The translations under genes and the position numbers were made by a program. A stretch of 64,000 bases of DNA, taken from the sequence record LT960552.1, one strand, 5' to 3'. This document shows, piece after piece, positions 1 to 64,000 of this stretch; positions within the stretch are counted from its first letter, which is position 1; every line of letters starts with the position of its first letter. The notes below the pieces were generated by a model that worked only from the letters and a program-made list of their open reading frames with translations, had not been told where the DNA came from and did no database searches.

Positions 1-1
1 A

Positions 2-316
2 GTTTATGAATTTGATTCTGAACTTTCTGATAGAATGATATTGATATCTATTTTTGATAATTACAGAACTGGTGGTGGTCTTAGGTTGAGTAAGTTGGGG
101 TATAATATTTGTACTGAATATGATTTGTATGAGTTTACCCCTATTCCTATAAAAAAGGAAGACCGTAATTCTATGGTTTACACTTCTTTAGATCGTATTT
201 GCACTAGCCCCTATTATATAAAAGGGGATGTTTTGTACTTATCTGATGAACTTGTTATGGCACAACTAACTTTTTGTAGAGATAATTTTGTAAAATTATT
301 TTTAGCATTTATGTGA
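2..316 (+). CDS. Hypothetical protein, probably 5'-truncated by the window edge
   Basis: The ORF track gives 35..316, but the same frame is open from position 2 (VYEFDSELSDR-M), so the true start may lie upstream. No recognisable motif. Confidence 0.55.
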   Translation, partial: VYEFDSELSDRMILISIFDNYRTGGGLRLSKLGYNICTEYDLYEFTPIPIKKEDRNSMVYTSLDRICTSPYYIKGDVLYLSDELVMAQLTFCRDNFVKLFLAFM

Positions 317-342
317 AACATTAAAAAAAATTCTGGTATAAT
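314..342 (+). promoter_or_regulatory. Early/middle-type promoter (TGAAAC-N17-TATAAT, extended -10)
   Basis: TGAAAC 314-319, 17-nt spacer, TGG-TATAAT 337-342. Matches six other copies in the window. Confidence 0.7.
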
Positions 343-374
343 ATGTTTATTAAGACAGATTAAGGATTAACTTA

Positions 375-407
375 AAGGCACTGATGTGAATCAGTGCCTT
401 CTCTTTT
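375..407 (+). terminator. Intrinsic terminator-like hairpin
   Basis: 11-bp stem AAGGCACTGAT/ATCAGTGCCTT, loop GTGA, followed by CTCTTTT. Confidence 0.7.
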
Positions 408-462
408 GACAAATGGATTTGTAAATTTTATTACAGTAAACAACAACAAAGGTAGAAGACGT

Positions 463-1794
463 ATGAGCGAAAACATTAAAACTGATAGTCTAAATTATAA
501 CTTAAAACCATCTCAAGTTTTTGAAGCAATGCAAGTTGCAGATATAGTTGGTGATAGTTTAATGATTTGGGGTTCTCCAGGTATTGGTAAATCTGCAATT
601 GCCCGTCAATATGCGAAAGAAATGTATCCATTGTATAAAGACAACGTTGGTCAGTTAGAATTTTTGCTACAACGTGCACAAAATGAAGATGATACGTTAG
701 TTACTATGAATGATTATTTGGATTTTAAAAATTCATTACTAGATCAAGAAACCAATTTTATTGATTTTCGTTTATCACAGATTGAGCCATCGGATCTTCG
801 TGGTATTCCAATTCCAGTAAAAATGTATTATGATTTAGCAGGAAATCAGATTCTAGAATCTGAATTAGATAAACATCCAATTTATCAAACTGATACTTCA
901 GTTGTATGGGCTGCTCCAGATATTCTTAAATTGAATCCTAGCTGGAAAGGTGTAATCTTATTTGATGAAATTAACTCTGCAATGCCAATTGTTCAAGCTG
1001 CTTCATATCAGTTAATTTTAGACCGTTGTGTCGGAGAACTAATACTTCCATCAACTGCATTGATTCTTGCAGCAGGAAACCGTGAAACTGATGGTGGTGT
1101 AACATTTAGTTTAGCAACTCCATTGCGTGACCGAATGACTCACGTAGAAATGATTCCAGACTATATGGATTGGATTGAAAATTATGCAATTCCTAATCGG
1201 CTAAATGCTGGTACTATTGCTTATATTAAAGAAACTGGTTCTAAAAACTTTAATACATTAAGCCCTAAAGATACTAGTCATTCTGGCGGTTCTTCACCAC
1301 GTTCATGGACTCGTGTATCAGAAATCGAAACAGTACGTAAACAATTAGGTACTTCTTCTCAAGTTTACAAAGCATTAATTGCTGGTCGAGTTGGTAATAT
1401 AGCTGCAATTGATTATGTAACTTATATTGAAAATATGGCAGGTCTTCCAGATGTAATGGATATTATGAATGGATTAGTAACTGATTTTAGTGAACATGTT
1501 GAAGAAATATCAAAAAATTATTTCATTGTATTAAATTTAGTATATAAAATTATTGAATTTTTCAGTAAAAAAGTTGAAGGTTCTATTACATTAGAACAAT
1601 GGCGTTCTTATTGTACAAATTTCTTAACGTTTATCGATACTAATTTTGCTTCAACACAAACTGAATTAATTGTTCATGCAGTTCGAACTTTCACTGACGC
1701 AAATGTTAATATTTCATATGCAGAAGTTCCAGTGTTTAAATCGTTTGTTACCAAATATGGTCCATTACTACGTAAGTGCCGAACAATAAAATAA
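463..1794 (+). CDS. MoxR-family AAA+ ATPase
   Basis: Walker A GSPGIGKS, Walker B ILFDEIN, AAGNRETDGG and LATPLRDRM (arginine-finger region), SPRSW motif. ATG at 463 preferred over GTG at 394. Adjacent to a VWA gene. Confidence 0.85.
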   Translation: MSENIKTDSLNYNLKPSQVFEAMQVADIVGDSLMIWGSPGIGKSAIARQYAKEMYPLYKDNVGQLEFLLQRAQNEDDTLVTMNDYLDFKNSLLDQETNFIDFRLSQIEPSDLRGIPIPVKMYYDLAGNQILESELDKHPIYQTDTSVVWAAPDILKLNPSWKGVILFDEINSAMPIVQAASYQLILDRCVGELILPSTALILAAGNRETDGGVTFSLATPLRDRMTHVEMIPDYMDWIENYAIPNRLNAGTIAYIKETGSKNFNTLSPKDTSHSGGSSPRSWTRVSEIETVRKQLGTSSQVYKALIAGRVGNIAAIDYVTYIENMAGLPDVMDIMNGLVTDFSEHVEEISKNYFIVLNLVYKIIEFFSKKVEGSITLEQWRSYCTNFLTFIDTNFASTQTELIVHAVRTFTDANVNISYAEVPVFKSFVTKYGPLLRKCRTIK

Positions 1795-1801
1795 TTATAA
1801 T

Positions 1802-1824
1802 AAGGGACATTTTATATGTCCCTT
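1802..1824. terminator. Intergenic hairpin between the ATPase and VWA genes
   Basis: AAGGGACAT/ATGTCCCTT 9-bp stem; only a short U tail. Confidence 0.45.
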
Positions 1825-1843
1825 TAATTGTATGAGAGGTTAT

Positions 1844-3160
1844 ATGAATACACCATATGTTGTATCAAAAGAATATGCTGATGAATGTCATGATAGAATT
1901 ATAGTTGCTCGAACTTCAATGATAATGGGATGTCCATTTTTTGGAATACTTGCAGCTAGATTAAAATTAGTACCAAATAATACATGGTGCCGTACTTTAG
2001 CGGTTGATGGAAAACATTTATATTATAATGTTGAATTTATCATGGGTATTGAAGATCCATTACGCCGACAAGAATATGAAGATAAACTTAAAACTACAAT
2101 TGATGATTTAACTACCGAACAAATTAAAGATGCATTGGATGGATTGAGTCATCAGAATTTAGTTGCAGCTATATGTCATGAAATTCTTCATTGTGCATAT
2201 AATCATTTTTTACGCCGTGGATCTCGTAATCCAAAAAAATGGAATAAAGCTGCTGATTATGCAATTAATCAAATTATCAATCGCGATAAGAAAATGGGAT
2301 TAATTAAAAAATCATGGCTATATAATTCTGATTATGAAGGTAAAGCTGCGGAAGAAATTTATAATATTTTAGAAGAACTAGGTGATAGTGATGGTGGCGG
2401 TGGTGGCACATTAGACCAACACGATATTCCACAACAGGACTCTAATGATAATGAAGATGAATCTGTTCCAAAATTTACTAAAGATGAATTAGAATCATTT
2501 ATGGATTCTTTTAAAGATGCAATGTTAAGTGCAGCTTTAGCCGATGGTGCACCTAAAGAAATTCGAGATATGATTGAAGAGTTTAAAACTCCAACAATTG
2601 ATTGGCGTTCAAAATTAAACAGAACTATCAGATCTTTGATTAAAAATGACGTATCATATATGATGCCAAGTCGTAGATCATGGAGCACCGGATTTGGGAG
2701 TACTGGATCATATTATGGTTCTCCTATATATCCAGGATTAAAACCAGATTTAGATATTGATATATGCGTAGCATTAGATGCATCTGGTAGTATCAGTCCT
2801 GAAATGTTAAAAGACTTCTTATCTGAAGTTATTGGGATGACTAAACAATTTAGTCAATTCAAAATTAGAATTCTTACTTTTGATACTTCTGTTTATACTG
2901 TACGAGATTATGTAACTGGAGAAGAAAAGAAGATTCTAGAATATCCAGTTGTCGGCGGTGGCGGCACGTTGTTTACTGCGGTATATGATTATATGAAAAA
3001 TGATAATTATTGTCCTAAGCAATTAGTTATGTTTACTGATGGTGAACCGTGGGGTTCTTGGGGAGATAGTAATTATTGTGAAACCTTATTTGTAATTCAT
3101 TCTAATCCAAAAAAAGAAGCCCCTTTCGGCACTACTGTGCATTATAATATTGGTGAATAA
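1844..3160 (+). CDS. Metallopeptidase-like (HExxH) plus C-terminal VWA domain protein (DUF2201-like), MoxR partner
   Basis: CHEILHC zinc motif; MIDAS-like DASGSIS...GGGT...FTDGE; acidic/Gly linker. RBS GAGAGG precedes ATG 1844. Confidence 0.85.
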   Translation: MNTPYVVSKEYADECHDRIIVARTSMIMGCPFFGILAARLKLVPNNTWCRTLAVDGKHLYYNVEFIMGIEDPLRRQEYEDKLKTTIDDLTTEQIKDALDGLSHQNLVAAICHEILHCAYNHFLRRGSRNPKKWNKAADYAINQIINRDKKMGLIKKSWLYNSDYEGKAAEEIYNILEELGDSDGGGGGTLDQHDIPQQDSNDNEDESVPKFTKDELESFMDSFKDAMLSAALADGAPKEIRDMIEEFKTPTIDWRSKLNRTIRSLIKNDVSYMMPSRRSWSTGFGSTGSYYGSPIYPGLKPDLDIDICVALDASGSISPEMLKDFLSEVIGMTKQFSQFKIRILTFDTSVYTVRDYVTGEEKKILEYPVVGGGGTLFTAVYDYMKNDNYCPKQLVMFTDGEPWGSWGDSNYCETLFVIHSNPKKEAPFGTTVHYNIGE

Positions 3161-3173
3161 CAATAATAAATAA

Positions 3174-3204
3174 AAGGTCACCATTATGGTGGCCTTATTC
3201 TTTT
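3174..3204 (+). terminator. Intrinsic terminator
   Basis: AAGGTCACCA/TGGTGGCCTT stem followed by ATTCTTTT. Confidence 0.7.
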
Positions 3205-3232
3205 GGAACAGGCCATAATTTTATGGTATAAT
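3204..3232 (+). promoter_or_regulatory. Early/middle-type promoter (TGGAAC-N17-TATAAT)
   Basis: TGGAAC 3204-3209; TGG-TATAAT 3227-3232. Confidence 0.75.
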
Positions 3233-3266
3233 ATATATAATTAAAAAATACATGGAGTGTATAATT

Positions 3267-3497
3267 ATGAGTAATGAAGTTGAATTTAACAGTGATGTTG
3301 TTGGCCCACAATTAGAATTCATTGATATTATCAATGCTACAAAAATCATGGAAGCCGCGATTGAACGTAAGGCATTTTCAATTAAAGAATTAGGAGAAGT
3401 TGCCCCTATTGTAGCACGTTTCCAAGATTTTTCACAAGCAATTCTTGAAGAACAATCTAATTCTCCTGAGATTAAATCAGAAGGAGTTGCAGAATGA
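3267..3497 (+). CDS. Hypothetical protein
   Basis: GGAG RBS near 3254, ATG 3267; overlaps the next gene by ATGA-type coupling. Confidence 0.7.
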   Translation: MSNEVEFNSDVVGPQLEFIDIINATKIMEAAIERKAFSIKELGEVAPIVARFQDFSQAILEEQSNSPEIKSEGVAE

Positions 3498-4141
3498 GTA
3501 TTATTAGACATTGTGGAGTAGTTCGCAGTACTGGATCTCGTGTGTTTGTTGTTTGGCGTCAACTTGAGAATGATTCACGCCATTGTTTAGTGATTTATCG
3601 TGATTCATTACCAGAAGCTTATGTAACTAAAGTATCTGATTTAGTACTTAATCAAGGACAAAGCTCAATTGAACTTTGGGATGTTATTGATAAAATTGGT
3701 ACACTTGAAGGTGCTAATATGTTAACCGTTTTACATAAAATGGGTTATATTCGTAAGCAAAGTACTTTAGATATTGATATGCATGTTGGTGGTAATAATA
3801 AAATTCCTTTGAATATTTTAAATGATGAAATTAATTCTGCACCAGAAATGGTTGCTGGAACTGTAAAAGATTTCAATCCATTTAAATCTCAAAATGTTCA
3901 ATATCCAGAACAAAATACAGTAGTAACTCATCTATTAGATGATGCAAATAAGTATCAGCAATTAGCTAATGAAAGCTTTGAACGTGCGTATAATTTAGAT
4001 CCAAGTTTACGTCCTCAATCAGTTACTGGTGAAAATAAAGATGATGATTTAATTCATCTAAACATCGATCCTTCAATGTCACAAGCTAAAGCAATTGAGT
4101 TAGTTAAAAAGGCATTAAAGGAACATAAAGATGCAAAATAA
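3494..4141 (+). CDS. Hypothetical protein
   Basis: 215-aa ORF coupled to both neighbours; no motif recognised. Confidence 0.75.
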   Translation: MSIIRHCGVVRSTGSRVFVVWRQLENDSRHCLVIYRDSLPEAYVTKVSDLVLNQGQSSIELWDVIDKIGTLEGANMLTVLHKMGYIRKQSTLDIDMHVGGNNKIPLNILNDEINSAPEMVAGTVKDFNPFKSQNVQYPEQNTVVTHLLDDANKYQQLANESFERAYNLDPSLRPQSVTGENKDDDLIHLNIDPSMSQAKAIELVKKALKEHKDAK

Positions 4142-4439
4142 AATCACTAGGGAACAAATAATCAATTTGATTATTGAGGAACGCTTAAAACAAATGAGCA
4201 ATCCAAATACCTTAGCTGACCATCTTAAAACCAAGAATGATTGGACAGGTTTAGCTGGATATTACTTATTTGAAAGTGCATCTAGACCTGATAAACATGT
4301 TTCTTTTGATGAATTTAGACTATCATTAATTAAAGCAGCAGCAGTAATACTTGCTGCTTTAGAAACAAGTTTTTCATTAGATGACAATGATATTAAAGAA
4401 TTATTATCCAAATTGGAAGATAAAAATGACACTAACTGA
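4131..4439 (+). CDS. Hypothetical protein
   Basis: 102-aa ORF overlapping both neighbours in an operon-like arrangement. Confidence 0.7.
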   Translation: MQNKITREQIINLIIEERLKQMSNPNTLADHLKTKNDWTGLAGYYLFESASRPDKHVSFDEFRLSLIKAAAVILAALETSFSLDDNDIKELLSKLEDKNDTN

Positions 4440-5013
4440 TATATCAACTATGTTGGATCAGTTCGAAAATGTATGTTTTAGTGGCGGTGCAGCAGGAGCT
4501 GACCGCCTTTTTGGTTTGTGGGCAGCATCAAATGGACATGAAGAAGTCCATTTTTCATTTAAAGGTCATAAATCACATGTACCACCTGAAACTGTTTTGG
4601 AATTACCAATAGATCTATTAACTAGTACGGAAATTGTACAAAAATTAAAAACAGCTAATAAAACACTAGAAAGAAGTGTACCTAAATTTGGGTACGTATA
4701 TTATTTGTTAGCTAGAAATAGTATGCAAATTTATAGTTCTGAACGGTTGTATACAATGGGAATACTAGTTTCTCCCTCACAATTGGATGGTGGAACTGCA
4801 TGGGCTGTTCAAATGTATTTAGATCAAGAATCCGAGAATAAAGAAATATATCATTATGATATAGTTGATAAAAAGATATATTCATATGATAATATACTAA
4901 AACAATTCATAGAAGTGCAATCTGTACCTAAACCACATGGTAAGTGGACAGGTATTGGATCTCGTAAAGCGACCGAAGATGATATGATTTCATTTTCTTC
5001 TAAATTTGAGTGA
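4426..5013 (+). CDS. SLOG/DprA-superfamily-like nucleotide-binding protein (putative)
   Basis: N-terminal CFSGGAAGAD glycine loop, later GGTAWAV and WTGIGSR motifs, typical of phage SLOG-like proteins. Start at 4426 inferred. Confidence 0.55.
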   Translation: MTLTDISTMLDQFENVCFSGGAAGADRLFGLWAASNGHEEVHFSFKGHKSHVPPETVLELPIDLLTSTEIVQKLKTANKTLERSVPKFGYVYYLLARNSMQIYSSERLYTMGILVSPSQLDGGTAWAVQMYLDQESENKEIYHYDIVDKKIYSYDNILKQFIEVQSVPKPHGKWTGIGSRKATEDDMISFSSKFE

Positions 5014-5357
5014 AAACTATGACTGAATTTGAATGTGAAGAGTTTAGACGTGAAATTTACAATGATGGTTATCAAGATGGTTTGGAATGGGGCATTGAAC
5101 GTGGAAATATTGATGGATACCAAAAAGGTTCTGAAGACACACGTAACGAATTGGAATCCGAACATGAAAACCAACTTGAAAAAGAATACAAACATGGATT
5201 CAATGATGCAGAATCTACGTATTCAAGAGATATAGAAAATATACAATATAATATGGAACAAACTATACATTCGTTAAATTCTAAAATATTAGATCTGAAA
5301 CGAACTATATACAATCTAAGGAAAGAAAATGCAGCAATTACTAGATCTATACAATAA
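5010..5357 (+). CDS. Hypothetical acidic/coiled-coil protein with GxxxG-like repeats
   Basis: 115 aa; YNDGYQDG...IDGYQKG...YKHGFND; overlaps thyA by 29 nt. Confidence 0.6.
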   Translation: MKTMTEFECEEFRREIYNDGYQDGLEWGIERGNIDGYQKGSEDTRNELESEHENQLEKEYKHGFNDAESTYSRDIENIQYNMEQTIHSLNSKILDLKRTIYNLRKENAAITRSIQ

Positions 5358-6267
5358 AGTTCTTGAATTTGGCGAACTTAGTACTGATAGAACCGGTGTT
5401 GGTACAATAAAATTAATTTGTCAAACAATGAGATTTAATCTACAAGACGGTTTCCCTGCACCAACAACCAAACGATTAGCATGGAATGCAATGCTATCAG
5501 AGTTGATTTGGTTTATTGAAGGTTCACATGACGAACGTAGATTGTGTGAAATTTTATACGAAACTCGTGATGAATCTAAAAAAACTATTTGGACTGCAAA
5601 CTATCTAAATCAAGGGGTTTCATTGGGATATACTGACGGTGAACTTGGTCCAGTTTATGGTAAACAATGGCGGGAATGGATTGATATTCAATGTGAACAA
5701 AATATTTATGGTCATGATCCTTTAACTTATTTAAATTCTGGTTATGAGCAGATAGGTTATGATGATAAAAGTGATTATTACTTTTATAAAAGAACTATTG
5801 ACCAGCTTTCAGTACTTATTGATGGATTAAAGAATGAACCGGATAGTCGTAGACATATTTTAACTTCATGGAACGTAGGTGAATTAGATAAGATGTCATT
5901 AGCCCCATGTCATGCCTTTTCTCAATTTTTTGTAATAGATGGAAAGCTATCTTGTTCACTATATCAACGTAGTGCTGATTTATTTTTGGGAGTCCCATTT
6001 AATATTGCATCGTATTCTTTGTTAACACATATGTTAGCACAAGTTTGTGGATTAGATGTTGGTGAATTTATTTGGATGGGTGGTGATGTTCATATCTATC
6101 AAAACCACATCGACCAAGTAAAAGAGCAATTACAACGTACCCCACGCGAATTACCTACACTATGGATGGATACCAGTATTACTAATATTGAAGATTTTAA
6201 AATGGATTCAGTTAGATTGGAAGGATATAATCCAGATGGTGTAATTAAAGCACCTATGGCAGTATGA
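5329..6267 (+). CDS. thyA: Thymidylate synthase (ThyA/Td type)
   Basis: DRTGVGT, ELIWF, LGPVYGKQWR, catalytic LAPCH, YQRSADLFLGVPFNIASY (dUMP-specifying Asn), GDVHIY. Confidence 0.97.
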   Translation: MQQLLDLYNKVLEFGELSTDRTGVGTIKLICQTMRFNLQDGFPAPTTKRLAWNAMLSELIWFIEGSHDERRLCEILYETRDESKKTIWTANYLNQGVSLGYTDGELGPVYGKQWREWIDIQCEQNIYGHDPLTYLNSGYEQIGYDDKSDYYFYKRTIDQLSVLIDGLKNEPDSRRHILTSWNVGELDKMSLAPCHAFSQFFVIDGKLSCSLYQRSADLFLGVPFNIASYSLLTHMLAQVCGLDVGEFIWMGGDVHIYQNHIDQVKEQLQRTPRELPTLWMDTSITNIEDFKMDSVRLEGYNPDGVIKAPMAV

Positions 6268-6272
6268 TAATG

Positions 6273-6300
6273 AAAAAGGAGCCAATGGCTCCTTTTTTTA
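6273..6300. terminator. Bidirectional intrinsic terminator
   Basis: AAAAGGAGCC-AAT-GGCTCCTTTT between convergent genes. Confidence 0.85.
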
Positions 6301-8298
6301 TTGATATTGCACTATTACTCTACCATTAAATCTCAAATCAGGAGTTGATGGTATAGAAATAACTGCATTAGTTGCCGATATTACAATACTATCAACATCA
6401 ACTGGACTGTAATTTGAACCAGTTAATTCTTGCACTGAAATTTGTTGAATATTTGGATTAGATATAGTATAAGTATAATTTGAACCATTTAATACCCAAT
6501 TTGCAATAGTAAATGTAGTAACTACGCCACCACCTGAACCTACCGTTGTCCATGAACCATTTGTTTTTTGAACTACAGTTGCACGTTCTGTACTATATGC
6601 AATCATACCATCAACACCAACGGCATCATCAATTGGATTAAGTACTGGTAGTTGTATTCCGTATCTATTAAATTTAGTACGTAATGCTGCACCATCATAT
6701 ATTGAAATATCATGGAATGCACCCATATTAAATCGCAATTCAGTAGATGTTTTAGTTATAGTTGCAGTACTTGTTCCTTCAAATGATAATACTGCTGCTG
6801 GAGAAAAAACTGCACCTAATGCAAAACGATTTGTTGCATTACTGAATAATGTAGTCCCTACAAAAGTACTAGCAGCATTGACAGTTAATGTGTCAGTTCC
6901 CGCATCCCCTAAAATAGTATTTCCATTAACAGTTGCATTACCTTTCATTAATGTGTTTAGGTCAATAGTATTATTACCATGTATTACTACATTACCATCA
7001 ACTTCTTCGTTTGCATCAATCTTAACAGACCCATGAAAACTACTTAGTGCATTTGTTAATTCAACTTGTACAATATTATTAGTACTAAAACTGAATGTAT
7101 TGTTTAATGCAGTAATTCCTAAGTTGTTAGTATTTCCAGTTCCAATAAATTGAACAGTGGCTGCGGTTGCAGGACTTGCTGTATTATATTGTATAATTTT
7201 TAGTATCTGTGGTTCAACACGAAGTCTTTCAGTACCATTTGAGGTAAAACCAATTGCTCCAGCAATAGGTCTGAAAATACCAGTTTGTGTATCAGACCAT
7301 TTACTAGGATCATTTCCTGGATTAGTAATTGGGTCAAATGGATTGGAATTAAACGCAATAGAAGGGGCTGTAGCGGTTCCATATACTAACCCTAACCTTC
7401 CTTCACCTATTGTTCCATCGTCATACATGGAGTCACCAGTGCGGCGTAATCCATCCATTATAAGGTTATCAATGATAGTCTGAACTGTTCCGGCTGAACT
7501 TAAAAATGATCTATTAGTACTAGTCATTAATGTTCTATCAAAGGTAACTGCCCCTGCACTTATACTAACTCTATTTTGTCTTAATCGTTGTTGTTTAATG
7601 CCATCTGAAATAATCCAATCGCTATCAGATAACGCCAATTCTAATGATCTATCATTAGTATTTGTAAATGCAGCAGTCAGTACTGAATCTGTAGCTAATG
7701 ATAATAATCCTTCATGTCCAGTACTTGGTATATTATCTATAATTATTCTACCAAATGCTGCAACCACAACAAACTGTGATGGTGTAACTGGATCAATATC
7801 AAAATAATATTTTATTTCAATCCAATTATTAGCAGCACTAGGATTTGTTGGTGTAAAAATAACTGGAGAAGTACTTGGTGTATTTGCTTTATAATGTGCT
7901 TGTGCAGTATCATATAATCCTCTAACAATATAGTATTGTCCAGAATTATCAATAGTTGGTACTGGTAAATTGTCATATTGTCCAGCAACAATTGGTGGAT
8001 CTATATCATCAGTAATTGGAGCATAAGTTCCGATATATTGCATACCGCTAGTCACTGAATCTGGTAATTGAGATGTTAACAATTGACCATTTTCATCAAG
8101 ATTAGCAAATCGACGATAACTAACCGATCCATCATCGAATTCAAGTACACCTTCAAATGCTTTCCATTCTGAGTTGTAGCGGATCATACCTTTGCGTTCA
8201 GCATAGGTTGTTGTTTTAGTTTGTGCTTTTGGTAATTCTAAGAAATAATTACTATCTAGAACTACACCTTCTGCACCTTTAATTCTATATGCACTCAT
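6298..8298 (-). CDS. Virion structural / tail-fibre-like protein
   Basis: 666 aa, T/G/S/N-rich beta-type composition; GMIRYN...FEG and GMIAYS motifs common in phage fibres; late promoter upstream. Confidence 0.65.
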   Translation of the reverse strand: MSAYRIKGAEGVVLDSNYFLELPKAQTKTTTYAERKGMIRYNSEWKAFEGVLEFDDGSVSYRRFANLDENGQLLTSQLPDSVTSGMQYIGTYAPITDDIDPPIVAGQYDNLPVPTIDNSGQYYIVRGLYDTAQAHYKANTPSTSPVIFTPTNPSAANNWIEIKYYFDIDPVTPSQFVVVAAFGRIIIDNIPSTGHEGLLSLATDSVLTAAFTNTNDRSLELALSDSDWIISDGIKQQRLRQNRVSISAGAVTFDRTLMTSTNRSFLSSAGTVQTIIDNLIMDGLRRTGDSMYDDGTIGEGRLGLVYGTATAPSIAFNSNPFDPITNPGNDPSKWSDTQTGIFRPIAGAIGFTSNGTERLRVEPQILKIIQYNTASPATAATVQFIGTGNTNNLGITALNNTFSFSTNNIVQVELTNALSSFHGSVKIDANEEVDGNVVIHGNNTIDLNTLMKGNATVNGNTILGDAGTDTLTVNAASTFVGTTLFSNATNRFALGAVFSPAAVLSFEGTSTATITKTSTELRFNMGAFHDISIYDGAALRTKFNRYGIQLPVLNPIDDAVGVDGMIAYSTERATVVQKTNGSWTTVGSGGGVVTTFTIANWVLNGSNYTYTISNPNIQQISVQELTGSNYSPVDVDSIVISATNAVISIPSTPDLRFNGRVIVQYQ

Positions 8299-8329
8299 TA
8301 AAATGTCCTCAGATAATGGTTATATTAAC

Positions 8330-8337
8330 TATTTATT
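8330..8337 (-). promoter_or_regulatory. T4-type late promoter (AATAAATA)
   Basis: NATAAATA box about 30 nt upstream of a structural gene; gp55 is encoded in the window. Confidence 0.55.
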
Positions 8338-8355
8338 CAGTACTTTCAAAAACAA

Positions 8356-8378
8356 AAGGCCAACAAAAAGTTGGCCTT
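8356..8378. terminator. Intrinsic terminator
   Basis: AAGGCCAAC/GTTGGCCTT stem flanked by A and T runs. Confidence 0.75.
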
Positions 8379-8393
8379 ATTTTTATTAATAAA

Positions 8394-9032
8394 TTATAGT
8401 GGTTCATTATCCCATTTTGCAGCAGCACGAATATCTTCATACGTTACTGCGGATTCAATATTGCTTCTAATTTGACGAGACTTAATATATAAGCCTCTAG
8501 TAAAATCAGCTAATGCAACAATAAATTGTTTAAACGTTGCTAAATCCATTGGTACTAAAGTTCCGTCAATAGCTTCCCATTGTAAATCATTTGGAAAATT
8601 GGCATCATCATTTAATGCATATGATAACATTAATTGAATATTAACTCTGCTAGTTGTTCCTGAATCAAAAGTATTACCATTGAATTCAAAACCAGAATAA
8701 TACAAATTATCACGCTTGGATTCCACACGACTACGAAGGTCATTGCGAATATCAGCCAATGGCATTAATTCATAAATGTAGGTATTAGTTACTTCAACTG
8801 CCACTTCATCAAACTCAACAGTTTTTTCTTTAAAAATCATAAACTCGCCTGTGTTTAAATAAACATCATTTTGAGTCCAGAATCCTTCATCACGGCGAGT
8901 ATCCAAATCTAATTTAGTAATATCACCATATGTATTTCCAGTTTTGTTACCACGAACGTTAATTGGATAGGTGATTGTTTTAATAATCACCCAATCACCA
9001 CTTTCATTTTTTATTACTGATAGATATATCAT
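8394..9032 (-). CDS. Tail-fibre assembly/chaperone-like protein (DUF4376-like C-terminal domain)
   Basis: FEFNGNTFDS...SRVNI...WEAIDGTLVPMD pattern; lies directly downstream of a fibre gene. Confidence 0.7.
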   Translation of the reverse strand: MIYLSVIKNESGDWVIIKTITYPINVRGNKTGNTYGDITKLDLDTRRDEGFWTQNDVYLNTGEFMIFKEKTVEFDEVAVEVTNTYIYELMPLADIRNDLRSRVESKRDNLYYSGFEFNGNTFDSGTTSRVNIQLMLSYALNDDANFPNDLQWEAIDGTLVPMDLATFKQFIVALADFTRGLYIKSRQIRSNIESAVTYEDIRAAAKWDNEPL

Positions 9033-9043
9033 TTTATCTCCTA

Positions 9044-12000
9044 TTATGGTCTTTGTGCAATGAACACATCATATTTAGAACCAATACCACAATAAACTAC
9101 TTGACAAATGCTTACTGCATTAGCAGCAGTATTAACTTCACCACCAATGATAGAGTAAGTATTATCCCAAGTTACTGCGTGTCCACCAGTTGCGTCTTGT
9201 GTTACATAAATGAACCAAGAACCTGCACCATTCACACCAGTAATTGGTTGAATAGAAGTATTTGCAGTTACTGAAACGTTATAAACGTTTGAAGTTCCAT
9301 CTGGTGTCCATGTAGAAGTACTGATAGATTCAGCAGCATGTTGTGCTACAAAATATGTTCCAGTTTTGAATGAAGTAGTTACCAATGAAGATAAGTTAGC
9401 ATTCAAAGTACCAGTAACGGTTAAGTTATTAACTGTAGTCAAACCAGTAACACCTAAAGTACCTGATAAAGTAGTATTTCCAGTAACACCTAGAGTACCA
9501 GAAGCAGTAATATTAGTTGCAGAAACAGCAGCTAACGTACTTGCACCTGATGCACTTAATGTACCAGTAATTGCATGATTACCAGAGTTTAGACCTGCTA
9601 AAGTAGTTAATCCAGTTACACCAAATGTACCAGAGACTGTTGCACTACCATTAATTGAAGCATTACCAGTAATTCTACCAGTTGAACCTAACACTAAGGC
9701 AGCAGCACCACCAATATGAACATCACCAGTTGTTGTAGTAATACTTTTTACAGTAATATCTGAAGTACTTTGGTCTAATGTACCTATAATTAATCCAGTA
9801 ACAGTGAAGTTACCAGTAGTAGTTACATTACCATTAACTTGTAAGTTATTATTAGTACTACCACTTGCACCAATTATTGCTGTTGCAGCAGTTAATGAAG
9901 TTCCTATAGTAGCTGAACCAGTAGATGATATATTACCACTAGCAGTTACGTTACGTGGTGAAATATCACGTGAAGTTAAATCAATCTGTGCATTAATAAC
10001 ACCAGTTACATCCAAGTCACCAGTAATTGTGGTGTTACCAAATACATTCAACGCTTTATCAGCAACTGGAGTACCAGTACCTACTTGTAATAATTGAATT
10101 TTAGAAGTTCCAACACCATTAACAGTTAATGTACCAGTTAATGTACTGTTTCCAGTAACACCTAGAGTACCAGAAGCAGTAATATTAGTTGCAGAAACAG
10201 CAGCTAATGTACTTGCACCTGATGCACTTAATGTACCAGTAATTGCATGATTACCAGAGTTTAGACCTGCAAGAGTTGTTAAACCTGTTACACCTAAAGT
10301 AGTACCTACAGATACTGCACCAGTAGTAGTTACAGAAGCCACATTTAATGCTGCTGCTCCTAAGTTTAATCCACCAGTTGGTGTTAATGTACCATTAACT
10401 GTTACATTATTAGCAAATGTACTTGTTGCGTTAACAGTTAGAGTATCAGTACTTGCATCACCTATTGTAGTATTACCATTAGCAGTTAATGCACCAGTTA
10501 TGGTTGCAGATGCTAATGTTGCTAAACCAGAAGTACCCAAAGTACCCAAAGTACTTGTACCAGTAACACTTAATGTTGTAGTAACAGAAGCACTGTTTAA
10601 AGTTGCTAAACCAGAAGTACTTAATGTACTTAATGTACTTGTACCAGTAACATTTAATGTACCAGAAACTTTAGGAGATCCAGTAATATTACCAGTAGTT
10701 AATACTAAGTTAGTTCCTACTGTTGTAGTACCTGAACTTTCTAATGAAGCAGCTACTAAATTAGTGGCACTTAAATCAAACACACCATCAACTGTTAAAT
10801 CACCTTCAATATGAGCATTACCAGAAGATGTAATAGCAGCTACTGTTACGTTAGCAGTACTTAAATCTACAGAACCTGGTGTTAATGTACCTGAAACTGT
10901 TAAATTACCAGTTATTGAAGTATTTTTTATAATTGCTACAGTAGCATTTGCACTAGTAATATTACCATTTAGAGTTGTAACACCAGATACAGTTGCAGAG
11001 CTTGCGGTTAATCCAGCTAAAGTAGTTGCACCAGTAACACCTAATGTTCCACTAGCAGTAACACCAGCTAATGCACTTACACCAGTAACAGAAAGACTTG
11101 TTACATTTGCTGTTCCGATTGTAGCAGTTGTTGAACCTAAAATTGGAAGAGTTGAAGCTTCAGTTGCAGTTATTGATTTAACAGCTACATCAGATGCACT
11201 TAAATCAAACGTACCATCAACTACTAAATCGCCACCAACATTAACATTTCCAGTAGTAGTTAACGATACTGAAGTTATATTTGCTGAACTTAAATCTAAA
11301 CCACCAGCAGGAGTAAACACACCAGTTACAGTTAAAGCTTTATCCATAGTTACATTATCTGCAAAATGAATAGTACCGTCTGCTGGGCTTGAACTAATTA
11401 TTCCAGATACAGTTACGTCAGCTAAATTCATTGTACTAGTAACACTTAATGTTCCAGCAGTTAAACTTGTAATATCAGCAGAGCTAGCTGCAACTGAGAA
11501 TGGAGAAATTTCTTGTCCATTAACAATTTTATGAACATTAGCACCATATAAATTACCATTAACTGTTAAATTACCAGTGGTTGAAACTGGATTCTCAAAG
11601 TTAGTATTAGCTGAAACAGTTAAAATACCAGATGTTGTTTTAACATCTAATGTATCTGTTTTTAATATAGTACCAACAGTTATTCCTTCAGTACTTACTA
11701 CTGATTTTGGAGCAATATCTAAACCATCAACATTAGCTTCAGCAGTAACACCAGTTGTTGTTCCAGTAACTATTAAATCTTTGATTGTTGCGGTTTCAGT
11801 AACTGTTGCATTACTAAAAGTACTCAATCCTTCAATATCAAGTGTTCCAGAAACATTTAGATTTTCCAGTTGGCTTGTACCAGATGAATTAATTCCAACA
11901 AAATTACTTGGACCAGTTGCTGTAATGGTAGTTGCATTTAGTGAACCAGTACCTATAATTCCTGCGGTAACACCAGAATTAAAGGTTACGCCACCATCAA

Positions 12001-13681
12001 ATACTGCATCTTGTGATGCTGTGAAGATTCCACCAACTGTTACATCACCAGTACTTTCTATTGTTGCAGGTTTAATATCTAAACCGTCAACATTAGCTTC
12101 AACAGTAACACCAGTTGTTGTTCCAGTAACTATTAAATCTTTGATTGTAGTTGTTTGACCATTGACAGTAACATTACCAGTAAATGTACTTGAACCAGTA
12201 ACACCTAAAGTACCACTTAATGTAGTATTTCCAGTAACACCTAATGTTGTTCCAACAGTTGTTCCACCAGTACTATGTAAAGTTGCAGCTTCAATATTAG
12301 CAGTTGCGGTAACACTATTTGGTGTAATATCTTGACCAGCTACATCAGCAGAAATACCCGTTGTTGTTCCAGTAACTACTAAATTGTTAACAGTTGTGGT
12401 AGCACCTAAAGTACTTGAACCAGCTACAGTTAATTGTGGTCTAGAAGTTCCGGTAGTACTATTACCGACAATATCCAAATAATCAATACTTGATTTACCT
12501 TTAGAGGTTAAACCGTAATCGGCAAATGTTACATCACCAAAAGTACCACGTGAAATGGTTGATTTTTGTCCTTGGAATTCGCTAGAACTTATTTTATATG
12601 GTTCAATAGCTGATTTAATATCGGAAGGACGTGCTGGGTCATTATAGTTAAATTGAATGATACCAGAAGCACCAGCCACATTATAAGTTTGTAAAGTAGC
12701 TGAGCTTGTTGTTCCTGTTAAGTTACCATTTAAAACAACGCTGTTTAAAGTACTTTGACCAGTAACTGTAATGGTTGTGAAATTACCGTTTGCAATAGAA
12801 TAATCACCACTTAGTGTACCATTTATAACTACATCTTCAAATGTAGCAGTAGTTCCAGTACCCATTGATAGATTACTATTTAAATTTGTACTTCCTTCAA
12901 CAACTAAACTTTCCAATGTGGTTTCGCCAGTAGCGTGTAAATCACCTTGAATATCGGTTGTTGATTTTATTGTTAAAGTATCAGATGAATCTGAGCCAAT
13001 TGCTACATTATTATTAAAATTAGAGGTAGAATTAACAGTTAGAATATCAGTACTTAAATCACCAATAGTTACGTTATTTTTGAAATCAGCGGTTGAATTA
13101 ACAATCAAAGAATCAGTACTTGCGTCACCAATGGTTACATTATTATTTAAATTGGTATTTGAATTAACTGCTAGTACATCAGCAGAAGTTTCACCAATCG
13201 TTACATTATTTTTGAAATCTGTAGTAGAATTCACAGTCAATGTATCAGCAGCAGCATCACCAACAATAACATTGTTGTTAAAAGTAGCTGGAGCAACAAA
13301 TGTTGAAGTTGCATTAACAGTTAGTGTATCTGTACTAGCATTTCCTATTACAGTGTTTCCTTCAATTGATACATCACTATGTGCAGTGATTGGAGCATTA
13401 AAAGATGAGGTTCCATTTACAGTAACAGTATTGGTATCGGAATTACCAATTGTGGTGTTACCAGAAATTGTAACGTCTTTTAGTGCAGCAGTACCAGTAG
13501 AGTTAACATCAGCAAGGTTTGATGGACCAGTGATCGTGATCTGTGTAAATGTCGCCTCTGCAAAAGTAATCGTACCATTTACAGTAAGATTATTTGCAAC
13601 GACTGCATTACCATTAACCAAAAGATCTTTAGAAATCGTTTGATTACCAGATACATCAAGATCAGTCTTTATAGAATACAT
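9044..13681 (-). CDS. Long repeat-rich tail fibre protein
   Basis: 1545 aa of T/G/V/S/N repeats (22-aa tandem unit, GTLGVTG repeats); C-terminal QDATGGHAVTW-type fibre domain; followed by a chaperone-like gene. Confidence 0.8.
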   Translation of the reverse strand: MYSIKTDLDVSGNQTISKDLLVNGNAVVANNLTVNGTITFAEATFTQITITGPSNLADVNSTGTAALKDVTISGNTTIGNSDTNTVTVNGTSSFNAPITAHSDVSIEGNTVIGNASTDTLTVNATSTFVAPATFNNNVIVGDAAADTLTVNSTTDFKNNVTIGETSADVLAVNSNTNLNNNVTIGDASTDSLIVNSTADFKNNVTIGDLSTDILTVNSTSNFNNNVAIGSDSSDTLTIKSTTDIQGDLHATGETTLESLVVEGSTNLNSNLSMGTGTTATFEDVVINGTLSGDYSIANGNFTTITVTGQSTLNSVVLNGNLTGTTSSATLQTYNVAGASGIIQFNYNDPARPSDIKSAIEPYKISSSEFQGQKSTISRGTFGDVTFADYGLTSKGKSSIDYLDIVGNSTTGTSRPQLTVAGSSTLGATTTVNNLVVTGTTTGISADVAGQDITPNSVTATANIEAATLHSTGGTTVGTTLGVTGNTTLSGTLGVTGSSTFTGNVTVNGQTTTIKDLIVTGTTTGVTVEANVDGLDIKPATIESTGDVTVGGIFTASQDAVFDGGVTFNSGVTAGIIGTGSLNATTITATGPSNFVGINSSGTSQLENLNVSGTLDIEGLSTFSNATVTETATIKDLIVTGTTTGVTAEANVDGLDIAPKSVVSTEGITVGTILKTDTLDVKTTSGILTVSANTNFENPVSTTGNLTVNGNLYGANVHKIVNGQEISPFSVAASSADITSLTAGTLSVTSTMNLADVTVSGIISSSPADGTIHFADNVTMDKALTVTGVFTPAGGLDLSSANITSVSLTTTGNVNVGGDLVVDGTFDLSASDVAVKSITATEASTLPILGSTTATIGTANVTSLSVTGVSALAGVTASGTLGVTGATTLAGLTASSATVSGVTTLNGNITSANATVAIIKNTSITGNLTVSGTLTPGSVDLSTANVTVAAITSSGNAHIEGDLTVDGVFDLSATNLVAASLESSGTTTVGTNLVLTTGNITGSPKVSGTLNVTGTSTLSTLSTSGLATLNSASVTTTLSVTGTSTLGTLGTSGLATLASATITGALTANGNTTIGDASTDTLTVNATSTFANNVTVNGTLTPTGGLNLGAAALNVASVTTTGAVSVGTTLGVTGLTTLAGLNSGNHAITGTLSASGASTLAAVSATNITASGTLGVTGNSTLTGTLTVNGVGTSKIQLLQVGTGTPVADKALNVFGNTTITGDLDVTGVINAQIDLTSRDISPRNVTASGNISSTGSATIGTSLTAATAIIGASGSTNNNLQVNGNVTTTGNFTVTGLIIGTLDQSTSDITVKSITTTTGDVHIGGAAALVLGSTGRITGNASINGSATVSGTFGVTGLTTLAGLNSGNHAITGTLSASGASTLAAVSATNITASGTLGVTGNTTLSGTLGVTGLTTVNNLTVTGTLNANLSSLVTTSFKTGTYFVAQHAAESISTSTWTPDGTSNVYNVSVTANTSIQPITGVNGAGSWFIYVTQDATGGHAVTWDNTYSIIGGEVNTAANAVSICQVVYCGIGSKYDVFIAQRP
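9477..9598. repeat. 122-bp direct repeat, copy 1 (copy 2 at 10149-10270)
   Basis: Copies 672 nt apart; only one mismatch seen (aacgtac/aatgtac). Confidence 0.85.
10149..10270. repeat. 122-bp direct repeat, copy 2
   Basis: Near-identical to 9477-9598. Confidence 0.85.
11714..11788. repeat. 75-bp direct repeat, copy 1 (copy 2 at 12074-12148)
   Basis: Encodes TIKDLIVTGTTTGVT(A/V)EANVDGLDI twice; copies 360 nt apart with a few mismatches. Confidence 0.8.
12074..12148. repeat. 75-bp direct repeat, copy 2
   Basis: Near-identical to 11714-11788. Confidence 0.8.
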
Positions 13682-13742
13682 ATATGTAATCCCTCCGTTG
13701 GATTTAATTATGGAAAAACTTATCCCAAATCATTATTTCAAG

Positions 13743-13750
13743 TATTTATG
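13743..13750 (-). promoter_or_regulatory. T4-type late promoter (CATAAATA)
   Basis: NATAAATA box upstream of the long fibre gene. Confidence 0.55.
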
Positions 13751-13784
13751 ACTATACTATATAATGACAATACATTATAATAAA

Positions 13785-13814
13785 AAAAATCCAGAAACTG
13801 ATTTCTGGATTTTT
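13785..13814. terminator. Intrinsic terminator
   Basis: 13-bp stem AAAAATCCAGAAA/TTTCTGGATTTTT, loop CTGA. Confidence 0.8.
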
Positions 13815-13821
13815 ATTTTAT

Positions 13822-14682
13822 TTATTTACCACTTAAAACAACTTTACCACTGAAGGTTACATTAGTTTTAAGAGTTACATTACCAGAACTATCAATTGCA
13901 GTTTCAACTGCAACTAAAGAATATGGTGAAGTACTTGTTGCAGAATCAACAGTATTTTGATATACTGTTATAAAAATTGCACCAGGAGCTTGACCATGAA
14001 CTGATTGTGGAATAGATAATGCGAATTCACTACCAGATGTTGTCCAATCTGATTTATTAATCAATTGGCTATACGGCGTGGTCATATTAGTTTCTCCTAT
14101 AATTACTACGTTGACATTTGATGTTGGGACTGTGCCAACAGATACTGTAATATTACCCGAACTATCTACTACTACATCAGCATTTTCTACTGAACCATTT
14201 GTACCTTGTAATTGAATCATAATATTATTACCACGACCGTGCTCAGTTGCAGGTAATGTATAAACATAGTTTGACCCAACTTGTGTAAATTCTGCTGGTG
14301 TAGCAGAAATTGTGGTTACATATGGTGTATCCGTTGTTTGTGAATTAAAAGGTTTCCAGATTCCTAAATCTTTTACATATATTTGTAATATGTTAGTTGC
14401 GTCAACCTTATAATATACATCACCGTCTACGCCTAAGCTTGGGTCTGGATCTGTAGTTCCACGTAATGCTGAACCTGATCCACCTCCACTATGTGCATTA
14501 AAATATGCTAGAGTAACTAGGTGTGTACCGTCAGATGGGTCTGCCGCACTGATTGGAATAAGATTTGTTCCTTGATAGTTATATGCTTTAACTGCACCAT
14601 TTTCATATGCTAGTTTTGAACCATTTTTACCAAGGATAAAAGTCTTTTTCATGGTTCCTTCTAAATTAGAAAAAACTGCCAT
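13822..14682 (-). CDS. Virion structural protein (fibre-associated)
   Basis: 286 aa; GTTDPDPSLGVDGDVYY motif typical of phage fibre proteins; two similar C-terminal beta modules; late promoter upstream. Confidence 0.65.
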   Translation of the reverse strand: MAVFSNLEGTMKKTFILGKNGSKLAYENGAVKAYNYQGTNLIPISAADPSDGTHLVTLAYFNAHSGGGSGSALRGTTDPDPSLGVDGDVYYKVDATNILQIYVKDLGIWKPFNSQTTDTPYVTTISATPAEFTQVGSNYVYTLPATEHGRGNNIMIQLQGTNGSVENADVVVDSSGNITVSVGTVPTSNVNVVIIGETNMTTPYSQLINKSDWTTSGSEFALSIPQSVHGQAPGAIFITVYQNTVDSATSTSPYSLVAVETAIDSSGNVTLKTNVTFSGKVVLSGK

Positions 14683-14714
14683 CGATACTTTCTCCTAAGA
14701 ATGTTTGTTTCTTG

Positions 14715-14722
14715 TATTTATG
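14715..14722 (-). promoter_or_regulatory. T4-type late promoter (CATAAATA)
   Basis: NATAAATA box in the intergenic region. Confidence 0.55.
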
Positions 14723-14736
14723 AACCCTATAAAAAA

Positions 14737-14754
14737 GGGAGAATAGTTTCTCCC
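14737..14754. terminator. Intrinsic terminator
   Basis: GGGAGAA/TTCTCCC stem preceded by an A6 run (U-tail on the minus strand). Confidence 0.7.
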
Positions 14755-14760
14755 AATTTT

Positions 14761-15879
14761 TTAGATATTGTCTTCAATTGGTGTAATTGGAAGCTGTTTA
14801 GCTATAGTTACAATAATTGTCATTAGTCCAGTACTGCTATTGTTTACAGATTCGTTGAAGATACAAGAAATTATTTCTTCAACTGTACTAACTTCGTGAT
14901 TAACTTCGTTAACTATATAACGATTAGCAATATTAATATCAAAATAATCTGCTGGTGCAATGATAGTACCACCAATTTCAGATTGTGCGGTTCCACCAAA
15001 ACGTACTTCTAAATCAGTAACTGGTGCATTGTATGCAGTACTAATATCAACTTCAATATTAGTTACCAAATATCCTGCTGGACACTTACCAATTACAAGT
15101 AATGCGTTTTCGTATGAAGTATCAATAACATTTTTAATTGCATAAATGTTATTTGCATCAGAACCAGCAGGTCCAGGATCACCATCGTCCCCTTTTAGTC
15201 CTTGTGGACCACGGAATAAAATTCCAGGACTCCAAGATTTTTGACCATTAGATGCTTCAATTACATAATATAAAAAACCAGTTTCTGTATTATAGAAAGT
15301 ATATCCAGGATCTAAATTTGTAATTGTTGGGAAAGTATCTCCCTGTGAATTAATTATAAATTGTCCTTGAAGTCCTCTATCACCTTTAAATTGATAAGGT
15401 CCATTCCATACTGTATTATCTAAATCATATATCCAAATTGTACCATCAGTTGTTTTATAGAATGTATAGTTATCAACCAATCCAGTTGTTGGGAAAGTAG
15501 TTCCTGAAGAATCAATAGTAAATGATTTTCCAGCAATACCTTGTTGTCCTTGTCCAAAAGGTGCACTTATCCAAGTTGAAGTAGGTTGATTAGCATCATT
15601 AGTTTTAAAATATAAAGATACTGGATCAGTTAAACTTAGATATGTCCAACCTTGAGGTTTATCAGTATTAAAAGATGAGTTTGGAACTACAAAACCGATT
15701 TCGTTAGGATAAAAGTTTGTTCCATCAGCACCATTTTGACCAACCACAAGACCCAAATCTTCAATAGTATTATCATCATATGTTACTATTAAATGTCCTG
15801 CATTATTAATAACTAAATTCTTAATACCTGAGCAATTTGAGCAGGATGATGAAGACCCATTATTAAATGAAATTGTCAT
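14761..15879 (-). CDS. Collagen-like (Gly-X-Y) virion protein
   Basis: Interrupted GXY tracts: GQQGIAG, GDRGLQG, GPQGLKGDDGDPGPAG. Confidence 0.7.
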   Translation of the reverse strand: MTISFNNGSSSSCSNCSGIKNLVINNAGHLIVTYDDNTIEDLGLVVGQNGADGTNFYPNEIGFVVPNSSFNTDKPQGWTYLSLTDPVSLYFKTNDANQPTSTWISAPFGQGQQGIAGKSFTIDSSGTTFPTTGLVDNYTFYKTTDGTIWIYDLDNTVWNGPYQFKGDRGLQGQFIINSQGDTFPTITNLDPGYTFYNTETGFLYYVIEASNGQKSWSPGILFRGPQGLKGDDGDPGPAGSDANNIYAIKNVIDTSYENALLVIGKCPAGYLVTNIEVDISTAYNAPVTDLEVRFGGTAQSEIGGTIIAPADYFDINIANRYIVNEVNHEVSTVEEIISCIFNESVNNSSTGLMTIIVTIAKQLPITPIEDNI

Positions 15880-15913
15880 AGTTCATTCCTTTTTTGTTAT
15901 GCCATATTACCAA

Positions 15914-15952
15914 TATTTATCCTCTAATTTTACAATCACGGTACTATAAATA
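15914..15952. promoter_or_regulatory. Divergent pair of T4-type late promoters
   Basis: GATAAATA on the minus strand (15914-15921) and a perfect TATAAATA on the plus strand (15945-15952), between divergent structural genes. Confidence 0.7.
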
Positions 15953-15984
15953 AGATAAAGTTCATTATAGAGGACTATAAGACT

Positions 15985-16482
15985 ATGGCTTTAAGATCAA
16001 AGAATTTTCTTTTTAGAAGAATAGGAAAAGATGGAAGAGAAATGGATTTTCAAGATAGTGATTCATGGTATAATACCAATAATGATTATCATTGGAATGA
16101 AGTCTCATTACCATTAGCTGCTGGTGGATACTATGGAAGTACTACTGGTTTACATACACTTGCATTTACATTACGTAATTTCATTGGAAGAATTTATGTA
16201 GAAGCAACTTTAGCAAGTGAACCTACCGCAATTGATTGGTTTCCAATCAAATTCGAAGAAAGTTGCAAATTTTATCTAGAATTTACCGATACAAAAATTT
16301 ACAACCCTGATTCAGAACAAACCATTTATCAACATGGCGTAACTGGAACATTTGCAGAAAATGTTATCGGAAACTTTACATATTTGCGTGTCGGAATTCA
16401 ACGTGATTATATCGCAGTTGAACCATCATTGCTTCAAAAGCAAATGGCAGGTAAATTAGAAGAAATACAAATAAACTACTAA
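15985..16482 (+). CDS. Putative virion structural protein
   Basis: 165 aa; first gene downstream of a perfect late promoter; RBS GAGG. Confidence 0.6.
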   Translation: MALRSKNFLFRRIGKDGREMDFQDSDSWYNTNNDYHWNEVSLPLAAGGYYGSTTGLHTLAFTLRNFIGRIYVEATLASEPTAIDWFPIKFEESCKFYLEFTDTKIYNPDSEQTIYQHGVTGTFAENVIGNFTYLRVGIQRDYIAVEPSLLQKQMAGKLEEIQINY

Positions 16483-16492
16483 GGGATTAGAA

Positions 16493-17101
16493 ATGAATAA
16501 CAAAATCGAAATACCAAGACTATTTGTTAAAGGACATGTGCTAATCACTGATATTACTGACCCTGATAATGTATCAATAGTTGTGGATAAATCAAACGCA
16601 ATCCATCCTGAAAATATGAGTCAGGCAATTGCAAATTCATTAGCAGCAAATATGGATTCATTAGGTATTAGTTTAGGTGCAATCTCTGAAATGAGATTTG
16701 GTAATGGCGGTACTGTTGTTCTTAGTACTGGTCGCGTTACTTATAAAACTCCACGTATTAGTTCTTTTGGTGGATTATACTCTGAAACTTATTCTAAAAA
16801 AATCAATGCTAATGTTAATGCTGGAGTAGAATCAGAATATAATAATGTAACAACAGTACATATTCCAGGTCAAGTTTATACTGATATAGTATGTTTGTGT
16901 ACTTTAGGATTGGGTGAACCATCTGACCAAAATGTTAGTAGTACTACTGATATGGAAGGGAACTATGTATTTGATGAATTGGGCTTGTATACTGATGGAA
17001 ATTCAGGAATGGCATTATCACATATTATATTCCATCCAGTTGAAAAAAGTGCAAACAGAATATTACAAATAAAATATACCGTTCGTGTTCAGTTGCAATA
17101 A
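16493..17101 (+). CDS. Putative virion structural protein (fibre attachment/baseplate-like)
   Basis: EMRFGNGG and FDELGLY motifs resemble fibre-proximal/collar domains; late operon. Confidence 0.55.
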   Translation: MNNKIEIPRLFVKGHVLITDITDPDNVSIVVDKSNAIHPENMSQAIANSLAANMDSLGISLGAISEMRFGNGGTVVLSTGRVTYKTPRISSFGGLYSETYSKKINANVNAGVESEYNNVTTVHIPGQVYTDIVCLCTLGLGEPSDQNVSSTTDMEGNYVFDELGLYTDGNSGMALSHIIFHPVEKSANRILQIKYTVRVQLQ

Positions 17102-17111
17102 GGAGATATAA

Positions 17112-18218
17112 ATGATAAACTATATTATTAAACGTAGTAATGGTAAAATTTATGCCTCTATTCCAAATAACGTCATTCTCGGCCCAAATCAACCAAACCA
17201 AAATCCAGTACCAATTAATTTAGTTGGTCGAGATAAAGTAGGATATGGTCAAGCCTTAAATGAAAACTTTCTTTGGATGACAGAACATTTCTCTGGACAA
17301 ATAGCACCTAAAGGTTCTGTTCCAGGGCAAATTTGGTATAAAAATACATCCGGTACTGGTGAACTTCTAATTTCTTTAGTTGATTCAGCAAGACAACCAG
17401 ATAATACCAATCCAGATACTGAATTGGATTGGGCTAGTATTCCAATGATTACATTATTCAATACAGTACCGGATGGTGATACCTCTGTTATGGGTAGAAT
17501 GGTACTAACAAATAATGGTGATTCATTAAAAGTACTAATGAAAAATAAAGAATGGCGTGAAATACAAACGACTAGACCTGTTAATAAACAATTTGAATCA
17601 TTATTGGATATTAATTACGACACTGGTGTAAAATATATTGCATTCACCCAATCAACTTCAACAAAAACTATTGCATATTTTAACTTAGGTGGTGCATCAA
17701 TAACAGATGCTAATGGATGGGTAACTTTCCAAAATGGTGAAAGTGTATTACAATTCGGATCAAACTATTTTTATGAATTAAGAATAATGGGTCGTCAAGT
17801 AAATTTAGATACAGAAGGTAATGTAGTTGCATTTCCTAGTGTATATACAACTTGGATGATTAAAGGTTCATTTTACGTAGATAATATTGGTACAATTGTT
17901 CCAGGAGTAACTACGGCGAGTCAAATACCAGATCCACGAAGAATAAACACACTTACTCAAATAGTTGATACTATAGATAGTATTGATCAATCATGGGGAA
18001 TAAATGTTGTTATCAATGGTGCAGATCCAACATTACCAAATCCTAATGGTATTACCAAAACAGATTATAATAACTATGTAACGGCTGCATTGAATAGTCC
18101 AAAGCATTTGGGATTTAGAATAGATGGAAATATTAATGGATTAAGTACTGGACAAACAACACTAACCCAATGGTCAGTGTTGCTTCAGTTGACAGGTATA
18201 CCACCTGTGGGGGTCTAA
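17112..18218 (+). CDS. Putative virion structural protein
   Basis: N-terminal LVGR..GYGQALNENF..M.EHF...GQIWY pattern recurrent in large-phage virion proteins; late operon. Confidence 0.6.
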   Translation: MINYIIKRSNGKIYASIPNNVILGPNQPNQNPVPINLVGRDKVGYGQALNENFLWMTEHFSGQIAPKGSVPGQIWYKNTSGTGELLISLVDSARQPDNTNPDTELDWASIPMITLFNTVPDGDTSVMGRMVLTNNGDSLKVLMKNKEWREIQTTRPVNKQFESLLDINYDTGVKYIAFTQSTSTKTIAYFNLGGASITDANGWVTFQNGESVLQFGSNYFYELRIMGRQVNLDTEGNVVAFPSVYTTWMIKGSFYVDNIGTIVPGVTTASQIPDPRRINTLTQIVDTIDSIDQSWGINVVINGADPTLPNPNGITKTDYNNYVTAALNSPKHLGFRIDGNINGLSTGQTTLTQWSVLLQLTGIPPVGV

Positions 18219-18232
18219 TGGTAGGGTGATTT

Positions 18233-18240
18233 AATAAATA
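18233..18240 (+). promoter_or_regulatory. T4-type late promoter (AATAAATA) upstream of the endonuclease
   Basis: NATAAATA box 63 nt before the ATG. Confidence 0.45.
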
Positions 18241-18242
18241 GA

Positions 18243-18278
18243 ATGGTAGAGAGTTTATATTCTCTATCATTTTTTTTT
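18243..18278 (+). terminator. Intrinsic terminator
   Basis: ATGGTAGAGA/TCTCTATCAT stem followed by a T run. Confidence 0.75.
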
Positions 18279-18302
18279 AATTAAACTGAAAAGGAACTTC
18301 AT

Positions 18303-19457
18303 ATGAAAATAACATTAGATTTAGAATGTATACCCAAAAAATATTATAATGGTAAAGAATATTATGATTGGGGGAAATCAATTGGTATGAATATAAATTT
18401 TACATATTTTGATAATTCGGGAATTTTAAGTATAAAGGGATATAATAGCTCAAAAAGTACATTAATAATAAACTATAAAAATTGTGATATTAAAATTACA
18501 ACAACACGATTTGTTAATAAACAAATTGATTTTGTAAATTATTTTAAATTCACCAACCCAGAAGTACTGAAATATTTGGTTAATGAAGAAGATTCTTTAA
18601 AATATAAAAAATTATCAAGTAAACAAATAAAAGTTAAATGTGATAAATGTAATACAGTTTTTAATAGAAAGGTATCTGCGTTAACATTAAGAGGGATCAG
18701 TTGTAAAAAATGTGGTGATGGTATTTCTTATCCAGAAAAATTTATGCGTTCGTTATTAACACAATTAAAAAAAGATTTTGTACAACAAAAGAAAGTACGA
18801 ATAGATGAAAGTAATAGATTTTATGATTTTGCATTAGAAGATGATAAAATTATTATTGAAATGGATGGTGAATTTCATTATACTCATAAAGAATATGGAT
18901 TAAGTATTGAAGATACTCAAAAGATAGATGAATCTAAAAATGAATGGGCTATTAATAACGGTTATAAAATAATTAGAATTGATTCACGCGAATCAAACCT
19001 TGAATACTTAAAAGATAAAGTACTTACATCTGAACTATCAAGATTATTGGACATTAATACAGTTGATTGGTCTAACATTGGAATAGAATCTGAAACGAAA
19101 ACAATGATTGAAGTTTGTAAGTACAAGAAAGAAAACCCAAACACATTTATTTCAGAAATATCTAAAAAATATGGAATTGGGATTACTACAACAAGTAGAT
19201 ATTTGAAACGTGGAACTGAAATGGGATTATGTTCTTACATTCCACAAGAAGAAAGAAAACGTCAATATAGTGCAATATCTAAGCCATTAATTGTATTAGA
19301 CAAAAATGACAATATTGTTGGTGAATTTAATTCTACTGAAGAATGTGTAAAACTATCATATGATAAATTTGGAGTACATTTTTATGCATCTAATGTTACA
19401 GCAGTACTTAATAATAGAGCAAAAAGTCATAAAAAATATAAATTCAAATTTAAGTAA
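18303..19457 (+). mobile_element. Free-standing putative homing endonuclease (zinc ribbon + PD-(D/E)xK DUF559/Vsr-like nuclease + HTH/NUMOD-like C-terminus)
   Basis: CDKC and CKKC zinc pairs; SYPEKF, RFYDF, IIIEMDGEFHY nuclease motifs; C-terminal FNSTEEC...SNVTAVLNNRAKSH; very Lys-rich, inserted between structural genes. Confidence 0.7.
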
Positions 19458-19499
19458 AAAAATTAAAGAGCATTAAGTACTTAATGCTCTTTAATTTTT
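19458..19499. terminator. Perfect 42-bp palindrome, bidirectional terminator
   Basis: AAAAATTAAAGAGCATTAAGT-ACTTAATGCTCTTTAATTTTT between convergent genes. Confidence 0.75.
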
Positions 19500-19965
19500 A
19501 GATATGATATGGCAGACTGTTTTCAAATGGTCTGCCATTTTTTATTGATTCCCATAAAGAATTAAAATCGGTAACAATATTAGTATTATATAAAGTACTC
19601 TTAGCTCCTGGATGTAATGGTTTAGGCCAATTCCCTATTTTTACCCATGAATATCCAGCACTTTCATCATTGAGTTCAGGTATAAATTCATCCTGTATAA
19701 CTACTATAAATGAATAGTACTTGAATTTTTCATTTTTTGTACAAAACACATCAAATGGTATTATATCTTCAATTGGGGGTATTGAATCCCCCAATTCTTC
19801 AAACATTTCTCTATATAAAGCTTCGATTGCAGTTTCTTTGTTTTCAATTTTACCACCAACAAAGCCCCAATTGTTAGGGTACGTAACGGTTTCTGAACGA
19901 AGATTAAGCATCATTCGTCCGGTACGTTTTGATAAAAATATAGCACCTACTGCTTCGTTAGTCAT
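19498..19965 (-). CDS. NUDIX hydrolase
   Basis: Nudix box GGKIENKETAIEALYREMFEELG; LNDESAGYSW. Confidence 0.9.
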   Translation of the reverse strand: MTNEAVGAIFLSKRTGRMMLNLRSETVTYPNNWGFVGGKIENKETAIEALYREMFEELGDSIPPIEDIIPFDVFCTKNEKFKYYSFIVVIQDEFIPELNDESAGYSWVKIGNWPKPLHPGAKSTLYNTNIVTDFNSLWESIKNGRPFENSLPYHI

Positions 19966-19973
19966 AAAAGTCC

Positions 19974-21311
19974 TTATGCATTTTTAAATGCAATTCTCCA
20001 ATACCCTTGTCTGTATTTGTTCATTACTGATTGATGCCAACCAAAAACAGAATTATATCTATAAAAGTGGGTATCATTACCATTATATACATAATTTGTT
20101 ATGGTACTTGGATCTGTTAACTCTGCACCAGTATTTGTAATTTTTGCCATATAATTAGGTGGAATTATAGTATCTTTGTATTGTATATTTCTTTCAGAAA
20201 TATTAATGAATTTATCTTCCGGTAATGCAGAAAGTAAATCAGTAGGTTCTGAAATAAAATTGTTAATAGTACCGAAAAGTGAGTATAATGATGTATCAAC
20301 TTGTACTATTAATTTATTTGGATGTTCTTCAGTTGGTTTTTGTATTACATCTCCACGAATTGGATTTTCTTCTTCGATTCCTTGTTGAAATTTTAAATAC
20401 AAATCCTTTTCCATAAAATCAGGTTCAAGATATTCTAGATAACGATTCCATGAATATATATTTCCAGTATTTGAAATTGGATTTAAACTTGAACTTACTA
20501 AAGTTACTTCATATGTTTCTATTGAATTTGATTTTTCCAATCTATCAACTAAAATACACATATTCTTAGGAGTATAAACATCAGTTATAACATCATTAAA
20601 ATTAGATAAATCTATATCTAGTTCATCTTTGGCAGTATTGATATTAGTTATTATTTGTTGTATAAGCTTAGGTTGTTGTACCGTTGCAGGTAAACTTAAC
20701 CATATTGGACATTTGAAAGTTATTACCATAATATCCAAATCAGTATCAGTACCTTGTGGAAATCCTCTAGTACTGAATTGACAATCTGTTAATTCAATAT
20801 CAATAACACCTGTCCAATCAATTGGATTTTCACTTAATTGTAATTGTACTGATGGATTAAAAAGTGTTACTATTTGTTCAAATAGTTCCATCTTATTAGT
20901 TAATGTTGTTGTCCATATATTAACATTAAACACTAATTCCCAAGGAGTAGGATTATAACGAGTTATCTGATACTGTTGGTCTAATTCTTTTGTATATTCA
21001 TTTTCTTTAGGAGAGACATTCGTACCCATTACCATTGTATGAGACATTGGTGAACGCATATTAGGTCTGTCCGGTTTTAGTGATTGAACATTTATCGTGA
21101 TCAATGGAGCTGATGGTAACACGTTTTCAGAACCACCTGCAATAATATAAGCTGCCATGCGAGATATATCTGCATATCTGGCAGGGACAGTTTTATATTT
21201 TTGTAAACCGTTTTCATCAATTCCATTTTTTACTTGAAATTCACCAAAAACTCTGATAAGATGTTTTAAAAGACGGCGAAATTGGCCGTCATAGTAATAA
21301 TTAATTTTCAT
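19974..21311 (-). CDS. Tail sheath stabiliser/completion protein (T4 gp15-like)
   Basis: N-terminus YYYDGQFRR...FGEFQV...VPARYAD parallels T4 gp15; PWELVFNVNIW...EQI...FNP core. Confidence 0.75.
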   Translation of the reverse strand: MKINYYYDGQFRRLLKHLIRVFGEFQVKNGIDENGLQKYKTVPARYADISRMAAYIIAGGSENVLPSAPLITINVQSLKPDRPNMRSPMSHTMVMGTNVSPKENEYTKELDQQYQITRYNPTPWELVFNVNIWTTTLTNKMELFEQIVTLFNPSVQLQLSENPIDWTGVIDIELTDCQFSTRGFPQGTDTDLDIMVITFKCPIWLSLPATVQQPKLIQQIITNINTAKDELDIDLSNFNDVITDVYTPKNMCILVDRLEKSNSIETYEVTLVSSSLNPISNTGNIYSWNRYLEYLEPDFMEKDLYLKFQQGIEEENPIRGDVIQKPTEEHPNKLIVQVDTSLYSLFGTINNFISEPTDLLSALPEDKFINISERNIQYKDTIIPPNYMAKITNTGAELTDPSTITNYVYNGNDTHFYRYNSVFGWHQSVMNKYRQGYWRIAFKNA

Positions 21312-21319
21312 GTTTCACC

Positions 21320-22810
21320 TTAGTCTTTCTTTCTATAAACGATGTTAGGTTTAACAACGTCTTGTATGGAAACTCTGTTAGGACTATTAATAAAGTTTGT
21401 TTGTTCGATATTTGCACCAGTCCAAGGCAATCTACCACCGTAATCAAATTGTTTCCAAGAACTATTTTCTTCTGAATATTGCCATAATGTTACTGGCTTA
21501 TAATCAGTTCTATAATAATATTCACCATCTTGTGGATCGGTTGGGAACATGTCACCTTCCTCTACAGTACCCCTTGCAGGTGGTATAGAAGGTCTAATGT
21601 CGTCATGAGCAGTTCTGTTCGCCGCAATATCCTTTGTGGTAAACGGCACGTTAGAATGCGATTCAGGAGGAATTACCCATGTTATACCATCATCCTCAAC
21701 TTGATAAAGTTGTGGGTTTGTGTAAAATCCATAGAAATCTTCAGCATTCTCTGGTACAATATTTGTATCTGTGTATGGAAGTATGCATGTTAACCATTTT
21801 TTATCTGTTGCATAATATTGATATAATGTGTATCCTGAAACTTCAGATGAGTTTTCTAGGAAAAAGAATGAAAAATCTTCTGCCTTTCTAGGTAAGATAG
21901 AACCATATTGTGTATCAACAATGCTCCAGTTACCATTTTCATCTTTTTCATAAAGTACTGGTAATGTTAATTTAATAAAGAACATATTTTTAGATGGTAG
22001 TGCTGGAAAATCATATCCACTTATGATATAACGTGCTAATTCATTTATATCAGTTAAATCATTATAGATATGTTCATTTGTCCAATGAATATATGGAACT
22101 TCTGAATCAGCTTGTTGTATGATTCTATTCATTATATCTAGTTCTGTACTTCCAGTACTGTTACCACCACCTGAACCATTACCGTTCCCGTTGTTAGGAT
22201 CGTCTGGATTGTCAGGGAAAATATTATTTTCTGGATCAGTAATTTCCGAGAATTCAGGTGAATCCGTTAATGGTTTTACCCGAAGTTTAAATATATGATG
22301 TTGCCAAGTTGCTGAGTAACCTTCAGAGGTTCTAAAAGCATCTTGCACTACATAAAATCGGTTCAATCCAACATCACGACCAGTTACATCAAAATCTCTA
22401 AGGTTAGGCAATTCTAATACATCACCAGGCATAATTTTTCTTCCTACACGCTGCATCATTGTGTTATAATGAACTGTGATGTCCATTGTATCGAAATTGA
22501 AGAATAAACCTGGTATTTTTAAATCAGGAGTTGCTTCTTGTACTTGATATACGGCTGATAATGTGATAGCCTGTATGTTGTACGAACGTTGTGTAACTTC
22601 ACCGAAAACGTAGTCAGAAAGACTTGACAAATTACCCTTACCAGTGCTATAATCTGGTAATGTATCGTCAGTACTTCCATCGTTACCTTTTGGTCCTTGG
22701 TAAGTATATAACCACATATCGACGCCACCAATATTATATTGTTCAGCGATAGCACCGTCGATAAATTTATAGTCGTCGTAACGACCTTTTTTCCACATTT
22801 TGTATGACAT
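21320..22810 (-). CDS. Neck/head-tail connector protein (T4 gp14-like) with long C-terminal extension
   Basis: IGGVDMWLY and GRKIMPGDVLELP...FYV motifs; adjacent to the gp15-like gene; RBS GGAG before ATG 22810. Confidence 0.65.
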   Translation of the reverse strand: MSYKMWKKGRYDDYKFIDGAIAEQYNIGGVDMWLYTYQGPKGNDGSTDDTLPDYSTGKGNLSSLSDYVFGEVTQRSYNIQAITLSAVYQVQEATPDLKIPGLFFNFDTMDITVHYNTMMQRVGRKIMPGDVLELPNLRDFDVTGRDVGLNRFYVVQDAFRTSEGYSATWQHHIFKLRVKPLTDSPEFSEITDPENNIFPDNPDDPNNGNGNGSGGGNSTGSTELDIMNRIIQQADSEVPYIHWTNEHIYNDLTDINELARYIISGYDFPALPSKNMFFIKLTLPVLYEKDENGNWSIVDTQYGSILPRKAEDFSFFFLENSSEVSGYTLYQYYATDKKWLTCILPYTDTNIVPENAEDFYGFYTNPQLYQVEDDGITWVIPPESHSNVPFTTKDIAANRTAHDDIRPSIPPARGTVEEGDMFPTDPQDGEYYYRTDYKPVTLWQYSEENSSWKQFDYGGRLPWTGANIEQTNFINSPNRVSIQDVVKPNIVYRKKD

Positions 22811-22841
22811 GTTTTCAATCTCCAAATAGAAATTCATATAG

Positions 22842-22849
22842 TATTTATT
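22842..22849 (-). promoter_or_regulatory. T4-type late promoter (AATAAATA)
   Basis: NATAAATA box upstream of the neck operon. Confidence 0.55.
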
Positions 22850-22851
22850 TT

Positions 22852-22880
22852 TGGAACAAACAAAAAAAATCTGCTATAAT
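22852..22880 (+). promoter_or_regulatory. Early/middle-type promoter (TGGAAC-N17-TATAAT)
   Basis: TGGAAC 22852-22857; TGC-TATAAT 22875-22880. Confidence 0.75.
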
Positions 22881-22916
22881 ATATAAGTGCAGACAAATTA
22901 AACGAAGGAGAGCACA

Positions 22917-25214
22917 ATGAGCTATAGTTTCGAAGACTTTTACCAAGAAGGCGAATCGCTTGCACGTTCTATGGGTCATAGCATAATGACAATAGATCAT
23001 TTGAGTGTTGTAACACTTGATATTCCTAGTGTTTCAGAGTTTTTGGCTGAACATGAACTAGATGCGAATAAAATTAAAAATCGCATCACTGATTATTTAA
23101 AGAATATGGAATTTCCAGTTCTTCCTTTTTCAGTTGAAGAACAAATTAGTGCTGACCTAACACCAGTATCTTCTATGATTTCTAAAATCATGATTGAATT
23201 GGAAAAAAAATCAGTTATTCAACAGTTAAAAGCTAATGATTATACAATTCAAGCATATTTCATTTTATTTGAATGTTTGTCATTCCCTAATACTGCATTG
23301 GATATTGCACTAAGCGAAATCGGTTTCAGCCGTACTGCTGTTGCACGTGATTTGCAAAACTATATGACAAGTAAAAATTACGATGTAGACCTACGTAGTA
23401 GTACTTCTGATGAAGAACCAGAACAAGATGAAAAACAAAGTACTCGTCGTGGTGAACCAGCACGTCCATCACGTGATGCAAAACGTACTATTGAAAGCTT
23501 TACTACTAATTTAACTGAATTAGCATCAAAAGGTAAACTTGATCCCCTAATCGGTCGTAATGTTGAATTGGAAGATTTAGTTCAGATTCTATCACGTAAA
23601 ACTAAAAAGAATGCTGCACTAGTAGGTGATCCAGGGGTTGGTAAAACTCAAATCATTGATGGTTTGGCACAACGTATTATTGATGGTAATGTTCCTGATA
23701 CAATGAAAGGTGTTGAAATTTTATCATTGAATATGGGTGCATTCACTGCTGGTACTAAGTATCGTGGTGAGTTTGAAGAACGTGTTGAAAATCTACTTTC
23801 AGAATTGAAAGGCCGTGATGATGTGATTCTTTTCATTGATGAGATTCATACAATTATGGGTGCTGGTGCTGCAAGTACTGGTTCATTAGATATGAGTAAT
23901 ATGTTAAAACCTGCGTTGTCTCGTGGAGAAATCCGTGTGATTGGGGCAACTACATATGAAGAATATCGTAAACATATTGAAAAAGATGCGGCATTGTCTC
24001 GTCGCTTTATGAAAATTGATATTTTAGAACCTACATTAGATGAAACTCGTCAAATTGTAAATGGACTTAAAGCAACATATGAAAAGTTCCATAATACAAA
24101 ATACTCAGCAGAGGCAATTAATGCAGTACTAGAACTATCATCAAAGTTCTTACAAAATAAACGTTTCCCTGATAAAGCAATCGATCTATTAGATGCATCA
24201 GGTGCACGTAACCGTACCAAAGCTAAACCAGCTAAAATTATTCAACGTTCCGATATTGAAAGTGAAATTGCACGTATTGCAAATTTACCATTAGAAGTTG
24301 TTTCATGTGCTGAAAGTGATCGTATGTTATCATTAGCTGACAATCTATCTAAACGTGTATTTGGTCAAGAAGATGCAGTTAATAAATTAGTTGAGAATGT
24401 AATGGTTGCACGAGCTGGCTTGCGTGGTAAAAGTACGATCCAAGGTGCCTTTATGTTTGTAGGTCCATCAGGTACAGGTAAAACTGAAATAAGTAAAGCA
24501 CTTGCTGATTCAATGGGTGTTGAGTTGATTCGTTTTGATATGTCAGAATATGCTCAAGAGCATAATGTATCTAAATTAATTGGTTCACCTCCAGGTTATA
24601 TTGGTCATGATTCAGGTAATGGTGCACTACTTGATAAAGTTGAATCTAATCCTAACTGCGTATTATTACTAGATGAAATTGAAAAAGCAAATAGTAAAGT
24701 ACTTCTAACTTTCTTACAAGTTATGGATGAAGGACGGCTAACTGGTTCACACGGTAAAACAGTTTACTTTAATAACGTAACTATTATTATGACAACCAAC
24801 TTAGGTGCTCGTGATTCTTCAGTACTTGCATTGGGTATGGATTCATCAGGTGATGATGGCATGGATACTGCAATTAAAAATCATCTACCACCAGAATTCT
24901 TAAACCGTGTAGATGCTGTAGTTAAGTTCAATGAACTTGGACATGATGTTATTCTAAGTGTGGTTGATAAATTTATTGGCGAATTGAATGCAGACATTGA
25001 ATCACGTGGTGTTGTTGTTGAGTTAACAGACGCAGCAAAAGAAGTACTTGCTAAGCGTGGTGTAACTCCAGGAATGGGTGCTCGTCCAATGAAACGTATT
25101 ATCAATGATACAATTCGTGTACCGTTAGCTAAAGAAATGTTAATTGGTTCTTTAGCCAAAGGTGGAAAAGCAGTATTTGATGTTGAAAATGATGTTATCG
25201 TACTACAAAAATAA
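22917..25214 (+). CDS. clpA: ClpA-type Hsp100 ATP-dependent unfoldase
   Basis: Two AAA+ modules ([15 protein letters not shown]; [17 protein letters not shown]), pore loops KYRGEFEER and GYIG, no ClpB coiled-coil M domain, GARPMKR C-terminus. Confidence 0.9.
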
Positions 25215-25221
25215 CAAAAAC

Positions 25222-25248
25222 AAAGGGAGCCTAATGGCTCCCTTTTTT
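25222..25248. terminator. Bidirectional intrinsic terminator
   Basis: AAAGGGAGCC-TAAT-GGCTCCCTTT. Confidence 0.85.
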
Positions 25249-25249
25249 A

Positions 25250-28200
25250 TTATAGTAATTGTCCAATCTGTGAACCAGATACTACCAATCCAGTACTAAA
25301 CGTATCTAAAGGTATTTGAGGATAATTATTTCTGTAAACTTCCATATTATCTTCTAATCCTAAAACTACAGCTTGTTCAGTATAGGTTGTACCTAACACA
25401 AAATTATTTTCAACTGTACCATGTATTCCTCGTGCCATATGATTATTATTTCGTAGTTCAACTAATTCACTACTAACTGCAATAATATAATCATTGTTAC
25501 TTGGTGTGATATTCATAACTCCATCCAAAATGGTAGCTTGTGAAATAGCTAATGGTTTAACTACAAATTCACGTTTTTCTATAGTATCAATATATGCAAC
25601 TACTAGAGATGCATTATTGCTATCTATGTAAACATTATCAATCAATGCAGAACTATAAGACCAAGTATTTCCTGATTTAACAGGATTAATCTCAGACACA
25701 TTATATTCATACACAAATATTTGTAGACTATCATCCATCTTAGTATTAACTAGCTCACTAAGAACGCCTTTGCCATAGATTGGTGAATAAAAACCATGAT
25801 CAACTTCAGTTCCATTAATATCAACAATCTCATTAGACACATACCAGTTATCATAATCATCATCTGTATAATTATCAGTATATTGATTACTAATTAACAT
25901 TCTGTCATAGAACAAATCATAATCAAGAATACTAATTCTATATGAACGTTCAGTACTGTATAAGTTTACTCCATTAGACACAAACTCATTATCAGTAAAT
26001 GATGTTATACGAACAATATTAATTGATGTTGCTTTTCCAGAATCCATTAAGATATCAGACTGACTATCATAAGTACTGTTAAAGTTTAATCCACCTATAC
26101 GTATAGTATCTCCATTTACAGCCGATACAGTAAAGATACGTGGTCTTGTTCCATTTTTTATGTTATTAACAGGTAATATAGTGTTCCATGTATTATCAAG
26201 CATTAAGATATCATAATCTTCAGTTTCTGGTGTAAACACCATCACCTTTTCACCAACTTTGAAATCATTTTTCTGTACTAATCTAATAGTGCCAGTTGTA
26301 TTAATCACATCTTTAACTTGATATGAATAATTGATTTCATTTTTAGATATTAGATTTCTACTCATATACTCAATTGCTTGTGTATATCTTGGAATACTAA
26401 CAATGGCTTCTTTTCTATTGTAAGGATTTTGTAATACAAGTCCTTCTATTTGGAAATTACCTTGTGAACGTAGTTGTGTATTACCAGAGGTATCATAACT
26501 ATATCCATTTACAGTAAATCTCATTTGAGCTGCATCTAATCCTAGTGGATTTATATCAGTTACATCTACAAATATAGGGTCTTGTGTTAAATTAACAACA
26601 CCGGACGCAAAATAAACCATATCTTGTGTTTGAGATTCTAAACCTAAACTATCGAATGCATTCATATCATCATAGTATTGTAAGTTATTCATACCAGTAA
26701 TAACATTTTGTATATTACTATACAATGGACTGTTAATATCCAATGGTAAATCATTAAGATTCGGCTCTGCTAATGAAACTACATCACCACTGATGAATGC
26801 CAACTCCATAAAATCTTTTAAACTTACATCACTTGGTACTGTTAAGAATTCTCTAGTATCAACATTAAGTACATATGCCATTTTTCTTGGAATCATTACC
26901 ATGCAATACATATCTACAGTAGGTAATGCTAAAATTTGTTTAGAAATTTCATATTGATCCAAATTATCTGGATTATATAGATTTCTCATTGATGTTAGTA
27001 CATATAAAGTGTCTAGATATACTTTACCAATGTGATTTCCATCTTCATCCATCTCTTCTAAATCATATTTCCAAGGATATAAACCATATTCATACATTAG
27101 GTAATCATTAATTTGACTATCAGTAAATGTTGGGTTATTGTTTTTAACAATATCAACATATTTCTCATATAATGCATAACTGTACATGATATAACCATAA
27201 GTTTCCCAATTACTACCAGAATAACCAAATGGTAAACGTGTATTAGTATTGTCATTCAATACTCTTCCTTTGAATGGACATTTCATTTCTTGAGAAATTG
27301 AACTGTTACTTAATGAAGTATACAATCTTCTTCTATTAGCTAATGTATTATACTGATTATATTGAGTCGCAATACCAACAGATGAATTAGATTCATAAGT
27401 TTGTTTTGATATTTGCTCTAATATTGACTCGAATAGATTAGTTGCATCTATATCAGTACCTAATAGTTTAAGTTGTTTATCAATTTCAGTTTGAACTTCA
27501 CCATTATCATCCATATCTGGATAAAATGCACTCATTCCTGATAGTACTGATCGGTTAATGGATACATAATCAATTTGAGGATATGTATACGAGTAACGTT
27601 GTAGTTTATAATGACTTCCTGCTGGTAAAATATCATTTGCATTAGTCATAAATGAATTATTAACACCTTCTAGAACCAATCTATTTCCTAAATTATCATC
27701 AGGTGTACATTGGAAGTTATCATATACCAAAGTTTCATAAGATTCTTGGAATCTTCTATTAGGGTATACGAAATCAGCAGGTAATGACCCATGAACTTCC
27801 CATTTATTAGTTATTGGGTTAAATTGAGCGTACTCAACATCCCAAATATCATCTTGTGTCTTAATCCATGTACCATTTACAAATACATATCCATTAGGAT
27901 CTAAATCATTCAATAATCCATTCATTTCATCAGTATTTGATGTTTTTTGTTCAATCTGAGAACGAATTTTAGTACGATATGGCTTAACTTCTTCAAAATA
28001 ATCAACAATTTGGTTTATTAAATTATCATTAACGTAATTCTGTTGTAATGATTGTTCTAATCCAATAACATAAATGTAAGATGTTTTGAAAACCCAATCT
28101 ACTACCGTTTGTTCAGTATGAACATAATGAACCATATCAAATACTAGTCTACTTTGATAAGAATAGAATGAATTTTTAAACAATGCGAGTGCTTTACGAA

Positions 28201-31200
28201 CGTTTATTTCAACATTAGTTAAAGTACCATCAGATTTGTATTGTTCATATCCATAATAAAGTTGATTATTTAAAGCTACAGTACTATTCTGTCTTGCAAC
28301 AGCTTGCCATATAACAACATTTCGTGAAAGAGTCTTAGTATATAATGTCCATGTACCATCAGCATCAGTAATTCTAATTACATCACCTTCTTGATAGTTT
28401 TTCTGGTTAGCAGATTCGATACTAACTTCATCAGTATACGATGTATTCTCACTATAACCAACATCATACCAATCAGCTAATGTCCAGTACTGTGTCATGT
28501 CTAATGATGTACCTAATGATTCAATATAATCTGATTGTTTAATCATTTTATGTTGACCTTCTCCGCGATTTTCTAAAGTAATATAAACCGCTGTACCACC
28601 AGTACTTGGTGAATTCATCAAGTGGATATAGTTGTTTTCATCAAAATGTACAAAGTACACAGTTGTAGAATTTAATGGAGATGGTAGTGTACCATTAGTA
28701 CTTACCAATACGGCATCATTTTCAACAAATACATCTACACTAGGATTGATAACCAATTCATTATTATAATTTAGTACTTTGAAACTTATAAGATTTGGAT
28801 TTTGTTCTTCAGTTTTTACATTGAAAACATCATTCATAACAACTGTATTGGTTGTCATGTTCACCGTTTTATAAATTGCGTTTGCAGAATCTACAAATGT
28901 TCTACGAGCTTCAATAACATCTTTGAACCACGTTTCATTTGGTAAAATACCAGTGTCATTTGTTGGATAATGTAATTCTTGAACCGTACCATTAGGTAAT
29001 GTTTCTTGAGACATTAGAGAATTCCACATTGAATCCCAAATTATAGGATTGAAATTATAATCCATACCTTCTCTACATAATTGGAACTGTTCATGTTTAA
29101 CCACTTCAGTTGCATTATTTTGATACGTAATGGATAAAATACTCTTATCATCAGTTATATCTTGTTGTAATCCACTTATAATAAATGAATTTTGGCTAAT
29201 TGGTGCAAACCAAGGAGCATTTAATAATGAAGGATTTTGTATAGTACGAGATAATTCATTACAAGGTCTGTTTCTATTTTTAACTTTAGGAACATAAATT
29301 GTATTCTTAACCCAAAAATAATATACAGTCTTATAAGAATCAGTACTGTCATCATATTCTTGAAATTCAGAATAGAAATCATCAACCGCTTCACCACTTG
29401 GAACCCACGCTGTGCTGTCTTTATTCAATTTAGATTGACGAACGCAGTATTTTTCCCATTCATATGGAAGTACTGGAGAAGCAACCCATTCTAAAATATT
29501 AATTTCAGAATTTGGTAACAATTTACCCCAATTATAACGTTTATATTCATTTGTTGCAGTAATATCAACATTTCCATTTCCATCATATAATGGGCGTGTA
29601 TAATCCATAAAGAATGCATTTGTAGTATTCCACCACACTAATCCAACTTTTTCTGAACCCCATGCTTGTGTTTTTTCATCTTCACTATTATACTTAGCCG
29701 GATCTACAGTACTTACATATGTAATATCAGCCATAATAGAACCAGGAATAACACCATTTATTGGATCAAATGTATTCATGTACAATTCAGTTACATTAGA
29801 TGTACGATTATAAGTTGTTGGTCTAACAAATAAAGTACTTTCTGGTGCATCAAATGAATATTTTTTAGAAATATATGCATCTTTATCTGCACTTGAACTG
29901 AATCGATTTATGTAACGGTATAAAACAGGTTTTCCATCAGTAAATGAAATATTGTTAGTTACATCAAGTGGAATAACAAAACTAGTAGGATCAGAACCTG
30001 TTGTGAAATATTGTGTCTCTGCTTTTAATAAATCAGGCATATATTCGGATTTGTCAACAAAGAAGAAATAATCTCCGTCTTCCATACCATGTGCTGCACT
30101 AAGTTGTAGAGTACAATGATTCCCTGGATAGTTTTCACCATCTCCAATTGGAATAATTGATTCCAATGTAATTCCAGTATTATCAAGTTCAAAAATATTC
30201 CAATTATTATCCATATCGCGAAGAACCCATACTGAAGTTGGGGTGTTACCTGTATCATTGATATAATTTAATCTATCAACATATGCAGTTGTAAAATCAC
30301 GAGTACTGTATGAAACTTCATTTAATGTAACTGGACCAATATCAGGAAGATTAATATTCTCACTTTTTCCAGAACGCATTGGGAATGCAAACTGGCCTAA
30401 TGGTCGAGTAATCCAACGTGAATCTACACCTTGTGTTCCATAATAAATTATGTTATTATTATCAGTGTCAGAAGTTGCATTTTGATCAAATGTAAACAAT
30501 TGAGGTTCTTGTGCAAATTCATTATTAATCAATTGGAATTGTAAATGTTTTTTACCATAGATATTACCATATTCACCAATTTTAAATGCCCATTCTTGTA
30601 ACGCTTTATAGTTGTCTGTATTATAAGATTTAGAAACGCGAAGTACTCTTTCAAATACTTGGTTAGTCCCTTTATCTCTAATATATCCTTTATAAAAATC
30701 AACTTGTGATGTATCACTAGTAATCATTTGAGAAATGTAATCACGTGTTTGGAAGCCAATAACATGACGTGATAAATTGCGTAATGTTACATTATCAACT
30801 GGATTATCATTATCATAATAATGTTTAAAATCATCAACTAGTTTTTCAAAGTTTGGTAATGTGCCAGATTCTAAAATAATGAAACCTTTAGCTTCCAAAC
30901 GACCATTCCATGAACCAGTTACATATCCATACATTTTTAACATTTCATGCACTGAACCATATTTTGGAACATATAAATCATTACCAAAAATTGTTCTATT
31001 ATCAAATATAACAGCATGTTCATAAGCTACTACGCTAACACGAAGTAATGCCATTCGTTTATCTGAACTATCATCAATTCTAACGCTAAACACATTACCA
31101 ATACGTGAAGTATCAATTTCAAATGGACGTATACCAGTGTTAGTATCATCTAGTAATGACCATACTCCACCATTGAATTGTGTAATAGAAAGTACTGATC

Positions 31201-34200
31201 CAAATGCAGTTCCAAATTTTGCATTTTTTGTGCTTGGAGATACTGAAATAAAATCACCTACTGCTGGATTTGTAGAACTCCAAGATATAAAATCTTTTCC
31301 AATTACTGTCCAATCTTGTGTTACACCATCATCATTAACATCTTCAAAAATCCATCCATTATCTTCAAGGTATTGACCATATCCACATAAGAATGTATAT
31401 ACTTCTTGGAAAGTTTTTAATAATGTTCCATATTCATACGATTCATATTCATTTAAGTAATCACTATAATGAATTACTGAACGCTTACCAACTGTAACTG
31501 ATGTTCTTCTACCAGTTTTATTAGGTAATTTATAAGTTAATGTTGCACCTACTAAATCATAACCACTAATAGAATAACCAGAACCAGTCCATTGAATTTT
31601 TATTGCACTCATAGTTTCATCACGGAATGATGAACTCTTAACTAAACCAATATGTTGGTTCTCTTGTGAAATTAATCCAAATGAATCAGAACTAAATGTT
31701 AGCTGATCTTCTTTAGTATATCCACCAATTCTATGTCCTACATTTACATACGATGAACGTAAAATATCACCATAGTTAGTTGTAACATTTTTATTTTGGT
31801 ATATTAAATAATCACTTACCCATGTTTGATATCCTAGTATACGTTGATTATTTTCAGAGTTAACTAAAGTAGTACTGTTAAAGTTTAAACGTAGATTAGA
31901 ATCTCCATATAAGAATTGTTTTCCATCATTGGTAATAGTTTGTATAGTACTTCCTTTTGTATCATAGAAGTAGTTTGCAAATTGTCCAGGTTTAGCACGT
32001 AACAATGCCATTGCATTATCATATGCGTACATTACTGTATTCATATATGTGAATTCCATGTCACCCATGTCACCATATGACCAAGGTTCACTTATATGAT
32101 TTAATGCTCCACTAACTAATCCTAAGACTTCTGGAGCAATAATAGTTAGTTCACTTATTTCTTCACCATCAGTTGCAAAGTTTCCAGTACCAGTTATTTT
32201 AAATGGTTGTGTACCAAAACGTTTATATCTATCATACTGACCAGCACGATTACCATGTAAAATAGTACCAGTACTAGCATCACCTTGTAATCCGGTAGTA
32301 TCCCATAATCCACTAGGAACTAAATCACCATGTTCATCTGTTACATATGCTTCATATACATAAACATATTCAGATGTACCTTGGCCTAATCTAACTTTAG
32401 TAGGTTCATATTCCTGATTGAACCAATCTGGACGTTGTGAGAACCCAAACATTTCCCAAGGATGGGTATGTGGGCGATATGTACCGAACATGTCAGTATA
32501 AATTGCTCTCCATGAGCCACGAGCTGGTATATTAGTAGGTTGACCATCAACAACATAAGTTGAACCTGTATAGTTCCATGTCATCCAATTAGATTGATCA
32601 TAATCATGAGTACTGTTATCAATTCCATTGGTTGCAATGAAGTTTACATAACCACGCAATTCTAATTTTATATATTCATCTAAACTATATTCAGTATTAT
32701 TGAAATATGGAGTTGGTGAAAGTAAATCTTTATCCATTGGTGGTTGGTAATCGATAGATTTAAATGTATTGTCTATACTATTAAAAATTCTGTTCTCTAA
32801 TTCATAGATAACATCATCCATTAGGTCAACACCGTTTATTACTCTATATGCTTTACTAATAATTCCCATATGGTCGATATTATAACAACTCATTTCTCTA
32901 CCTGCTTGAAGATAGGTAGATTTTTCTGGACGATATGCTTTTAACAATCCTAAAAATTGTGGAGTTGGTGGAATAAAGGTTTTAGTAACAGTTGAATTAG
33001 AACCTACATTATCTAATGCAAATGGGAAAGAATTATCTTTACCTAAATTAATTATTCCAAAAATAGTATCAACAATATTTGATGCACTGTCAGTAATGAA
33101 TGCTTCTGGATTTTTATTATATAAATTCATCATTTGTGTGTTGAATTTATTTTTAAATCTAAAATATTCATATTGAGTAAAGATAATTGCTTCAAATAAA
33201 TCTAGATTTTCATTAGCACTGTGTAACATCAATGGTAATAAAGATGTTTCATTTTGAATAATTTTAGTACCAACTGAATTATCAACCAATCCCAATGATA
33301 AACGTTCTTCATAGTTGTTTAAATCATTTACAGAACCTTCAGTTATGTTTTTACCAATTATATCCAAGAAGTGTGGAGTATAATAACCTTGATGAATAAA
33401 ATCAATAAACTCATTATGTGGGTTATTTTGTAAATTAATTGGTATTTGATACGTTCCTAATTTTGGATCAGGAATTTTAGTTGGGCTATATGTAACAATT
33501 TCAATAATACTATCTTCATTGATACTTACATCCGAATTAAACACAACATTTTGTACATTTCCATCAGAATTCAGTACTGTAGTGTACTTAAATGTTTTTT
33601 CACCATCAAAAAATACTTCTAAACTTTCAGACGTGTCTAATGGATTGATCTTTTGTGCCAATTCATATGTATGTTGGAATCTATCTGATTGTACAGCATC
33701 ATTTGTTGTTAAATTCCATTTCATGAATGTTGAATTTGTTGGTTTATAGTACTGATAGGTATTATCAGTAGATACAACATATGCATACATCCCTTCTATT
33801 GGATTTTTAAATGTATTCATTTCGTTAATAGTATTGAATACACGATACATTGACATTTTATCAACTTCTGGTACTTGTCTAACATATTGTTTAGATTGTT
33901 CTTCACTTCTTACCCAATCGGATTTAAGATTTTGTACTAAATCACCATCGGTATTTTTACTTATAACATTATAGAAATATAAACCTTGAATTTCTGTGAT
34001 TGCACCTGCTTTGGAATAAGAATATCTAATAGTTTGTAAGAAGTTTTCAAAAATATAATAATTATAATCACTTAATTCTACATGTTTATTGTAAATCTTA
34101 TCTTCACCGTAGTTAAAATTGATTTTTAGACCAAATAAACTTGAACCGTTGAAAGTACTGCTAGGATATACGGTAGTGTTGTTAAGTTTGAAGCCATGTT

Positions 34201-35269
34201 TATCATATAATTGAAATAATGGGAACGTGTTTGTTCCAGGTTTAGCTTGAGCAGCTACCCAATTTCTACCATTCCAATAAACTGATGTATTTCCATACAT
34301 GTTACCACTTTTTATTAATATAACATCGCCATTTAATGGTTCACCTGTTGGACGTTCAGTTGTTTCTTCATCTTCGTCTAGTACTAAACCATAAACTCTA
34401 GATCCATCAGACATTTGCTTGATGAAAACTTTATATATACGGTTATTTTCCCCAGGGTTACCAATACTGGTGAATAAAATTCTGTCCCCAGCTTGTAATA
34501 TGTTACCATCAACACGAACATTATTACTAACATCTTTTTGTACTATATCTTCTGGCTTAACGGAATCAGAAAGATAGTCTACAACCCCACGGAATTGAGT
34601 TCCGTAGTTCATTAATTCGATATTTGTATTAAATTCGATAATTGGTGCTTGTGCACGACGAAAACGACCACTTGTTGCTAATTGTTCAGTAACAATAGTA
34701 CCATCTGGTAGTGATTGTCCAATTGTGTACCAGAAATTTTGCAATGACCAAGTATTACCATTTAAGGCACCTCTTTGCATTACTATATAATCTGGTTCAA
34801 TACCATATTCGTTTTCAGAATCCCATAGATAGGAGCTAAAATTTTGTAATTTGTTTGGATTTATCGGTGGAGTCCATGAGTAGAACTTACCACTTAATAA
34901 ACGTGCTTGGTTATCGGTTAATGCACCGTAATGCCCCAAATAACCAACTAAATCTGGATAGAATTGGATCGAACGAACACTTGTATCTGCATTTCTTGAA
35001 ACATATGCAGTACTAAATTGATAATCCTGACGTTCTAAATCTAATTCGTGTAGGAATATCTTTCCTGCTGCTGCTGGTGAACCACGATCACCAATATAAC
35101 CATCAATGATAGTTTCGTCTGAAGGATTAAACCATTGTTGGATAATATCATCACAGAACATTTGAATTTGTTCTAGACCTTGCATCCATTCAGGCAATCT
35201 CTTTATGAACAACTTCTGATTAACAGCTTCGGTTACTTTTGTAAGCTGAAATTTAAATTCGTTCGCCAT
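25250..35269 (-). CDS. Very large virion protein, putative baseplate wedge subunit
   Basis: About 3340 aa, uninterrupted, in the baseplate operon downstream of gp6-like; late promoter and GGAG RBS before ATG 35269. The specific family cannot be determined by eye. Confidence 0.65.
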   Translation of the reverse strand: MANEFKFQLTKVTEAVNQKLFIKRLPEWMQGLEQIQMFCDDIIQQWFNPSDETIIDGYIGDRGSPAAAGKIFLHELDLERQDYQFSTAYVSRNADTSVRSIQFYPDLVGYLGHYGALTDNQARLLSGKFYSWTPPINPNKLQNFSSYLWDSENEYGIEPDYIVMQRGALNGNTWSLQNFWYTIGQSLPDGTIVTEQLATSGRFRRAQAPIIEFNTNIELMNYGTQFRGVVDYLSDSVKPEDIVQKDVSNNVRVDGNILQAGDRILFTSIGNPGENNRIYKVFIKQMSDGSRVYGLVLDEDEETTERPTGEPLNGDVILIKSGNMYGNTSVYWNGRNWVAAQAKPGTNTFPLFQLYDKHGFKLNNTTVYPSSTFNGSSLFGLKINFNYGEDKIYNKHVELSDYNYYIFENFLQTIRYSYSKAGAITEIQGLYFYNVISKNTDGDLVQNLKSDWVRSEEQSKQYVRQVPEVDKMSMYRVFNTINEMNTFKNPIEGMYAYVVSTDNTYQYYKPTNSTFMKWNLTTNDAVQSDRFQHTYELAQKINPLDTSESLEVFFDGEKTFKYTTVLNSDGNVQNVVFNSDVSINEDSIIEIVTYSPTKIPDPKLGTYQIPINLQNNPHNEFIDFIHQGYYTPHFLDIIGKNITEGSVNDLNNYEERLSLGLVDNSVGTKIIQNETSLLPLMLHSANENLDLFEAIIFTQYEYFRFKNKFNTQMMNLYNKNPEAFITDSASNIVDTIFGIINLGKDNSFPFALDNVGSNSTVTKTFIPPTPQFLGLLKAYRPEKSTYLQAGREMSCYNIDHMGIISKAYRVINGVDLMDDVIYELENRIFNSIDNTFKSIDYQPPMDKDLLSPTPYFNNTEYSLDEYIKLELRGYVNFIATNGIDNSTHDYDQSNWMTWNYTGSTYVVDGQPTNIPARGSWRAIYTDMFGTYRPHTHPWEMFGFSQRPDWFNQEYEPTKVRLGQGTSEYVYVYEAYVTDEHGDLVPSGLWDTTGLQGDASTGTILHGNRAGQYDRYKRFGTQPFKITGTGNFATDGEEISELTIIAPEVLGLVSGALNHISEPWSYGDMGDMEFTYMNTVMYAYDNAMALLRAKPGQFANYFYDTKGSTIQTITNDGKQFLYGDSNLRLNFNSTTLVNSENNQRILGYQTWVSDYLIYQNKNVTTNYGDILRSSYVNVGHRIGGYTKEDQLTFSSDSFGLISQENQHIGLVKSSSFRDETMSAIKIQWTGSGYSISGYDLVGATLTYKLPNKTGRRTSVTVGKRSVIHYSDYLNEYESYEYGTLLKTFQEVYTFLCGYGQYLEDNGWIFEDVNDDGVTQDWTVIGKDFISWSSTNPAVGDFISVSPSTKNAKFGTAFGSVLSITQFNGGVWSLLDDTNTGIRPFEIDTSRIGNVFSVRIDDSSDKRMALLRVSVVAYEHAVIFDNRTIFGNDLYVPKYGSVHEMLKMYGYVTGSWNGRLEAKGFIILESGTLPNFEKLVDDFKHYYDNDNPVDNVTLRNLSRHVIGFQTRDYISQMITSDTSQVDFYKGYIRDKGTNQVFERVLRVSKSYNTDNYKALQEWAFKIGEYGNIYGKKHLQFQLINNEFAQEPQLFTFDQNATSDTDNNNIIYYGTQGVDSRWITRPLGQFAFPMRSGKSENINLPDIGPVTLNEVSYSTRDFTTAYVDRLNYINDTGNTPTSVWVLRDMDNNWNIFELDNTGITLESIIPIGDGENYPGNHCTLQLSAAHGMEDGDYFFFVDKSEYMPDLLKAETQYFTTGSDPTSFVIPLDVTNNISFTDGKPVLYRYINRFSSSADKDAYISKKYSFDAPESTLFVRPTTYNRTSNVTELYMNTFDPINGVIPGSIMADITYVSTVDPAKYNSEDEKTQAWGSEKVGLVWWNTTNAFFMDYTRPLYDGNGNVDITATNEYKRYNWGKLLPNSEINILEWVASPVLPYEWEKYCVRQSKLNKDSTAWVPSGEAVDDFYSEFQEYDDSTDSYKTVYYFWVKNTIYVPKVKNRNRPCNELSRTIQNPSLLNAPWFAPISQNSFIISGLQQDITDDKSILSITYQNNATEVVKHEQFQLCREGMDYNFNPIIWDSMWNSLMSQETLPNGTVQELHYPTNDTGILPNETWFKDVIEARRTFVDSANAIYKTVNMTTNTVVMNDVFNVKTEEQNPNLISFKVLNYNNELVINPSVDVFVENDAVLVSTNGTLPSPLNSTTVYFVHFDENNYIHLMNSPSTGGTAVYITLENRGEGQHKMIKQSDYIESLGTSLDMTQYWTLADWYDVGYSENTSYTDEVSIESANQKNYQEGDVIRITDADGTWTLYTKTLSRNVVIWQAVARQNSTVALNNQLYYGYEQYKSDGTLTNVEINVRKALALFKNSFYSYQSRLVFDMVHYVHTEQTVVDWVFKTSYIYVIGLEQSLQQNYVNDNLINQIVDYFEEVKPYRTKIRSQIEQKTSNTDEMNGLLNDLDPNGYVFVNGTWIKTQDDIWDVEYAQFNPITNKWEVHGSLPADFVYPNRRFQESYETLVYDNFQCTPDDNLGNRLVLEGVNNSFMTNANDILPAGSHYKLQRYSYTYPQIDYVSINRSVLSGMSAFYPDMDDNGEVQTEIDKQLKLLGTDIDATNLFESILEQISKQTYESNSSVGIATQYNQYNTLANRRRLYTSLSNSSISQEMKCPFKGRVLNDNTNTRLPFGYSGSNWETYGYIMYSYALYEKYVDIVKNNNPTFTDSQINDYLMYEYGLYPWKYDLEEMDEDGNHIGKVYLDTLYVLTSMRNLYNPDNLDQYEISKQILALPTVDMYCMVMIPRKMAYVLNVDTREFLTVPSDVSLKDFMELAFISGDVVSLAEPNLNDLPLDINSPLYSNIQNVITGMNNLQYYDDMNAFDSLGLESQTQDMVYFASGVVNLTQDPIFVDVTDINPLGLDAAQMRFTVNGYSYDTSGNTQLRSQGNFQIEGLVLQNPYNRKEAIVSIPRYTQAIEYMSRNLISKNEINYSYQVKDVINTTGTIRLVQKNDFKVGEKVMVFTPETEDYDILMLDNTWNTILPVNNIKNGTRPRIFTVSAVNGDTIRIGGLNFNSTYDSQSDILMDSGKATSINIVRITSFTDNEFVSNGVNLYSTERSYRISILDYDLFYDRMLISNQYTDNYTDDDYDNWYVSNEIVDINGTEVDHGFYSPIYGKGVLSELVNTKMDDSLQIFVYEYNVSEINPVKSGNTWSYSSALIDNVYIDSNNASLVVAYIDTIEKREFVVKPLAISQATILDGVMNITPSNNDYIIAVSSELVELRNNNHMARGIHGTVENNFVLGTTYTEQAVVLGLEDNMEVYRNNYPQIPLDTFSTGLVVSGSQIGQLL

Positions 35270-35307
35270 TATAATCTCCAATAAAAAATTCTTTTTCTCA
35301 TTTGTTT

Positions 35308-35315
35308 TATTTATG
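35308..35315 (-). promoter_or_regulatory. T4-type late promoter (CATAAATA)
   Basis: NATAAATA box upstream of the giant gene. Confidence 0.55.
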
Positions 35316-35323
35316 GAAGAACA

Positions 35324-35345
35324 AAGGGCATCCTAAGATGCCCTT
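35324..35345. terminator. Intrinsic terminator
   Basis: AAGGGCATC-CTAA-GATGCCCTT. Confidence 0.7.
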
Positions 35346-35348
35346 ATT

Positions 35349-38300
35349 TTATTTTCCAATATTAATGTTGCTTTTTGCTAAAGAGTTAACTATAATAACG
35401 TTATCAACTGAAGCAGTGTTAATAAAGAGTTGATCTGACTCACATGGAATTTCAAACAGCTCTCCAAACTTAGAACTTGGATTTTGTGGAACAATCACCA
35501 CAGATGCAATCTCTGTACTTAAATTTATATGAATATAAGTTGCTAATTCAGTAAAATAGAAGCTTTCACCAAAATCCCAATTATCAACACCAAAGAAATC
35601 ATTAGTAATTGATATAACACGTTGTCTAATTTCATCATCACTCAATGTACTGTTAGGTAATTTAATAACTTTAAAATCAGCACGGTAATCTGCATCAGCA
35701 GTATCCCCAAATAATTTAAGATAATTCGCACTATGCCATATAGTACTATCACTTATGACAATTTTATTATCTACATCAACAAACATCTCTTTTAATTCAG
35801 TACTTGTTGGTGGTTTAGGGAAATCTGTACCATTTGCTTGTTTTAACCATATATCAACTTCAGTTTTATATGAATTAGTTAATACATACATATCAATTAA
35901 GTTAGTTTTACTTGGATCTATTCTATTATCATCTGGTGCATAATGTTTCCAATGATAATTCAATGCAACACGTGCATCTTTTCGTATAAAGAATGAAGTA
36001 CTAACATCTTCATATCCATAAAAATCTAATTTAACAGTTTCATCTGCATTTTCATCACTCATATTAACTATTGCTCTAGTAAATGCTTCTTCAACAGTTA
36101 TTGGTCTTTCATCAGATGGTAAAGTCATATTTGATAAGAAGTTATTCAATCTATCATTATTATTTCCAACAGTTTGTTTAATAAAATAGGTTGAACCATT
36201 ATATTCATATCCAATTACAAATCCAGAACCTTTAGAATATAAATCAGTCATTGAAGTACTTCTAATATTAACATTACGCAATAAAGCTGCTTTTCTATAT
36301 GCAACAACTTCAGTATTTGCTTGTGCAGCAGTATAAATCCACGAAGTATCTAATAATGTAAACGTATTATTTGATGGTTCTATAACATCAATGGTAAAAT
36401 CAGAATTTTCTTGGAAGAAGATCCACTGTTCGTATTTTATTTTGTCTTCACCAGTCCATTGTGGTACAATTTTTCTAAATTGATTTGGACTTAATGGAAT
36501 ACCATTGGTGTCCCGTTCTGAACTAGTAATTATAACACGAGAACCATCAATATATCCATTTTCCTGATTAACAGTTTTAATTATTTGGAATGATTCATCA
36601 TTAGTATAACCAGAATTATTAATAAAATTAGTATTGTAAGATAATACAACGATTTTATCAGATTGAACTGTTCCAGTACTAATATCACTTATATTTTCAG
36701 TACTAACAAAATAAAAACGAACTTTTTCACCACCAACAAAAATATAATCCACTCCATTTGAAACAAAATCCCAAGATTCAGAAGTATAAGAAGAATTTAT
36801 TAATATTGGATATGATACGTTATTATAAACAATAGTATTAGTAGTATAAGTTCCTTCTATTGGAATCCATGTCAAAGTATTAGGATCATAAATCAAAACG
36901 AAATCAGTTTTCTTATCTAAAGTACTTGCTATAGTTTGTACTTCAACATTAGAAAATTTTACACGGAATGGTTTAATAAACTCAGTACATAATTGATTAC
37001 TACCAATTGGTAATGATAATACTAGAAAATCACCAATAACATCTATAACTGATGTCCATACATCAACACCAGCAGATGTTGAAAAATTCAACAAAGTACC
37101 AATATCATATATTACAGGAATACCAGAAGATATCAATCTACCATATGTATTAGATGTATAACTAGAATTAAATTCAGGTGTCCATTCTTGATTAGTAATT
37201 ACAGAAACTGTATTTGATGGAAATTCTTGATATAATTGAATTACAGAATTATCACCAATCAATGGTTGAATACTATCAATAACAATTGAGGTATTAGATT
37301 TCGAAGAAGGTAATAGTACTGAATTTAATGATCTAATTTCTTCTCTATAAACACCACCATCATCAGTAAAGATATCAGTATTTTGATATTTTCCAGTTGG
37401 GTCGTTAATATCTATAAATCTTGATTGACCTGAATATATTCTATTAATTGCTTTAGCTTTAAGTACTGTGTTTCCCAACATTAAAGGTGCAATATTATAA
37501 TCTTCCCCATTCACAAAACGGTTTTGAGTATAATATAATTGTGGTGCACGGTCTTTAATTTGTTCTAATGTTTCTCTTGATTGAGCACGTGAAGATTGGA
37601 ATTGTAAGCTAAATTTAATATCCAAAGTACTACTTTCAAATTCAGATTGTGAATCTGTTCTATATACATATTTTATAGATTTATTTTGAATATCAGTAGT
37701 TTTTATTGTGTAAGTTTCTCCATTACTAACTCTATACCATATTCTATATGACCCACGTGGCACTTGTCCACTTCGAGCATCAGGAAATTTAAGTGTTATT
37801 TGGTCATTATCACGAGTTGTTACTGAATAAATATTTTTCAATCGACGGTCAACTGAGTTATATGCAATTGATTCCATTGCTGGAACTCTAGTCCATTTTG
37901 TTCTAACTAAACCGTCCTCTGTAATTTCCTGTACCCATACGTCAATTTCATTAATATTGTTTGTATCAATATTTTGTACACGGTTTTCTATTCTCTGGTC
38001 ATATTGGAAATCACTGAATGTTAAATTTCCTTGTTTGAAATATACAAAAAAACCAGTATTTGGTGATTCAAATCCATTACCATCATTACTATATATAATA
38101 TGTTTTTGTTCTTGTGGCTGTGGATGTCTTTCTTCAGCTACACCAGTACTTGATAAATCAGGATTAACAACTTCAAATGTTACTGATTCACCATTAATAT
38201 TTGCAGTGAATGGAATATTTGGAGAACTCATTGGTATTGTATTCATTCTATATAAATGATTAGTTATACCATTTACTGTTACTTTTTTGACTGGATATCC

Positions 38301-38810
38301 AAATTGGTTAGTATTAATTAATATACTATTCATTACTAATATAAAATTTTCATACCAGTTATTATCACTTTGGTCATTCCAACGTATAGTTTGGTTTTTT
38401 AGTGAAGTACCAAAACTATTTTTAATTTCTTGGTTAGTTTTAACTTCAGTTACTTTAGCAAGTGCACGGCCTGGATATGCACGTTTTGGTGCATATGAAA
38501 TCATTTTTGCTAATTTCAGTACTGAAGCTCTACGTTCTGCTGTATCTAAAAAGTTTTCTCTACTATTGAGATCCATTCTAAATGCTAAATTCTGACCTAT
38601 TAATGCAATTGTATCTAAAATAAAAATGAATTCATCATTTTCAATCCAGTCATTAAATGAATCAGGATAGGTTAATCTTAAGTAGTTAACCATACTTTCA
38701 CGTATTGTATCAAAATCGTATGCAGTAAGATTGATTTGAGCGAAAGACTCATAAACTTGTTTCCAATCTTCAGCAGCATACAAATTTGATTGTCTTTTTT
38801 GTTGTGCCAT
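35349..38810 (-). CDS. Baseplate wedge subunit (T4 gp6-like)
   Basis: YDFDTIRESMVNYL, ENFLDTAERRASVLKLAKMISYAP, QNRFVNGEDY motifs of gp6/baseplate J. Start MAQQK at 38810 with GAGG RBS. Confidence 0.85.
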   Translation of the reverse strand: MAQQKRQSNLYAAEDWKQVYESFAQINLTAYDFDTIRESMVNYLRLTYPDSFNDWIENDEFIFILDTIALIGQNLAFRMDLNSRENFLDTAERRASVLKLAKMISYAPKRAYPGRALAKVTEVKTNQEIKNSFGTSLKNQTIRWNDQSDNNWYENFILVMNSILINTNQFGYPVKKVTVNGITNHLYRMNTIPMSSPNIPFTANINGESVTFEVVNPDLSSTGVAEERHPQPQEQKHIIYSNDGNGFESPNTGFFVYFKQGNLTFSDFQYDQRIENRVQNIDTNNINEIDVWVQEITEDGLVRTKWTRVPAMESIAYNSVDRRLKNIYSVTTRDNDQITLKFPDARSGQVPRGSYRIWYRVSNGETYTIKTTDIQNKSIKYVYRTDSQSEFESSTLDIKFSLQFQSSRAQSRETLEQIKDRAPQLYYTQNRFVNGEDYNIAPLMLGNTVLKAKAINRIYSGQSRFIDINDPTGKYQNTDIFTDDGGVYREEIRSLNSVLLPSSKSNTSIVIDSIQPLIGDNSVIQLYQEFPSNTVSVITNQEWTPEFNSSYTSNTYGRLISSGIPVIYDIGTLLNFSTSAGVDVWTSVIDVIGDFLVLSLPIGSNQLCTEFIKPFRVKFSNVEVQTIASTLDKKTDFVLIYDPNTLTWIPIEGTYTTNTIVYNNVSYPILINSSYTSESWDFVSNGVDYIFVGGEKVRFYFVSTENISDISTGTVQSDKIVVLSYNTNFINNSGYTNDESFQIIKTVNQENGYIDGSRVIITSSERDTNGIPLSPNQFRKIVPQWTGEDKIKYEQWIFFQENSDFTIDVIEPSNNTFTLLDTSWIYTAAQANTEVVAYRKAALLRNVNIRSTSMTDLYSKGSGFVIGYEYNGSTYFIKQTVGNNNDRLNNFLSNMTLPSDERPITVEEAFTRAIVNMSDENADETVKLDFYGYEDVSTSFFIRKDARVALNYHWKHYAPDDNRIDPSKTNLIDMYVLTNSYKTEVDIWLKQANGTDFPKPPTSTELKEMFVDVDNKIVISDSTIWHSANYLKLFGDTADADYRADFKVIKLPNSTLSDDEIRQRVISITNDFFGVDNWDFGESFYFTELATYIHINLSTEIASVVIVPQNPSSKFGELFEIPCESDQLFINTASVDNVIIVNSLAKSNINIGK

Positions 38811-38842
38811 ATGTTTATACACCTCATATAATAATATAGTAA

Positions 38843-38850
38843 TATTTATA
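38843..38850 (-). promoter_or_regulatory. T4-type late promoter (perfect TATAAATA)
   Basis: Perfect T4 late consensus upstream of the gp6-like gene. Confidence 0.7.
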
Positions 38851-38851
38851 C

Positions 38852-38879
38852 AAAAAGAAAGGCACCCAATGGATGCCTT
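38852..38879 (-). terminator. Intrinsic terminator after the gp25-like gene
   Basis: Minus strand AAGGCATCC-ATTG-GGTGCCTT-TCTTTTT. Confidence 0.6.
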
Positions 38880-39267
38880 ATGCTGCATTAATAAATGCCA
38901 TTCGTTGTTGCGATCTGTTGTCAAATACTAGAGATAATGTTTCAACTGTTTCTAATTGAACATATCTTAATCTCATATCTAACTGATAACCATAAGCAAC
39001 ATTTTGTACTTGAATTGATATCAACAATAATCTTGGATCTTGTGATACTATATTTCTAGCATCAGCTTCTAATAACTGTGCATTACCAGGTCTATCTAGC
39101 TCGAATAATAAATCCCAACCAATAAAACCATAATCAACATCCATGACCCTTTCACCCTTTCTTGTATTAAAGTGATTAATAAGATCTTGTTTTACCAATT
39201 CAGCATCGTATAGTACTACAGTTTTGCCAACTATTGGAGATGCAAAACCTTTAAATGTCACAGCCAT
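38878..39267 (-). CDS. Baseplate wedge protein, sheath initiator (T4 gp25-like)
   Basis: LVKQDLINHFNTRKGERVMDVDYG...LLFE...DPRL pattern of the GPW/gp25 family. Confidence 0.9.
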   Translation of the reverse strand: MAVTFKGFASPIVGKTVVLYDAELVKQDLINHFNTRKGERVMDVDYGFIGWDLLFELDRPGNAQLLEADARNIVSQDPRLLLISIQVQNVAYGYQLDMRLRYVQLETVETLSLVFDNRSQQRMAFINAA

Positions 39268-39277
39268 ATTTTATTCC

Positions 39278-39766
39278 TTATAGCGATTCAACAATTTTTG
39301 CTAATTTCTCAGCACGTGATGTTGTTTGTTTATACCATGCAGAATTTCTCATTCCTGCTGCTGCACCTTTATAATCACCACGACCCATACATGAAAGAGT
39401 ATTTTTGAATTGTGATACTTTACCTTTACCCATTTGGAATACCATTTGAGTTAGTACTTTTTGTAATTCAATTCCACCAGTCATATTATATTGTTCGTAT
39501 AATGATTTTGCATCAGCAACTTTAGAAGCTAAATCCTTAGCTAATAGTTCATTTGCTTGGCTTTCGGTTAAACCTGTTTTAAAGTTTTCACCTTCAGTTA
39601 ATAAATGTCCATACCCAATTGTTGGATATCCTAAACTATCTTTATAAGTCCAAAACTTATTATCCTTATAATAACCCAATTTAGATTGATAAGATATAGT
39701 TCCTTCATATAATTTAATATCACTTAATAGATTAGGATCAGAACTTTTTAAAACCCAATTACTCAT
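39278..39766 (-). CDS. T4-type (GH24) lysozyme, stand-alone; putative endolysin
   Basis: YEG...YKDSLGYPTIGYGHL (E/D/T triad), MVFQMG, SAWYKQT..RA. Confidence 0.9.
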   Translation of the reverse strand: MSNWVLKSSDPNLLSDIKLYEGTISYQSKLGYYKDNKFWTYKDSLGYPTIGYGHLLTEGENFKTGLTESQANELLAKDLASKVADAKSLYEQYNMTGGIELQKVLTQMVFQMGKGKVSQFKNTLSCMGRGDYKGAAAGMRNSAWYKQTTSRAEKLAKIVESL

Positions 39767-39798
39767 AATAATTACCTCCTATTGATAATCAGTACAAG

Positions 39799-39806
39799 TA
39801 TTTATT
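39799..39806 (-). promoter_or_regulatory. T4-type late promoter (AATAAATA) for the stand-alone lysozyme
   Basis: NATAAATA box overlapping the stop codon of the spike gene. Confidence 0.5.
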
Positions 39807-42483
39807 CACATGCCTCAACTCGTCTAGCCATAACTTCAGCACGTCTAGGTGTTTGACTATACCATGCAGAATTTCTTATACCTGCCGCTGCACCTTTATA
39901 ATCACCACTTGCTAATGCTGCTAAAGTATTTTTAAACTTAAGTACTTTACCTTTACCCATTTGGAATACCATTTCAGTTAGTACTATTTGTACAATATAA
40001 GGTGTTTTCATATTATATTGTGCATATATTGATTGTGCATCTCTAACAGTTCTTACTAAGTCCTTTTGTAATAAAGCATCAGCAGTCGGTTCATCGATAC
40101 CACCAGGGAAATTATCATTTGCAGTTATTAAATGACCATATCCTATTGTTGGATAACCTAAACTATCTTTATATATCCAGAATCTACCACCACGGAAATA
40201 ACCGATAGCTGTTTGATATTGAATTGTTCCTTCAAATTCTTTAACTTCTTCAATCAATTTTCCATCAGATGCAGTTACCTTCCAATCTATAGAAGTTTTA
40301 TCAAGTGATGACAAATCCTCGGCTGGTGCTCTAGCAGTACTATTCGTATTTCGTTTAGTTGTGCTAGTTCTTCGTGGAACATGTCTAGAACCACGTTGTG
40401 AATACACTGAACCAATACTGTTAACCGTAGTGATAACAACTAATTCAGAACTATTTTCAGAATATCCAGTTACTGGTGCAGGATTTAAATTGGATGGTTT
40501 ACCCGCAATTAAACTTTTATTTGCTGCACTTGCTCCCTTTCCTGTTACAGTACTATAAAATAATCCAGGATCTACTGTTCCACTAAAACCATAAATGTTT
40601 GCAGATTGTAAACGTATTTCAAAATCAAATACTCCATTTGCAGTACCAATTTTTTGACCTTTAGTTACAGTATCTTTATTATTAACCGTAATGTTAATAT
40701 CATAAAATACAGATTTGTATCCAGTAGGATGTGTTATTATCAAACCACCTGTTGAAATTTTAGTAACTAATCCACCATCTGGTGCAACAACATCACCTTT
40801 AGCTTGGATAATCCATCCATTACGATTTGTGGTTGAACCGGATTGTGTAGGAACTCCTTTCCCCCAATAACCAAATTCACGAATTGTTCCAGTACAAGGC
40901 ATAAACATTTGCAAACCTTCGTATGTTGTGGTATAACTAACTGTTGTATTATCTTCACCACCATCACTAACAACTAAATCTTGAGAAAGTACTTGACCTA
41001 CTTCAGAAGTACTGTTAACATGCTGTACAGTCTCTTGTGCTTGCTGTTGTGGGGCTTCAGGAGCCACGTCATTAGCAGGTTCAGCCGTAGCAGGGGCATC
41101 GGCACTACTGTTTCCACCGCCCTGTACAGGGGGTGCCATTTGATCACTATGGTTACTAGCATCAACAAATGATTGGTGTAAATGAATATGGTCAGCTAAA
41201 CCAACTGATGGAGTTTTAAAATCAGGTGCACCCATTGGTGCAGTACTTGCAGTACTATCACCCTTAATGGTTAAGTTATTGCCGCCACCACCGATATTAA
41301 CGGCTGAACCTTTAATATCAACAGTACTTGATGCAGTTATTGCAGTATTTGAACCTGAAGTAATATTAGTACTTGAACCTGATTGTACTCGAATACTTGC
41401 ACCAGCAACTAGACGTAAATCTGCCCCAGCATTTATAACAACTTGACCATTAACGATAGCATCCAATTTACCAACTAGATTAAGTTTAGTATCTCCTTGA
41501 ATGCTCATATTTAAATTTCTACCTGCTTCAAAGTTAATATCACGAGAAGCAGTAAAGTTAAAATCTTCTTCAGTTCTAAAAGTAATACTTTTAGTAGCAT
41601 GAACCAAAATTTGTCCATCAACTGTCATTTCAAAACGTGCAGTACCATCTCGATTTATTAAAAATACGTTACCATCACTTTCTGATAGTAAAAACTGTGC
41701 ACCACTACGTGTTCTAAGTATTATTCCTTCATTTTTTCGAGTCCCAACTGCTGTATCGTTTACTGGATTATTAAATTGAGTATTTTGATAACTATCTTGG
41801 TCATCATCCCAATTTGGAGCAGTTAATTCGGCATCAGTATATCCATCATCCATTACAAACGTATTACCACGTGGAGAAGCCATTCCATATGTAGTACTGA
41901 TAGTTTGTCTAGTACTACTTCTGTTTGGTACACCTTTTTGTGCATCATAAAGAAGATTTTGTTTTTTCAAACCTTCCACTAATGGAACGTTTACATATTT
42001 TTGGTCTAATTGTGTTTGTATTGTATTTCTATCATAATCAGTTATTGGTACTGGCATATCATAACCACTATTTGGCATATTTTGTGATGCAGCACCAGGA
42101 ACCATTGTATTCATTCGGTCATCATAACCACATGCGAACCACCAACATTCATGAATATTACCATTAGCAAAGAAAATTGCGACTGTTACACCAACATCAG
42201 GTGGTACAGCCCAAAATCCATAGCCTTTTGGAAATTGTTGATATGATTCAGCTCCTGGTGTTCCTGGTGTTCTTCCAGCGAATGGTGAAAGATATGATGC
42301 AGTAAGCCATGAACCTTTTGAATCCTTATCACTTTGAGAATTTTGTACCCAAACTTTCAATTTACCAGTTTTTTTAGGATCACGATTGTCCATAACAGTT
42401 GCTAACTGAACAAATTGTGGATTAAATCTGGCATTCTGATTTTTAGAAAACTCCATACTTTTGCTAGTGCTATTATCACCCAT
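39802..42483 (-). CDS. Central spike / baseplate hub protein (T4 gp5/VgrG-like) with C-terminal degenerate M23 and GH24 lysozyme domains
   Basis: N-terminal OB-fold (DPKKTGKLKVWV, GFWAVPPDVG), beta-helix repeats, HIHLH tip motif, M23-like segment, and C-terminal lysozyme FEG...YKDSLGYPTIGYGHL. Confidence 0.85.
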   Translation of the reverse strand: MGDNSTSKSMEFSKNQNARFNPQFVQLATVMDNRDPKKTGKLKVWVQNSQSDKDSKGSWLTASYLSPFAGRTPGTPGAESYQQFPKGYGFWAVPPDVGVTVAIFFANGNIHECWWFACGYDDRMNTMVPGAASQNMPNSGYDMPVPITDYDRNTIQTQLDQKYVNVPLVEGLKKQNLLYDAQKGVPNRSSTRQTISTTYGMASPRGNTFVMDDGYTDAELTAPNWDDDQDSYQNTQFNNPVNDTAVGTRKNEGIILRTRSGAQFLLSESDGNVFLINRDGTARFEMTVDGQILVHATKSITFRTEEDFNFTASRDINFEAGRNLNMSIQGDTKLNLVGKLDAIVNGQVVINAGADLRLVAGASIRVQSGSSTNITSGSNTAITASSTVDIKGSAVNIGGGGNNLTIKGDSTASTAPMGAPDFKTPSVGLADHIHLHQSFVDASNHSDQMAPPVQGGGNSSADAPATAEPANDVAPEAPQQQAQETVQHVNSTSEVGQVLSQDLVVSDGGEDNTTVSYTTTYEGLQMFMPCTGTIREFGYWGKGVPTQSGSTTNRNGWIIQAKGDVVAPDGGLVTKISTGGLIITHPTGYKSVFYDINITVNNKDTVTKGQKIGTANGVFDFEIRLQSANIYGFSGTVDPGLFYSTVTGKGASAANKSLIAGKPSNLNPAPVTGYSENSSELVVITTVNSIGSVYSQRGSRHVPRRTSTTKRNTNSTARAPAEDLSSLDKTSIDWKVTASDGKLIEEVKEFEGTIQYQTAIGYFRGGRFWIYKDSLGYPTIGYGHLITANDNFPGGIDEPTADALLQKDLVRTVRDAQSIYAQYNMKTPYIVQIVLTEMVFQMGKGKVLKFKNTLAALASGDYKGAAAGIRNSAWYSQTPRRAEVMARRVEACE

Positions 42484-44845
42484 TGTTACTTCCTTCCGTG
42501 TTATCTGTATAATTTTCTTTACGTCTTAATGAACGAATTACTAAACCACCAGTTATTTGTTGTGTAAATGTTCCATTACTATTGAATTCACTTACAACTT
42601 TATTAACTCTATATAATGTTTGTGCAAATACTGATGTTTGATTGATTTCTAATATACCAGTACTATCACTAATAGCTACTATTGGTTTTAGATTCAATAA
42701 TAAGTAAGTTTCAGATGTAAGATAGTTTGCAAAATGAACATCACTAGGATCTGGTTTAATATCTTCACCTTGTACCGCACGTTTTAGATATTTCATGAAT
42801 GAATAATCACCCCAACCTAACCAGAACGGGTCACCTAGTACTTTCATGTCTAGTTTAGCTAAAAATGATCGATTATAATAATTATCACGAACTAATCTAC
42901 GTTCAAGTTCGTCATCTGAGCTATTATCACCCTTAGTACCAGAGTTTGTTTGTTTTATATTGGTAGGTTCAACTGGAATACTATTAACCTTTGGAATACC
43001 TATACCATTAGTCCCATCTACTGTTAAATCGAAGTCTTTTCTAAAATCTTCAATATATTTTGGCAAAGATGGTGATAATGATAGGTTATATTCGTCTTGA
43101 TCTTCATCTCCTTCAGTTGGTGTTTGCTTTTCTTGAGCTAAATTTTGTGCATCTCGAATGAATTGACGTTCTTCATCATTTAAAGTTCTACCATTTTCTT
43201 GATCATGTTCCAAACTTCTTGATTTTTTCCAAATATCACTAAAACCATCAGCGGTATTGTATTGTTGACCCGCAAGTTCTAATAATTCGGCTTTATGTGT
43301 ACCAGCGGAGTTATCTTGGTCAATTTGTGATTGTGGATTACGAACAACTGCTAAATTAAATCCCTGATCGAATTTTAAATCCAAATTAACAATTTCATTG
43401 TTCAAACCACTAAATTGATAATCATATCTCTTAGCATTAATCTTTGGAATTTTTGATTGGTCAGTTTCATCTATAATTTTGTCAGCATTTTGCCTAAAGT
43501 ACTCTAAATTGAACCGTTCTTCATGCAAATCGTCTTTTGAGGTTACATCACCGATTTTATATTTTAAAACATAGAAATAACTTTTAAATGCAGATGTATT
43601 TCTGATATTATCATATCCAACATATCTTGATACTGGTATAATGTTCACAAACTGTCTACGTTTATCAGTACTATCATGTAATGGCATACAACAATCTAAT
43701 ACATCATCAATTACTCGTGATACTGCTAAACTAGCTGCCCATGAGAATTGTTTTGCTGCATCTTGTCCGTTTCCAGTTTGATTAACTTCTGGACTTTGTT
43801 TGGAATCATAGTTAATTGTCATATTAGCTAATTCATTTGGACATGAAATCTCAAAAAATTTATTATCTGCAAAAGCTGCATATTTAAATCGTAAGTATCC
43901 GTATTGATCGGTTGCTATTTTATTTAAATGGTCTTCTAATTGTTGTAAAAATCCACCAAACGTTGCAGTAGTACAAGTATAAGGTTCCATTAACGTCCAA
44001 TCTTTATTTTCCATAATACCACCACGAGTACTTGTCATAGTGAAGGTATAATTCATAGTACCGCCTGATGGAGATGCAGAACCTGATATAGTATTGATTC
44101 TCATACCCCATTTTCGATTTAAACCTGGTATAATCATTGGTTCGCCTGATACCCCATCATAACCAACGAAATTAAGTTCCATTACTAATGGAACATCCAT
44201 AAATTTATTATATCCAAGTTCATTTGATAGTACTACTAGGTCATCAAATAAACTCATACCTCCATTTTCTTGAACTTCCATAGTACATGAGTTTAATGAA
44301 TAGTTAGAGGTAAGTCCAGGTGTTGCTGGACCAGCAGATGTGATTTTAACACTATTAATACTATATTTTCCGGTTACACCACTTTGTGCAATTACATATT
44401 TTGATATTGCTGCATCAGAGTTTTCAAAAAATAATTCATATTCTTGATGATTCATTGTATATAATGAAAAATTCCATGTATAATTATGATATTGTTGTAA
44501 AGGGTTATCATATGGTAAAATCATTTCATTTAAATTTAAATTTGAATATGTTCCATCAGGAGCATTAAATGATTTTTGTTTTTCCTCGGTAGCTCTTAGT
44601 ACATAACCATTAGGTGTACCAGGAATCATCCCTTTTACTTTAGCAGAAGTAGTATCAGCAGCATTTTTAATAGTATTAACAGCAGCATTACTAGCAGTTA
44701 CTGCATTATTTTTAACATTTTGTGCAGTTGTTCCTATATCATCAGCAGTTAATAATAATTGGTCGATTGTACCTTCAACGTTGTCTTGAGCTGCTTGAAC
44801 TTTTCCATTAGTTGCTTTATTAACTATATTATTAATAGACGCCAT
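42476..44845 (-). CDS. Baseplate hub protein (gp27/gpD-like, putative)
   Basis: 789 aa directly upstream of the spike gene; NPLQQYHNYTWNFSL and LDMKVLGDPFWL motifs typical of large-myophage hub proteins. Confidence 0.6.
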   Translation of the reverse strand: MASINNIVNKATNGKVQAAQDNVEGTIDQLLLTADDIGTTAQNVKNNAVTASNAAVNTIKNAADTTSAKVKGMIPGTPNGYVLRATEEKQKSFNAPDGTYSNLNLNEMILPYDNPLQQYHNYTWNFSLYTMNHQEYELFFENSDAAISKYVIAQSGVTGKYSINSVKITSAGPATPGLTSNYSLNSCTMEVQENGGMSLFDDLVVLSNELGYNKFMDVPLVMELNFVGYDGVSGEPMIIPGLNRKWGMRINTISGSASPSGGTMNYTFTMTSTRGGIMENKDWTLMEPYTCTTATFGGFLQQLEDHLNKIATDQYGYLRFKYAAFADNKFFEISCPNELANMTINYDSKQSPEVNQTGNGQDAAKQFSWAASLAVSRVIDDVLDCCMPLHDSTDKRRQFVNIIPVSRYVGYDNIRNTSAFKSYFYVLKYKIGDVTSKDDLHEERFNLEYFRQNADKIIDETDQSKIPKINAKRYDYQFSGLNNEIVNLDLKFDQGFNLAVVRNPQSQIDQDNSAGTHKAELLELAGQQYNTADGFSDIWKKSRSLEHDQENGRTLNDEERQFIRDAQNLAQEKQTPTEGDEDQDEYNLSLSPSLPKYIEDFRKDFDLTVDGTNGIGIPKVNSIPVEPTNIKQTNSGTKGDNSSDDELERRLVRDNYYNRSFLAKLDMKVLGDPFWLGWGDYSFMKYLKRAVQGEDIKPDPSDVHFANYLTSETYLLLNLKPIVAISDSTGILEINQTSVFAQTLYRVNKVVSEFNSNGTFTQQITGGLVIRSLRRKENYTDNTEGSNNG

Positions 44846-44857
44846 GTTGTTTTATCC

Positions 44858-45172
44858 TTAAGAAATATTTCTAGAACCATTTAACCAATTTTGCACACGC
44901 TGTAATGTTGGTATTAAAATTGTTGTCCCACTTTTAAAATCATAAATTGGATCAACTAAAAGATTAGGGTTTAAAAGTGCAAATACATAATATAAGCGTT
45001 CATTACCATATAAATTTTTAGCTAATCTCCAAGGTTGTTCATCATACTGATTCGGAATTGTATATTCAATATCGGAATCAGCCGGATATAAAGGTGCAGG
45101 TAAATTATACTCTAGATACCATGTTTGTGTAGTTTTAGCATACGGAGAGTACTGACTGTATTTTGATGCCAT
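44858..45172 (-). CDS. Baseplate wedge protein (T4 gp53/LysM-like)
   Basis: YTIP..YDEQPWRLAKNLYGNERLYYVFALLNP...DPIYDFKSGTTILIP. Confidence 0.8.
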   Translation of the reverse strand: MASKYSQYSPYAKTTQTWYLEYNLPAPLYPADSDIEYTIPNQYDEQPWRLAKNLYGNERLYYVFALLNPNLLVDPIYDFKSGTTILIPTLQRVQNWLNGSRNIS

Positions 45173-45915
45173 TAGATAAATCCTCCTTTACGTAATAATT
45201 CACCACGTTTAAATGCATTCAAATTAAATTTGTTAGTCATATAATCTGGTGTAGGTTGTTGTTCCAGTTGAATAGTGATTGACATTTTCTGAGGAACCCA
45301 TACTTCATTTTCTGGATTTACTGTTCCAATATCTCTTATATTTTCAAAGTACTGACGTGTTGTTTTATCAGAAAAGTCAAATCCATCAATAGATGAATCA
45401 ACTGGTACTTGAATATAAGAAACATCATCTGGATAACTAAATGAATATGATTTAACAATAACAGGAATATCATTATATATGTATCTTCCATAACCACTTA
45501 ATATTAATATTGGTGGTGGTGCACCAACTACTGCAAAATCAGGATTTTGTGAATTTGCAGCTTGTCGTCCGAAGTCCATCAATGTTACTGAACGTAGGAA
45601 ATGCATACATGCTAATGTATACATTGCTTCCATTGCTGTTCCAGCATAGAAAGTACCTTGTATTGTTATTACAGTATTTGATGTATTTTTATAATTATTA
45701 TAGCCACTATTAGTATGTACTGGCTGATCCATTTCGTAATTTACGTTTCGTTGTTCCGAAATAACAGGAGTATAGTTCCATACCATACCATTAGTTACAC
45801 GAAGCATTGATAAAATGGAAGGTTGATGTTGTTGACCAGTACCAAAATCACCATATACATAGTTTGCAGCAGCATCTTTTGGTCTTAATCTCATTCTACG
45901 ATCTATCATATACAT
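45172..45915 (-). CDS. Tail tube initiator / baseplate protein (gp48/gp54/P2 gpU-like, putative)
   Basis: GAPPPILILSGYGRYIYNDIPVIVKSYSF motif; first gene of the baseplate operon, next to the gp53-like gene. Confidence 0.6.
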   Translation of the reverse strand: MYMIDRRMRLRPKDAAANYVYGDFGTGQQHQPSILSMLRVTNGMVWNYTPVISEQRNVNYEMDQPVHTNSGYNNYKNTSNTVITIQGTFYAGTAMEAMYTLACMHFLRSVTLMDFGRQAANSQNPDFAVVGAPPPILILSGYGRYIYNDIPVIVKSYSFSYPDDVSYIQVPVDSSIDGFDFSDKTTRQYFENIRDIGTVNPENEVWVPQKMSITIQLEQQPTPDYMTNKFNLNAFKRGELLRKGGFI

Positions 45916-45937
45916 TCTCCAAGAAAATATTATGAAG

Positions 45938-45945
45938 TATTTATT
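45938..45945 (-). promoter_or_regulatory. T4-type late promoter (AATAAATA)
   Basis: NATAAATA box heading the baseplate operon. Confidence 0.55.
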
Positions 45946-45948
45946 AGA

Positions 45949-45977
45949 TGGAACGTTTTAGAAAATTGTGGTATAAT
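45949..45977 (+). promoter_or_regulatory. Early/middle-type promoter (TGGAAC-N17-TATAAT)
   Basis: TGGAAC 45949-45954; TGG-TATAAT 45972-45977. Confidence 0.75.
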
Positions 45978-46024
45978 ATAGAGGTAAAACAAGGATCGTT
46001 TTATAATAAAACATGGAGATTTTT

Positions 46025-46888
46025 ATGGCAGTTAAACCTAAACGCAAGAAGTATTTGAACAACGCGGATTTGCTACGAGAGATTCATATCAGTAAAATGT
46101 CATACTGTTGGGTACTAGACGATGCTTACAGTATGTACGATTATATCGTCTTTGACGAGTCCGAAATTACTGAAGAATTAATTGAAATTGCATCAGCAGA
46201 GCGAATTAAACGTTTAAATTCAAATACGTTAGATATTATTCGTGTGAGTAATGGATTTACTACAAAGAAAGCCAAAGAACATGCAGAAGAACATGGACTA
46301 CTTATTAGTACTGTTCCTATTGATGAAGTTGTTATAAGAGTTATTAACAACGAGCATATACCGTTCATTGAAAACACGTTAGTTGAAAAGAAAGTACGTA
46401 CAAATTTTGAACCATTTAAACACTATATAGTAGATGATAGTGGTGAATTATATGAAGTAGCACGTTCTCATTGGAAAGGTAATTTAGATGAAGGTGATTT
46501 TTCATTAACTCATGGAAGAATGACAAATGAACTTGGTAAAATGTTCATTAAACTAGCAGAAGAAATTTCACATAAACCAAACTATCGTAACTATACATAT
46601 TTGGATGAAATGATGGGAGATGCTAGAATTCAATTGGTTAAAAATGCATTACTTTTTAATGAAAGTATATTGTATAAGAAAATAAAACCAGCAGTTCAAC
46701 TTAACCCTTTCGCATATTACACCTCATTTGTTAATAATGCATTTCGTTCAGTACTTAATGCTGAAAAAAATGTACGTAACATTCGTGATGACCTATTGGA
46801 AATTCAAGGATACAATCCGAGTCATACAAGACAAATTGAAATTGAGATGAAAATGCTAGAAAGGAAGCAAACCAATGGCACTGTTTGA
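46025..46888 (+). CDS. Late-transcription sigma factor (T4 gp55-like)
   Basis: YLNNADLLREI; LGKMFIKLAEEISHKPNYRNYTYLDEMMGDA; NPFAYYTSFVNNAF; located upstream of gp47/gp46 as in T4. Confidence 0.88.
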   Translation: MAVKPKRKKYLNNADLLREIHISKMSYCWVLDDAYSMYDYIVFDESEITEELIEIASAERIKRLNSNTLDIIRVSNGFTTKKAKEHAEEHGLLISTVPIDEVVIRVINNEHIPFIENTLVEKKVRTNFEPFKHYIVDDSGELYEVARSHWKGNLDEGDFSLTHGRMTNELGKMFIKLAEEISHKPNYRNYTYLDEMMGDARIQLVKNALLFNESILYKKIKPAVQLNPFAYYTSFVNNAFRSVLNAEKNVRNIRDDLLEIQGYNPSHTRQIEIEMKMLERKQTNGTV

Positions 46889-47909
46889 TAAAGCAATTAC
46901 ATTTACTGATATTCATTTAGGATTAAAAAATAACAGTAAAGAACATAATATTGATTGCGTGAACTTTGTTAAGTTCATGATTGAAGAAGCAACTAAACGA
47001 GATATAAAAATATGTATTTTTATGGGAGATTTTTTCCATAATAGAAGTAATGTTAATATTAATACATTAAATTATGGTTTAGAAATAATGACTATACTGA
47101 ATAATCATTTCGATAAAACATATTTTCTTGTTGGAAACCATGATATGTATCATAAAAATAAACGTGACATAACCAGTATTAATATGGCACGTGTATTTGA
47201 AAAGATACATTTTATAAACAACATAGAAACCATTGATGATTGTACGTTTATTCCTTTTATGGTTGATGATGAATATCAACAACTACCAAATTTAAAAAGT
47301 AAGTATGTTTTTGGACATTTAGAACTTCCTGGATATCTTTTAAACAAAATGATTGAAATGCCAGATCATGGAAAAGAAACTGAAGAATCATTTGGTGGAT
47401 GTGATTATGTGTTTAGTGGTCATTTTCATAAACGACAAGCAAAAGTAACTACTAAAGGTACAAAAGTACTATACACTGGTAATTGTTTTCCACATAACTT
47501 CTCAGATACATGGGATGACGCACGTGGAGTAATGATACTAGTTCATGGACTTGAACCTGAATTTATTATGTGGCCTAATGCACCACGTTATAGAACATTT
47601 TCATTATCAGAGATGTTATCTGAACCAACATATTATCTTGAAGATAATGTGGTTGCAAAAATACAAATTGATATCCCAATTACAATGGATGAAATTAGTT
47701 TTATACGAGAAACTTTTTGTAAGCTATATAATATAAGAGAATTCAATATCATACCAAGTAATAAGTCACTACAAAATGACTTTAGTGGTAATGATATTGC
47801 AACTACAACAGAATCAGTTGATGATATTGTTATTTCTCAAATTAAAGAAAACAAATCAAATATAATCGACAATGATTTATTAATACAAATTTATTTTTCA
47901 CTATCATAA
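46875..47909 (+). CDS. Recombination endonuclease subunit (T4 gp47, Mre11/SbcD-like)
   Basis: Phosphoesterase motifs TDIHLG, GDFFH, VGNHD, FGHLE, SGHFH. Confidence 0.93.
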   Translation: MALFDKAITFTDIHLGLKNNSKEHNIDCVNFVKFMIEEATKRDIKICIFMGDFFHNRSNVNINTLNYGLEIMTILNNHFDKTYFLVGNHDMYHKNKRDITSINMARVFEKIHFINNIETIDDCTFIPFMVDDEYQQLPNLKSKYVFGHLELPGYLLNKMIEMPDHGKETEESFGGCDYVFSGHFHKRQAKVTTKGTKVLYTGNCFPHNFSDTWDDARGVMILVHGLEPEFIMWPNAPRYRTFSLSEMLSEPTYYLEDNVVAKIQIDIPITMDEISFIRETFCKLYNIREFNIIPSNKSLQNDFSGNDIATTTESVDDIVISQIKENKSNIIDNDLLIQIYFSLS

Positions 47910-47922
47910 AATGGAGGCAAGA

Positions 47923-50064
47923 ATGCTATCTATAAAACGTATTTCAATGCGTAATTTCTTTTCTTTTGGTAATGCTCCACAAGTTGTGGATTTAGATAGT
48001 ACTGACATATCTCTAATTTTAGGTCAAAATAATGATGCTGCACCAGGAGATGATAATTCTGGTCGCAGAAATGGAGTAGGTAAGTCAGCTATTAACCAAG
48101 CAATTGTATTTGGATTGTATGGAAAAAGTATTGGGAATGATATTAAAATTCCAAACTTAGTTAATAAAATTAACTCAAAGAATTGTGAAGTTATTATTGA
48201 TTTTGAAAAAGATGGTGTAGAATATAGAATAGAACGTGGGAGATCTCCCACGTTTTTTAATTTCTATCGACTAGATGAGAATAATAACGTATCTGATGAA
48301 TCTCGTGGAGAAAAGAAAGATACACAAGAAGATCTAACCGAAATATTAGGAATATCACAGTTACTATTAGAACATATTGTTATATTGAATGCGAGTGTAG
48401 AACCATTTTTATCACTTTCACAACAAAAACAACGTGAAATTATAGAAGAACTTCTTGGAATTACACAACTAACAGAAAAAGCAAATCTATTAAAAGATAT
48501 GTACAAAGAAACTAAACGATTAGCAGATCAAGAAAAATTCAAAATTGAAACAATAACTGAATCTAACAAACGTATAGAACAAAGTATAGAAACTTTACAA
48601 TTAAGAGCTAATGAATTCGAATCTAAAAAAATAAAAACAATACAAGAATTAAATGAACATTTGGAAGATTTTAAAGATGTAGATTTCGACCATTTATTAA
48701 AAATTGCAGAAGAAATGGCATCAGCAATTGCACATAATAATTCTCGTAGTAATCTTGAAACTAGAGTAACACAACTAGTGGCTAAGCATGAAGAATACTC
48801 AAATTCATTACAATCAAAGAAAAATACTTTAATTAACAGTATTAATGAATTAAGTACTTTTAATATTTCATCTGAACTTAAATTGCATGAAGATTTAGAA
48901 TCATGGAATTCATTAAATCAATTATTAAAAGAAACATTGAACACTAAACGATTTAAAGAACAACAATTAAAATCGATTTCTGATAAAATTATGTTACAGG
49001 AACGTTCATTAATAGCTGAACAACAAAAATTAGATGATATAGCAAATAGTAAATGTCCATTATGTAAAAATTCACTTCAACATGATGAAAATCATGAAAA
49101 TATTAAACATAAGTCTGAAAATGAAGTTGAAAAACTACTTTCTACTATAGAAATACTAAAAAATGAACAACAAAGTACACAACTTGAAATAAGTTCATTG
49201 GAAATTTACGAAATGCCAACTAAACCAGTTACATATTATAGTTCTGTGTCTGAAGCTAAGTTGCATGAACATAAATTAGAGGAACTAACTAAGAAAAGTA
49301 CTGAAGAAGATATTAACATTTATGATGAAGAACTTTTAACTGTATACTCTGAATTAGAAAGTACTGAAATTAAAGATGTTATTGAATGGTATAGTATTGA
49401 TGAAGTGAAAGAACTTCAACATTCATATAATTCATACATTTCGTCATTAGAACGTGAATCAAATTCACAAAATCCTTATTTTGACCAAATTGAAACACTT
49501 AAACATAACTCATTACAGTCAGTTGATTATGATGAATACAACAAATTAACAAAACTTGCTGATCATCAAGATTATTTGACTAAATTATTGATGAATAAAG
49601 ATTCATTTGTTCGTCGCCGCATCATTGAACAAAATATATCATTCTTGAACTCTAGATTGCAGTACTGGATTGATAAATCAGGTTCACAACATACGGTTGA
49701 ATTCCTAAATGACCTAAGTGTAGACATAAACCTAAATGGTCAGTCATATGATTTCAAACAATTATCTCGTGGTGAAAGAACTCGTGTAATTCTATCATTG
49801 AATTTAGCATTTCGTGACACATATGAGTCATTGTACCAAAATATTAACATTATGTTCGTTGATGAATTACTAGACAATGGTCTAGATAGTGGTGGTATAG
49901 AAAGTGCATGGCATATGTTACAAGATTTGAGTGCAGTTAGAGGAAAAAACATCTTCGTAGTATCACATCGTGAAGAATTAGTCAATAGAGCTAATTCCAT
50001 ATTACGAGTAGTTAAAGAAGATAGCTTTAGTACTGTAGAGTACTGTGATGTACTTGATTTATAA
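47923..50064 (+). CDS. Recombination ATPase subunit (T4 gp46, Rad50/SbcC-like)
   Basis: RNFFSFGN, Walker A NGVGKS, CPLC zinc hook, LSRGE signature, MFVDELLDNGLD, VVSH. RBS GGAGG before ATG 47923. Confidence 0.93.
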   Translation: MLSIKRISMRNFFSFGNAPQVVDLDSTDISLILGQNNDAAPGDDNSGRRNGVGKSAINQAIVFGLYGKSIGNDIKIPNLVNKINSKNCEVIIDFEKDGVEYRIERGRSPTFFNFYRLDENNNVSDESRGEKKDTQEDLTEILGISQLLLEHIVILNASVEPFLSLSQQKQREIIEELLGITQLTEKANLLKDMYKETKRLADQEKFKIETITESNKRIEQSIETLQLRANEFESKKIKTIQELNEHLEDFKDVDFDHLLKIAEEMASAIAHNNSRSNLETRVTQLVAKHEEYSNSLQSKKNTLINSINELSTFNISSELKLHEDLESWNSLNQLLKETLNTKRFKEQQLKSISDKIMLQERSLIAEQQKLDDIANSKCPLCKNSLQHDENHENIKHKSENEVEKLLSTIEILKNEQQSTQLEISSLEIYEMPTKPVTYYSSVSEAKLHEHKLEELTKKSTEEDINIYDEELLTVYSELESTEIKDVIEWYSIDEVKELQHSYNSYISSLERESNSQNPYFDQIETLKHNSLQSVDYDEYNKLTKLADHQDYLTKLLMNKDSFVRRRIIEQNISFLNSRLQYWIDKSGSQHTVEFLNDLSVDINLNGQSYDFKQLSRGERTRVILSLNLAFRDTYESLYQNINIMFVDELLDNGLDSGGIESAWHMLQDLSAVRGKNIFVVSHREELVNRANSILRVVKEDSFSTVEYCDVLDL

Positions 50065-50065
50065 C

Positions 50066-50093
50066 AAAAAGGAGCCATTAGGCTCCTTTTTTT
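50066..50093. terminator. Bidirectional intrinsic terminator
   Basis: AAAAAGGAGCC-ATTA-GGCTCCTTTTT. Confidence 0.85.
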
Positions 50094-50572
50094 ATTTGTG
50101 TCATGTCTAAATCACCAGATTTGATCAGTTTTCTTGCTTGATTCGCTCTCTTGGCTGTGTTAGACTCTGGTACTACATTAAATGATTCTAAAATAGAACA
50201 TTGTTGAGCAGAGGGCAATGATTTGAACTTTCTAACATCAACAGTTAATGCAGTATGGTGTATAACTTGTTCATCTTCTGGTATATTATTATTTTTTTCT
50301 AAGTAATCAGCCAATTTTCTTAATACTTCATGAATAGGCTTGTCGGTTAAATGCCCCAAACAGCGTTTAAATGAGTTTACAACTCGACCTTCCCACCCGT
50401 TAACTTCATTTTGTAATACTTCACGGCAATGCTGATTGTCGGCATGAAGATGGTCTAAAACAGGTTTTGTTATAGGAATACCAATAATAGGATCTATACC
50501 TTTTTGTTTTTTTAACAATTCGTTGCGATATACTGCTGCTTCTTTTGAATTTTTTAATCTTTGTCGTTTCAT
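50078..50572 (-). CDS. Endonuclease VII-like Holliday junction resolvase (T4 gp49-like)
   Basis: Q.G.DPI...VLDHLH...CREVL...N..EG aligns by eye with T4 EndoVII (LDHDH...VRGLLC..CN..EG). RBS GAGG before ATG 50572. Confidence 0.75.
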   Translation of the reverse strand: MKRQRLKNSKEAAVYRNELLKKQKGIDPIIGIPITKPVLDHLHADNQHCREVLQNEVNGWEGRVVNSFKRCLGHLTDKPIHEVLRKLADYLEKNNNIPEDEQVIHHTALTVDVRKFKSLPSAQQCSILESFNVVPESNTAKRANQARKLIKSGDLDMTQIKKGA

Positions 50573-50614
50573 ATATACCTCTAAAGTCTTTATATAATTG
50601 TATTTAACGAAATA

Positions 50615-50643
50615 TGGAACAGATAAAAATAATTTGGTATAAT
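50615..50643 (+). promoter_or_regulatory. Early/middle-type promoter firing into a gene-free region
   Basis: TGGAAC 50615-50620; TGG-TATAAT 50638-50643. Confidence 0.75.
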
Positions 50644-50649
50644 AAGATA

Positions 50650-51149
50650 GTAAAACCCTGTTTGGCAATACATATATGTATTGACAGTTAATAATCCTGA
50701 TCTAGTCGAAAAGTAGACAGCAGATGAGAAGTTCAAACAGTTCGTTGTGCAAAAGAAACCCGTTAGAAGTACGTGCAGTCAATCAAATGAGACATAAGAC
50801 ACCGAGATCACGGCAATGCGGCACATTAAAGAAGTACACTAGGCAAATAGTACTTCCTCGATAGACATATAAGGATCGCACCTTACAAAGTAGCTAAGGG
50901 AGTTTTTCTGAATAAGAAAATTGCGATTGATTTATATACAATATAGATCCGTCAAAAATTCAGAAGAATAAGTATTAAGATTGATTGTATAGTCTTAATA
51001 TTAGTGTGGTAAGCCCACGACCGTTACTATATGAACAGTGATAGAGAGAAACAGAGTAACCCGCTTTCGTTCTAGTTATAGAAATTCACTATACAATTAA
51101 TCGATGACCATCATCGTCAGAAAATTAATACCTTAACTGGTATTTTTTT
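50650..51149 (+). ncRNA. Candidate ~500-nt structured non-coding RNA of unknown family
   Basis: Promoter upstream, terminator at 51127-51149, no ORF of 60 aa or more, and at least eight stems, several with G-U pairs on the + strand. Confidence 0.55.
51127..51149 (+). terminator. Intrinsic terminator-like hairpin
   Basis: AATACC-TTAACT-GGTATT followed by a T run. Confidence 0.6.
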
Positions 51150-51320
51150 ACGCATTCATTCCCCTGCGGGGGGATGGTATAATCTCAACAAATCTCGTCA
51201 GTATTATAGTATTGAACATAGAAAGAAATGAATTGAGTTGTTTCAGTACAAACGAAGTGAAGTACAGAACAACGAAAATTCTTTGACATTCGAAGAATGG
51301 CAAATTAAAACAATAGAAAC

Positions 51321-51356
51321 AAAAAAACCAGCAACATGTGCTGGTTATGATTTTTT
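51321..51356. terminator. Bidirectional terminator-like hairpin
   Basis: AACCAGCA-ACATG-TGCTGGTT with an A run on the left and a T run on the right. Confidence 0.7.
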
Positions 51357-51524
51357 GTTTTCACGTTTGATCTTTTTATTATATTGCTTCACCATCAAAT
51401 CTTTGTCATTGACTGGCATATTCAATAGCATTTCATATGAAGTATTAGGTATATGAACTGCTACTTCCATTAAAGAGTTTTTAATTTCTTCACAATTGAA
51501 CCGCAAATCAGATATTTCCTTCAT
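51345..51524 (-). CDS. Small gp51-like / tail-assembly-chaperone extension ORF (59 aa; absent from the ORF track)
   Basis: Translated by hand: MKEISDLRFNCEEIKNSLMEVAVHIPNTSYEMLLNMPVNDKDLMVKQYNKKIKRENKKS. ATG overlaps the upstream TAA (TAATG), and the frame is open back to the slippery site. Confidence 0.7.
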   Translation of the reverse strand: MKEISDLRFNCEEIKNSLMEVAVHIPNTSYEMLLNMPVNDKDLMVKQYNKKIKRENKKS

Positions 51525-52399
51525 TACTTCGTCTGGTTCTGAGATGAGAAGCTTGATACGAAAAAACTGCTTGGATCAAATTGAAGATTTTCTAATTTCC
51601 ATTCATGTCCACATTTAGAACATCCCACATCCATTTCATGAGTTACCCCAACATTATTAATATAATCAGATTTTTCACGAATTTGTTTTAAAATAAATGC
51701 TGGTTGTTTTCCTAACCAATCGTTAATAAATTCTCTTTCAGTAACTACAATTTGGTCTACAGTTTCAATAGATTCAATATTTGCAACTATCATATCAAAA
51801 CTTAATTGAGTCATACTTTCAAATACTGAAGTAAACTGTTTAATTTTATCATCATCAGATAAATCAGCTCCTTCCAATAATTGAGCTTTCTTTTGCTCTT
51901 GAAACATTTTAAGCCCAAACTCTGAATGTTCTTTCCATGTATGAGGCTTAAATTTCAACATTAATCCACCAACATCTTCAAGTACTAACGTAGGTTGTTC
52001 TTCTATAAGTTCAGCACTATCAATTAAGTACTGCAAATTCCTTTCAAATGCCCCATGATGATCACATTCTGGACAATTTACTTCTATTTGATATTCTGTT
52101 TCTTTTGTGGCTAGTTTAATTCCTATTAAAAGTAATTCAACATCAGGAACAAACAATTCACGAGCATTTGCTATATTTGGTACACAATTCTGAATAACAT
52201 TAACTACTGCTTCACCATTCATAAGTGCATCAGGATTGTTAAACATCAATTCATCTCGTGCCGACCGTGCACAAATACCACATTCTACTGTATTATTAAC
52301 TAACACACCAGCAGGGTATTTTATTACATCATTACTTACTAATTTTGTATATAAAGTTTCTACTTTAGTATACTTTGATAAAGGGTTCATTTGATTCAT
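51524..52399 (-). CDS. Baseplate hub assembly / tail assembly chaperone (T4 gp26-like)
   Basis: NPLSKY, ARDELMFNNPDALMNGEAV..VIQNC, DVELLLIGIKLAT, CPEC and CSKC zinc pairs, FDPSSFF near the end. Confidence 0.75.
   Translation of the reverse strand: MNQMNPLSKYTKVETLYTKLVSNDVIKYPAGVLVNNTVECGICARSARDELMFNNPDALMNGEAVVNVIQNCVPNIANARELFVPDVELLLIGIKLATKETEYQIEVNCPECDHHGAFERNLQYLIDSAELIEEQPTLVLEDVGGLMLKFKPHTWKEHSEFGLKMFQEQKKAQLLEGADLSDDDKIKQFTSVFESMTQLSFDMIVANIESIETVDQIVVTEREFINDWLGKQPAFILKQIREKSDYINNVGVTHEMDVGCSKCGHEWKLENLQFDPSSFFVSSFSSQNQTK
51560..51566 (-). other. Putative -1 ribosomal frameshift heptamer T TTT TTC
   Basis: In-frame AGT TTT TTC; the -1 frame (TTT TTT CGT ATC...) runs without a stop into ORF 51345-51524. 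Confidence 0.6.
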
Positions 52400-52410
52400 A
52401 CTGACTCCAT

Positions 52411-52418
52411 AATAAATA
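52411..52418 (+). promoter_or_regulatory. T4-type late promoter (AATAAATA)
   Basis: NATAAATA box upstream of the putative tape measure/portal operon. Confidence 0.55.
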
Positions 52419-52463
52419 CGTCTATACTATATTTTGTATAGAGTTATTTATGAGGGAAAATAC

Positions 52464-54611
52464 ATGGCAGGACTTAGCTCAGATTACATCTTACAATCGA
52501 TTTTGGATCAAAATGTTACTGCAAATGATAATTTATCTGCAATGCGTGAACTTCTTTCAAGTATCAATAAAGGTGTAAAAAATGGTAGTGGTTCTGGTGA
52601 TTCATCAGGATCTGGTAGTGGAAATAATAATAGAAGACCACCACCAAAGAAAGATAGTAATGCATTTGGAAAAGCATTTAAAGATTTATTTGGAGAAGCT
52701 AAAAATATTGGTGGTACTGTTCTTGGTAATAATGGTTCTATTCAAAACACGGTAGGTGCAGTATCTACATCAGCAAAAACACTACAATCATCATTAGGAA
52801 AATTACCAGGTCCAATTGGATTAGCTGCTAATGCATTTTTATCAATAATTCAAGTTGGTGGAATGGTTTATGACTATTTGAATGACCAATTGAATATGTA
52901 CAATCAACTTAATAGTGCAGGACTATCATTAGCTGATGGTATGTTAACTGTACGTAAAGGTGCATCAGGTGCATTTTTAAGTATTAATGAATATTCAAAA
53001 GTATTAGAGAAAAACAGTGATGCTATTGCTGCAATGGATGGACAGTATGGCGATGGTGTTGAACACTTTGGTAAATTACTAAATACCGTCCAACTAACAC
53101 AAGAAAAAATTGGATTATATGGAGTATCCCAGCAACAATTAGCAGATATTGCTGCAAAGAATTTCAAATTTGAAAAAATGTATTCAGGTCAATCACAATT
53201 GCGTAGTATGACTGAATCTCAAAGTACTGAAAAATTTGTCGGTACTATGACATACTTAAGTAAGACTGTTGGTAAAAGTGTAGATGAATTAATCACTAAG
53301 TTTAGTGATATGAGTCAAAACCTTGATACTGGTTTATCACAAGATGCGTTGATGACTTATTATGGATTAACTGAAGATAAAGCATCACAAGTTACCAAAA
53401 GTATGAACTCAATATTTGCAAGTATGGGTGAAGCTGGTTCTCAATTACAAAAATTAAATGCTAGTAAATTACAAACTGGTGCATTACCAGAAGAATTCAA
53501 TAACCAATTTACTCAAATGTATACTGATAGGATAACACAGTTACAAGCTGCTGGAATAACTGATGAAAAACAACTTCGTCGTGCTATGTCGAAGTATGTT
53601 AAGGATCATAAAAAACAGTTAGATGATGAAATACGTTATCAGAATCTAGCAGGGAATACTACTGCATCAGCATGGTTAAACCAACTTAGAAATATTGAAA
53701 ACACATTGAATGATCCTAAAAATCAACCAAGTCCAATAATTGAAAATTTCACTAATAGATTTAACTTATGGATAGGAAAAACATTCACTGAACCATTCAA
53801 TGCATTTTATGCAAAAACTGCCGAAGGTGCAGTACAGTACTTGTCGGATTTAGCAGATAGAAGTACTGACTCATGGGATTTCATGGCTAATTTAGTTTCT
53901 GATGCATTTACTAAGTTTGATGCAGGTATGCTTGGGCCATTTGGTGCGTTAATAGAACTTCCAAAAAAATTAATGAATATAATTTTTGGAGATTCATGGA
54001 ATAAAGTCACTGATGCTTTTACTAATTTAGGTGGAGATCTTGTACAAATTCCAGTACGTATTGGTAAATTAATATGGGAAATGTTCACTGGTTCCAGTGA
54101 TGAAGTAGACCAAGCAGGGAAAGAATTAGCGGGGTCAATAAAAAGAGTATTTGCATCAGTAGGTAATGCTTTTGATAATATAACTAAGTTAGATATTAAT
54201 ATGGATGATGTTAAAAATAAATTTTTAGATGCATTTAATTCATTAAAAAGTAAATTATCATCAGTATGGAGCAAAATGAAATCTTGGTGGAGTGATGCAG
54301 ATGATTCACCATCTGATAAATCTAAACCTGAAACTAAAAAACCACCTACACCAATAGCAAATCAACCAAAAACATCAGGACAACAAAAAGTAACTTCTCC
54401 CGCAGAATATACTAAACCTGAACAGATAGAACAATCAGAACCACCTTCAATGACAGAGGTTCAAACAGCACAGAATAGTACTACAGATCCTACAAATAAG
54501 ATACTTTCTGCAATACTAAATAACTTAGAAAGTCAAGGACAGGCAAACAGTCAAGCCGCGATTATTTTAAGACAGATTGCTGATAATACAGAACCTGCTC
54601 GAAATGTATAA
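52464..54611 (+). CDS. Putative tape measure / baseplate hub protein (T4 gp29-like role)
   Basis: About 715 aa, predominantly helical-looking, with aromatic-spaced amphipathic C-terminal half; adjacent to the gp26/51-like genes. Inferred from composition and context only. Confidence 0.55.
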   Translation: MAGLSSDYILQSILDQNVTANDNLSAMRELLSSINKGVKNGSGSGDSSGSGSGNNNRRPPPKKDSNAFGKAFKDLFGEAKNIGGTVLGNNGSIQNTVGAVSTSAKTLQSSLGKLPGPIGLAANAFLSIIQVGGMVYDYLNDQLNMYNQLNSAGLSLADGMLTVRKGASGAFLSINEYSKVLEKNSDAIAAMDGQYGDGVEHFGKLLNTVQLTQEKIGLYGVSQQQLADIAAKNFKFEKMYSGQSQLRSMTESQSTEKFVGTMTYLSKTVGKSVDELITKFSDMSQNLDTGLSQDALMTYYGLTEDKASQVTKSMNSIFASMGEAGSQLQKLNASKLQTGALPEEFNNQFTQMYTDRITQLQAAGITDEKQLRRAMSKYVKDHKKQLDDEIRYQNLAGNTTASAWLNQLRNIENTLNDPKNQPSPIIENFTNRFNLWIGKTFTEPFNAFYAKTAEGAVQYLSDLADRSTDSWDFMANLVSDAFTKFDAGMLGPFGALIELPKKLMNIIFGDSWNKVTDAFTNLGGDLVQIPVRIGKLIWEMFTGSSDEVDQAGKELAGSIKRVFASVGNAFDNITKLDINMDDVKNKFLDAFNSLKSKLSSVWSKMKSWWSDADDSPSDKSKPETKKPPTPIANQPKTSGQQKVTSPAEYTKPEQIEQSEPPSMTEVQTAQNSTTDPTNKILSAILNNLESQGQANSQAAIILRQIADNTEPARNV

Positions 54612-54628
54612 ATGGAGTTATATAAAAA

Positions 54629-56362
54629 ATGAGTTGGAAACGACATATGACAATGGGGCGTTCGAAAATTTCGAATTCCAATAGAAATAATTCAACACCA
54701 ATACAGTCTTCAGGGGCAAAAACTAATTTTTCCTCTTACTTACCTGCTGTATATACAGGATTGTCAAATCGTATTGATCGATATAGACAATACGACCAAA
54801 TGGATCAAGATCCAGAAATTAGAACTGCACTTAATATAATCGCAGATTTTTGTACCCAAAGTACACAAGATTATGGATTACCATTTAAGATTCAGTATAA
54901 AGATACAATGGGAGATACTGAAGTTACCACATTAGAAGATAGATTAGAATCATGGGCTGACCAAAATCAATTTAAAATACGAATTTACGATATTATTCGT
55001 GGTATTTTAAAATATGGGGATCAGTTCTTTATTCGTGATCCAGAAACATTTGAATGGTATTGGGTAAATCCAATGAATGTAGATAAAGTGGTAGTTAATG
55101 AAAGTACTGGTAAAAATCCAATCATTTATTATATTCGAGATGTTTCATTGAATATGCGTGATAAAGTAATGAGTAATTTACAATTAGGATTTGATAAAAT
55201 GGCTTATCCAGGATCATTACCTAATTCGTTAGCTGGATCTGGACAACAATATGGTTCTGGTGGTGGAGCAGGAGCAGATAGTTCTAATCCATTCGGTACT
55301 AATGGACAATTAGATGTATTACCAGTTGCCGCTGAGCATGTTATTCACTTATCACTAAACTCTGGACAAGATCCATTTTGGCCTTTTGGTACTAGTATTC
55401 TTGAAAATATTTTTAAAGTATATAAACAAAAAGAGTTATTAGAAGATAGTATAATAATTTATCGTGTACAACGTGCACCAGAACGTCGTGTTTTTAAAAT
55501 AGACGTAGGTGATATGCAACCACACCAAGCTATGGCATTTGTTGAAAGAGTTAAAAATGATATACATCAACGTAGAATACCTTCTAATAAAGGTGGAAGT
55601 ACTTCATTAATGGATGCAGCATATAACCCATTAAGTATATTAGAAGATTACTTTTTCCCACAAACTGCTGATGGTCGAGGATCATCGGTTGAAACACTAC
55701 CAGGTGGTGATAATTTAGGGCAAATTGATGATTTACGTTATTTTAATAATAAATTGATACGTGGATTACAAATTCCAGCATCATATCTACCAATGGGGCC
55801 AGATGATGGTGGCGTTGCGTTATTCGGTGATGGTGCAACACAAGCTATGGCAAGTGAATTACGTTTTAATAATGAATGTATGCGTTATCAGAGAATTATT
55901 TCTCGTATTTTTGATGATGAATTTAAACGTTATATGCTTAAAAATGGATATAACATAAGTGCTTCATCATTTGAAGTGACATTTAATCCACCAATGAACT
56001 TTGCAGCGAATCGTAAAGCAGAAATGGATGCTAAATTAATACAAACTTATATGCCATTAAATGATCTAAAATACTTCTCTAAACAGTTCATTATGAAGCA
56101 AATGGGCTTCGAACAAGATGATATTGTTGAGAATGAACGTTTATGGATGCAAGAAAATCCAGAAGCAATTAAAAATAGTAATACTAATGAAACTGGTGCA
56201 ACTGCTGGATTACAATCAGTTGGACTAGAAGCACCTAATAATCCAGAAACGGATTTAGGAATGGATGAAGATGGAAACTTAGAAAGTGCTGATGCAGAAT
56301 ATGAAAACCAAAATGGTGGAAATTCTGGATTTGATCCTAATAGTTTAGGTAATTCATTTTAA
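54629..56362 (+). CDS. Portal protein (T4 gp20-like)
   Basis: YDQMDQDPEI, LEDSIIIYRVQRAPERRVFKIDVG, EDYFFPQTADGRGSSVETLPGG, DDLRYFNNKLIRGLQIP. Confidence 0.95.
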   Translation: MSWKRHMTMGRSKISNSNRNNSTPIQSSGAKTNFSSYLPAVYTGLSNRIDRYRQYDQMDQDPEIRTALNIIADFCTQSTQDYGLPFKIQYKDTMGDTEVTTLEDRLESWADQNQFKIRIYDIIRGILKYGDQFFIRDPETFEWYWVNPMNVDKVVVNESTGKNPIIYYIRDVSLNMRDKVMSNLQLGFDKMAYPGSLPNSLAGSGQQYGSGGGAGADSSNPFGTNGQLDVLPVAAEHVIHLSLNSGQDPFWPFGTSILENIFKVYKQKELLEDSIIIYRVQRAPERRVFKIDVGDMQPHQAMAFVERVKNDIHQRRIPSNKGGSTSLMDAAYNPLSILEDYFFPQTADGRGSSVETLPGGDNLGQIDDLRYFNNKLIRGLQIPASYLPMGPDDGGVALFGDGATQAMASELRFNNECMRYQRIISRIFDDEFKRYMLKNGYNISASSFEVTFNPPMNFAANRKAEMDAKLIQTYMPLNDLKYFSKQFIMKQMGFEQDDIVENERLWMQENPEAIKNSNTNETGATAGLQSVGLEAPNNPETDLGMDEDGNLESADAEYENQNGGNSGFDPNSLGNSF

Positions 56363-56366
56363 GGTT

Positions 56367-56374
56367 CATAAATA
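56367..56374 (+). promoter_or_regulatory. T4-type late promoter (CATAAATA)
   Basis: NATAAATA box after the portal gene. Confidence 0.5.
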
Positions 56375-56417
56375 ATGTTGATTCGTTCAATGAACGATTG
56401 AATAATAAGGATAGGTT

Positions 56418-56651
56418 ATGTTAGATGAAATTTTTGAAGCTAAAGATGACTCTATGTACGACCCTGAAGATGATCAGACAGTATATAAGTTGACTGACAC
56501 TCGGAAACCTAAATTGACATTACAAATTCTCAATAACTTAAGAAAGTATAGAGAATTTAAAAAGAATGAGGCTGCTAAGCGTGATGCAATTGTTGCTATA
56601 GTATATGCACAATCTTCTGGTGATGATCAAGCTGGTGGTGGAATGATGTAA
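56418..56651 (+). CDS. Small head-module protein (putative prohead core)
   Basis: 77 aa between portal and core genes; AGGA RBS; DTRKPKLTL motif. Confidence 0.65.
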   Translation: MLDEIFEAKDDSMYDPEDDQTVYKLTDTRKPKLTLQILNNLRKYREFKKNEAAKRDAIVAIVYAQSSGDDQAGGGMM

Positions 56652-56759
56652 TTATTAATGAAAAGTACTGTTTTTAAGCTTTTTTGAAAATGGTATTTTT
56701 ATTAATAATAAATAATGACATACCAAAATAAAATTTTGTATATCTGTTTGGAGGATATA

Positions 56760-57599
56760 ATGGCAAATATGAAACTATTGCAAGAAGCTATCCAAGCTTT
56801 TGCTAATGGCAACAACGAAATCGCTGATAAAAAAATGCGTAAATATTTCGTTGAGCAAGCTCAAGAAATTAATAAGAAACTAGAAGAAGAAATGGAAGAA
56901 GAAGTATGTGAAGATATTAATTCTGATCCAGAAGAAGATATGACTGATGAAATTGGTTATAAGCTTAATGAAGGTGGTTTCGAATTTGATGATGGTCGTG
57001 GTTCAGATGGTTGGGAACCAGAAGATGATCATTCAATGAATGAAGAAGAAGAAGAAGATTTTGATATTGAATCTGACGATGGCGATGTAGAAGTTTCTGC
57101 TTCTAGTACTGCACCTGATGCTGATCAATGGGAAACAATTAAAACTGCATTCGAAGATTTAGAACGTATGTTTGATGAAATCGAAGGTGGTTCAGTTGAT
57201 TTTGAAGATGATGAATCTAATGATTTCGGTAATGAAGAAGAAGAAGTTGAAGATGAATTCAGTGATGTTCAGTTCGGTGATGAACAAGTTGGTGAAGCTT
57301 TCCAAATGAAGAAAGTATCTGAACCAGAAAAAACTGAAAAAGCAGGAGTTAATAAGAAGTCTGTAGTTGCTCCTAATGCTAAATCTCCAGTTGATGGTGT
57401 TAAACCAGTAACTATTAAAGACGGTACTGTTGATGCAACTGATGATAAGTTTGAAAACTCTGATGCTATGACAGTTAAAGTAGAAGATAACAATAATGTT
57501 ATGGATAACGGTAAACACGTTATGAAACCTGCTAAAACTCCAAAAAATACTGCTGAGAAATCACGTTCACCATTACCAAAAAGTCAACCAAAATTATAA
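56760..57599 (+). CDS. Acidic prohead core / scaffold-like protein
   Basis: Extremely D/E-rich centre, K/P-rich tail; GGAGG RBS before ATG 56760; lies between portal and protease. Confidence 0.6.
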   Translation: MANMKLLQEAIQAFANGNNEIADKKMRKYFVEQAQEINKKLEEEMEEEVCEDINSDPEEDMTDEIGYKLNEGGFEFDDGRGSDGWEPEDDHSMNEEEEEDFDIESDDGDVEVSASSTAPDADQWETIKTAFEDLERMFDEIEGGSVDFEDDESNDFGNEEEEVEDEFSDVQFGDEQVGEAFQMKKVSEPEKTEKAGVNKKSVVAPNAKSPVDGVKPVTIKDGTVDATDDKFENSDAMTVKVEDNNNVMDNGKHVMKPAKTPKNTAEKSRSPLPKSQPKL

Positions 57600-57621
57600 T
57601 AATATATGAAGGAGATCATTT

Positions 57622-58251
57622 ATGAGTATGCTTAGGGAATGGTCTTCATTCAATGATTCTAAAATAATACTAGAGTATAAAGAGGATCAACTAACTGGAC
57701 GTAAGAATTGCTATCTTAAAGGGATAGCAATTCAAGCTGATCGTAGAAACTTAAACGAACGAGTTTATCCTTTTGCTGAGATTGCTAGAGCAGTTAATAA
57801 TATGGCAGAAAGAATTTCTAAAGGTGAAAGCATTTTATGTGAATGTGATCATCCAGAAACATTGACCGTAAACTTAGATAGAGTTGTTGGTATGATTACT
57901 AGTGTATGGATGGAAGGTGCTAATGGTATGGCTACTATTATGCTTCTTGATACAACATTAGGAAAAGATATCAGAACTATGATTGAAAGTGGTGTTAAGT
58001 TAGGTGTTAGCTCTCGCGGTTCAGGTAATGTTGACCACAATGGTGTGGTATCTGAATTTGAAATAGTAACAATTGATATTGTAGCACAACCAAGTGCTCC
58101 AGATGCATATCCACAAGCGGTATTTGAATCTCTCAATAATAAGTACGGTGCACCTATGACTGGCACAAACCGTGTGTTTGAGTCATCTAATAGTTCTTAT
58201 AATAAAGTTGATGATGAAATTCACCAATTTTTTAAGAATTTAAAAGGTTAA
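57622..58251 (+). CDS. Prohead protease (T4 gp21-like)
   Basis: YLKGIAIQADRRNLNERVYP, ECDHP, LGVSSRGSG, TIDIVAQPSAPDAY. Confidence 0.95.
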   Translation: MSMLREWSSFNDSKIILEYKEDQLTGRKNCYLKGIAIQADRRNLNERVYPFAEIARAVNNMAERISKGESILCECDHPETLTVNLDRVVGMITSVWMEGANGMATIMLLDTTLGKDIRTMIESGVKLGVSSRGSGNVDHNGVVSEFEIVTIDIVAQPSAPDAYPQAVFESLNNKYGAPMTGTNRVFESSNSSYNKVDDEIHQFFKNLKG

Positions 58252-58262
58252 TAAAATAAAAT

Positions 58263-58270
58263 TATAAATA
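58263..58270 (+). promoter_or_regulatory. T4-type late promoter (perfect TATAAATA)
   Basis: Perfect consensus upstream of the scaffold gene. Confidence 0.7.
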
Positions 58271-58320
58271 TCTGTATATCAAGAGTGCAGATATTATCAG
58301 TACTTTAAAGGAGAAAACAA

Positions 58321-59445
58321 ATGTCAAAATTGGATAAGTTTCTAAACGAATCATCTCTTTCTGACGAAGCTAAAAAGCTAATTCAGGAAGCATGGAATGA
58401 AGAAAAAGCTAATGTAGCTGCTGAAATGCGTGAAGAAATGAAAAGTCGTTACCAAGAAGACTTAGCACGTTTAACTGAAGGATTAGACAAAATGATGGCT
58501 GAAGTAATCAGCGAACAAATGTCTGATGTATATGCTGAAAAGCGTAAGTTAGTTGAAGACCGTGTTAAACTTCGTAAAACATTGGGTAATTTTTCAGATT
58601 TCGCAAACACAGTACTAGCTGAAGAAGTTAAATCAATGCGTCAAGAACGCACACATCTAAATGAAAGTCTTAATAAATTCATGGGATTCAGTAATCATAT
58701 CCTAGCAGAAGAACTTAAAGATTTCCATGAAGAAAAACGTCAACTAGTTGAATCTCGTGTAAAACTAATTGCAGAAGGAAGTAAGCAAATTGCGGAAGCA
58801 CGTGCAAACTTCATTAAACGTACTGCTGAAAGTGCAGCAACATATATTGCTGAAACTACAGAACGAAATTTAACTGTACTTAAGGGTGAACTAGTCGAAG
58901 CTAAACAAAATATGTTTGGTCGTAAAATTTTTGAAGCTTTTGCTAATGAATTCTACAGTAAGCAATATAACGAAAGTTCTATTCTACGTGAATTAAATGA
59001 ATCAATCAAGTCAAAAGAAAATGAAGTTATGGTTTCAAATGTTGCTTTAAAAGAAGCAAAAGATAAAGCAGATGCTGCTGACCGTAAAGTTCGAATCATG
59101 GAAGATAAACATGCACGAATTGCAATCATCGCTGAATTAACAAAACCACTTACTGCTCAACAAAAACAAATTATGGAATCATTACTTTCAGTAACTCCAA
59201 CCGAGAAACTAAAAGAAGATTTCACTAAGTACCATAAGTCTGTACTTAAAGGTACTGTAAATGAATCTGCTGCAAATCATAGCCGTCCAGCAGTTAATAC
59301 TAAGGCTAAAAATACTTTGACGGAAAGTAAAATTGTTACTGGAAACCGTGAAAGTAATTTCATTAAAGACGCAGAACTTGATGCTGAAGACTTGGATTTC
59401 TTAGATGAAATCTCACGTTATGCAGGAATTAAGAAAAAACGTTAA
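58321..59445 (+). CDS. Prohead core scaffold protein (T4 gp22-like)
   Basis: Coiled-coil, E/K-rich 374 aa between protease and capsid genes; GRKIFEAFANEF motif. Confidence 0.85.
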   Translation: MSKLDKFLNESSLSDEAKKLIQEAWNEEKANVAAEMREEMKSRYQEDLARLTEGLDKMMAEVISEQMSDVYAEKRKLVEDRVKLRKTLGNFSDFANTVLAEEVKSMRQERTHLNESLNKFMGFSNHILAEELKDFHEEKRQLVESRVKLIAEGSKQIAEARANFIKRTAESAATYIAETTERNLTVLKGELVEAKQNMFGRKIFEAFANEFYSKQYNESSILRELNESIKSKENEVMVSNVALKEAKDKADAADRKVRIMEDKHARIAIIAELTKPLTAQQKQIMESLLSVTPTEKLKEDFTKYHKSVLKGTVNESAANHSRPAVNTKAKNTLTESKIVTGNRESNFIKDAELDAEDLDFLDEISRYAGIKKKR

Positions 59446-59470
59446 TTATTAAATGCTAATTTTTCTGTAA

Positions 59471-59478
59471 GATAAATA
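59471..59478 (+). promoter_or_regulatory. T4-type late promoter (GATAAATA)
   Basis: NATAAATA box upstream of the major capsid gene. Confidence 0.55.
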
Positions 59479-59522
59479 AAAGCATACAGAAAAGCAAAAA
59501 ATATCTTTTTAAGGAGATTATA

Positions 59523-60698
59523 ATGTCACAACTATTAACTGAATCTAAATGGGCTGCTGTAAAGGATAAGCTTGTTGAAGGTCTAAATGGTAATCGTAAA
59601 ACTGTAATGGAAGCAGTTCTAGATAACCAACGTAAAGTAATGTTACGTGAAAGTGCAACTGCTGGTGCAACATCTGCTGGTAACATTGCAACACTAAACA
59701 AAGTAATTCTTCCAATTATTCGTCGTGTTATGCCAACCGTTATTGCTAACGAAATCATTGGTGTTCAACCTATGACTGGTCCAGTTGGACAAATTCATAC
59801 ACTACGTGTACAATATGCTGATAATGCTCCAGGTGTTATTGCTGGTGAAGAAGCTCTATCTCCATACAAGATTGCAAAATCTTATACTGGTGAGATTAAT
59901 TCTGATAATACCGCACCACGTGCCGCTCCAACTTCTCAACTAGAAGGTGTAATGGGTCGTCGTGTTAACATCCGTATTCTACGTGAAACCGTAGAAGCAC
60001 AATCTCGTCGTCTATCTGCTCGTTGGACTGTTGAATCTGCACAAGATGCTCAAGCACAACACGGTATTGATGTAGAAGCTGAATTGATGGCTGCTATTGC
60101 ACAAGAAATTACTACTGAAATTGACCAAGAACTATTAGCTCGTCTACGTGCACTTCCAGGTGCGGCTGCTGTTGTTTATGACCAATCTAAAGTAACTGGT
60201 GTTGCTACCTTCGTAGGTGACGAACATGCTGCTTTGGCAACTCTAATCAACCGTCAAGCAAACGAAGTTGCTCGTCGTACCAAACGTGGTGCAGCGAATT
60301 GGGCTGTTGTTTCACCAACTGCTCTAACCATTCTACAGTCTGCAACTACTTCTAGTTTTGCACGTACTACTGAAGGGACTTTCGAAGCTCCAACTAACGT
60401 TAAATTCGTTGGTGTATTGAACTCAACTATGCGTGTATATGTAGATACCTATGCTGATGACAGTACTGATGTACTAATCGGTTATAAAGGTAACCAAGAA
60501 ACTGATGCTGGTGCATTCTATTGCCCATACATCCCATTGATGGCTTCTGGTACTGTAATGGACCCTAACACTGGTGAGCTAGTAACTAGCTTCTTAACTC
60601 GTTATGGTTATGTACAGTTAACAGATAGTACTTCATCTCTAGGTAACGCTGCTGACTACTACAGCAAAATTGCTATCCGCAACGTAACCTTCATGTAA
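59523..60698 (+). CDS. Major capsid protein (T4 gp23-like)
   Basis: IRRVMPTVIANEIIGVQPMTGPVGQI, VEAQSRRLSARWTVESAQD, EITTEIDQE, GAFYCPYIPL, TRYG. Confidence 0.97.
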   Translation: MSQLLTESKWAAVKDKLVEGLNGNRKTVMEAVLDNQRKVMLRESATAGATSAGNIATLNKVILPIIRRVMPTVIANEIIGVQPMTGPVGQIHTLRVQYADNAPGVIAGEEALSPYKIAKSYTGEINSDNTAPRAAPTSQLEGVMGRRVNIRILRETVEAQSRRLSARWTVESAQDAQAQHGIDVEAELMAAIAQEITTEIDQELLARLRALPGAAAVVYDQSKVTGVATFVGDEHAALATLINRQANEVARRTKRGAANWAVVSPTALTILQSATTSSFARTTEGTFEAPTNVKFVGVLNSTMRVYVDTYADDSTDVLIGYKGNQETDAGAFYCPYIPLMASGTVMDPNTGELVTSFLTRYGYVQLTDSTSSLGNAADYYSKIAIRNVTFM

Positions 60699-60741
60699 TT
60701 GAAGACCTATTTTAGATTAATTAATCTGAAAGTTAATAAAA

Positions 60742-60767
60742 GAAAAGGACGCTTAGGCGTCCTTTTC
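60742..60767 (+). terminator. Intrinsic terminator after the capsid gene
   Basis: GAAAAGGACGC-TTAG-GCGTCCTTTTC. Confidence 0.85.
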
Positions 60768-60805
60768 GCATTTCTAATATCTATAAAGTAAATATCAAAG
60801 TAGAA

Positions 60806-60834
60806 TGGAACGTTTTATATAATTATGGTATAAT
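60806..60834 (+). promoter_or_regulatory. Early/middle-type promoter (TGGAAC-N17-TATAAT)
   Basis: TGGAAC 60806-60811; TGG-TATAAT 60829-60834. Confidence 0.75.
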
Positions 60835-60849
60835 CATGGAGATTAAAGT

Positions 60850-61281
60850 ATGATAATTAAACCAAATGCAACCGTTGTGGTTTATACTAACACACAACAA
60901 AAGTACTTACCAAGTGTTTATAGTAAATTTGAAGGATTAGTACAAGAATATAAGATTGTTGCTTATATAGAAGAATTAGGAGTGCTATGTTATGGTAATG
61001 ATACCTATTTTTATGATATGAATCGATATGTAAATGATATTATGAGCACTGATTTCATTGAAATGACTTATAACCAGTATATTATTGGTCATAATGAAAA
61101 ACTAGTTCGTGAAAACCCTGATGCCCCTATGTTGAATTCAATGCCACCTATGATGCAAGGTGTACAAATGAATGAACACGGCACAAATGCACCTATTTTG
61201 CGTGAAATTATTCATAATAACAATCCAGTACTAACAAATTTAAGCAATCGAGGTGTAAAAGTGCAGATTTTGAAAGGATAA
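60850..61281 (+). CDS. Hypothetical protein
   Basis: 143 aa; GGAG RBS; directly downstream of a promoter. Confidence 0.75.
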   Translation: MIIKPNATVVVYTNTQQKYLPSVYSKFEGLVQEYKIVAYIEELGVLCYGNDTYFYDMNRYVNDIMSTDFIEMTYNQYIIGHNEKLVRENPDAPMLNSMPPMMQGVQMNEHGTNAPILREIIHNNNPVLTNLSNRGVKVQILKG

Positions 61282-61308
61282 ATACCCCACTTAATAAAGG
61301 GGTGATGT

Positions 61309-61620
61309 ATGTCTAAACAAATTTGCTATGTAATAATTAATCCAGCATGGCCTGAATGGGTTAAAATCGGTTTTACATCTAAAGAAGAAATGAAAACACG
61401 ATTAAGTACCTATCAAACCGGTTCTCCGTTTAGAGATTATGAAGTTTATCATGAAGTTTATTTTGATGATGCTAAAGAAGCCGAAAAAGAAGTTAATAAG
61501 CGTTTAAAACAAATGAACGCAACACAAGGTACTGGAAAAGAATGGTATAAAATGCCTAAATCAATCGCATCCAATATGATTGATTCAGTACTAGATGATT
61601 TAGAAGAAGGTTCGCTATAA
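61309..61620 (+). CDS. GIY-YIG superfamily, T5orf172/MUG113-like domain protein
   Basis: CYVI...WVKIGFT...RLSTYQTGSP...AEKEV...KEWY. Confidence 0.8.
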   Translation: MSKQICYVIINPAWPEWVKIGFTSKEEMKTRLSTYQTGSPFRDYEVYHEVYFDDAKEAEKEVNKRLKQMNATQGTGKEWYKMPKSIASNMIDSVLDDLEEGSL

Positions 61621-61622
61621 TA

Positions 61623-61630
61623 TATAAATA
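61623..61630 (+). promoter_or_regulatory. T4-type late promoter (perfect TATAAATA)
   Basis: Perfect consensus upstream of the fibre gene. Confidence 0.7.
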
Positions 61631-61664
61631 TCTCTATAATATATAAACGTGAGGACTGATTTAT

Positions 61665-63299
61665 ATGAGTATAAGATTTAATCATGCCAGTAATACTGTT
61701 ACTGGTACAGATGTAATAACTTTAGTTGTTGAAGGAGGTTCACCAAGTTCTCCACGACCACTTAGAATTAATTCATCATCTGTGGTAATGCCAAATAAAC
61801 AGTTACCAGTTGGTGAATCTGGTGCTGTTGTTTTTGACATGAATTCAAAGACGTTAAAATATCATAATGGTATACAATGGGTAGAACTTTTATCACAAGA
61901 TGATATACTTGCACCTATACAGATATCATTAACTGATATTTACAACCAATTAGCTAACCGTGTAAGTACTGTAACTTATAGTACTAGTAATATACCAACT
62001 GCATCCGTAATTGGAACAAACTTAAATATTGTATTCCCAACTTCTGGTGGTGGCGGTAGCACCGCAATTCCTGGATTGTTTACATCTTCACCTCCAGGAA
62101 GTATAATGCAATATTCATTAATTTCTGGACAAAGTGTTTCATCAATTCGTGAACAACTTAGTGGTGAATCTGGTGGTCAAGCTGGTCGTGACGGAAGTTC
62201 ATCTTCACCTTTTGTAACAAAAACTGGTTGGTGTTTTGGTGATGGGTTGTATTGGACATGGAATGGTGAAGGTGGATCTATAACAAAATTAGTTCCTAAT
62301 TTAAACCAAAATGCATATCTTAAAGGAATTACAACAACTGGAATTACAAAAACTGATGCAACTATAGCAGGTTCTGGTAGTATAAGTTCAACTTCAATAA
62401 CTGCACCACAACATTATCATGGGACTGGTATGATGTTGGGGTTATCTGGTCAAGTTGCTGATGATGCTATGTTCATAAGTAATAGAGTATGGAATGATGG
62501 AATTCAATACCAAGGTGTTCAAATAACAGGTGATGTTCAAAGTAGAGTTGTAGGAAATGTAAATGGTTCGGATTCAAGAACAGCATTAAGTACCACATTG
62601 GCTATATATACAGGTTCTGACACAACATCCCATACACATACATTAACTAACAACGATGTTGCACATTTTAATGTTGCAATGGTATATAATATTGCTGAAC
62701 CAAGTTTAGCACTTAATCAAACTGCTGGTGATGCTAGATATGTACTTAAAGCTGGTGATATAATGACAGGTTCATTAACTATTGCTAACTCTGCAACAAT
62801 ATCTACCAATGATACTAGTAATATATTATGGTTTAGAAACGCAGCAGGTCTAGAACGTGCGGCTATATATCATAATTCAACAACTAATACACTTAGATTA
62901 AGAAGTAATGGTGGTAATGAAGTTACTATTAATCAGGTAGGAAATTTAACTGCACCTACCTTGACAGTAACTGGTGTTGCAGCAACAGGGCCATTAACAG
63001 TAACTGGTAGAATAGTAGCATCTGACGATATATGGGCGTTTTCTGATATTAGATTGAAAGAAAATATGATTCCTATTGATAGTGCACTTGATAAATTGGA
63101 AAAAATTACTGGATATATTGGTAATATGATAGGTGAAGATACTAAACGTTCTATGGTAAGTGCACAAGAACTTCAACAAGTATTACCTGAAGCGGTAAGT
63201 ACTAAAGATGAGTATTTGACAGTTAACTATTCTGCTATTATACCTCTATTAATTCAAAGTATTAACGAATTAAGAGAAGAAGTAAGGAGTAAAAAATAA
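61665..63299 (+). CDS. Tail fibre/spike protein with C-terminal intramolecular chaperone (peptidase S74)
   Basis: YVLKAGDIMTGSL fibre motif; C-terminal SDIRLKEN...ALDKL...AQELQQVLPEAV...VNYSAIIPLLIQSINEL. Confidence 0.85.
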   Translation: MSIRFNHASNTVTGTDVITLVVEGGSPSSPRPLRINSSSVVMPNKQLPVGESGAVVFDMNSKTLKYHNGIQWVELLSQDDILAPIQISLTDIYNQLANRVSTVTYSTSNIPTASVIGTNLNIVFPTSGGGGSTAIPGLFTSSPPGSIMQYSLISGQSVSSIREQLSGESGGQAGRDGSSSSPFVTKTGWCFGDGLYWTWNGEGGSITKLVPNLNQNAYLKGITTTGITKTDATIAGSGSISSTSITAPQHYHGTGMMLGLSGQVADDAMFISNRVWNDGIQYQGVQITGDVQSRVVGNVNGSDSRTALSTTLAIYTGSDTTSHTHTLTNNDVAHFNVAMVYNIAEPSLALNQTAGDARYVLKAGDIMTGSLTIANSATISTNDTSNILWFRNAAGLERAAIYHNSTTNTLRLRSNGGNEVTINQVGNLTAPTLTVTGVAATGPLTVTGRIVASDDIWAFSDIRLKENMIPIDSALDKLEKITGYIGNMIGEDTKRSMVSAQELQQVLPEAVSTKDEYLTVNYSAIIPLLIQSINELREEVRSKK

Positions 63300-63865
63300 T
63301 GGCAATACCTTGTACTGGCACAATAAAAGCTTCTGATATAAATGTCGAGTTGGGACGTCCAACAAATGGTACATTTAAAATTGGAAGTCCAGATGAACGT
63401 GCATTAGCAGGTAAACCATCTGGTTTAATTAAATTTAGTGATTTTTATTGTAAATCTGCCGCAGATCCATTACCTTGGAATGCATTCTCTTTACAAACAA
63501 TTGGTGGTCGCCCTATTAGTGGTGGTGTAGCACAATTATGGAACATTGATGGTAGTACTATTGGTATATGGGGTGGTTCTGTTGGGTTAATAAAATTCAA
63601 TAATCATTTTTTACGTCCAATAACACAAGTAACGTTCCAAACTTATTATCAAAATACAAATGCATGGCATACTGTATTTGTTTATGAAAGAACTAACACT
63701 GGTTCACAAGTAGCTTTAGGAAATTATGTTGGATTACAAACTTTCACGTTAAATGTTAATGTTCCTGCTGGTCAAGAGTTATGGTTTACTCTTTATGGTG
63801 GCGGTGACCAAGGAGATGCAAACTTAATGGATCTCTTTAGAATAACAAATGTGGTATATGCATAA
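63299..63865 (+). CDS. Putative fibre-tip/adhesin-like virion protein
   Basis: TAATG-coupled to the fibre gene; N-terminus MAIP..G.I...DINVELG...ALAG..SG.I.FSDFY.K recurs in genes following S74 fibres. Confidence 0.55.
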   Translation: MAIPCTGTIKASDINVELGRPTNGTFKIGSPDERALAGKPSGLIKFSDFYCKSAADPLPWNAFSLQTIGGRPISGGVAQLWNIDGSTIGIWGGSVGLIKFNNHFLRPITQVTFQTYYQNTNAWHTVFVYERTNTGSQVALGNYVGLQTFTLNVNVPAGQELWFTLYGGGDQGDANLMDLFRITNVVYA

Positions 63866-63877
63866 TAAAAAGATTTT

Positions 63878-63906
63878 TGGAACAGGAAAAAATGTTCTGG
63901 TATAAT
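63878..63906 (+). promoter_or_regulatory. Early/middle-type promoter (TGGAAC-N17-TATAAT)
   Basis: TGGAAC 63878-63883; TGG-TATAAT 63901-63906. Confidence 0.75.
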
Positions 63907-63910
63907 AGAG

Positions 63911-63942
63911 GCATCCTAATGAGAAGTTAGGGTGCTTTTTTT
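63911..63942 (+). terminator. Intrinsic terminator
   Basis: GCATCCTAA/TTAGGGTGC stem followed by T7. Confidence 0.75.
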
Positions 63943-63958
63943 ATACATGGAGAACCAT

Positions 63959-64000
63959 ATGAGCAAGAAAACTGAATCTAAGATCGAAGCACATGATTTA
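63959..64000 (+). CDS. Start of a CDS truncated by the window end
   Basis: GGAG RBS, then ATG AGC AAG AAA... (MSKKTESKIEAHDL), open to the window edge. Confidence 0.6.
   Translation, partial: MSKKTESKIEAHDL

Follow-up and report, generated by a model that had tools for sequence, protein, structure and literature searches.

A probable evolved-VgrG-like central spike in Rak2-like phages that carries a tethered, predicted inert LytM domain and a GH24 lysozyme

The central spike gene of Yersinia phage fHe-Yen9-03, a Rak2-like jumbo myovirus, encodes a single chain in which a gp5/VgrG-type needle is followed by a LytM-fold domain, predicted to be catalytically inert, and by a T4-type (GH24) lysozyme. 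The best explanation for the protein as a whole, and one that we consider reasonably probable, is that of a baseplate central spike which is built like an evolved VgrG and which carries the two C-terminal domains as a tethered cell-wall module. Of all the parts of a phage, the central spike is the one that encounters the cell wall first, and wall crossing by jumbo phages has, to our knowledge, been little studied. The spike described here represents a third mode of arming, a tethered two-domain module, as compared to the internal lysozyme of T4 and to a bare iron tip.

The window, that is, the whole stretch of DNA that was analyzed, consists of 64,000 nucleotides. The spike gene within it is a 100% match to LT960552.1, the record of fHe-Yen9-03, where it is annotated as g237c, and its product aligns over the full length with phrog_13211. 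The span singled out in the preliminary description, 39802..41300, corresponds to the last 499 residues of the 893-aa protein. All of the strings quoted there were found, with DHIHLH at residues 431-436 and the M23-like segment running from MPCTG (528) to FEIR (624). The gene and its neighbors are as follows.

38878..39267, (-) strand: gp25-like baseplate wedge protein (Pfam GPW_gp25, 37 bits; phrog_43)
39278..39766, (-) strand: free-standing GH24 lysozyme, 162 aa, immediately downstream of the spike gene (Pfam PF00959, 42.5 bits)
39802..42483, (-) strand: central spike gene g237c (baseplate hub/tail lysozyme), 893 aa, one uninterrupted ORF (ORF list and translation)
42476..44845, (-) strand: virion structural protein, 789 aa, directly upstream of the spike gene (phrog_11190, full length)
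44858..45172, (-) strand: gp53-like baseplate wedge protein (Pfam Phage_gp53, 23.6 bits against a cut-off of 21; phrog_7145)

The neighbors of the spike gene form a baseplate module with gp25-, gp53-, and gp6-like genes. Pfam and PDB sequence searches with the 789-aa upstream protein for a gp27-like hub gave no match. The same position is occupied by an ORF of 600-930 aa in all related loci examined, and the 789-aa protein is a candidate hub partner of the spike. The downstream lysozyme is a paralog of the C-terminal domain of the spike (58% identity over 159 residues, E 7e-72) and has its own ribosome-binding site, an AGGAGG 5' of its ATG. It adjoins the spike gene in some lineages (L082, L086, and the P0074 locus) and is missing in others (L083, L084, and L085). 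It should be noted that a megablast comparison gave the appearance of a split gene or of an insertion in relatives ("two pieces" over 3.2 kb). That reading was rejected, since the second piece corresponds to the gene of the lysozyme paralog downstream, and all relatives have the spike gene as one ORF of 2.68 kb.

Within the spike protein, the Pfam matches, a domain profile, and the AlphaFold model place the following segments from the N- to the C-terminus.

42130..42426, (-) strand: OB-fold domain, about residues 20-118 (Pfam Phage_base_V, 27-74, 24.3 bits against a cut-off of 23.8)
41644..42129, (-) strand: middle region, residues 119-280 (column conservation 0.80, the highest of the protein)
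41239..41643, (-) strand: triple-stranded beta-helix of the gp5/VgrG type, residues 281-415 (Pfam DUF2345, 284-410, 29.5 bits)
41134..41238, (-) strand: end-of-helix segment with the HxH motif, residues 416-450 (codons of H432/H434 at 41182..41190)
40930..41133, (-) strand: linker 1, residues 451-518, with abundant polar and small residues and conserved PANDV and QDL motifs
40483..40929, (-) strand: predicted degenerate LytM/peptidase-M23-fold domain, residues 519-667 (profile against PDB, AlphaFold2, Foldseek)
40306..40482, (-) strand: linker 2, residues 668-726, predicted disordered (pLDDT <50 at 670-718)
40366..40425, (-) strand: conserved motif of linker 2, ...IGSxYSQRGSRHVPRR, residues 687-706 (homolog alignment)
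39805..40305, (-) strand: C-terminal GH24 (T4-type) lysozyme, residues 727-893 (Pfam PF00959, 765-877, 36.8 bits against a cut-off of 22.3)

The order of OB-fold, VgrG-like beta-helix, HxH, linker of ∼70 aa, LytM/M23 domain, linker of ∼60 aa, and GH24 lysozyme is the one that had been proposed from the sequence, and it is borne out. In relatives, the Phage_base_V match spans about residues 22-116 and reaches as much as 36.9 bits. The DUF2345 score is borderline (29.5 against a cut-off of 30.7 bits) and the cut-off is reached in relatives. Against the PDB, the beta-helix matched the spikes of T6SS VgrG proteins (E 1.4e-4 with the single sequence, 5.5e-6 with a profile) and, more weakly, T4 gp5 helix fragments, Pvc8, and a phiKZ gp164 chimera. 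The helix end also aligned with the C-terminus of PDB 4uhv, an artefact that is due to the His-tag of that entry. Pfam and PDB searches with the middle region, residues 119-280, returned no match; this region sits where T4 gp5 carries its lysozyme, and together with the OB-fold it has a dN/dS of 0.06-0.10. The protein combines an OB-fold and a presumably trimeric beta-helix, a location in a baseplate module, and orthologs that are present in virions, as is characteristic of gp5/VgrG-type spikes.

Two known architectures are closest to this one. Like T4 gp5 (PDB 1k28, 1wth), the spike unites an OB-fold, a trimeric beta-helix, and a T4-type lysozyme in one protein, and its gene belongs to a module with gp25-, gp53-, and gp6-like genes. 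In T4 gp5, the lysozyme is flanked by the OB-fold and the helix, and the helix is capped by PAAR, a separate protein; the spike described here has a C-terminal lysozyme, a helix that ends in HxH, and an added LytM domain. The claim that the order of the lysozyme and the helix is opposite to that of gp5 held in the same HMMER comparison, in which the gp5 lysozyme (chain residues 231-325) precedes the helix (473-520). The second architecture is that of evolved T6SS VgrG proteins, which carry C-terminal effector domains, an example being the peptidoglycan-degrading VgrG-3 of Vibrio cholerae. The helix of the spike is closest in sequence to T6SS VgrG, and effector-type domains are appended behind it so that they travel with the spike. 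In contrast to an evolved VgrG, the phage protein is a virion protein, lacks a gp27-like N-terminal half, and carries a putatively inert LytM domain and a GH24 domain as cargo. Since there is no named evolved VgrG among the matches, the likeness is architectural only.

The alignment places the HxH motif a few residues past the last helix rung. H432 and H434 are invariant (78/78 homologs), and two other histidines of the helix end, H445 and H436, are kept in 75/78 and 66/78 homologs. An HxH that follows the last rung is universal to the P2 gpV, phi92, and R-pyocin spikes with an Fe-loaded Apex, which also share the OB-fold and the beta-helix; by analogy, the H432/H434 pair most likely cages a metal ion. 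Those chains stop ∼12 residues past the motif, whereas about 460 residues follow it here and 440-522 across all 78 homologs. A preprint on the P2 apex treats HxH as the hallmark of the cages at spike apices, located ∼12 residues from the C-terminus in all characterized apex spikes including gpV. An HxH cage can also serve as an internal staple in trimeric fibers (preprint 10.1101/2023.02.25.529910). Because ∼460 residues follow the motif, the HxH of this spike may be such an internal staple instead of a tip. None of the 78 homologs has the HxH near the C-terminus, where it would form a terminal conical tip, and searches for the solved apex domains of P2- and phi92-type spikes gave no match with either a profile of residues 250-455 or a 56-residue segment alone. 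The lone apex-type entry in the PDB search was a 207-aa "puncture apparatus" protein with a weak score (E 0.41), and sirtuin matches of the 56-residue HxH query were dismissed as chance. The preliminary description had put the cargo beyond an HxH tip. The invariant HxH and the location of the cargo C-terminal to it stand; that the motif forms a tip can be stated only conditionally, because the searches detected no likeness in sequence to solved apex domains and HxH cages can be internal staples. With ∼460 residues behind it, an HxH cage also tests the current rule, in which HxH denotes the apex at the end of a spike.

The evidence for the LytM domain comes from profiles and models. Pfam Peptidase_M23 matches the spike protein alone at residues 559-615 with E 7e-4 and 20.2 bits, which is below the gathering score of 28.7; two relatives, P0073 (30.1 bits) and P0076 (33.4 bits), exceed it. 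A profile of the domain was built from 19 sequences and searched against the PDB. The top matches were SpoIIQ (1.9e-6), LasA (2.8e-6), and DipM (1.5e-5), followed by pseudoalterin, TagE, and zoocin A (E 2e-6 to 3e-4 for the whole set), and no other fold ranked above them. With the single sequence, the best match was pseudoalterin (E 8.7e-5) and then LasA, both of them M23A enzymes of the kind that cuts walls and elastin. AlphaFold2 modeled residues 515-670 with a pLDDT of 94.7 and a pTM of 0.89. The best 50 Foldseek matches of this model in the PDB were all LytM/M23 structures, led by DipM (E 8.5e-6), LasA, and EnvC (TM 0.67-0.68 and rmsd 3.3-3.4 to the EnvC LytM domain). Taken together, the profile, the AlphaFold2 model, and the Foldseek matches agree on the LytM fold that had been suspected, and we regard this model-based assignment of residues 519-667 as solid.

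The metal site of the domain has been lost. In active M23 peptidases, zinc is bound by the two named residues of HxxxD (His and Asp) and by the last His of the HxH motif, and another two His are catalytic. The five corresponding columns were located through alignments to DipM, SpoIIQ, and LasA together with the DipM paper (PMC10336132), and they hold R554, I558, D595, V618, and D620 in the spike. None of the 78 homologs has a His at 595, 618, or 620. The first zinc position, 554, is His in four of the 78 and position 558 is Asp in two, never both, and a full ligand set occurs in 0/78. The replacement of the zinc ligands noted earlier thus extends from this protein to the family, in which the LytM domain is, judged by its residues, catalytically inert throughout. 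Despite the lost metal site, the domain is under strong purifying selection: the dN/dS of the LytM segment, 0.04-0.15, equals that of the GH24 and OB segments and is below that of the helix and the linkers. Because its chemistry was lost long ago and yet it evolves as slowly as the adjoining enzyme, the LytM domain must do something specific; it probably acts as a binding or control module.

Such degenerate regulators, DipM (7qrl), EnvC (4bh5, 8c0j), NlpD, and SpoIIQ (3uz0, 3tuf), share the LytM fold and the loss of metal ligands, and are the top structural and profile matches of the spike domain. On the basis of the model, the spike LytM domain fits the EnvC/NlpD/DipM class in its fold and in having a degenerate site under selection. 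R624 is invariant and aligns with DipM R589 (EnvC R405), a groove Arg that is needed for partner binding or amidase activation; the EnvC groove residues for target binding or activation are K321, V324, Y350, V353, V355, Y401, and R405 (PMC10336132). In a mapping that goes by way of the DipM alignment alone, EnvC V324 and V355 have the likewise hydrophobic I558 and I582 as counterparts, while residue 555 (N/Y/S) does not match K321, the variable residue 620 does not match Y401, and G580 does not match V353. The conserved Arg and the hydrophobic groove are no proof of a regulatory role, since active M23 enzymes conserve them too. The regulators also differ from the spike in that they are cellular proteins, serve division or sporulation, and contain LysM, coiled-coil, or membrane parts, whereas the spike LytM domain lies within a phage spike beside a muramidase and leaves other EnvC activation residues unmatched.

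M23-fold domains also exist in other phage virion proteins. Tape measures, Tal-type tail lysins, phi29 gp13, and cyanophage hub or internal proteins contain an active M23 domain, sometimes with a lysozyme; the cyanophage A4 pre-ejectosome (9k2v) is an example of the last group, and many viral M23 matches of this kind, in tail or ejection proteins, were found in BFVD and the PDB. The HxxxD/HxH zinc site is generally retained in these proteins, and their presumed role is to cleave peptide cross-links, unlike the spike domain, which has lost the zinc site in all 78 relatives. A HMMER scan of 1.84 billion representatives for free-standing or catalytically intact kin of the LytM domain gave no more than 8 proteins, namely spikes with lengths of 870-980 aa along with one fragment. 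When proteins of 89-282 aa were searched with a profile, one fragment was the sole match, and tblastn of 50,697 phage records matched only Rak2-like phages.

The GH24 domain is seemingly a working enzyme. It matches T4 gp5 lysozyme with E 3e-12 (3e-12 to 1e-10 for T4 gp5 and T4 lysozyme), and its model has a pLDDT of around 90 or above (10-residue block means of 88-97). The catalytic Glu/Asp/Thr are retained: in the model, E751 ends the first helix (741-751), D773 lies in the next loop, and T779 is in a strand, and among the 78 homologs they are conserved in 77, 77, and 52, respectively. The modeled places of E751 and D773 are like those in T4 lysozyme. An insertion of ∼13 residues between the Glu and the Asp is missing from the XaC1 ortholog.

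The linkers on either side of the LytM domain contain conserved motifs. The first was previously called a Q/A/P-rich linker, and a moderate enrichment is indeed present (Q 9, A 9, V 9, S 8, and P 6 among the 73 residues 446-518). The label falls short in that conserved motifs lie inside, so the linker is more than low complexity: A470, D472, and D502 are invariant in a set of 38 sequences. Residues 496-518 have a pLDDT of 32-35, and the distance from the HxH to the LytM domain is 73-136 residues in homologs. In the motif of linker 2, G698 and P703 are found in 78/78 homologs, S699 in 75/78, and R697 in 74/78, and its conservation is 0.74 as compared to 0.36 in the stretch that follows. The end of the LytM domain and the catalytic Glu are 96-119 residues apart in the 78 homologs, and LytM and GH24 are always fused in that order. 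The proposal of a tethered cargo is upheld insofar as the module follows the needle and is attached through two linkers, both of them disordered in the AlphaFold prediction.

Under the explanation that we favor, the first ∼450 residues would form a puncturing device consisting of the OB-fold, the conserved middle region, the trimeric beta-helix, and the HxH pair at the helix end. Two flexible tethers would bear the cell-wall module, the inert LytM domain followed by the GH24 muramidase with its catalytic residues, so that the cargo would sit behind the needle in the virion. Tail contraction would push the spike through the outer membrane and, we infer, deliver three copies of the module into the periplasm. 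There the lysozyme most likely cleaves glycan strands and would clear the way for the tube, while the conserved former active-site groove of the non-cutting LytM domain most likely serves as a docking or regulatory site. Its partner might be found in the peptide stems of the wall or in a hydrolase that is positioned or controlled by the domain, whether the spike lysozyme, its free paralog, or an autolysin of the host.

More specific roles for the LytM domain were weighed against this general one. The groove could act in cis by binding the GH24 domain, its free paralog, or part of a linker, so that the muramidase is kept inactive or in place and is released or stimulated in the periplasm. T4 controls its gp5 lysozyme through neighboring segments. 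The constant LytM-GH24 order and narrow spacing are consistent with this role, as is the conserved yet predicted-disordered motif 687-706, which is what would be expected of a segment that folds on binding. In addition, a DipM LytM groove directly stimulates a glycan-cutting enzyme: the one groove acts on both an amidase and a lytic transglycosylase (PMC10336132). We nevertheless hold control in cis to be unlikely, as AlphaFold models the two domains with a pTM of 0.45 and no confident inter-domain contact and leaves the motif disordered, and GH24 lysozymes generally need no activator. Alternatively, the domain may be a non-catalytic wall-binding module, similar to those of endolysins, whose groove grips peptide stems and thereby fastens the tethered lysozyme to peptidoglycan. 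The chemistry is gone but the fold and the groove persist, the domain adjoins a muramidase on a flexible tether, and the best single-sequence PDB matches are the M23A enzymes. Wall binding is likewise a rather doubtful prospect: solved degenerate LytM domains mostly dock proteins and not peptidoglycan, as in the grooves of EnvC, DipM, SpoIIQ, and Csd2. In NlpD, the wall is bound by LysM domains that are separate from LytM. The same division of labor is found in DipM (PMC10336132).

A third role, the strongest reading of the preliminary description, would be that of a phage-delivered EnvC/NlpD mimic, which would bind amidases of the host periplasm (AmiA/B/C), or other autolysins, and activate them locally so that host enzymes help to open the wall at the site of entry. 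Amidase activation is suggested by the likeness in fold to DipM and EnvC, which with SpoIIQ lead the fold and profile matches, and by the selection on the degenerate site, the invariant R624, and the breadth of targets of the DipM groove. We judge such mimicry improbable, given that a phage muramidase is already on the same chain, that active M23 enzymes (LasA, Csd proteins) score equally well, that the equivalents of EnvC K321 and Y401 are not conserved in kind, and that a Pfam search finds in the spike no LysM or coiled-coil region of the kind that targets EnvC, NlpD, and DipM. Finally, the last 440-460 residues could be removed at assembly, as an intramolecular chaperone or a released product, or be made from an internal start, leaving a spike that ends at an HxH apex like P2 gpV. 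T4 gp5 undergoes cleavage during assembly, which offers a precedent, the HxH of described apex spikes is near the C-terminus, and processing might take place at the conserved motifs of the two linkers. Translation from within the gene at the invariant M528, which would yield a free LytM-lysozyme, was rejected, since the sole Shine-Dalgarno-like string is too far upstream for usable spacing and is absent in distant relatives. The strong purifying selection on the C-terminal domains fits a role in infection over one in folding only, and we consider loss of the C-terminal part quite unlikely.

In the favored explanation of a tethered wall module, the partner of the LytM groove would tell whether phages borrowed a bacterial scheme in which an inactive LytM domain steers wall hydrolases. 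A virus-borne LytM regulator, whose groove docks or activates host autolysins (amidases, lytic transglycosylases) at entry or gates the phage muramidases, is by analogy conceivable but a long shot; if true, the spike would be the first phage virion protein that uses the control logic of EnvC/NlpD/DipM, on host or own hydrolases.

Orthologs with 52-80% identity have been published as RaK2 gp078 (PMC3622015), CBB_240 (PMC5259590), and phAPEC6 gp241 (PMC7247149). The three papers remark on the unusual size and record an OB-fold, a helix, a lysozyme at the C-terminus, and a possible central M23 domain (E 6.5e-4), and the odd architecture and weak M23 match had already been noted for RaK2 in 2013 and for CBB in 2017. 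They are silent on the degeneracy of the M23 domain, the invariant HxH, the linker motifs, and the logic shared with evolved VgrG proteins. New here are the degeneracy of LytM across the family, an invariant HxH that is followed by ∼460 residues, and the resemblance to evolved VgrG. CBB_240 and phAPEC6 gp241 were found in virions by mass spectrometry; the latter is listed at its predicted mass of 95.9 kDa, and the CBB supplements give presence or absence only (PMC5259590, PMC7247149).

The spike family is present in at least 73 sequenced Rak2-like phages, with Escherichia, Klebsiella, Salmonella, Yersinia, Erwinia, and others as hosts. Distant spikes of ∼400 aa end after the helix and are adjoined by a separate lysozyme gene, which indicates that the LytM-lysozyme cargo is a fusion onto the spike core. 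Several of the phages that carry the spike family are therapy candidates.

The spike is encoded by a single, intact ORF at window 39802..42483 (-), with a product of 893 aa; window coordinates differ from those of the LT960552.1 record by a constant offset of exactly 124,000. As an Eneladusvirus, Yersinia phage fHe-Yen9-03 (∼352 kb) belongs to the Rak2-like jumbo myoviruses. The record annotates the gene as "T4-like phage baseplate hub + tail lysozyme", and its product matches phrog_13211 over the full length. The gene lies in a baseplate module, which reads as follows on the transcribed strand.

Genes of the baseplate module around the spike (window coordinates)
44858..45172 (-), gp53-like gene
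42476..44845 (-), 789-aa virion protein, directly upstream of the spike
39802..42483 (-), spike, between the 789-aa virion protein and the free lysozyme
39278..39766 (-), free 162-aa lysozyme, directly downstream of the spike
38878..39267 (-), gp25-like gene
35349..38924 (-), gp6-like wedge protein

No broken genes were found at this locus, and small opposite-strand ORFs within the spike gene (63-80 aa) are unsupported. The gene for the 789-aa virion protein (42476..44845) and the spike start share an 8-base overlap. That upstream protein has neither a Pfam match nor a PDB sequence match; since its position is held by a 600-930-aa ORF in every related locus, it may be a gp27-like hub partner.

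Pfam matches along the spike (spike residues)
27-74, Phage_base_V OB-fold
284-410, DUF2345 beta-helix
559-615, Peptidase_M23, E 7e-4, 20.2 bits (cut-off 28.7, not reached)
765-877, Phage_lysozyme, 36.8 bits

Among PDB entries, T6SS VgrG spikes match the helix region (E 1.4e-4 as a single sequence, 5.5e-6 as a profile); matches to fragments of the T4 gp5 helix and to Pvc8 are weaker. A HMMER comparison places the lysozyme match of T4 gp5 (chain residues 231-325) before its helix match (473-520), whereas in the spike the helix (366-412) comes before the lysozyme (788-883). This opposite order, along with the Pfam calls, shows that the domain order given in the preliminary description was correct, and every sequence string that it quoted was found in the spike translation. 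Within the spike, column conservation is highest, at 0.80, in residues 119-280 (window 41644..42129 (-)), which stand where T4 gp5 has its lysozyme and have no Pfam or PDB match.

The assignment of the middle segment to the LytM fold draws on profiles, structure prediction, and structure comparison. Queried by itself, the segment matches pseudoalterin (E 8.7e-5) and LasA, both M23A enzymes, and two orthologs, P0073 (30.1 bits) and P0076 (33.4 bits), pass the Pfam threshold for M23. A profile built from a domain-only alignment of sequences from 19 loci matches SpoIIQ (1.9e-6), LasA (2.8e-6), and DipM (1.5e-5), as well as pseudoalterin, TagE/Csd, zoocin A, and further M23 peptidases, with no non-M23 entry ranked above the M23/LytM matches. 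The AlphaFold2 model of residues 515-670, computed from 44 sequences, has a pLDDT of 94.7 and a pTM of 0.89. In a Foldseek search of the PDB, all of the best 50 matches to this model are LytM/M23 domains, led by DipM (E 8.5e-6); the EnvC LytM domain aligns with a TM score of 0.67-0.68 and an rmsd of 3.3-3.4 Å. Profiles, predicted structure, and structure comparison agree on a LytM fold for the segment that had been described as M23-like, and the refuting outcome named in the preliminary description, a segment lacking that fold, did not occur.

HxxxD and HxH are established M23 motifs, and they were also used to assign the catalytic columns of this domain. The assignment further relied on HMMER alignments to SpoIIQ, DipM, and LasA and on the residue roles given in PMC10336132. 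Columns were counted over 78 homologs, made up of sequences with 47-100% identity and five more distant ones.

Catalytic columns of the LytM domain (spike residue, column, state in homologs)
R554, Zn-His column, R in 66/78 and His in 4
I558, Zn-Asp column, Asp in 2 homologs, never alongside His at 554
D595, catalytic His column, D/G/N, His in 0/78
V618, first His of the M23 HxH motif, His in 0/78
D620, Zn-His column and second His of the M23 HxH motif, variable, His in 0/78

All five key columns therefore confirm the earlier statement that the zinc ligands are replaced. Residues with a structural role in the fold (H585, E622, R624, and the G/W/P/D positions) are invariant in the 78 homologs. 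Segment dN/dS values are 0.04-0.15 for LytM, 0.06-0.12 for GH24, 0.06-0.10 for the OB-fold and middle region, 0.18-0.29 for the helix, and 0.10-0.39 for the linkers, with dS near saturation in every pair except the closest. Judged by these values, purifying selection on the LytM domain is as strong as on the adjoining GH24 enzyme. By its substituted catalytic columns and low dN/dS, the middle domain is a non-catalytic LytM domain that is old and has been maintained.

The HxH pair of the spike itself, H432 and H434, is invariant (78/78), even in relatives that are ∼35% identical in this region. According to a preprint on the P2 apex (10.1101/2023.02.25.529910), HxH is the sole universal sequence feature of apex-bearing spikes, and an HxH cage is also found inside trimeric fibres, where it serves as a staple. 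Sequence searches did not find similarity of the spike HxH region to solved apex domains. P2 gpV has ∼12 residues after HxH, whereas 440-522 residues follow it in all homologs of the Rak2-like spike. Of the "HxH tip" in the preliminary description, the His pair stands, but "tip" was an interpretation of a motif with this much protein beyond it. The end of the helix likely holds a metal cage.

The C-terminal domain (window 39805..40305 (-)) is GH24. An apparent Gly at the catalytic Glu position proved to be an artefact of an ungapped HMMER alignment to gp5, and the two-domain model (residues 496-893; block-mean lysozyme pLDDT 88-97) shows E751 there. In this model the first helix ends with E751, D773 falls in the loop after it, and T779 belongs to a strand, as in T4 lysozyme; 77/78 homologs keep E751, and the same count holds for G752 and for D773. 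This lysozyme domain is most likely active. An insertion of ∼13 residues between the catalytic Glu and Asp (753-765, a short helix in the model) is also carried by the free paralog, and most of it is absent from the Xanthomonas phage XaC1 ortholog (P0064). The free paralog is 58% identical to the spike lysozyme domain, has its own AGGAGG ribosome-binding site, and is a neighbor of the spike in only some of the related lineages. The virion presence of its ortholog is unconfirmed in Rak2-like phages (CBB paper, PMC5259590).

The full architecture is kept in 78/78 collected homologs (870-984 aa) and, among 50,697 phage records, occurs in 73 Rak2-like jumbo phages only. Database sequence and profile searches found neither free-standing nor catalytically intact relatives of the LytM domain. 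Distant relatives of the N-terminal half were found in marine viral contigs as ∼400-aa spikes that stop after the helix, with a conserved C-terminal RVPEHHPW(K/L)G motif in place of HxH. In the two loci scanned, a separate GH24 gene (∼240 aa) and an HNH endonuclease gene follow; an example from the relatives' loci (L023-L081) is L025, at 2920-4131, 4133-4864, and 4873-5433. Because these distant spikes stop after the helix and GH24 is encoded by a gene of its own after them, the LytM-GH24 cargo is a fusion onto a spike core.

On balance, we favor an evolved-VgrG-like spike, in which tail contraction would deliver to the periplasm three LytM-GH24 modules on tethers, the GH24 lysozyme would cut glycan strands, and the inert LytM groove would act as a docking site. 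In solved structures, degenerate LytM domains serve to dock proteins, as in EnvC-AmiB, DipM-AmiC/SdpA, SpoIIQ-SpoIIIAH, and Csd1-Csd2, and the DipM groove stimulates a glycan-cutting enzyme (PMC10336132). The invariant R624 of the spike is the counterpart of DipM R589 and EnvC R405.

What the groove would bind is spread over several candidates. The phage's own muramidase or a linker peptide is a minority possibility, and wall peptide stems deserve the same modest weight; host autolysins seem less probable still. Much of the remaining weight goes to a contact within the baseplate that would be purely architectural. AlphaFold predicts disorder for both linker 1 (451-518) and linker 2 (668-726). 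Linker 1 has conserved PANDV and QDL motifs, and residues 687-706 of linker 2 (window 40366..40425 (-)), IGSxYSQRGSRHVPRR, are nearly invariant (G698 and P703 78/78, S699 75/78). Candidate roles for these motifs are a processing site, a trimer-specific strand, or a peptide that would dock into the LytM groove. Removal of the cargo during assembly, as opposed to its delivery by the evolved-VgrG-like spike, we consider unlikely.

The layout of the spike is already known, since earlier papers cover its orthologs. RaK2 gp078 was placed among the largest baseplate lysozymes, with a "very unusual domain composition" (PMC3622015). For CBB_240, the VgrG match is given in the supplement and the protein was detected in virions (PMC5259590), and phAPEC6 gp241 is virion-associated, with a listed mass of 95.9 kDa and 7 peptides (PMC7247149). 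A literature search found no papers on degenerate LytM domains in phages. New at the descriptive level are the degenerate state of the LytM domain, the HxH pair, the motifs in the linkers, and the logic shared with evolved VgrG. A single 3343-aa ORF at window 25250..35281 (-) adjoins the baseplate wedge gene and is probably the counterpart of phAPEC6 gp245, which is listed as a virion protein of 382 kDa.

Follow-up and report, generated by a model that had tools for sequence, protein, structure and literature searches.

A predicted large structured RNA gene shared by jumbo phages and enterobacterial integrative islands

The genome of Yersinia phage fHe-Yen9-03 (LT960552.1) raises the question of what occupies the one long stretch without genes in the 64,000 nt analyzed here (the window). 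A previous reading of the letters alone, hereafter the sequence-only reading, proposed that this gap holds a large structured non-coding RNA with its own promoter and terminator. The gap itself is confirmed, as positions 50669-51237 form the longest run in the window (569 nt) in which no frame has an ORF of 60 aa or more, the runner-up being 151 nt long. The neighboring genes lie on the − strand (Table 1), and the G+C content is 0.36-0.44 in the proposed RNA vs. around 0.32 in its surroundings.

Promoter, fold and domains of the RNA

The full promoter that had been proposed to point into the gap belongs to a recurrent motif. The 29-nt pattern TGGAAC-N14-TGGTATAAT occurs seven times in the window, always on the + strand, against 0.31 occurrences expected, and the TATAAT within it is unchanged in 28 of 28 homologues. 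As in sigma-70-type promoters, the extended −10 is perfect and the spacer measures 17 nt, its final three bases being the TGG of the extended −10. The −35 element agrees with the consensus at only 3/6 positions, which is why a generic sigma-70 scan missed this promoter. The copies in chromosomal islands that are described below retain the motif. This early promoter of host type, with its extended −10, would drive + strand transcription; its start, around position 50650, is a prediction, as are the abundance and timing of the transcript.

The sequence-only reading expected conservation and covariation in relatives, and both were found. In an alignment of 43 distinct homologues (A5), a fold of 24 helices with three pseudoknots was 89.7% paired, compared with 38-43% in slid controls. 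Both sides change at 76 of the 118 pairs, the covariation score is 0.368 vs. 0.06, and none of 500 shuffles attained the observed values. RNAalifold alone found compensatory changes at 45 of its 78 pairs. The folding energy of the single sequence, another expectation of that reading, gives a signal in the same direction that is modest (z = −2.64 for the + strand and −1.95 for the − strand), and it is the comparative evidence that is decisive. The strand had been chosen from G-U wobbles, and the alignment agrees with that choice, as G-U pairs are abundant, with for example GU in 43 sequences at columns 520/541, and AU in 22 and GU in 20 at columns 437/454. Such pairs would be mismatches on the − strand, and therefore the RNA fold fits the + strand only. 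Judging from these patterns of sequence change, the locus almost certainly represents a genuine structured non-coding RNA gene, predicted to be a large and previously undescribed one that is read from the + strand and folds compactly into several domains with at least three pseudoknots.

Covariation also allows the stems that had been picked out by eye to be judged individually. The palindrome at 50666-83, GAAGTAC/GTACTTC, TATTAAGATT/AGTCTTAATA, GTTACT/AGTAAC and TTCTA/TAGAA are all supported, and in TTTTCTGAAT/ATTCAGAAGA it is the outer part that is backed. The nested stem GATTTATA/TATAGATC falls within an optional domain that many homologues lack. Two stems were drawn differently from what covariation indicates: CCTTA has the upstream TAAGG (50870-74) as its supported partner instead of the one at 50895, and CGATGA/TCATCG at 51102 gives way to the register GATGA/TCGTC. 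Two further candidates were set aside. The helix UCUA/UAGA (50701-04 with 50714-17) was dropped because it is only 46% paired. The long-range pairing GCUAAGGG/CCGUUGC given by RNAalifold is mostly invariant, competes with the better-supported P14 and contains a C-A mismatch in the window copy; it is possible as a tertiary or alternative contact.

Table 1. Features of the RNA gene and its surroundings, in window positions ("with" joins the two sides of a helix)
Feature	Position	Strand	Remarks
Endonuclease VII (gp49-like), left flank	50078-50571	−	ORF list; annotations of the record and relatives
Promoter TGGAAC-N14-TGGTATAAT	50615-50643	+	Directed into the gap; conserved, phage early-type
−35-like TGGAAC	50615-20	+
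Extended −10 TGGTATAAT	50635-43	+
TATAAT	50638-50643	+
Core structured RNA (predicted)	50650-51149	+	About 500 nt, from predicted start to first hairpin and U7
5′ pseudoknot	50658-50743	+	P1, P2, P3, P5
P1	50658-64 with 50734-40	+	Crosses P5, encloses P2 and P3; 6/7 pairs two-sided
P2 hairpin	50666-71 with 50678-83	+	6/6 pairs two-sided
P3	50697-99 with 50721-23	+
P5 hairpin	50728-30 with 50741-43	+	100% paired, 2/3 covary
Junction domain	50746-50885	+	P6, P7, P8, P9
P6	50746-50 with 50821-25	+	100% paired, 3/5 covary
P7	50760-63 with 50810-13	+	Surrounds a variable insert; 99.4% paired
P8 hairpin	50831-37 with 50850-56	+	7/7 covary
P9 hairpin	50870-74 with 50881-85	+
Optional peripheral domain	50903-50968	+	Closed by P10
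P10	50903-05 with 50966-68	+	3/3 covary
Conserved 3′ core	50973-51097	+	P11-P17
P11 hairpin	50973-82 with 50991-51000	+
P12 pseudoknot	P11 loop 50984-89 with 51092-97	+	98.8% paired, 4/6 covary
P13 hairpin	51006-09 with 51015-18	+
P14	51023-27 with 51056-60	+	100% paired, 2 covarying pairs
P15	51037-41 with 51086-90	+	100% paired, 3 covarying pairs
P16	51044-48 with 51064-68	+	100% paired, 1 covarying pair
P17 hairpin	51070-74 with 51079-83	+
P18 hairpin GAUGA/UCGUC	51103-07 with 51114-18	+	Contains the first CGUCAG motif
P19 hairpin AUACC/GGUAU and U7	51128-32 with 51139-43; U7 to 51149	+	5/5 pairs covary
Post-terminator block	51155-51207	+	GC-rich hairpin, then GGAUG and second CGUCAG motif (CAAAUCUCGUCAG)
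GC-rich hairpin CCCC UGC GGGG	51155-64 with 51169-78	+	Extendable to about 10 bp
Downstream domain	51230-51305	+	Common to jumbo-phage copies A and B (alignment A3)
P21	51230-34 with 51277-81	+	Plus an inner hairpin
Hairpin UUG-A-CAUUC-GAA-GAAUG-G-CAA	51283-51303	+	7/8 pairs covary
Terminator-like hairpin AACCAGCA...TGCTGGTT	51326-51355	both	Bidirectional; T runs on both strands
Small ORF g245c, right flank	51345-51524	−	ORF list; annotations
Baseplate hub gp26-like, right flank	51524-52399	−	ORF list; annotations; tblastn of the hub protein

The domains differ in how they are conserved. The junction domain carries the invariant single-stranded blocks GAUGAG, ACCCGU, CACGGCAAU, GAUAGA and UAAGGGA, and about 100 columns of this particular alignment, many of them unpaired, are invariant across its 43 divergent members. 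In the 3′ core, P14 crosses P15 and P16 to give an H-type pseudoknot. The optional domain, which whole clades either have or lack (alignments A2 and A5), holds a recurrent module made of a hairpin and AGAUCCGUC.AAAAUU; in other members, this module is found after 51074 instead, or at both sites.

The 3′ boundary of the sequence-only reading, which had a hairpin and T run close the RNA after about 500 nt, needs revision. P19 and U7 are present, look like an intrinsic terminator and show changes on both sides at all five pairs across homologues; however, the conserved unit extends to around 51305. With a predicted energy of −5.5 kcal/mol and two G-C pairs only, P19 was passed over by a terminator scan because its G-C pairs are too few. 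For the two homologues in which the entire hairpin was folded, the values are −7.9 to −9.0 kcal/mol. The third copy in Asteriusvirus lacks the hairpin but retains the U run. The block that follows (51155-51207) is near-invariant in 43/43 members, including the island copies and the copy without P19. In all 41 sequences that have both CGUCAG motifs, the base following CGUCA is the same at the two (G/G or A/A), and Klebsiella phage K64-1 has CUUCAAG at both positions, a concerted CGUCAR change that amounts to two or three evolutionary events only. A GAUGA/UCGUC pairing like that of P18 was considered for the second motif and rejected, as it shows no covariation and is broken in 121Q and K64-1.

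Further downstream, another long hairpin replaces the domain at 51230-51305 in island copies. The hairpin at 51326-51355, which the terminator scan picked up in either orientation and which is conserved at the loci of copy A (the copy in the window), ends the converging g245c/hub operon, and any read-through RNA would probably stop there. A simple RNA ending at 51149 is hard to reconcile with the strong conservation past this position, and the RNA gene probably continues to around 51305 or 51355.

Distribution in phages and chromosomal islands

The syntenic gene-free gap is found at 68-100% nucleotide identity in 62 phage records from several genera. RaK2-like jumbo phages have one to three paralogous copies per genome, and the size of the RNA across the family is roughly 500-700 nt. 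For instance, fHe-Yen9-03 carries copy B (LT960552.1 258992-259714) 85 kb from copy A, and Asteriusvirus has three copies. A 123-position covariance model of the core (R1, built from 51003-51122) scores 122 bits here and 85 bits in K64-1, in which at least one divergent copy adjoins a sigma-factor gene. In RaK2, to which K64-1 is related, the syntenic gap is only 364 nt long, and R1 finds no match in it. Within the window, blastn, a 21-nt pattern allowing 3 mismatches and R1 found no further copies beyond 51002-51121.

Full-length homologues are also present in enterobacterial integrative islands with defense genes aboard. Islands from Citrobacter and metagenomes combine a serine integrase, the RNA, cI and Ner with a cargo of GmrSD or a retron-type RT, and a second island type occupies the ffs-ybaA site of E. 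coli. Thus, the description of this RNA as phage-encoded holds for the phages, but it is neither a single gene nor restricted to phages. The islands have no replication or packaging genes of satellite type, and plasmids gave no match to the RNA. All-against-all blastp of the neighboring ORFs found no protein common to all the contexts compared, namely loci A and B of the phages, the additional (third) locus of Asteriusvirus, and both types of island. The hosts of the phages include E. coli K-12, Salmonella, Klebsiella, Yersinia, Erwinia and Serratia, and those of the islands E. coli and Citrobacter.

The sequence-only reading recognized no known family in the gap, and the comparison with Rfam 15 likewise gave none: the whole window had no match at gathering thresholds among its 4227 models, which cover riboswitches, small ribozymes and group I/II introns as well as ROOL, GOLLD, OLE, HEARO, raiA, RNase P, tmRNA and 6S. 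At E values up to 10, the 1.1-kb region produced only unrelated, low-scoring matches at chance level (E above 1), and no recurrent match emerged from nine further homologous loci. The 64-kb window contains no tRNA or tmRNA gene according to ARAGORN, and our literature searches did not find a description of this RNA. Given that the RNA matches no family and has copies in both jumbo phages and islands, it would be a new large RNA that is amenable to experiments. A practical consequence concerns annotation, since many records place three to five spurious "hypothetical proteins" across the RNA gene.

Possible roles and nearest known systems

No protein gene travels with the RNA, and it keeps a sigma-70-type promoter in phages and islands alike, which is why we propose that it would form a self-sufficient folded particle acting in trans during early infection. 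This particle might work as an RNP scaffold or decoy, assemble into oligomers, or be a ribozyme. Its partner would be a conserved enterobacterial factor and not a phage-specific one, and the two CGUCAR motifs that change in concert are candidate contacts for one common partner. The RNA may then take part in conflicts between phage and host or between elements, serving takeover or counter-defense in phages and exclusion or self-protection in islands. We lean slightly towards this explanation as a whole, that is, a new RNA gene acting as a trans-acting early particle in phage-host conflict. The distribution of the RNA and the absence of a shared neighbor gene suggest that the particle is aimed at a host factor, a part of the proposal that we put forward only tentatively. 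Further still, and in our opinion rather doubtful, the RNA could be a new class of RNA machine, either a ribozyme or a self-assembling particle, with diverged paralogues cooperating in cells infected by jumbo phages. If true, this class would have been exchanged between lytic jumbo phages and bacterial defense islands, and it would be an RNA-only weapon or counter-weapon that reaches one conserved host partner through the two CGUCAR motifs. The presence of up to three old paralogues in lytic jumbo phages, together with the GmrSD and retron-type islands, hints at a player in such conflicts that does not depend on proteins.

Catalysis is the first alternative to consider, although we think it unlikely to be the function of this RNA. 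The invariant junction nucleotides and the pseudoknotted core would then make up an active site, with which the RNA processes itself or acts on a host or phage RNA such as a tRNA. The many invariant, often unpaired columns in so divergent an alignment are what one would look for, and the several pseudoknots and swappable peripheral domains recall RNase P RNA and group I and II introns. RNase P RNA in particular is likewise large and modular, with long-range pseudoknots and conserved junctions, and these phages have their own tRNA genes elsewhere. Short words that presumably echo its conserved regions (CCACGACC..., AGAGAG.AAAC) provide a lead and nothing more. However, even at E values up to 10, Rfam gives no match to its models of RNase P, introns or small ribozymes. 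The words that resemble RNase P come in an order that does not suit a P4 helix, the layout of the conserved blocks does not reproduce the P4 pseudoknot, and the island copies have no tRNA context. Evidence of a processing site is absent, and large structured RNAs without catalytic activity are numerous.

We also regard as quite improbable a cis-acting leader or attenuator, in which the 480-nt structure would sense a signal and set the choice between stopping at P19 and U7 and reading through, with the GC hairpin and the linear block serving the genes downstream as a nut-like site of anti-termination or processing. Riboswitches and leaders share the arrangement of a structured 5′ RNA followed by a hairpin resembling an intrinsic terminator, and here that hairpin lies inside the conserved unit and not at its end. 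The GC-rich hairpin and conserved linear element downstream resemble the anti-termination sites of lambda, HK022 and rrn, and their order is reminiscent of rrn and lambda nut sites. In copy B and the island copies, moreover, a same-strand gene begins 20-250 nt past the unit. Nevertheless, copy A has no same-strand gene to regulate, as it faces a converging operon and a bidirectional terminator, and yet it is as conserved as copy B. The downstream genes differ wholly between contexts, the third Asteriusvirus copy lacks the P19 hairpin, and a covariation scan found no alternative pairing, such as an antiterminator, that covaries with the variable terminator arms. About 480 nt is also far above the size of known aptamers, and riboswitch models in Rfam do not match.

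The element could act at the DNA level, as an origin at which the structured transcript primes replication from an R-loop or as another cis site, which we consider very unlikely. The models would be ColE1 RNA II and T4 oriF/oriG, with islands copying the element to exploit the phage machinery. Like them, it is a structured RNA of about 500 nt that has a promoter and a G-rich tract (here a U run followed by a conserved C4/G6 tract). Its one to three copies are dispersed over the genome, every one with a strong promoter of its own, and mobile islands carry it as well. In contrast to these origins, extensive compensatory changes, pseudoknots and G-U pairs valid on one strand only indicate that selection maintains a fold of the RNA over about 500 nt, which far exceeds the needs of a primer. 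Iterons, tandem repeats and an AT-rich unwinding block are all missing, the GC skew turns at around 44-46 kb together with gene orientation and away from the element, and the islands lack satellite-type replication or packaging genes. Finally, we give practically no credence to a decayed or unusual coding region or set of small ORFs, because, although ORFs of 30-70 aa are annotated in the homologous stretch (Kaldavass, Hallingskeid, WPEC5, fENko-Kae01 and others), no ORF is conserved across homologues, the longest stop-free run shifts in strand, frame and position, substitutions have no codon periodicity (0.228, 0.192, 0.225) and indel lengths are not multiples of three.

The proposal of a trans-acting structured RNA can be compared with two kinds of known transcripts. 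The phage PA5oct encodes ncRNA004, a "putative lncRNA" of 619 nt annotated from RNA-seq and reported to be expressed at a low level (0.02-0.08% of phage reads; PMC7318152). Similarly to the RNA described here, it occupies a gap with few ORFs and is read from the + strand, whereas the genes on either side are on the − strand. It partly matches the gap between the Holliday-junction resolvase and baseplate hub genes of the related phage Paride, which is the position of copy A. R1 finds nothing in these sequences, and nhmmer gives E = 0.053 over 47 nt only, which does not establish homology. The PA5oct transcript ncRNA004 has a sigma-70-like promoter and a terminal C/G-rich hairpin of about 10 bp that resembles the post-terminator block.

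Large, intricately folded RNAs are rare in bacteria and phages. To our knowledge, nearly all such classes have proved to be ribozymes, cores of RNPs or, in recent cases, cages that assemble themselves, several being without known function. The new class would differ from most earlier large RNAs in occurring in the enterobacterial phages and islands listed above, E. coli K-12 being among the hosts, which should make genetics, pull-downs and structural studies straightforward. ROOL and GOLLD are large ornate RNAs found in phages or prophages and in bacterial chromosomes, often beside tRNAs, with their own promoter, conserved unpaired nucleotides and no obligatory protein neighbor. The RNA described here appears to be comparable to both and homologous to neither: it does not match their Rfam models, the 64-kb window has no tRNA genes, its hosts are Enterobacteriaceae and their lytic jumbo phages, and a genome has two or three paralogues that have diverged from each other. 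The suggestion that it is an ornate RNA of their kind is nonetheless well founded, with more than 500 nt, 24 helices and three pseudoknots supported by covariation. The predicted likeness extends to the size class, the many helices and pseudoknots, the conserved unpaired bases, the own promoter without an obligatory neighbor, and the occurrence in phages as well as in bacterial chromosomes.

A structured RNA gene in a gene-free gap

The window matches the RaK2-like jumbo myovirus fHe-Yen9-03 (Yersinia phage of the genus Eneladusvirus, LT960552.1) at 100% identity. The gap between the endonuclease VII and baseplate hub genes of this phage holds a promoter-equipped, non-coding, highly structured RNA gene on the + strand. 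It belongs to a new family of large structured RNAs, conserved among RaK2-like jumbo phages and also present in enterobacterial mobile islands; the family has no counterpart in Rfam 15, and our search of the literature found no description of it. The sequence-only reading had proposed a large phage-encoded RNA outside known families, which these results support and extend. It was also correct in calling this the sole long gene-free stretch of the window: with ORFs of 60 aa or more counted in all six frames, the longest stretch free of them is 50669-51237, and the next longest has just 151 nt. With a threshold of at least 80 aa, the second-longest is 56363-56714 (352 nt).

In relatives, the homologous gap is mostly unannotated or filled with tiny "hypothetical" ORFs. 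The records of Kaldavass (L005), Hallingskeid (L007), fENko-Kae01 (L009), WPEC5 (L011) and further phages, for instance, place between three and five "hypothetical protein" ORFs, each 30-70 aa long, within the RNA gene; neither frame nor strand of these ORFs is conserved, and they are probably spurious. The source record names 51524-52399 (-) "Lead, cadmium, zinc and mercury transporting ATPase"; relatives and tblastn show this gene to be the gp26-like baseplate hub, and the name is therefore a misannotation.

The gap is kept at 68-100% identity in 62 phage records found with blastn (Eneladusvirus, Mimasvirus, Asteriusvirus, the Munch/7t3/fENko-Kae01 group, Kaldavass and Hallingskeid), and further members came from pattern searches in IMG/VR, in metagenomes and in GTDB genomes. 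Folding energy and covariation among relatives had both been named beforehand as checks. When the sequence is folded singly, the signal is modest, with z scores of -2.64 (+ strand) and -1.95 (- strand), and we take the comparative evidence from aligned homologues to be decisive over it. Of the 78 pairs that RNAalifold predicted from 28 distinct sequences, 45 have double changes that compensate each other. A column-pair scan yielded the helices for an explicit 24-helix model containing three pseudoknots, which was then scored on a 43-sequence alignment: 89.7% of its cells are paired, a share that falls to 38-43% once the partners are shifted by 1-3 columns, and both sides change in 76 of the 118 pairs. 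The covariation score of 0.368 (about 0.06 slid, 0.138 shuffled) was reached in none of 500 shuffles. G-U pairs are common, at some positions in every sequence (GU:43 at columns 520/541); given that they would be C-A mismatches on the opposite strand, the functional strand is +. The sequence-only reading had remarked that three stems close with wobbles on this strand only.

The promoter that had been seen pointing into the gap is present, and its TATAAT shows no variation in the 28-sequence alignment. Seven copies of its motif lie in the window, all on the + strand, where chance would give 0.31. The RNA promoter therefore belongs to a recurrent early-type class of the phage itself and has an extended -10; a generic scan overlooked it because its -35 is weak. 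The motif is probably the early promoter class of this phage.

Coordinates of the RNA gene, its helices (P numbers), neighbours and comparison loci (window positions unless a locus label or accession is given)
Feature	Position	Strand	Remark
Endonuclease VII	50078-50571	-	Left neighbour of RNA gap
Promoter TGGAAC-N14-TGGTATAAT	50615-50643	+	Points into gap; extended -10
Seven copies of promoter motif	314-342, 3204-3232, 22852-22880, 45949-45977, 50615-50643, 60806-60834, 63878-63906	+	
P1	50658-64 with 50734-40	+	RNA 5′ end pairs with loop of downstream hairpin P5
P5	50728-30 with 50741-43	+	Hairpin whose loop pairs with RNA 5′ end
Optional peripheral domain	50903-50968	+	Inner module: hairpin plus AGAUCCGUC.AAAAUU
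P14	51023-27 with 51056-60	+	Crosses P15 and P16: second H-type knot
P12	P11 loop with 51092-97	+	Within 3′ core
Two CGUCAR motifs	51103-51120 and 51195-51201; K64-1 L076:1899 and 1968		About 80 nt apart
Terminator-like hairpin P19 and U7	51128-32 with 51139-43	+	About 500 nt 3′ of promoter
Near-invariant block	51155-51207	+	GC-rich hairpin (CCCC UGC GGGG), then GGAUG and second CGUCAG
Downstream structured domain	51230-51305	+	Covarying hairpins; common to jumbo-phage paralogues A and B
Bidirectional terminator	51326-51355	both	3′ of the downstream domain
Small ORF and gp26-like baseplate hub	51345-52399	-	Right neighbours of RNA gap
Copy B, fHe-Yen9-03	LT960552.1 258992-259714 (L030:2532-3231)		Outside window; diverged; same promoter type
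Citrobacter amalonaticus P55 island	L072:10001-19706		Related island loci L059, L056
PA5oct ncRNA004	L075:617-1235		In ORF-poor gap
Resolvase-to-baseplate-hub gap, Pseudomonas phage Paride	L071:1580-3768		About 2.2 kb, ORF-poor

Anatomy and 3′ end of the RNA

At the 5′ end, P1 and P5 form an H-type pseudoknot around P3 and the variable hairpin P2, which the sequence-only reading had listed as a palindrome. In the junction domain that follows, P6 and P7 bear a variable insert, and hairpins P8 and P9 stand amid invariant single-stranded blocks. Other members have the inner module of the optional domain at a second site, 3′ of 51074, and the island copies, that is, the full-length homologues in chromosomal islands, have it at both sites. 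The 3′ core is the most conserved part of the RNA, and its P14/P15/P16 knot surrounds GAUAGAGAGAAACAGAGYAACCCGCUUUCG; 3′ of the core come P18, which bears a CGUCAG motif, and P19. Six of the stems first noted by eye are supported, two need another partner or register, and one lies in the optional domain.

P19 is weak (-5.5 kcal/mol, two G-C pairs), and all five of its pairs show compensatory changes across homologues. The sequence-only reading had taken this hairpin and its T run to close the RNA some 500 nt from the promoter; conservation continues beyond 51149. As the near-invariant block, the downstream domain and the bidirectional terminator all lie past this point, U7 does not fix the 3′ end, which could be at 51149, at the GC hairpin or at about 51355. 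The GC hairpin can be extended to around 10 bp, and its block occurs in every member, including the chromosomal copies and the third Asteriusvirus copy, which lacks the usual 3′-side P19. This third copy (L011:1440-1475, L025) has a strong hairpin with U7 (GGTGACA...TGTCGCC TTTTTTT) that follows its promoter directly and precedes the conserved core.

The sixth base of CGUCAR is G/G or A/A at the two motifs in all 41 sequences having both, and K64-1 has CUUCAAG at both sites. The bases at the two motifs are identical rather than complementary, and this concerted change, though it reflects just two or three events in evolution, hints at a single partner for both.

Paralogues and chromosomal islands

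The window contains one copy of the RNA (copy A), and the diverged paralogue, copy B, lies directly upstream of small hypothetical genes in fHe-Yen9-03, as it does in BF, CBB, GAP32, XbC2 and Kaldavass. A tree keeps the A and B clades apart across genera, and the duplication is therefore old. The variable insert AGTTGGCATAGTTTGTACCACC of copy B in Serratia phage BF (L029) is of A type, unlike the remaining B copies, which suggests recombination or gene conversion between paralogues. Asteriusvirus phages (121Q, PBECO4, phAPEC6, WPEC5 and Sharanji, the host of the last being E. coli K-12) carry three copies, the first at the EndoVII-hub site, another near a Dam methyltransferase gene and another that is B-like. 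With R1, the covariance model of the 3′ core, no RNA was found in the syntenic gap of RaK2, which has just 364 nt, and its relative K64-1 has a divergent copy (85 bits) at another locus. That copy is immediately downstream, on the same strand, of an annotated RNA polymerase sigma factor gene (L076:518-1417).

A full-length homologue stands in the C. amalonaticus P55 chromosome, where ppdD and nadC flank an integrative island of some 9.5 kb. The island encodes, in order, a large serine integrase, the RNA, ORF165, a cI/Ner switch made up of a cI-type S24 repressor and a Ner-like regulator, two small envelope/secreted proteins, ORF291, a resolvase and GmrSD. In metagenome variants of this island type, a retron-type reverse transcriptase takes the place of GmrSD; the cargo is variable, one variant carrying GmrSD and another the reverse transcriptase with a 299-aa protein. 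At the ffs-ybaA hotspot of E. coli, 2 of 5426 complete genomes have a different island with a full copy, which sits in an unannotated gap of 1.4 kb, and nine more genomes (E. coli O68:H12 97.3, L073:4985-5160, and eight others) have a decayed 3′ remnant alone. This remnant, in another island at the same hotspot, comprises the terminator-like hairpin, a degenerate GC hairpin and a degenerate CGUCAG block. Island copies retain the promoter, the entire core, the terminator-like P19 and the near-invariant block, and lack the 51230-51305 domain. No match was found in the plasmids searched, and no protein among the neighbours is common to all RNA contexts.

Possible function and known systems

Given the lack of a dedicated neighbouring protein, the occurrence in lytic phages as well as chromosomal elements, and the host-type promoter, we think that the RNA, folded into a particle, would act in trans on a partner conserved among enterobacteria, and that it would do so early in infection, in conflict between phage and host or between elements. 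It has many unpaired nucleotides that do not vary, pseudoknots, and peripheral modules that can be swapped; such features typify ribozymes, RNP cores and the recently described self-assembling ornate RNAs, and a ribozyme would be compatible with this architecture. The idea of a cis-acting leader or attenuator is weakened, as no same-strand gene lies downstream of copy A and a search for an antiterminator found none. A replication origin or primer element is unlikely, given that selection at the RNA level is too extensive and that there are no iterons and no skew signal. A protein-coding region is rejected because the longest stop-free stretch shifts strand, frame and position from homologue to homologue and variability by codon phase is flat (0.228, 0.192, 0.225). 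A new RNA family of this kind is unexpected in hosts so well studied, and it can be put to the test there at once.

The nearest analogues are ROOL and GOLLD, which resemble this RNA in complexity, phage association, a function yet to be assigned and size class, the last of which the sequence-only reading had held; unlike them, it has no tRNA neighbourhood here, and there is no homology. In the distant relative PA5oct, a 619-nt "lncRNA", ncRNA004, was annotated from RNA-seq (PMC7318152); a part of this RNA matches the gap between resolvase and hub in Paride, a related phage. The searches run could not demonstrate homology between ncRNA004 and the window RNA. ncRNA004 has the same orientation relative to its neighbours and ends in a C/G-rich 10-bp hairpin resembling that at 51155-51178, and it offers circumstantial support that this position is transcribed in the wider group.

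Follow-up and report, generated by a model that had tools for sequence, protein, structure and literature searches.

Long-tailed phages characteristically shift into the −1 frame within a tail-assembly gene in a programmed manner, and the locus described here raises the question whether a gene of the T4 gp26/gp51 family is decoded in this manner in a jumbo myovirus. The locus lies within 64,000 nucleotides of sequence record LT960552.1 (this whole stretch is henceforth termed the window; a window position equals the LT960552.1 position minus 124,000) from Yersinia phage fHe-Yen9-03, a jumbo myovirus of the genus Eneladusvirus with a genome of 352.6 kb; the 2 kb surrounding the locus match this record without a difference. 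A first-pass annotation of the window had proposed that a hidden −1 frameshift extends a gp26-like protein, and comparison of 98 homologous loci lends this proposal strong support. We estimate a probability of roughly 85% that translation of this gene, here termed the hub gene, follows two routes through a programmed −1 ribosomal frameshift, which would give a gp26-like and a gp51-like form.

The hub gene and its slippery site

The hub gene occupies positions 51524–52399 on the minus strand, where its 0 frame comprises 291 codons and a stop, running from the ATG at 52399 to a TAA at 51526–51524. The encoded protein matches Pfam family PF12322 (T4_baseplate) at 6e-23 over residues 54–280, with 82.1 bits against a cut-off of 24.5, and the baseplate hub profile phrog_150 at 8.9e-30. 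The gene belongs to the T4 gp26/gp51 family PF12322; its GenBank label as a heavy-metal ATPase is a mis-annotation. Two Cys-x2-Cys pairs lie within the gp26/gp51-family domain. An AlphaFold model of the hub protein reached a pLDDT of 87.5, falling below 50 at residues 282–291, i.e., in a 0-frame tail that is predicted to be disordered. With Foldseek, no PDB structure matched the model significantly (best E = 0.33), and within BFVD the fold resembles many predicted phage baseplate hub or assembly proteins, with E-values down to 2.5e-24.

The domain ends in two phenylalanines, encoded by codons 279 and 280, and both F279 and F280 are invariant across 21 diverse homologues. Behind them, an unconserved tail of 11 residues closes the 0-frame protein. 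The minus strand near the end of the gene reads AGT TTT TTC GTA, and the heptamer T TTT TTC that the first-pass annotation had pointed out is indeed present at 51560–51566 (minus strand) in the X XXY YYZ register of the 0 frame. Also as described there, the 0 frame ends soon after this site, following 11 sense codons, while the −1 frame, open from 51575 on the minus strand, runs on into a 59-aa open reading frame. Between the heptamer's last base and a TAA at 51347–51345, this −1 extension covers 71 codons (51345–51560, minus strand) and includes YEMLLNMPVNDKD, the stretch quoted in the earlier annotation. On its way it crosses an ATG at 51524 that overlaps the 0-frame stop in the arrangement TAATG. 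The 59-aa frame that starts at this ATG (51345–51524, minus strand) had been taken for an unannotated gene; it is present in LT960552.1 as g245c, a “hypothetical protein” that matches phrog_18291 (function unknown), and only the link between the two reading frames is unannotated. It corresponds to the portion of the extension that is visible to gene callers. The overlap zone between heptamer and ATG (51524–51560, minus strand) is open in both frames; here the family conserves the −1 peptide, and the 0-frame tail varies in sequence as well as in length (1–12 codons).

A structure model of the extension (pLDDT 78.7) contains three predicted helices at residues 9–34, 42–46, and 52–70. Searched against BFVD, this model matched only one close homologue, and a Pfam search over 31 extensions returned scattered chance matches only. 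A terminator-like hairpin of 8 pairs followed by a T run (51316–51346, minus strand) overlaps the stop of the extension and ends the transcription unit; terminator-like sites numbered two as compared to 0.4 expected in shuffles, both being the two strands of this one hairpin.

We propose that most ribosomes would keep the 0 frame and produce a protein of 291 residues, made up of nothing but the gp26/gp51-family domain. Some of them, holding two Phe tRNAs on TTT TTC, would slip back by one base on T TTT TTC and read 71 codons in the −1 frame. The resulting protein of ca. 351 residues would carry the same domain together with a three-helix C-terminal tail, as T4 gp51 does in frame. We infer the slippage itself, as well as its rate, its ribosomal nature, and the chaperone role of both forms.

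Stimulatory elements, be it a downstream hairpin or pseudoknot or an upstream Shine-Dalgarno-like site, often accompany such signals in phages without being indispensable. A downstream stimulatory RNA structure was considered as part of the mechanism and dropped, as single-sequence folds, RNAalifold, and Rfam revealed nothing shared. In the window, the 87 nt from the heptamer onward fold no better than shuffles (z = +1.2). Hairpins downstream of the site in Atu_ph07, PA5oct, and 121Q are specific to their lineages, RNAalifold found 0 shared base pairs in 28 sequences, and no Rfam element matched at the frameshift site. Since no downstream stimulatory structure was found, the efficiency of frameshifting may be low. 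The heptamer may act alone, as in the lambda G-T system, and the slippage rate is not predictable.

Conservation of the heptamer and the −1 extension

For comparison, 18 named phages and 80 IMG/VR viral contigs, found with an alignment of the hub protein, were assembled into a set of 98 loci. These represent 79 distinct sequences and reach down to ca. 25% protein identity with the hub protein of the window. The named phages cover at least eight lineages, among them Eneladus-, Mimas-, Asterius-, and Alcyoneusvirus, 7t3, Vibrio 2.275.O, Atu_ph07/Phosso, PA5oct, the XacN1 group, and RsoM2USA. At the invariant Phe-Phe of every locus (98/98, or 79/79 distinct sequences), an X XXY YYZ heptamer is present in the 0-frame register. 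Behind the site, the −1 frame of the 79 distinct sequences stays open for 69–93 codons (median 76), as compared to 1–12 codons (median 3) in the 0 frame and a median of 8 codons in the +1 frame. In all 98 loci, the extension occupies the −1 frame, irrespective of spacing. Conservation of both the slippery site and the open −1 frame across homologues, which the first-pass annotation had named as a check on its proposal, thus extends to all loci compared. Together, these loci show that a frameshift signal is deeply conserved among the T4-type hub chaperones of jumbo myoviruses, with hosts that include Yersinia, Escherichia, Klebsiella, Salmonella, Erwinia, Pseudomonas, Agrobacterium, Xanthomonas, and Vibrio along with many uncultured representatives. 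Our literature search, with subscription journals outside its coverage, found no description of a frameshift in the hub gene.

Any single heptamer has a low prior of being functional, and homopolymers are error-prone in some sequencing chemistries; the arrangement might accordingly be a chance overlap in one genome, without recoding or function, or one gene split by a homopolymer sequencing error. Base-level conservation speaks against both. Among the 79 sequences, ten different amino acids occur at the codon whose last base opens the heptamer, and the required base is always kept. In a GC-rich genome (locus L092, GC3 of 0.86), in which the remainder of the gene uses 0 TTT and 9 TTC codons, the site still reads AGT TTT TTC. 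NNT TTT is found in 17 of 17 deep clusters, for which we calculated a joint probability of ca. 1e-9 from the codon usage of each gene. As the arrangement of heptamer and frame recurs in all 98 loci and has this low joint probability, it is not due to chance. It is also common to 79 distinct sequences from isolates and metagenomes, including ones with a non-homopolymer heptamer, and no relative has both parts in one frame. The results on conservation and codon usage effectively refute chance or sequencing error, to which we assign next to no probability.

The composition of the heptamers bears on a second alternative, in which RNA polymerase adds one U while copying the T run, and ordinary reading of the changed mRNA yields the long protein. 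With one base inserted, the protein would be identical to that from a −1 ribosomal shift, and the run of six T in the window grows to seven or more in the XacN1 group and to nine in RsoM2USA. Bacterial RNA polymerases are known to slip appreciably only on longer runs, however. Among the 79 distinct sequences, the heptamer is T TTT TTC in 63, T TTT TTT in 8, and A AAT TTT in 8. Exactly six T followed by C are thus kept in 63 of 79 sequences, with no lengthening of the run, and the eight sequences with A AAT TTT contain only five T. In these variants, the second Phe is missing from the 0-frame product and is provided by the −1 frame only. The A preceding AAT is conserved (GTA or ACA), a base that matters for tandem tRNA re-pairing and not for the polymerase. 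Since A AAT TTT is not a long homopolymer, it favors tRNA re-pairing and disfavors polymerase slippage, to which we attach only a slim chance.

The extension itself is coding sequence from the slip point onward. When each of 31 extensions was translated in the single −1 frame, they aligned in register from the first post-slip codon. A conserved motif just past the slip lies upstream of the ATG in the window and within the called open reading frame in 121Q. Within the first 12 codons, variability peaks at third positions of the −1 frame, with an entropy of 1.72 bits versus 1.36 and 1.21 bits. Judged by these alignments, selection acts on the extension as on a coding region, beginning right at the slip.

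This pattern also bears on the possibility that the locus encodes two separate proteins, the smaller one being made from the ATG at 51524 only, coupled to the hub gene through TAATG, with the heptamer as a by-product of conserved Phe-Phe codons where A and T abound in the genome. In the window, BF, GAP32, and CBB, the hub gene has an ATG at its end or close to it, GenBank places a 3-nt ribosome-binding site ahead of the small open reading frame, and gene callers report stand-alone proteins of 41–67 aa. Such an independent start does not account for the 12 residues upstream of the ATG of the window, which are conserved in the −1 frame and fall within the called open reading frame of 121Q, nor for an extension that lies in the −1 frame at every locus, nor for NNT TTT being retained in a GC-rich genome. 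In addition, 48 of 78 complete extensions have no ATG either upstream of the slip or in the first 20 codons past it, and therefore none that is early enough; the first ATG lies beyond codon 25 in 47 of 78, and one extension has no ATG at all. RaK2 offers no ATG, GTG, or TTG start ahead of the homology region, and the PA5oct extension is devoid of Met. We consider two separate proteins very improbable as an explanation of the locus. In the lineage of the window, a free 59-aa protein could also arise through the TAATG overlap, where this own-ATG route would contribute at most a minor extra product next to the frameshift product.

None of the 18 annotated records joins the hub and extension reading frames, and in RaK2, PA5oct, and RsoM2USA the extension region is without an annotated gene. 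No in-frame fusion or long homologue was found among 97 hub relatives, all of which measure 276–313 aa; as none exceeds 313 aa, no relative has both parts in one frame. A profile of the small open reading frame, which is narrow because it was built from close relatives only, gave 14 matches among 1.84 billion representatives, all but one being short stand-alone calls. The remaining match, a 391-aa protein at E = 2e-4, was taken as spurious. If the proposed frameshift occurs, its long product is absent from the examined records, and the same likely applies to other related phage genomes.

The two proposed forms and the T4 paralogues gp26 and gp51

In the T4 genome (NC_000866.4, accession as given in PMC6070864), two proteins match PF12322 over the full length of the family model, gp26 (208 aa, 8.8e-64) and gp51 (249 aa, 3.9e-52), which also align with each other by BLASTP (1.7e-6). 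By these sequence comparisons, the two are paralogues, gp26 consisting of the domain only and gp51 of the domain plus a tail of ca. 49 extra C-terminal residues, to which precomputed annotations assign a second Pfam family, PF28602. With the same profiles, a complete 352-kb 121Q-like genome contains one member of the PF12322 family as compared to two in T4. A tblastn search with two hub proteins did not reach any T4-type phage.

The first-pass annotation had called the small open reading frame gp51-like, which holds for the tail of gp51 and not for the whole protein of 249 aa. Compared by hhalign, the extension profile matched the gp51 family at E = 1.2e-3 and the gp51 tail at P = 1.4e-4 with a score of 24.7, the local alignment being short (34 columns, ca. 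15% identity). In 100 column permutations of the tail comparison, scores averaged 9.5 (sd 2.0, maximum 16.7), and 0 of 100 reached 24.7. A global alignment of extension and gp51 tail pairs the motif located right after Phe in both. The same profile showed no similarity to T4 gp25 and gp28. These comparisons support homology between the −1 extension and the C-terminal tail of gp51, and they tie the two putative frameshift products to the T4 paralogues: the 0-frame product would be the counterpart of gp26 and the shifted product that of gp51, encoded in T4 by two separate genes.

T4 itself takes no part in the recoding, and the earlier suggestion that T4-like gp26/gp51 pairs may represent a frameshifted chaperone applies to the jumbo phages, where the site is conserved, and not to T4. 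The C-terminus of gp26 retains Phe-Phe, followed by three residues. These phenylalanines are written TTC TTT, the −1 frame stops immediately, and gene 25 comes next. To judge from this sequence, gene 26 has the conserved residues without slippery bases, extension, or frameshift. For two separate proteins as the reading of the jumbo-phage locus, this observation cuts both ways: Phe-Phe is conserved in T4 although no frameshift occurs there, yet without recoding the pair is spelled TTC TTT.

Leiman et al. (2010) count both gp26 and gp51 among the chaperones of hub assembly and give gp51 as absent from virions, and gp51 has been described in the literature as a protein that is essential and has no known function. 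We propose that a single gene would supply the jumbo phages with two hub assembly factors, one short and gp26-like, the other long and gp51-like, the extent of slippage setting their ratio, and that both forms would be non-virion chaperones of hub and tape-measure assembly, as held for gp26 and gp51 in T4. The unexplained role of gp51 is now approachable through its tail, and the label “baseplate hub subunit” may be wrong for a non-virion chaperone.

Virion data fit such a role. The divergent neighbor of the hub gene, g247, encodes a virion structural protein of 715 aa (52464–54611, plus strand; the longest open reading frame starts from TTG at 52434). In the virion proteome of CBB, its homologue CBB_251 was detected with 29 peptides, and the hub product CBB_250 is not in the table. 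The PA5oct record likewise holds a mass-spectrometry note on the neighbor only, the hub product being without one. GenBank lists the CBB hub homologue as a “structural protein”, which is at odds with a non-virion chaperone, yet the protein is missing from the CBB mass-spectrometry table. This absence from virion lists fits a hub product that acts as a non-virion assembly factor.

The first-pass annotation had regarded the neighbor as an adjacent, divergent tape-measure gene. Adjacency and orientation are as described; the function is less clear. The protein matches the virion structural protein profile phrog_14121 at E = 0 and has a weak match of 1.5e-5 to the tape-measure profile phrog_167, and its RaK2 homologue is annotated as tape-measure-like. 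It has no similarity to T4 gp29 by BLASTP, nor to any protein in the PDB. From these weak sequence matches, g247 is possibly a tape measure.

Comparison with known frameshift systems

In Escherichia coli, dnaX likewise yields both tau and gamma at a fixed ratio, by a shift into the −1 frame at an X XXY YYZ heptamer within this single gene. It differs in having strong upstream and downstream stimulators, of which none was found for the hub gene, and in that its shifted product is the shorter one, whereas that of the hub gene would be the longer.

In lambda G/G-T and its counterparts in HK97, SPP1, and mycobacteriophages, a tail-assembly gene undergoes a −1 shift close to its 3' end and yields short and long forms that share their N-terminal part, a strong RNA stimulator is lacking, and the gene adjoins a tape-measure-type gene, all of which resembles the arrangement proposed here. 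In lambda, the products serve assembly without becoming part of the virion; both forms bind the tape measure, and tube protein is recruited by the long one. The heptamer is a different one, and the hub gene is divergent from the tape-measure-like gene instead of lying upstream of it in the same orientation. We found no sequence similarity to gpG-type chaperones in Pfam, NCBIfam, or the PDB, and in fold the HK97 chaperone 2ob9 was matched only at a Foldseek E-value of 2 (probability 0.13). The equivalence to G/G-T that the first-pass annotation had suggested is borne out in the proposed short and long forms with a shared N-terminal part, in a T4 family of hub assembly chaperones, and in the tape-measure-like neighbor, and not in sequence, fold, or an upstream position. 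The analogy is reasonable as a parallel of logic; it is not one of ancestry or membership.

Phage P2 is contractile-tailed, and its E/E+E' pair uses a T TTT TTN-type heptamer for a −1 shift upstream of the tape-measure gene. The frameshift efficiency in P2 is reported to be 2- to 3-fold above that of lambda. The P2 protein family is unrelated to that of the hub gene, and the P2 gene is co-oriented with and directly upstream of the tape-measure gene.

The jumbo phages and T4 share the protein family and its invariant C-terminal Phe-Phe, and T4 gene 26 is also divergent from the tape-measure side, i.e., from the operon 51-27-28-29-48-54 that holds the tape-measure gene 29. They differ in gene number, with a pair of paralogues in T4 as compared to one gene in the jumbo phages, and in the slippery site, which T4 lacks. 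The domain comprises ca. 280 residues in jumbo phages and ca. 205 in T4, and the jumbo-phage tail is ca. 20 residues longer than that of gp51. Atkins et al. noted T4 as an exception to the otherwise near-universal frameshift in tail genes, and our comparison suggests that frameshifting in jumbo phages versus duplication in T4 may account for it, providing a natural example of frameshift and gene duplication as alternative answers to one need. More tentatively, and at somewhat less than even odds, the gp26/gp51 family could be the T4-superfamily counterpart of the lambda G/G-T pair, in which short and long forms in a fixed ratio guide hub and tape-measure assembly, produced by −1 frameshifting in jumbo phages and by duplicated genes in T4. 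If true, this would explain the T4 exception, give gp51 a defined role, and represent an independent, non-homologous re-invention of the short/long logic known from lambda.

Slip sites and downstream structure in relatives

Sequence comparison hints that the predicted long form of the gp26-like hub protein, which would carry the -1 frame extension, is the constrained form, because in the A AAT TTT clade (loci L027, L028, L036, L037, L066, L068, L076, L083 and L090) the second Phe of an otherwise invariant pair is supplied by the -1 frame only, the 0-frame protein ending without it. The slip site of Ralstonia phage RsoM2USA (L017, about 1965-1975) is a run of nine Ts; at that length, slippage by the polymerase could contribute alongside that of the ribosome in this lineage. 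Although the -1 frame here stays open for 82 codons, the record shows no annotated gene downstream.

Hairpins 3' of the heptamer were found in Atu_ph07 (L012), PA5oct (L013) and 121Q (L008), each of them lineage-specific, and may tune the frameshift rate in these phages. That of Atu_ph07 (about 2050-2075 in its locus) comprises 11 GC-rich pairs and lies ~19 nt past the heptamer (z = -2.7). These hairpins have no counterpart in the window, and none is common to the family.

Family membership and database names

T4 gp26 and gp51, encoded back-to-back (L099, 7803-9229), are paralogous proteins: each has a match to PF12322, and a BLASTP comparison of the pair gives 1.7e-6. No statement of this paralogy was found in the literature searched. 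The product of the hub gene in the window (51524-52399, -) is likewise a PF12322 hub-family protein, whereas GenBank (LT960552.1/LT960551.1) names it 'Lead, cadmium, zinc and mercury transporting ATPase; Copper-translocating P-type ATPase', a label that probably stems from the Cys-x2-Cys pairs of the protein.

In phage CBB, CBB_250 (L004, 1678-2535) bears the GenBank name 'structural protein'. The virion mass-spectrometry table of the CBB paper passes directly from CBB_247 to CBB_251, with CBB_250 absent. Separately, the text of that paper writes 'CBB_250' where CBB_240 (gp5-like) seems to have been intended.

Genomic surroundings of the hub gene

The extension ORF (51345-51560, -) and the EndoVII gene (50078-50668, -) are ~670 nt apart (50669-51344), and this interval contains no ORF of at least 60 aa; at its counterpart, several tiny ORFs are annotated in the relatives Kaldavass and 7t3. 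An insertion near the same interval, beside a methyltransferase gene, separates fHe-Yen9-04 from fHe-Yen9-03. On the other side of the hub gene, the divergent tape-measure-like gene (52464-54611, +) is followed immediately 3' by a T4-type portal gene (54629-56362, +; Pfam Portal_T4, 3e-118). In T4, tail-hub and head genes are widely separated, whereas in the window the portal gene adjoins the tape-measure-like gene.
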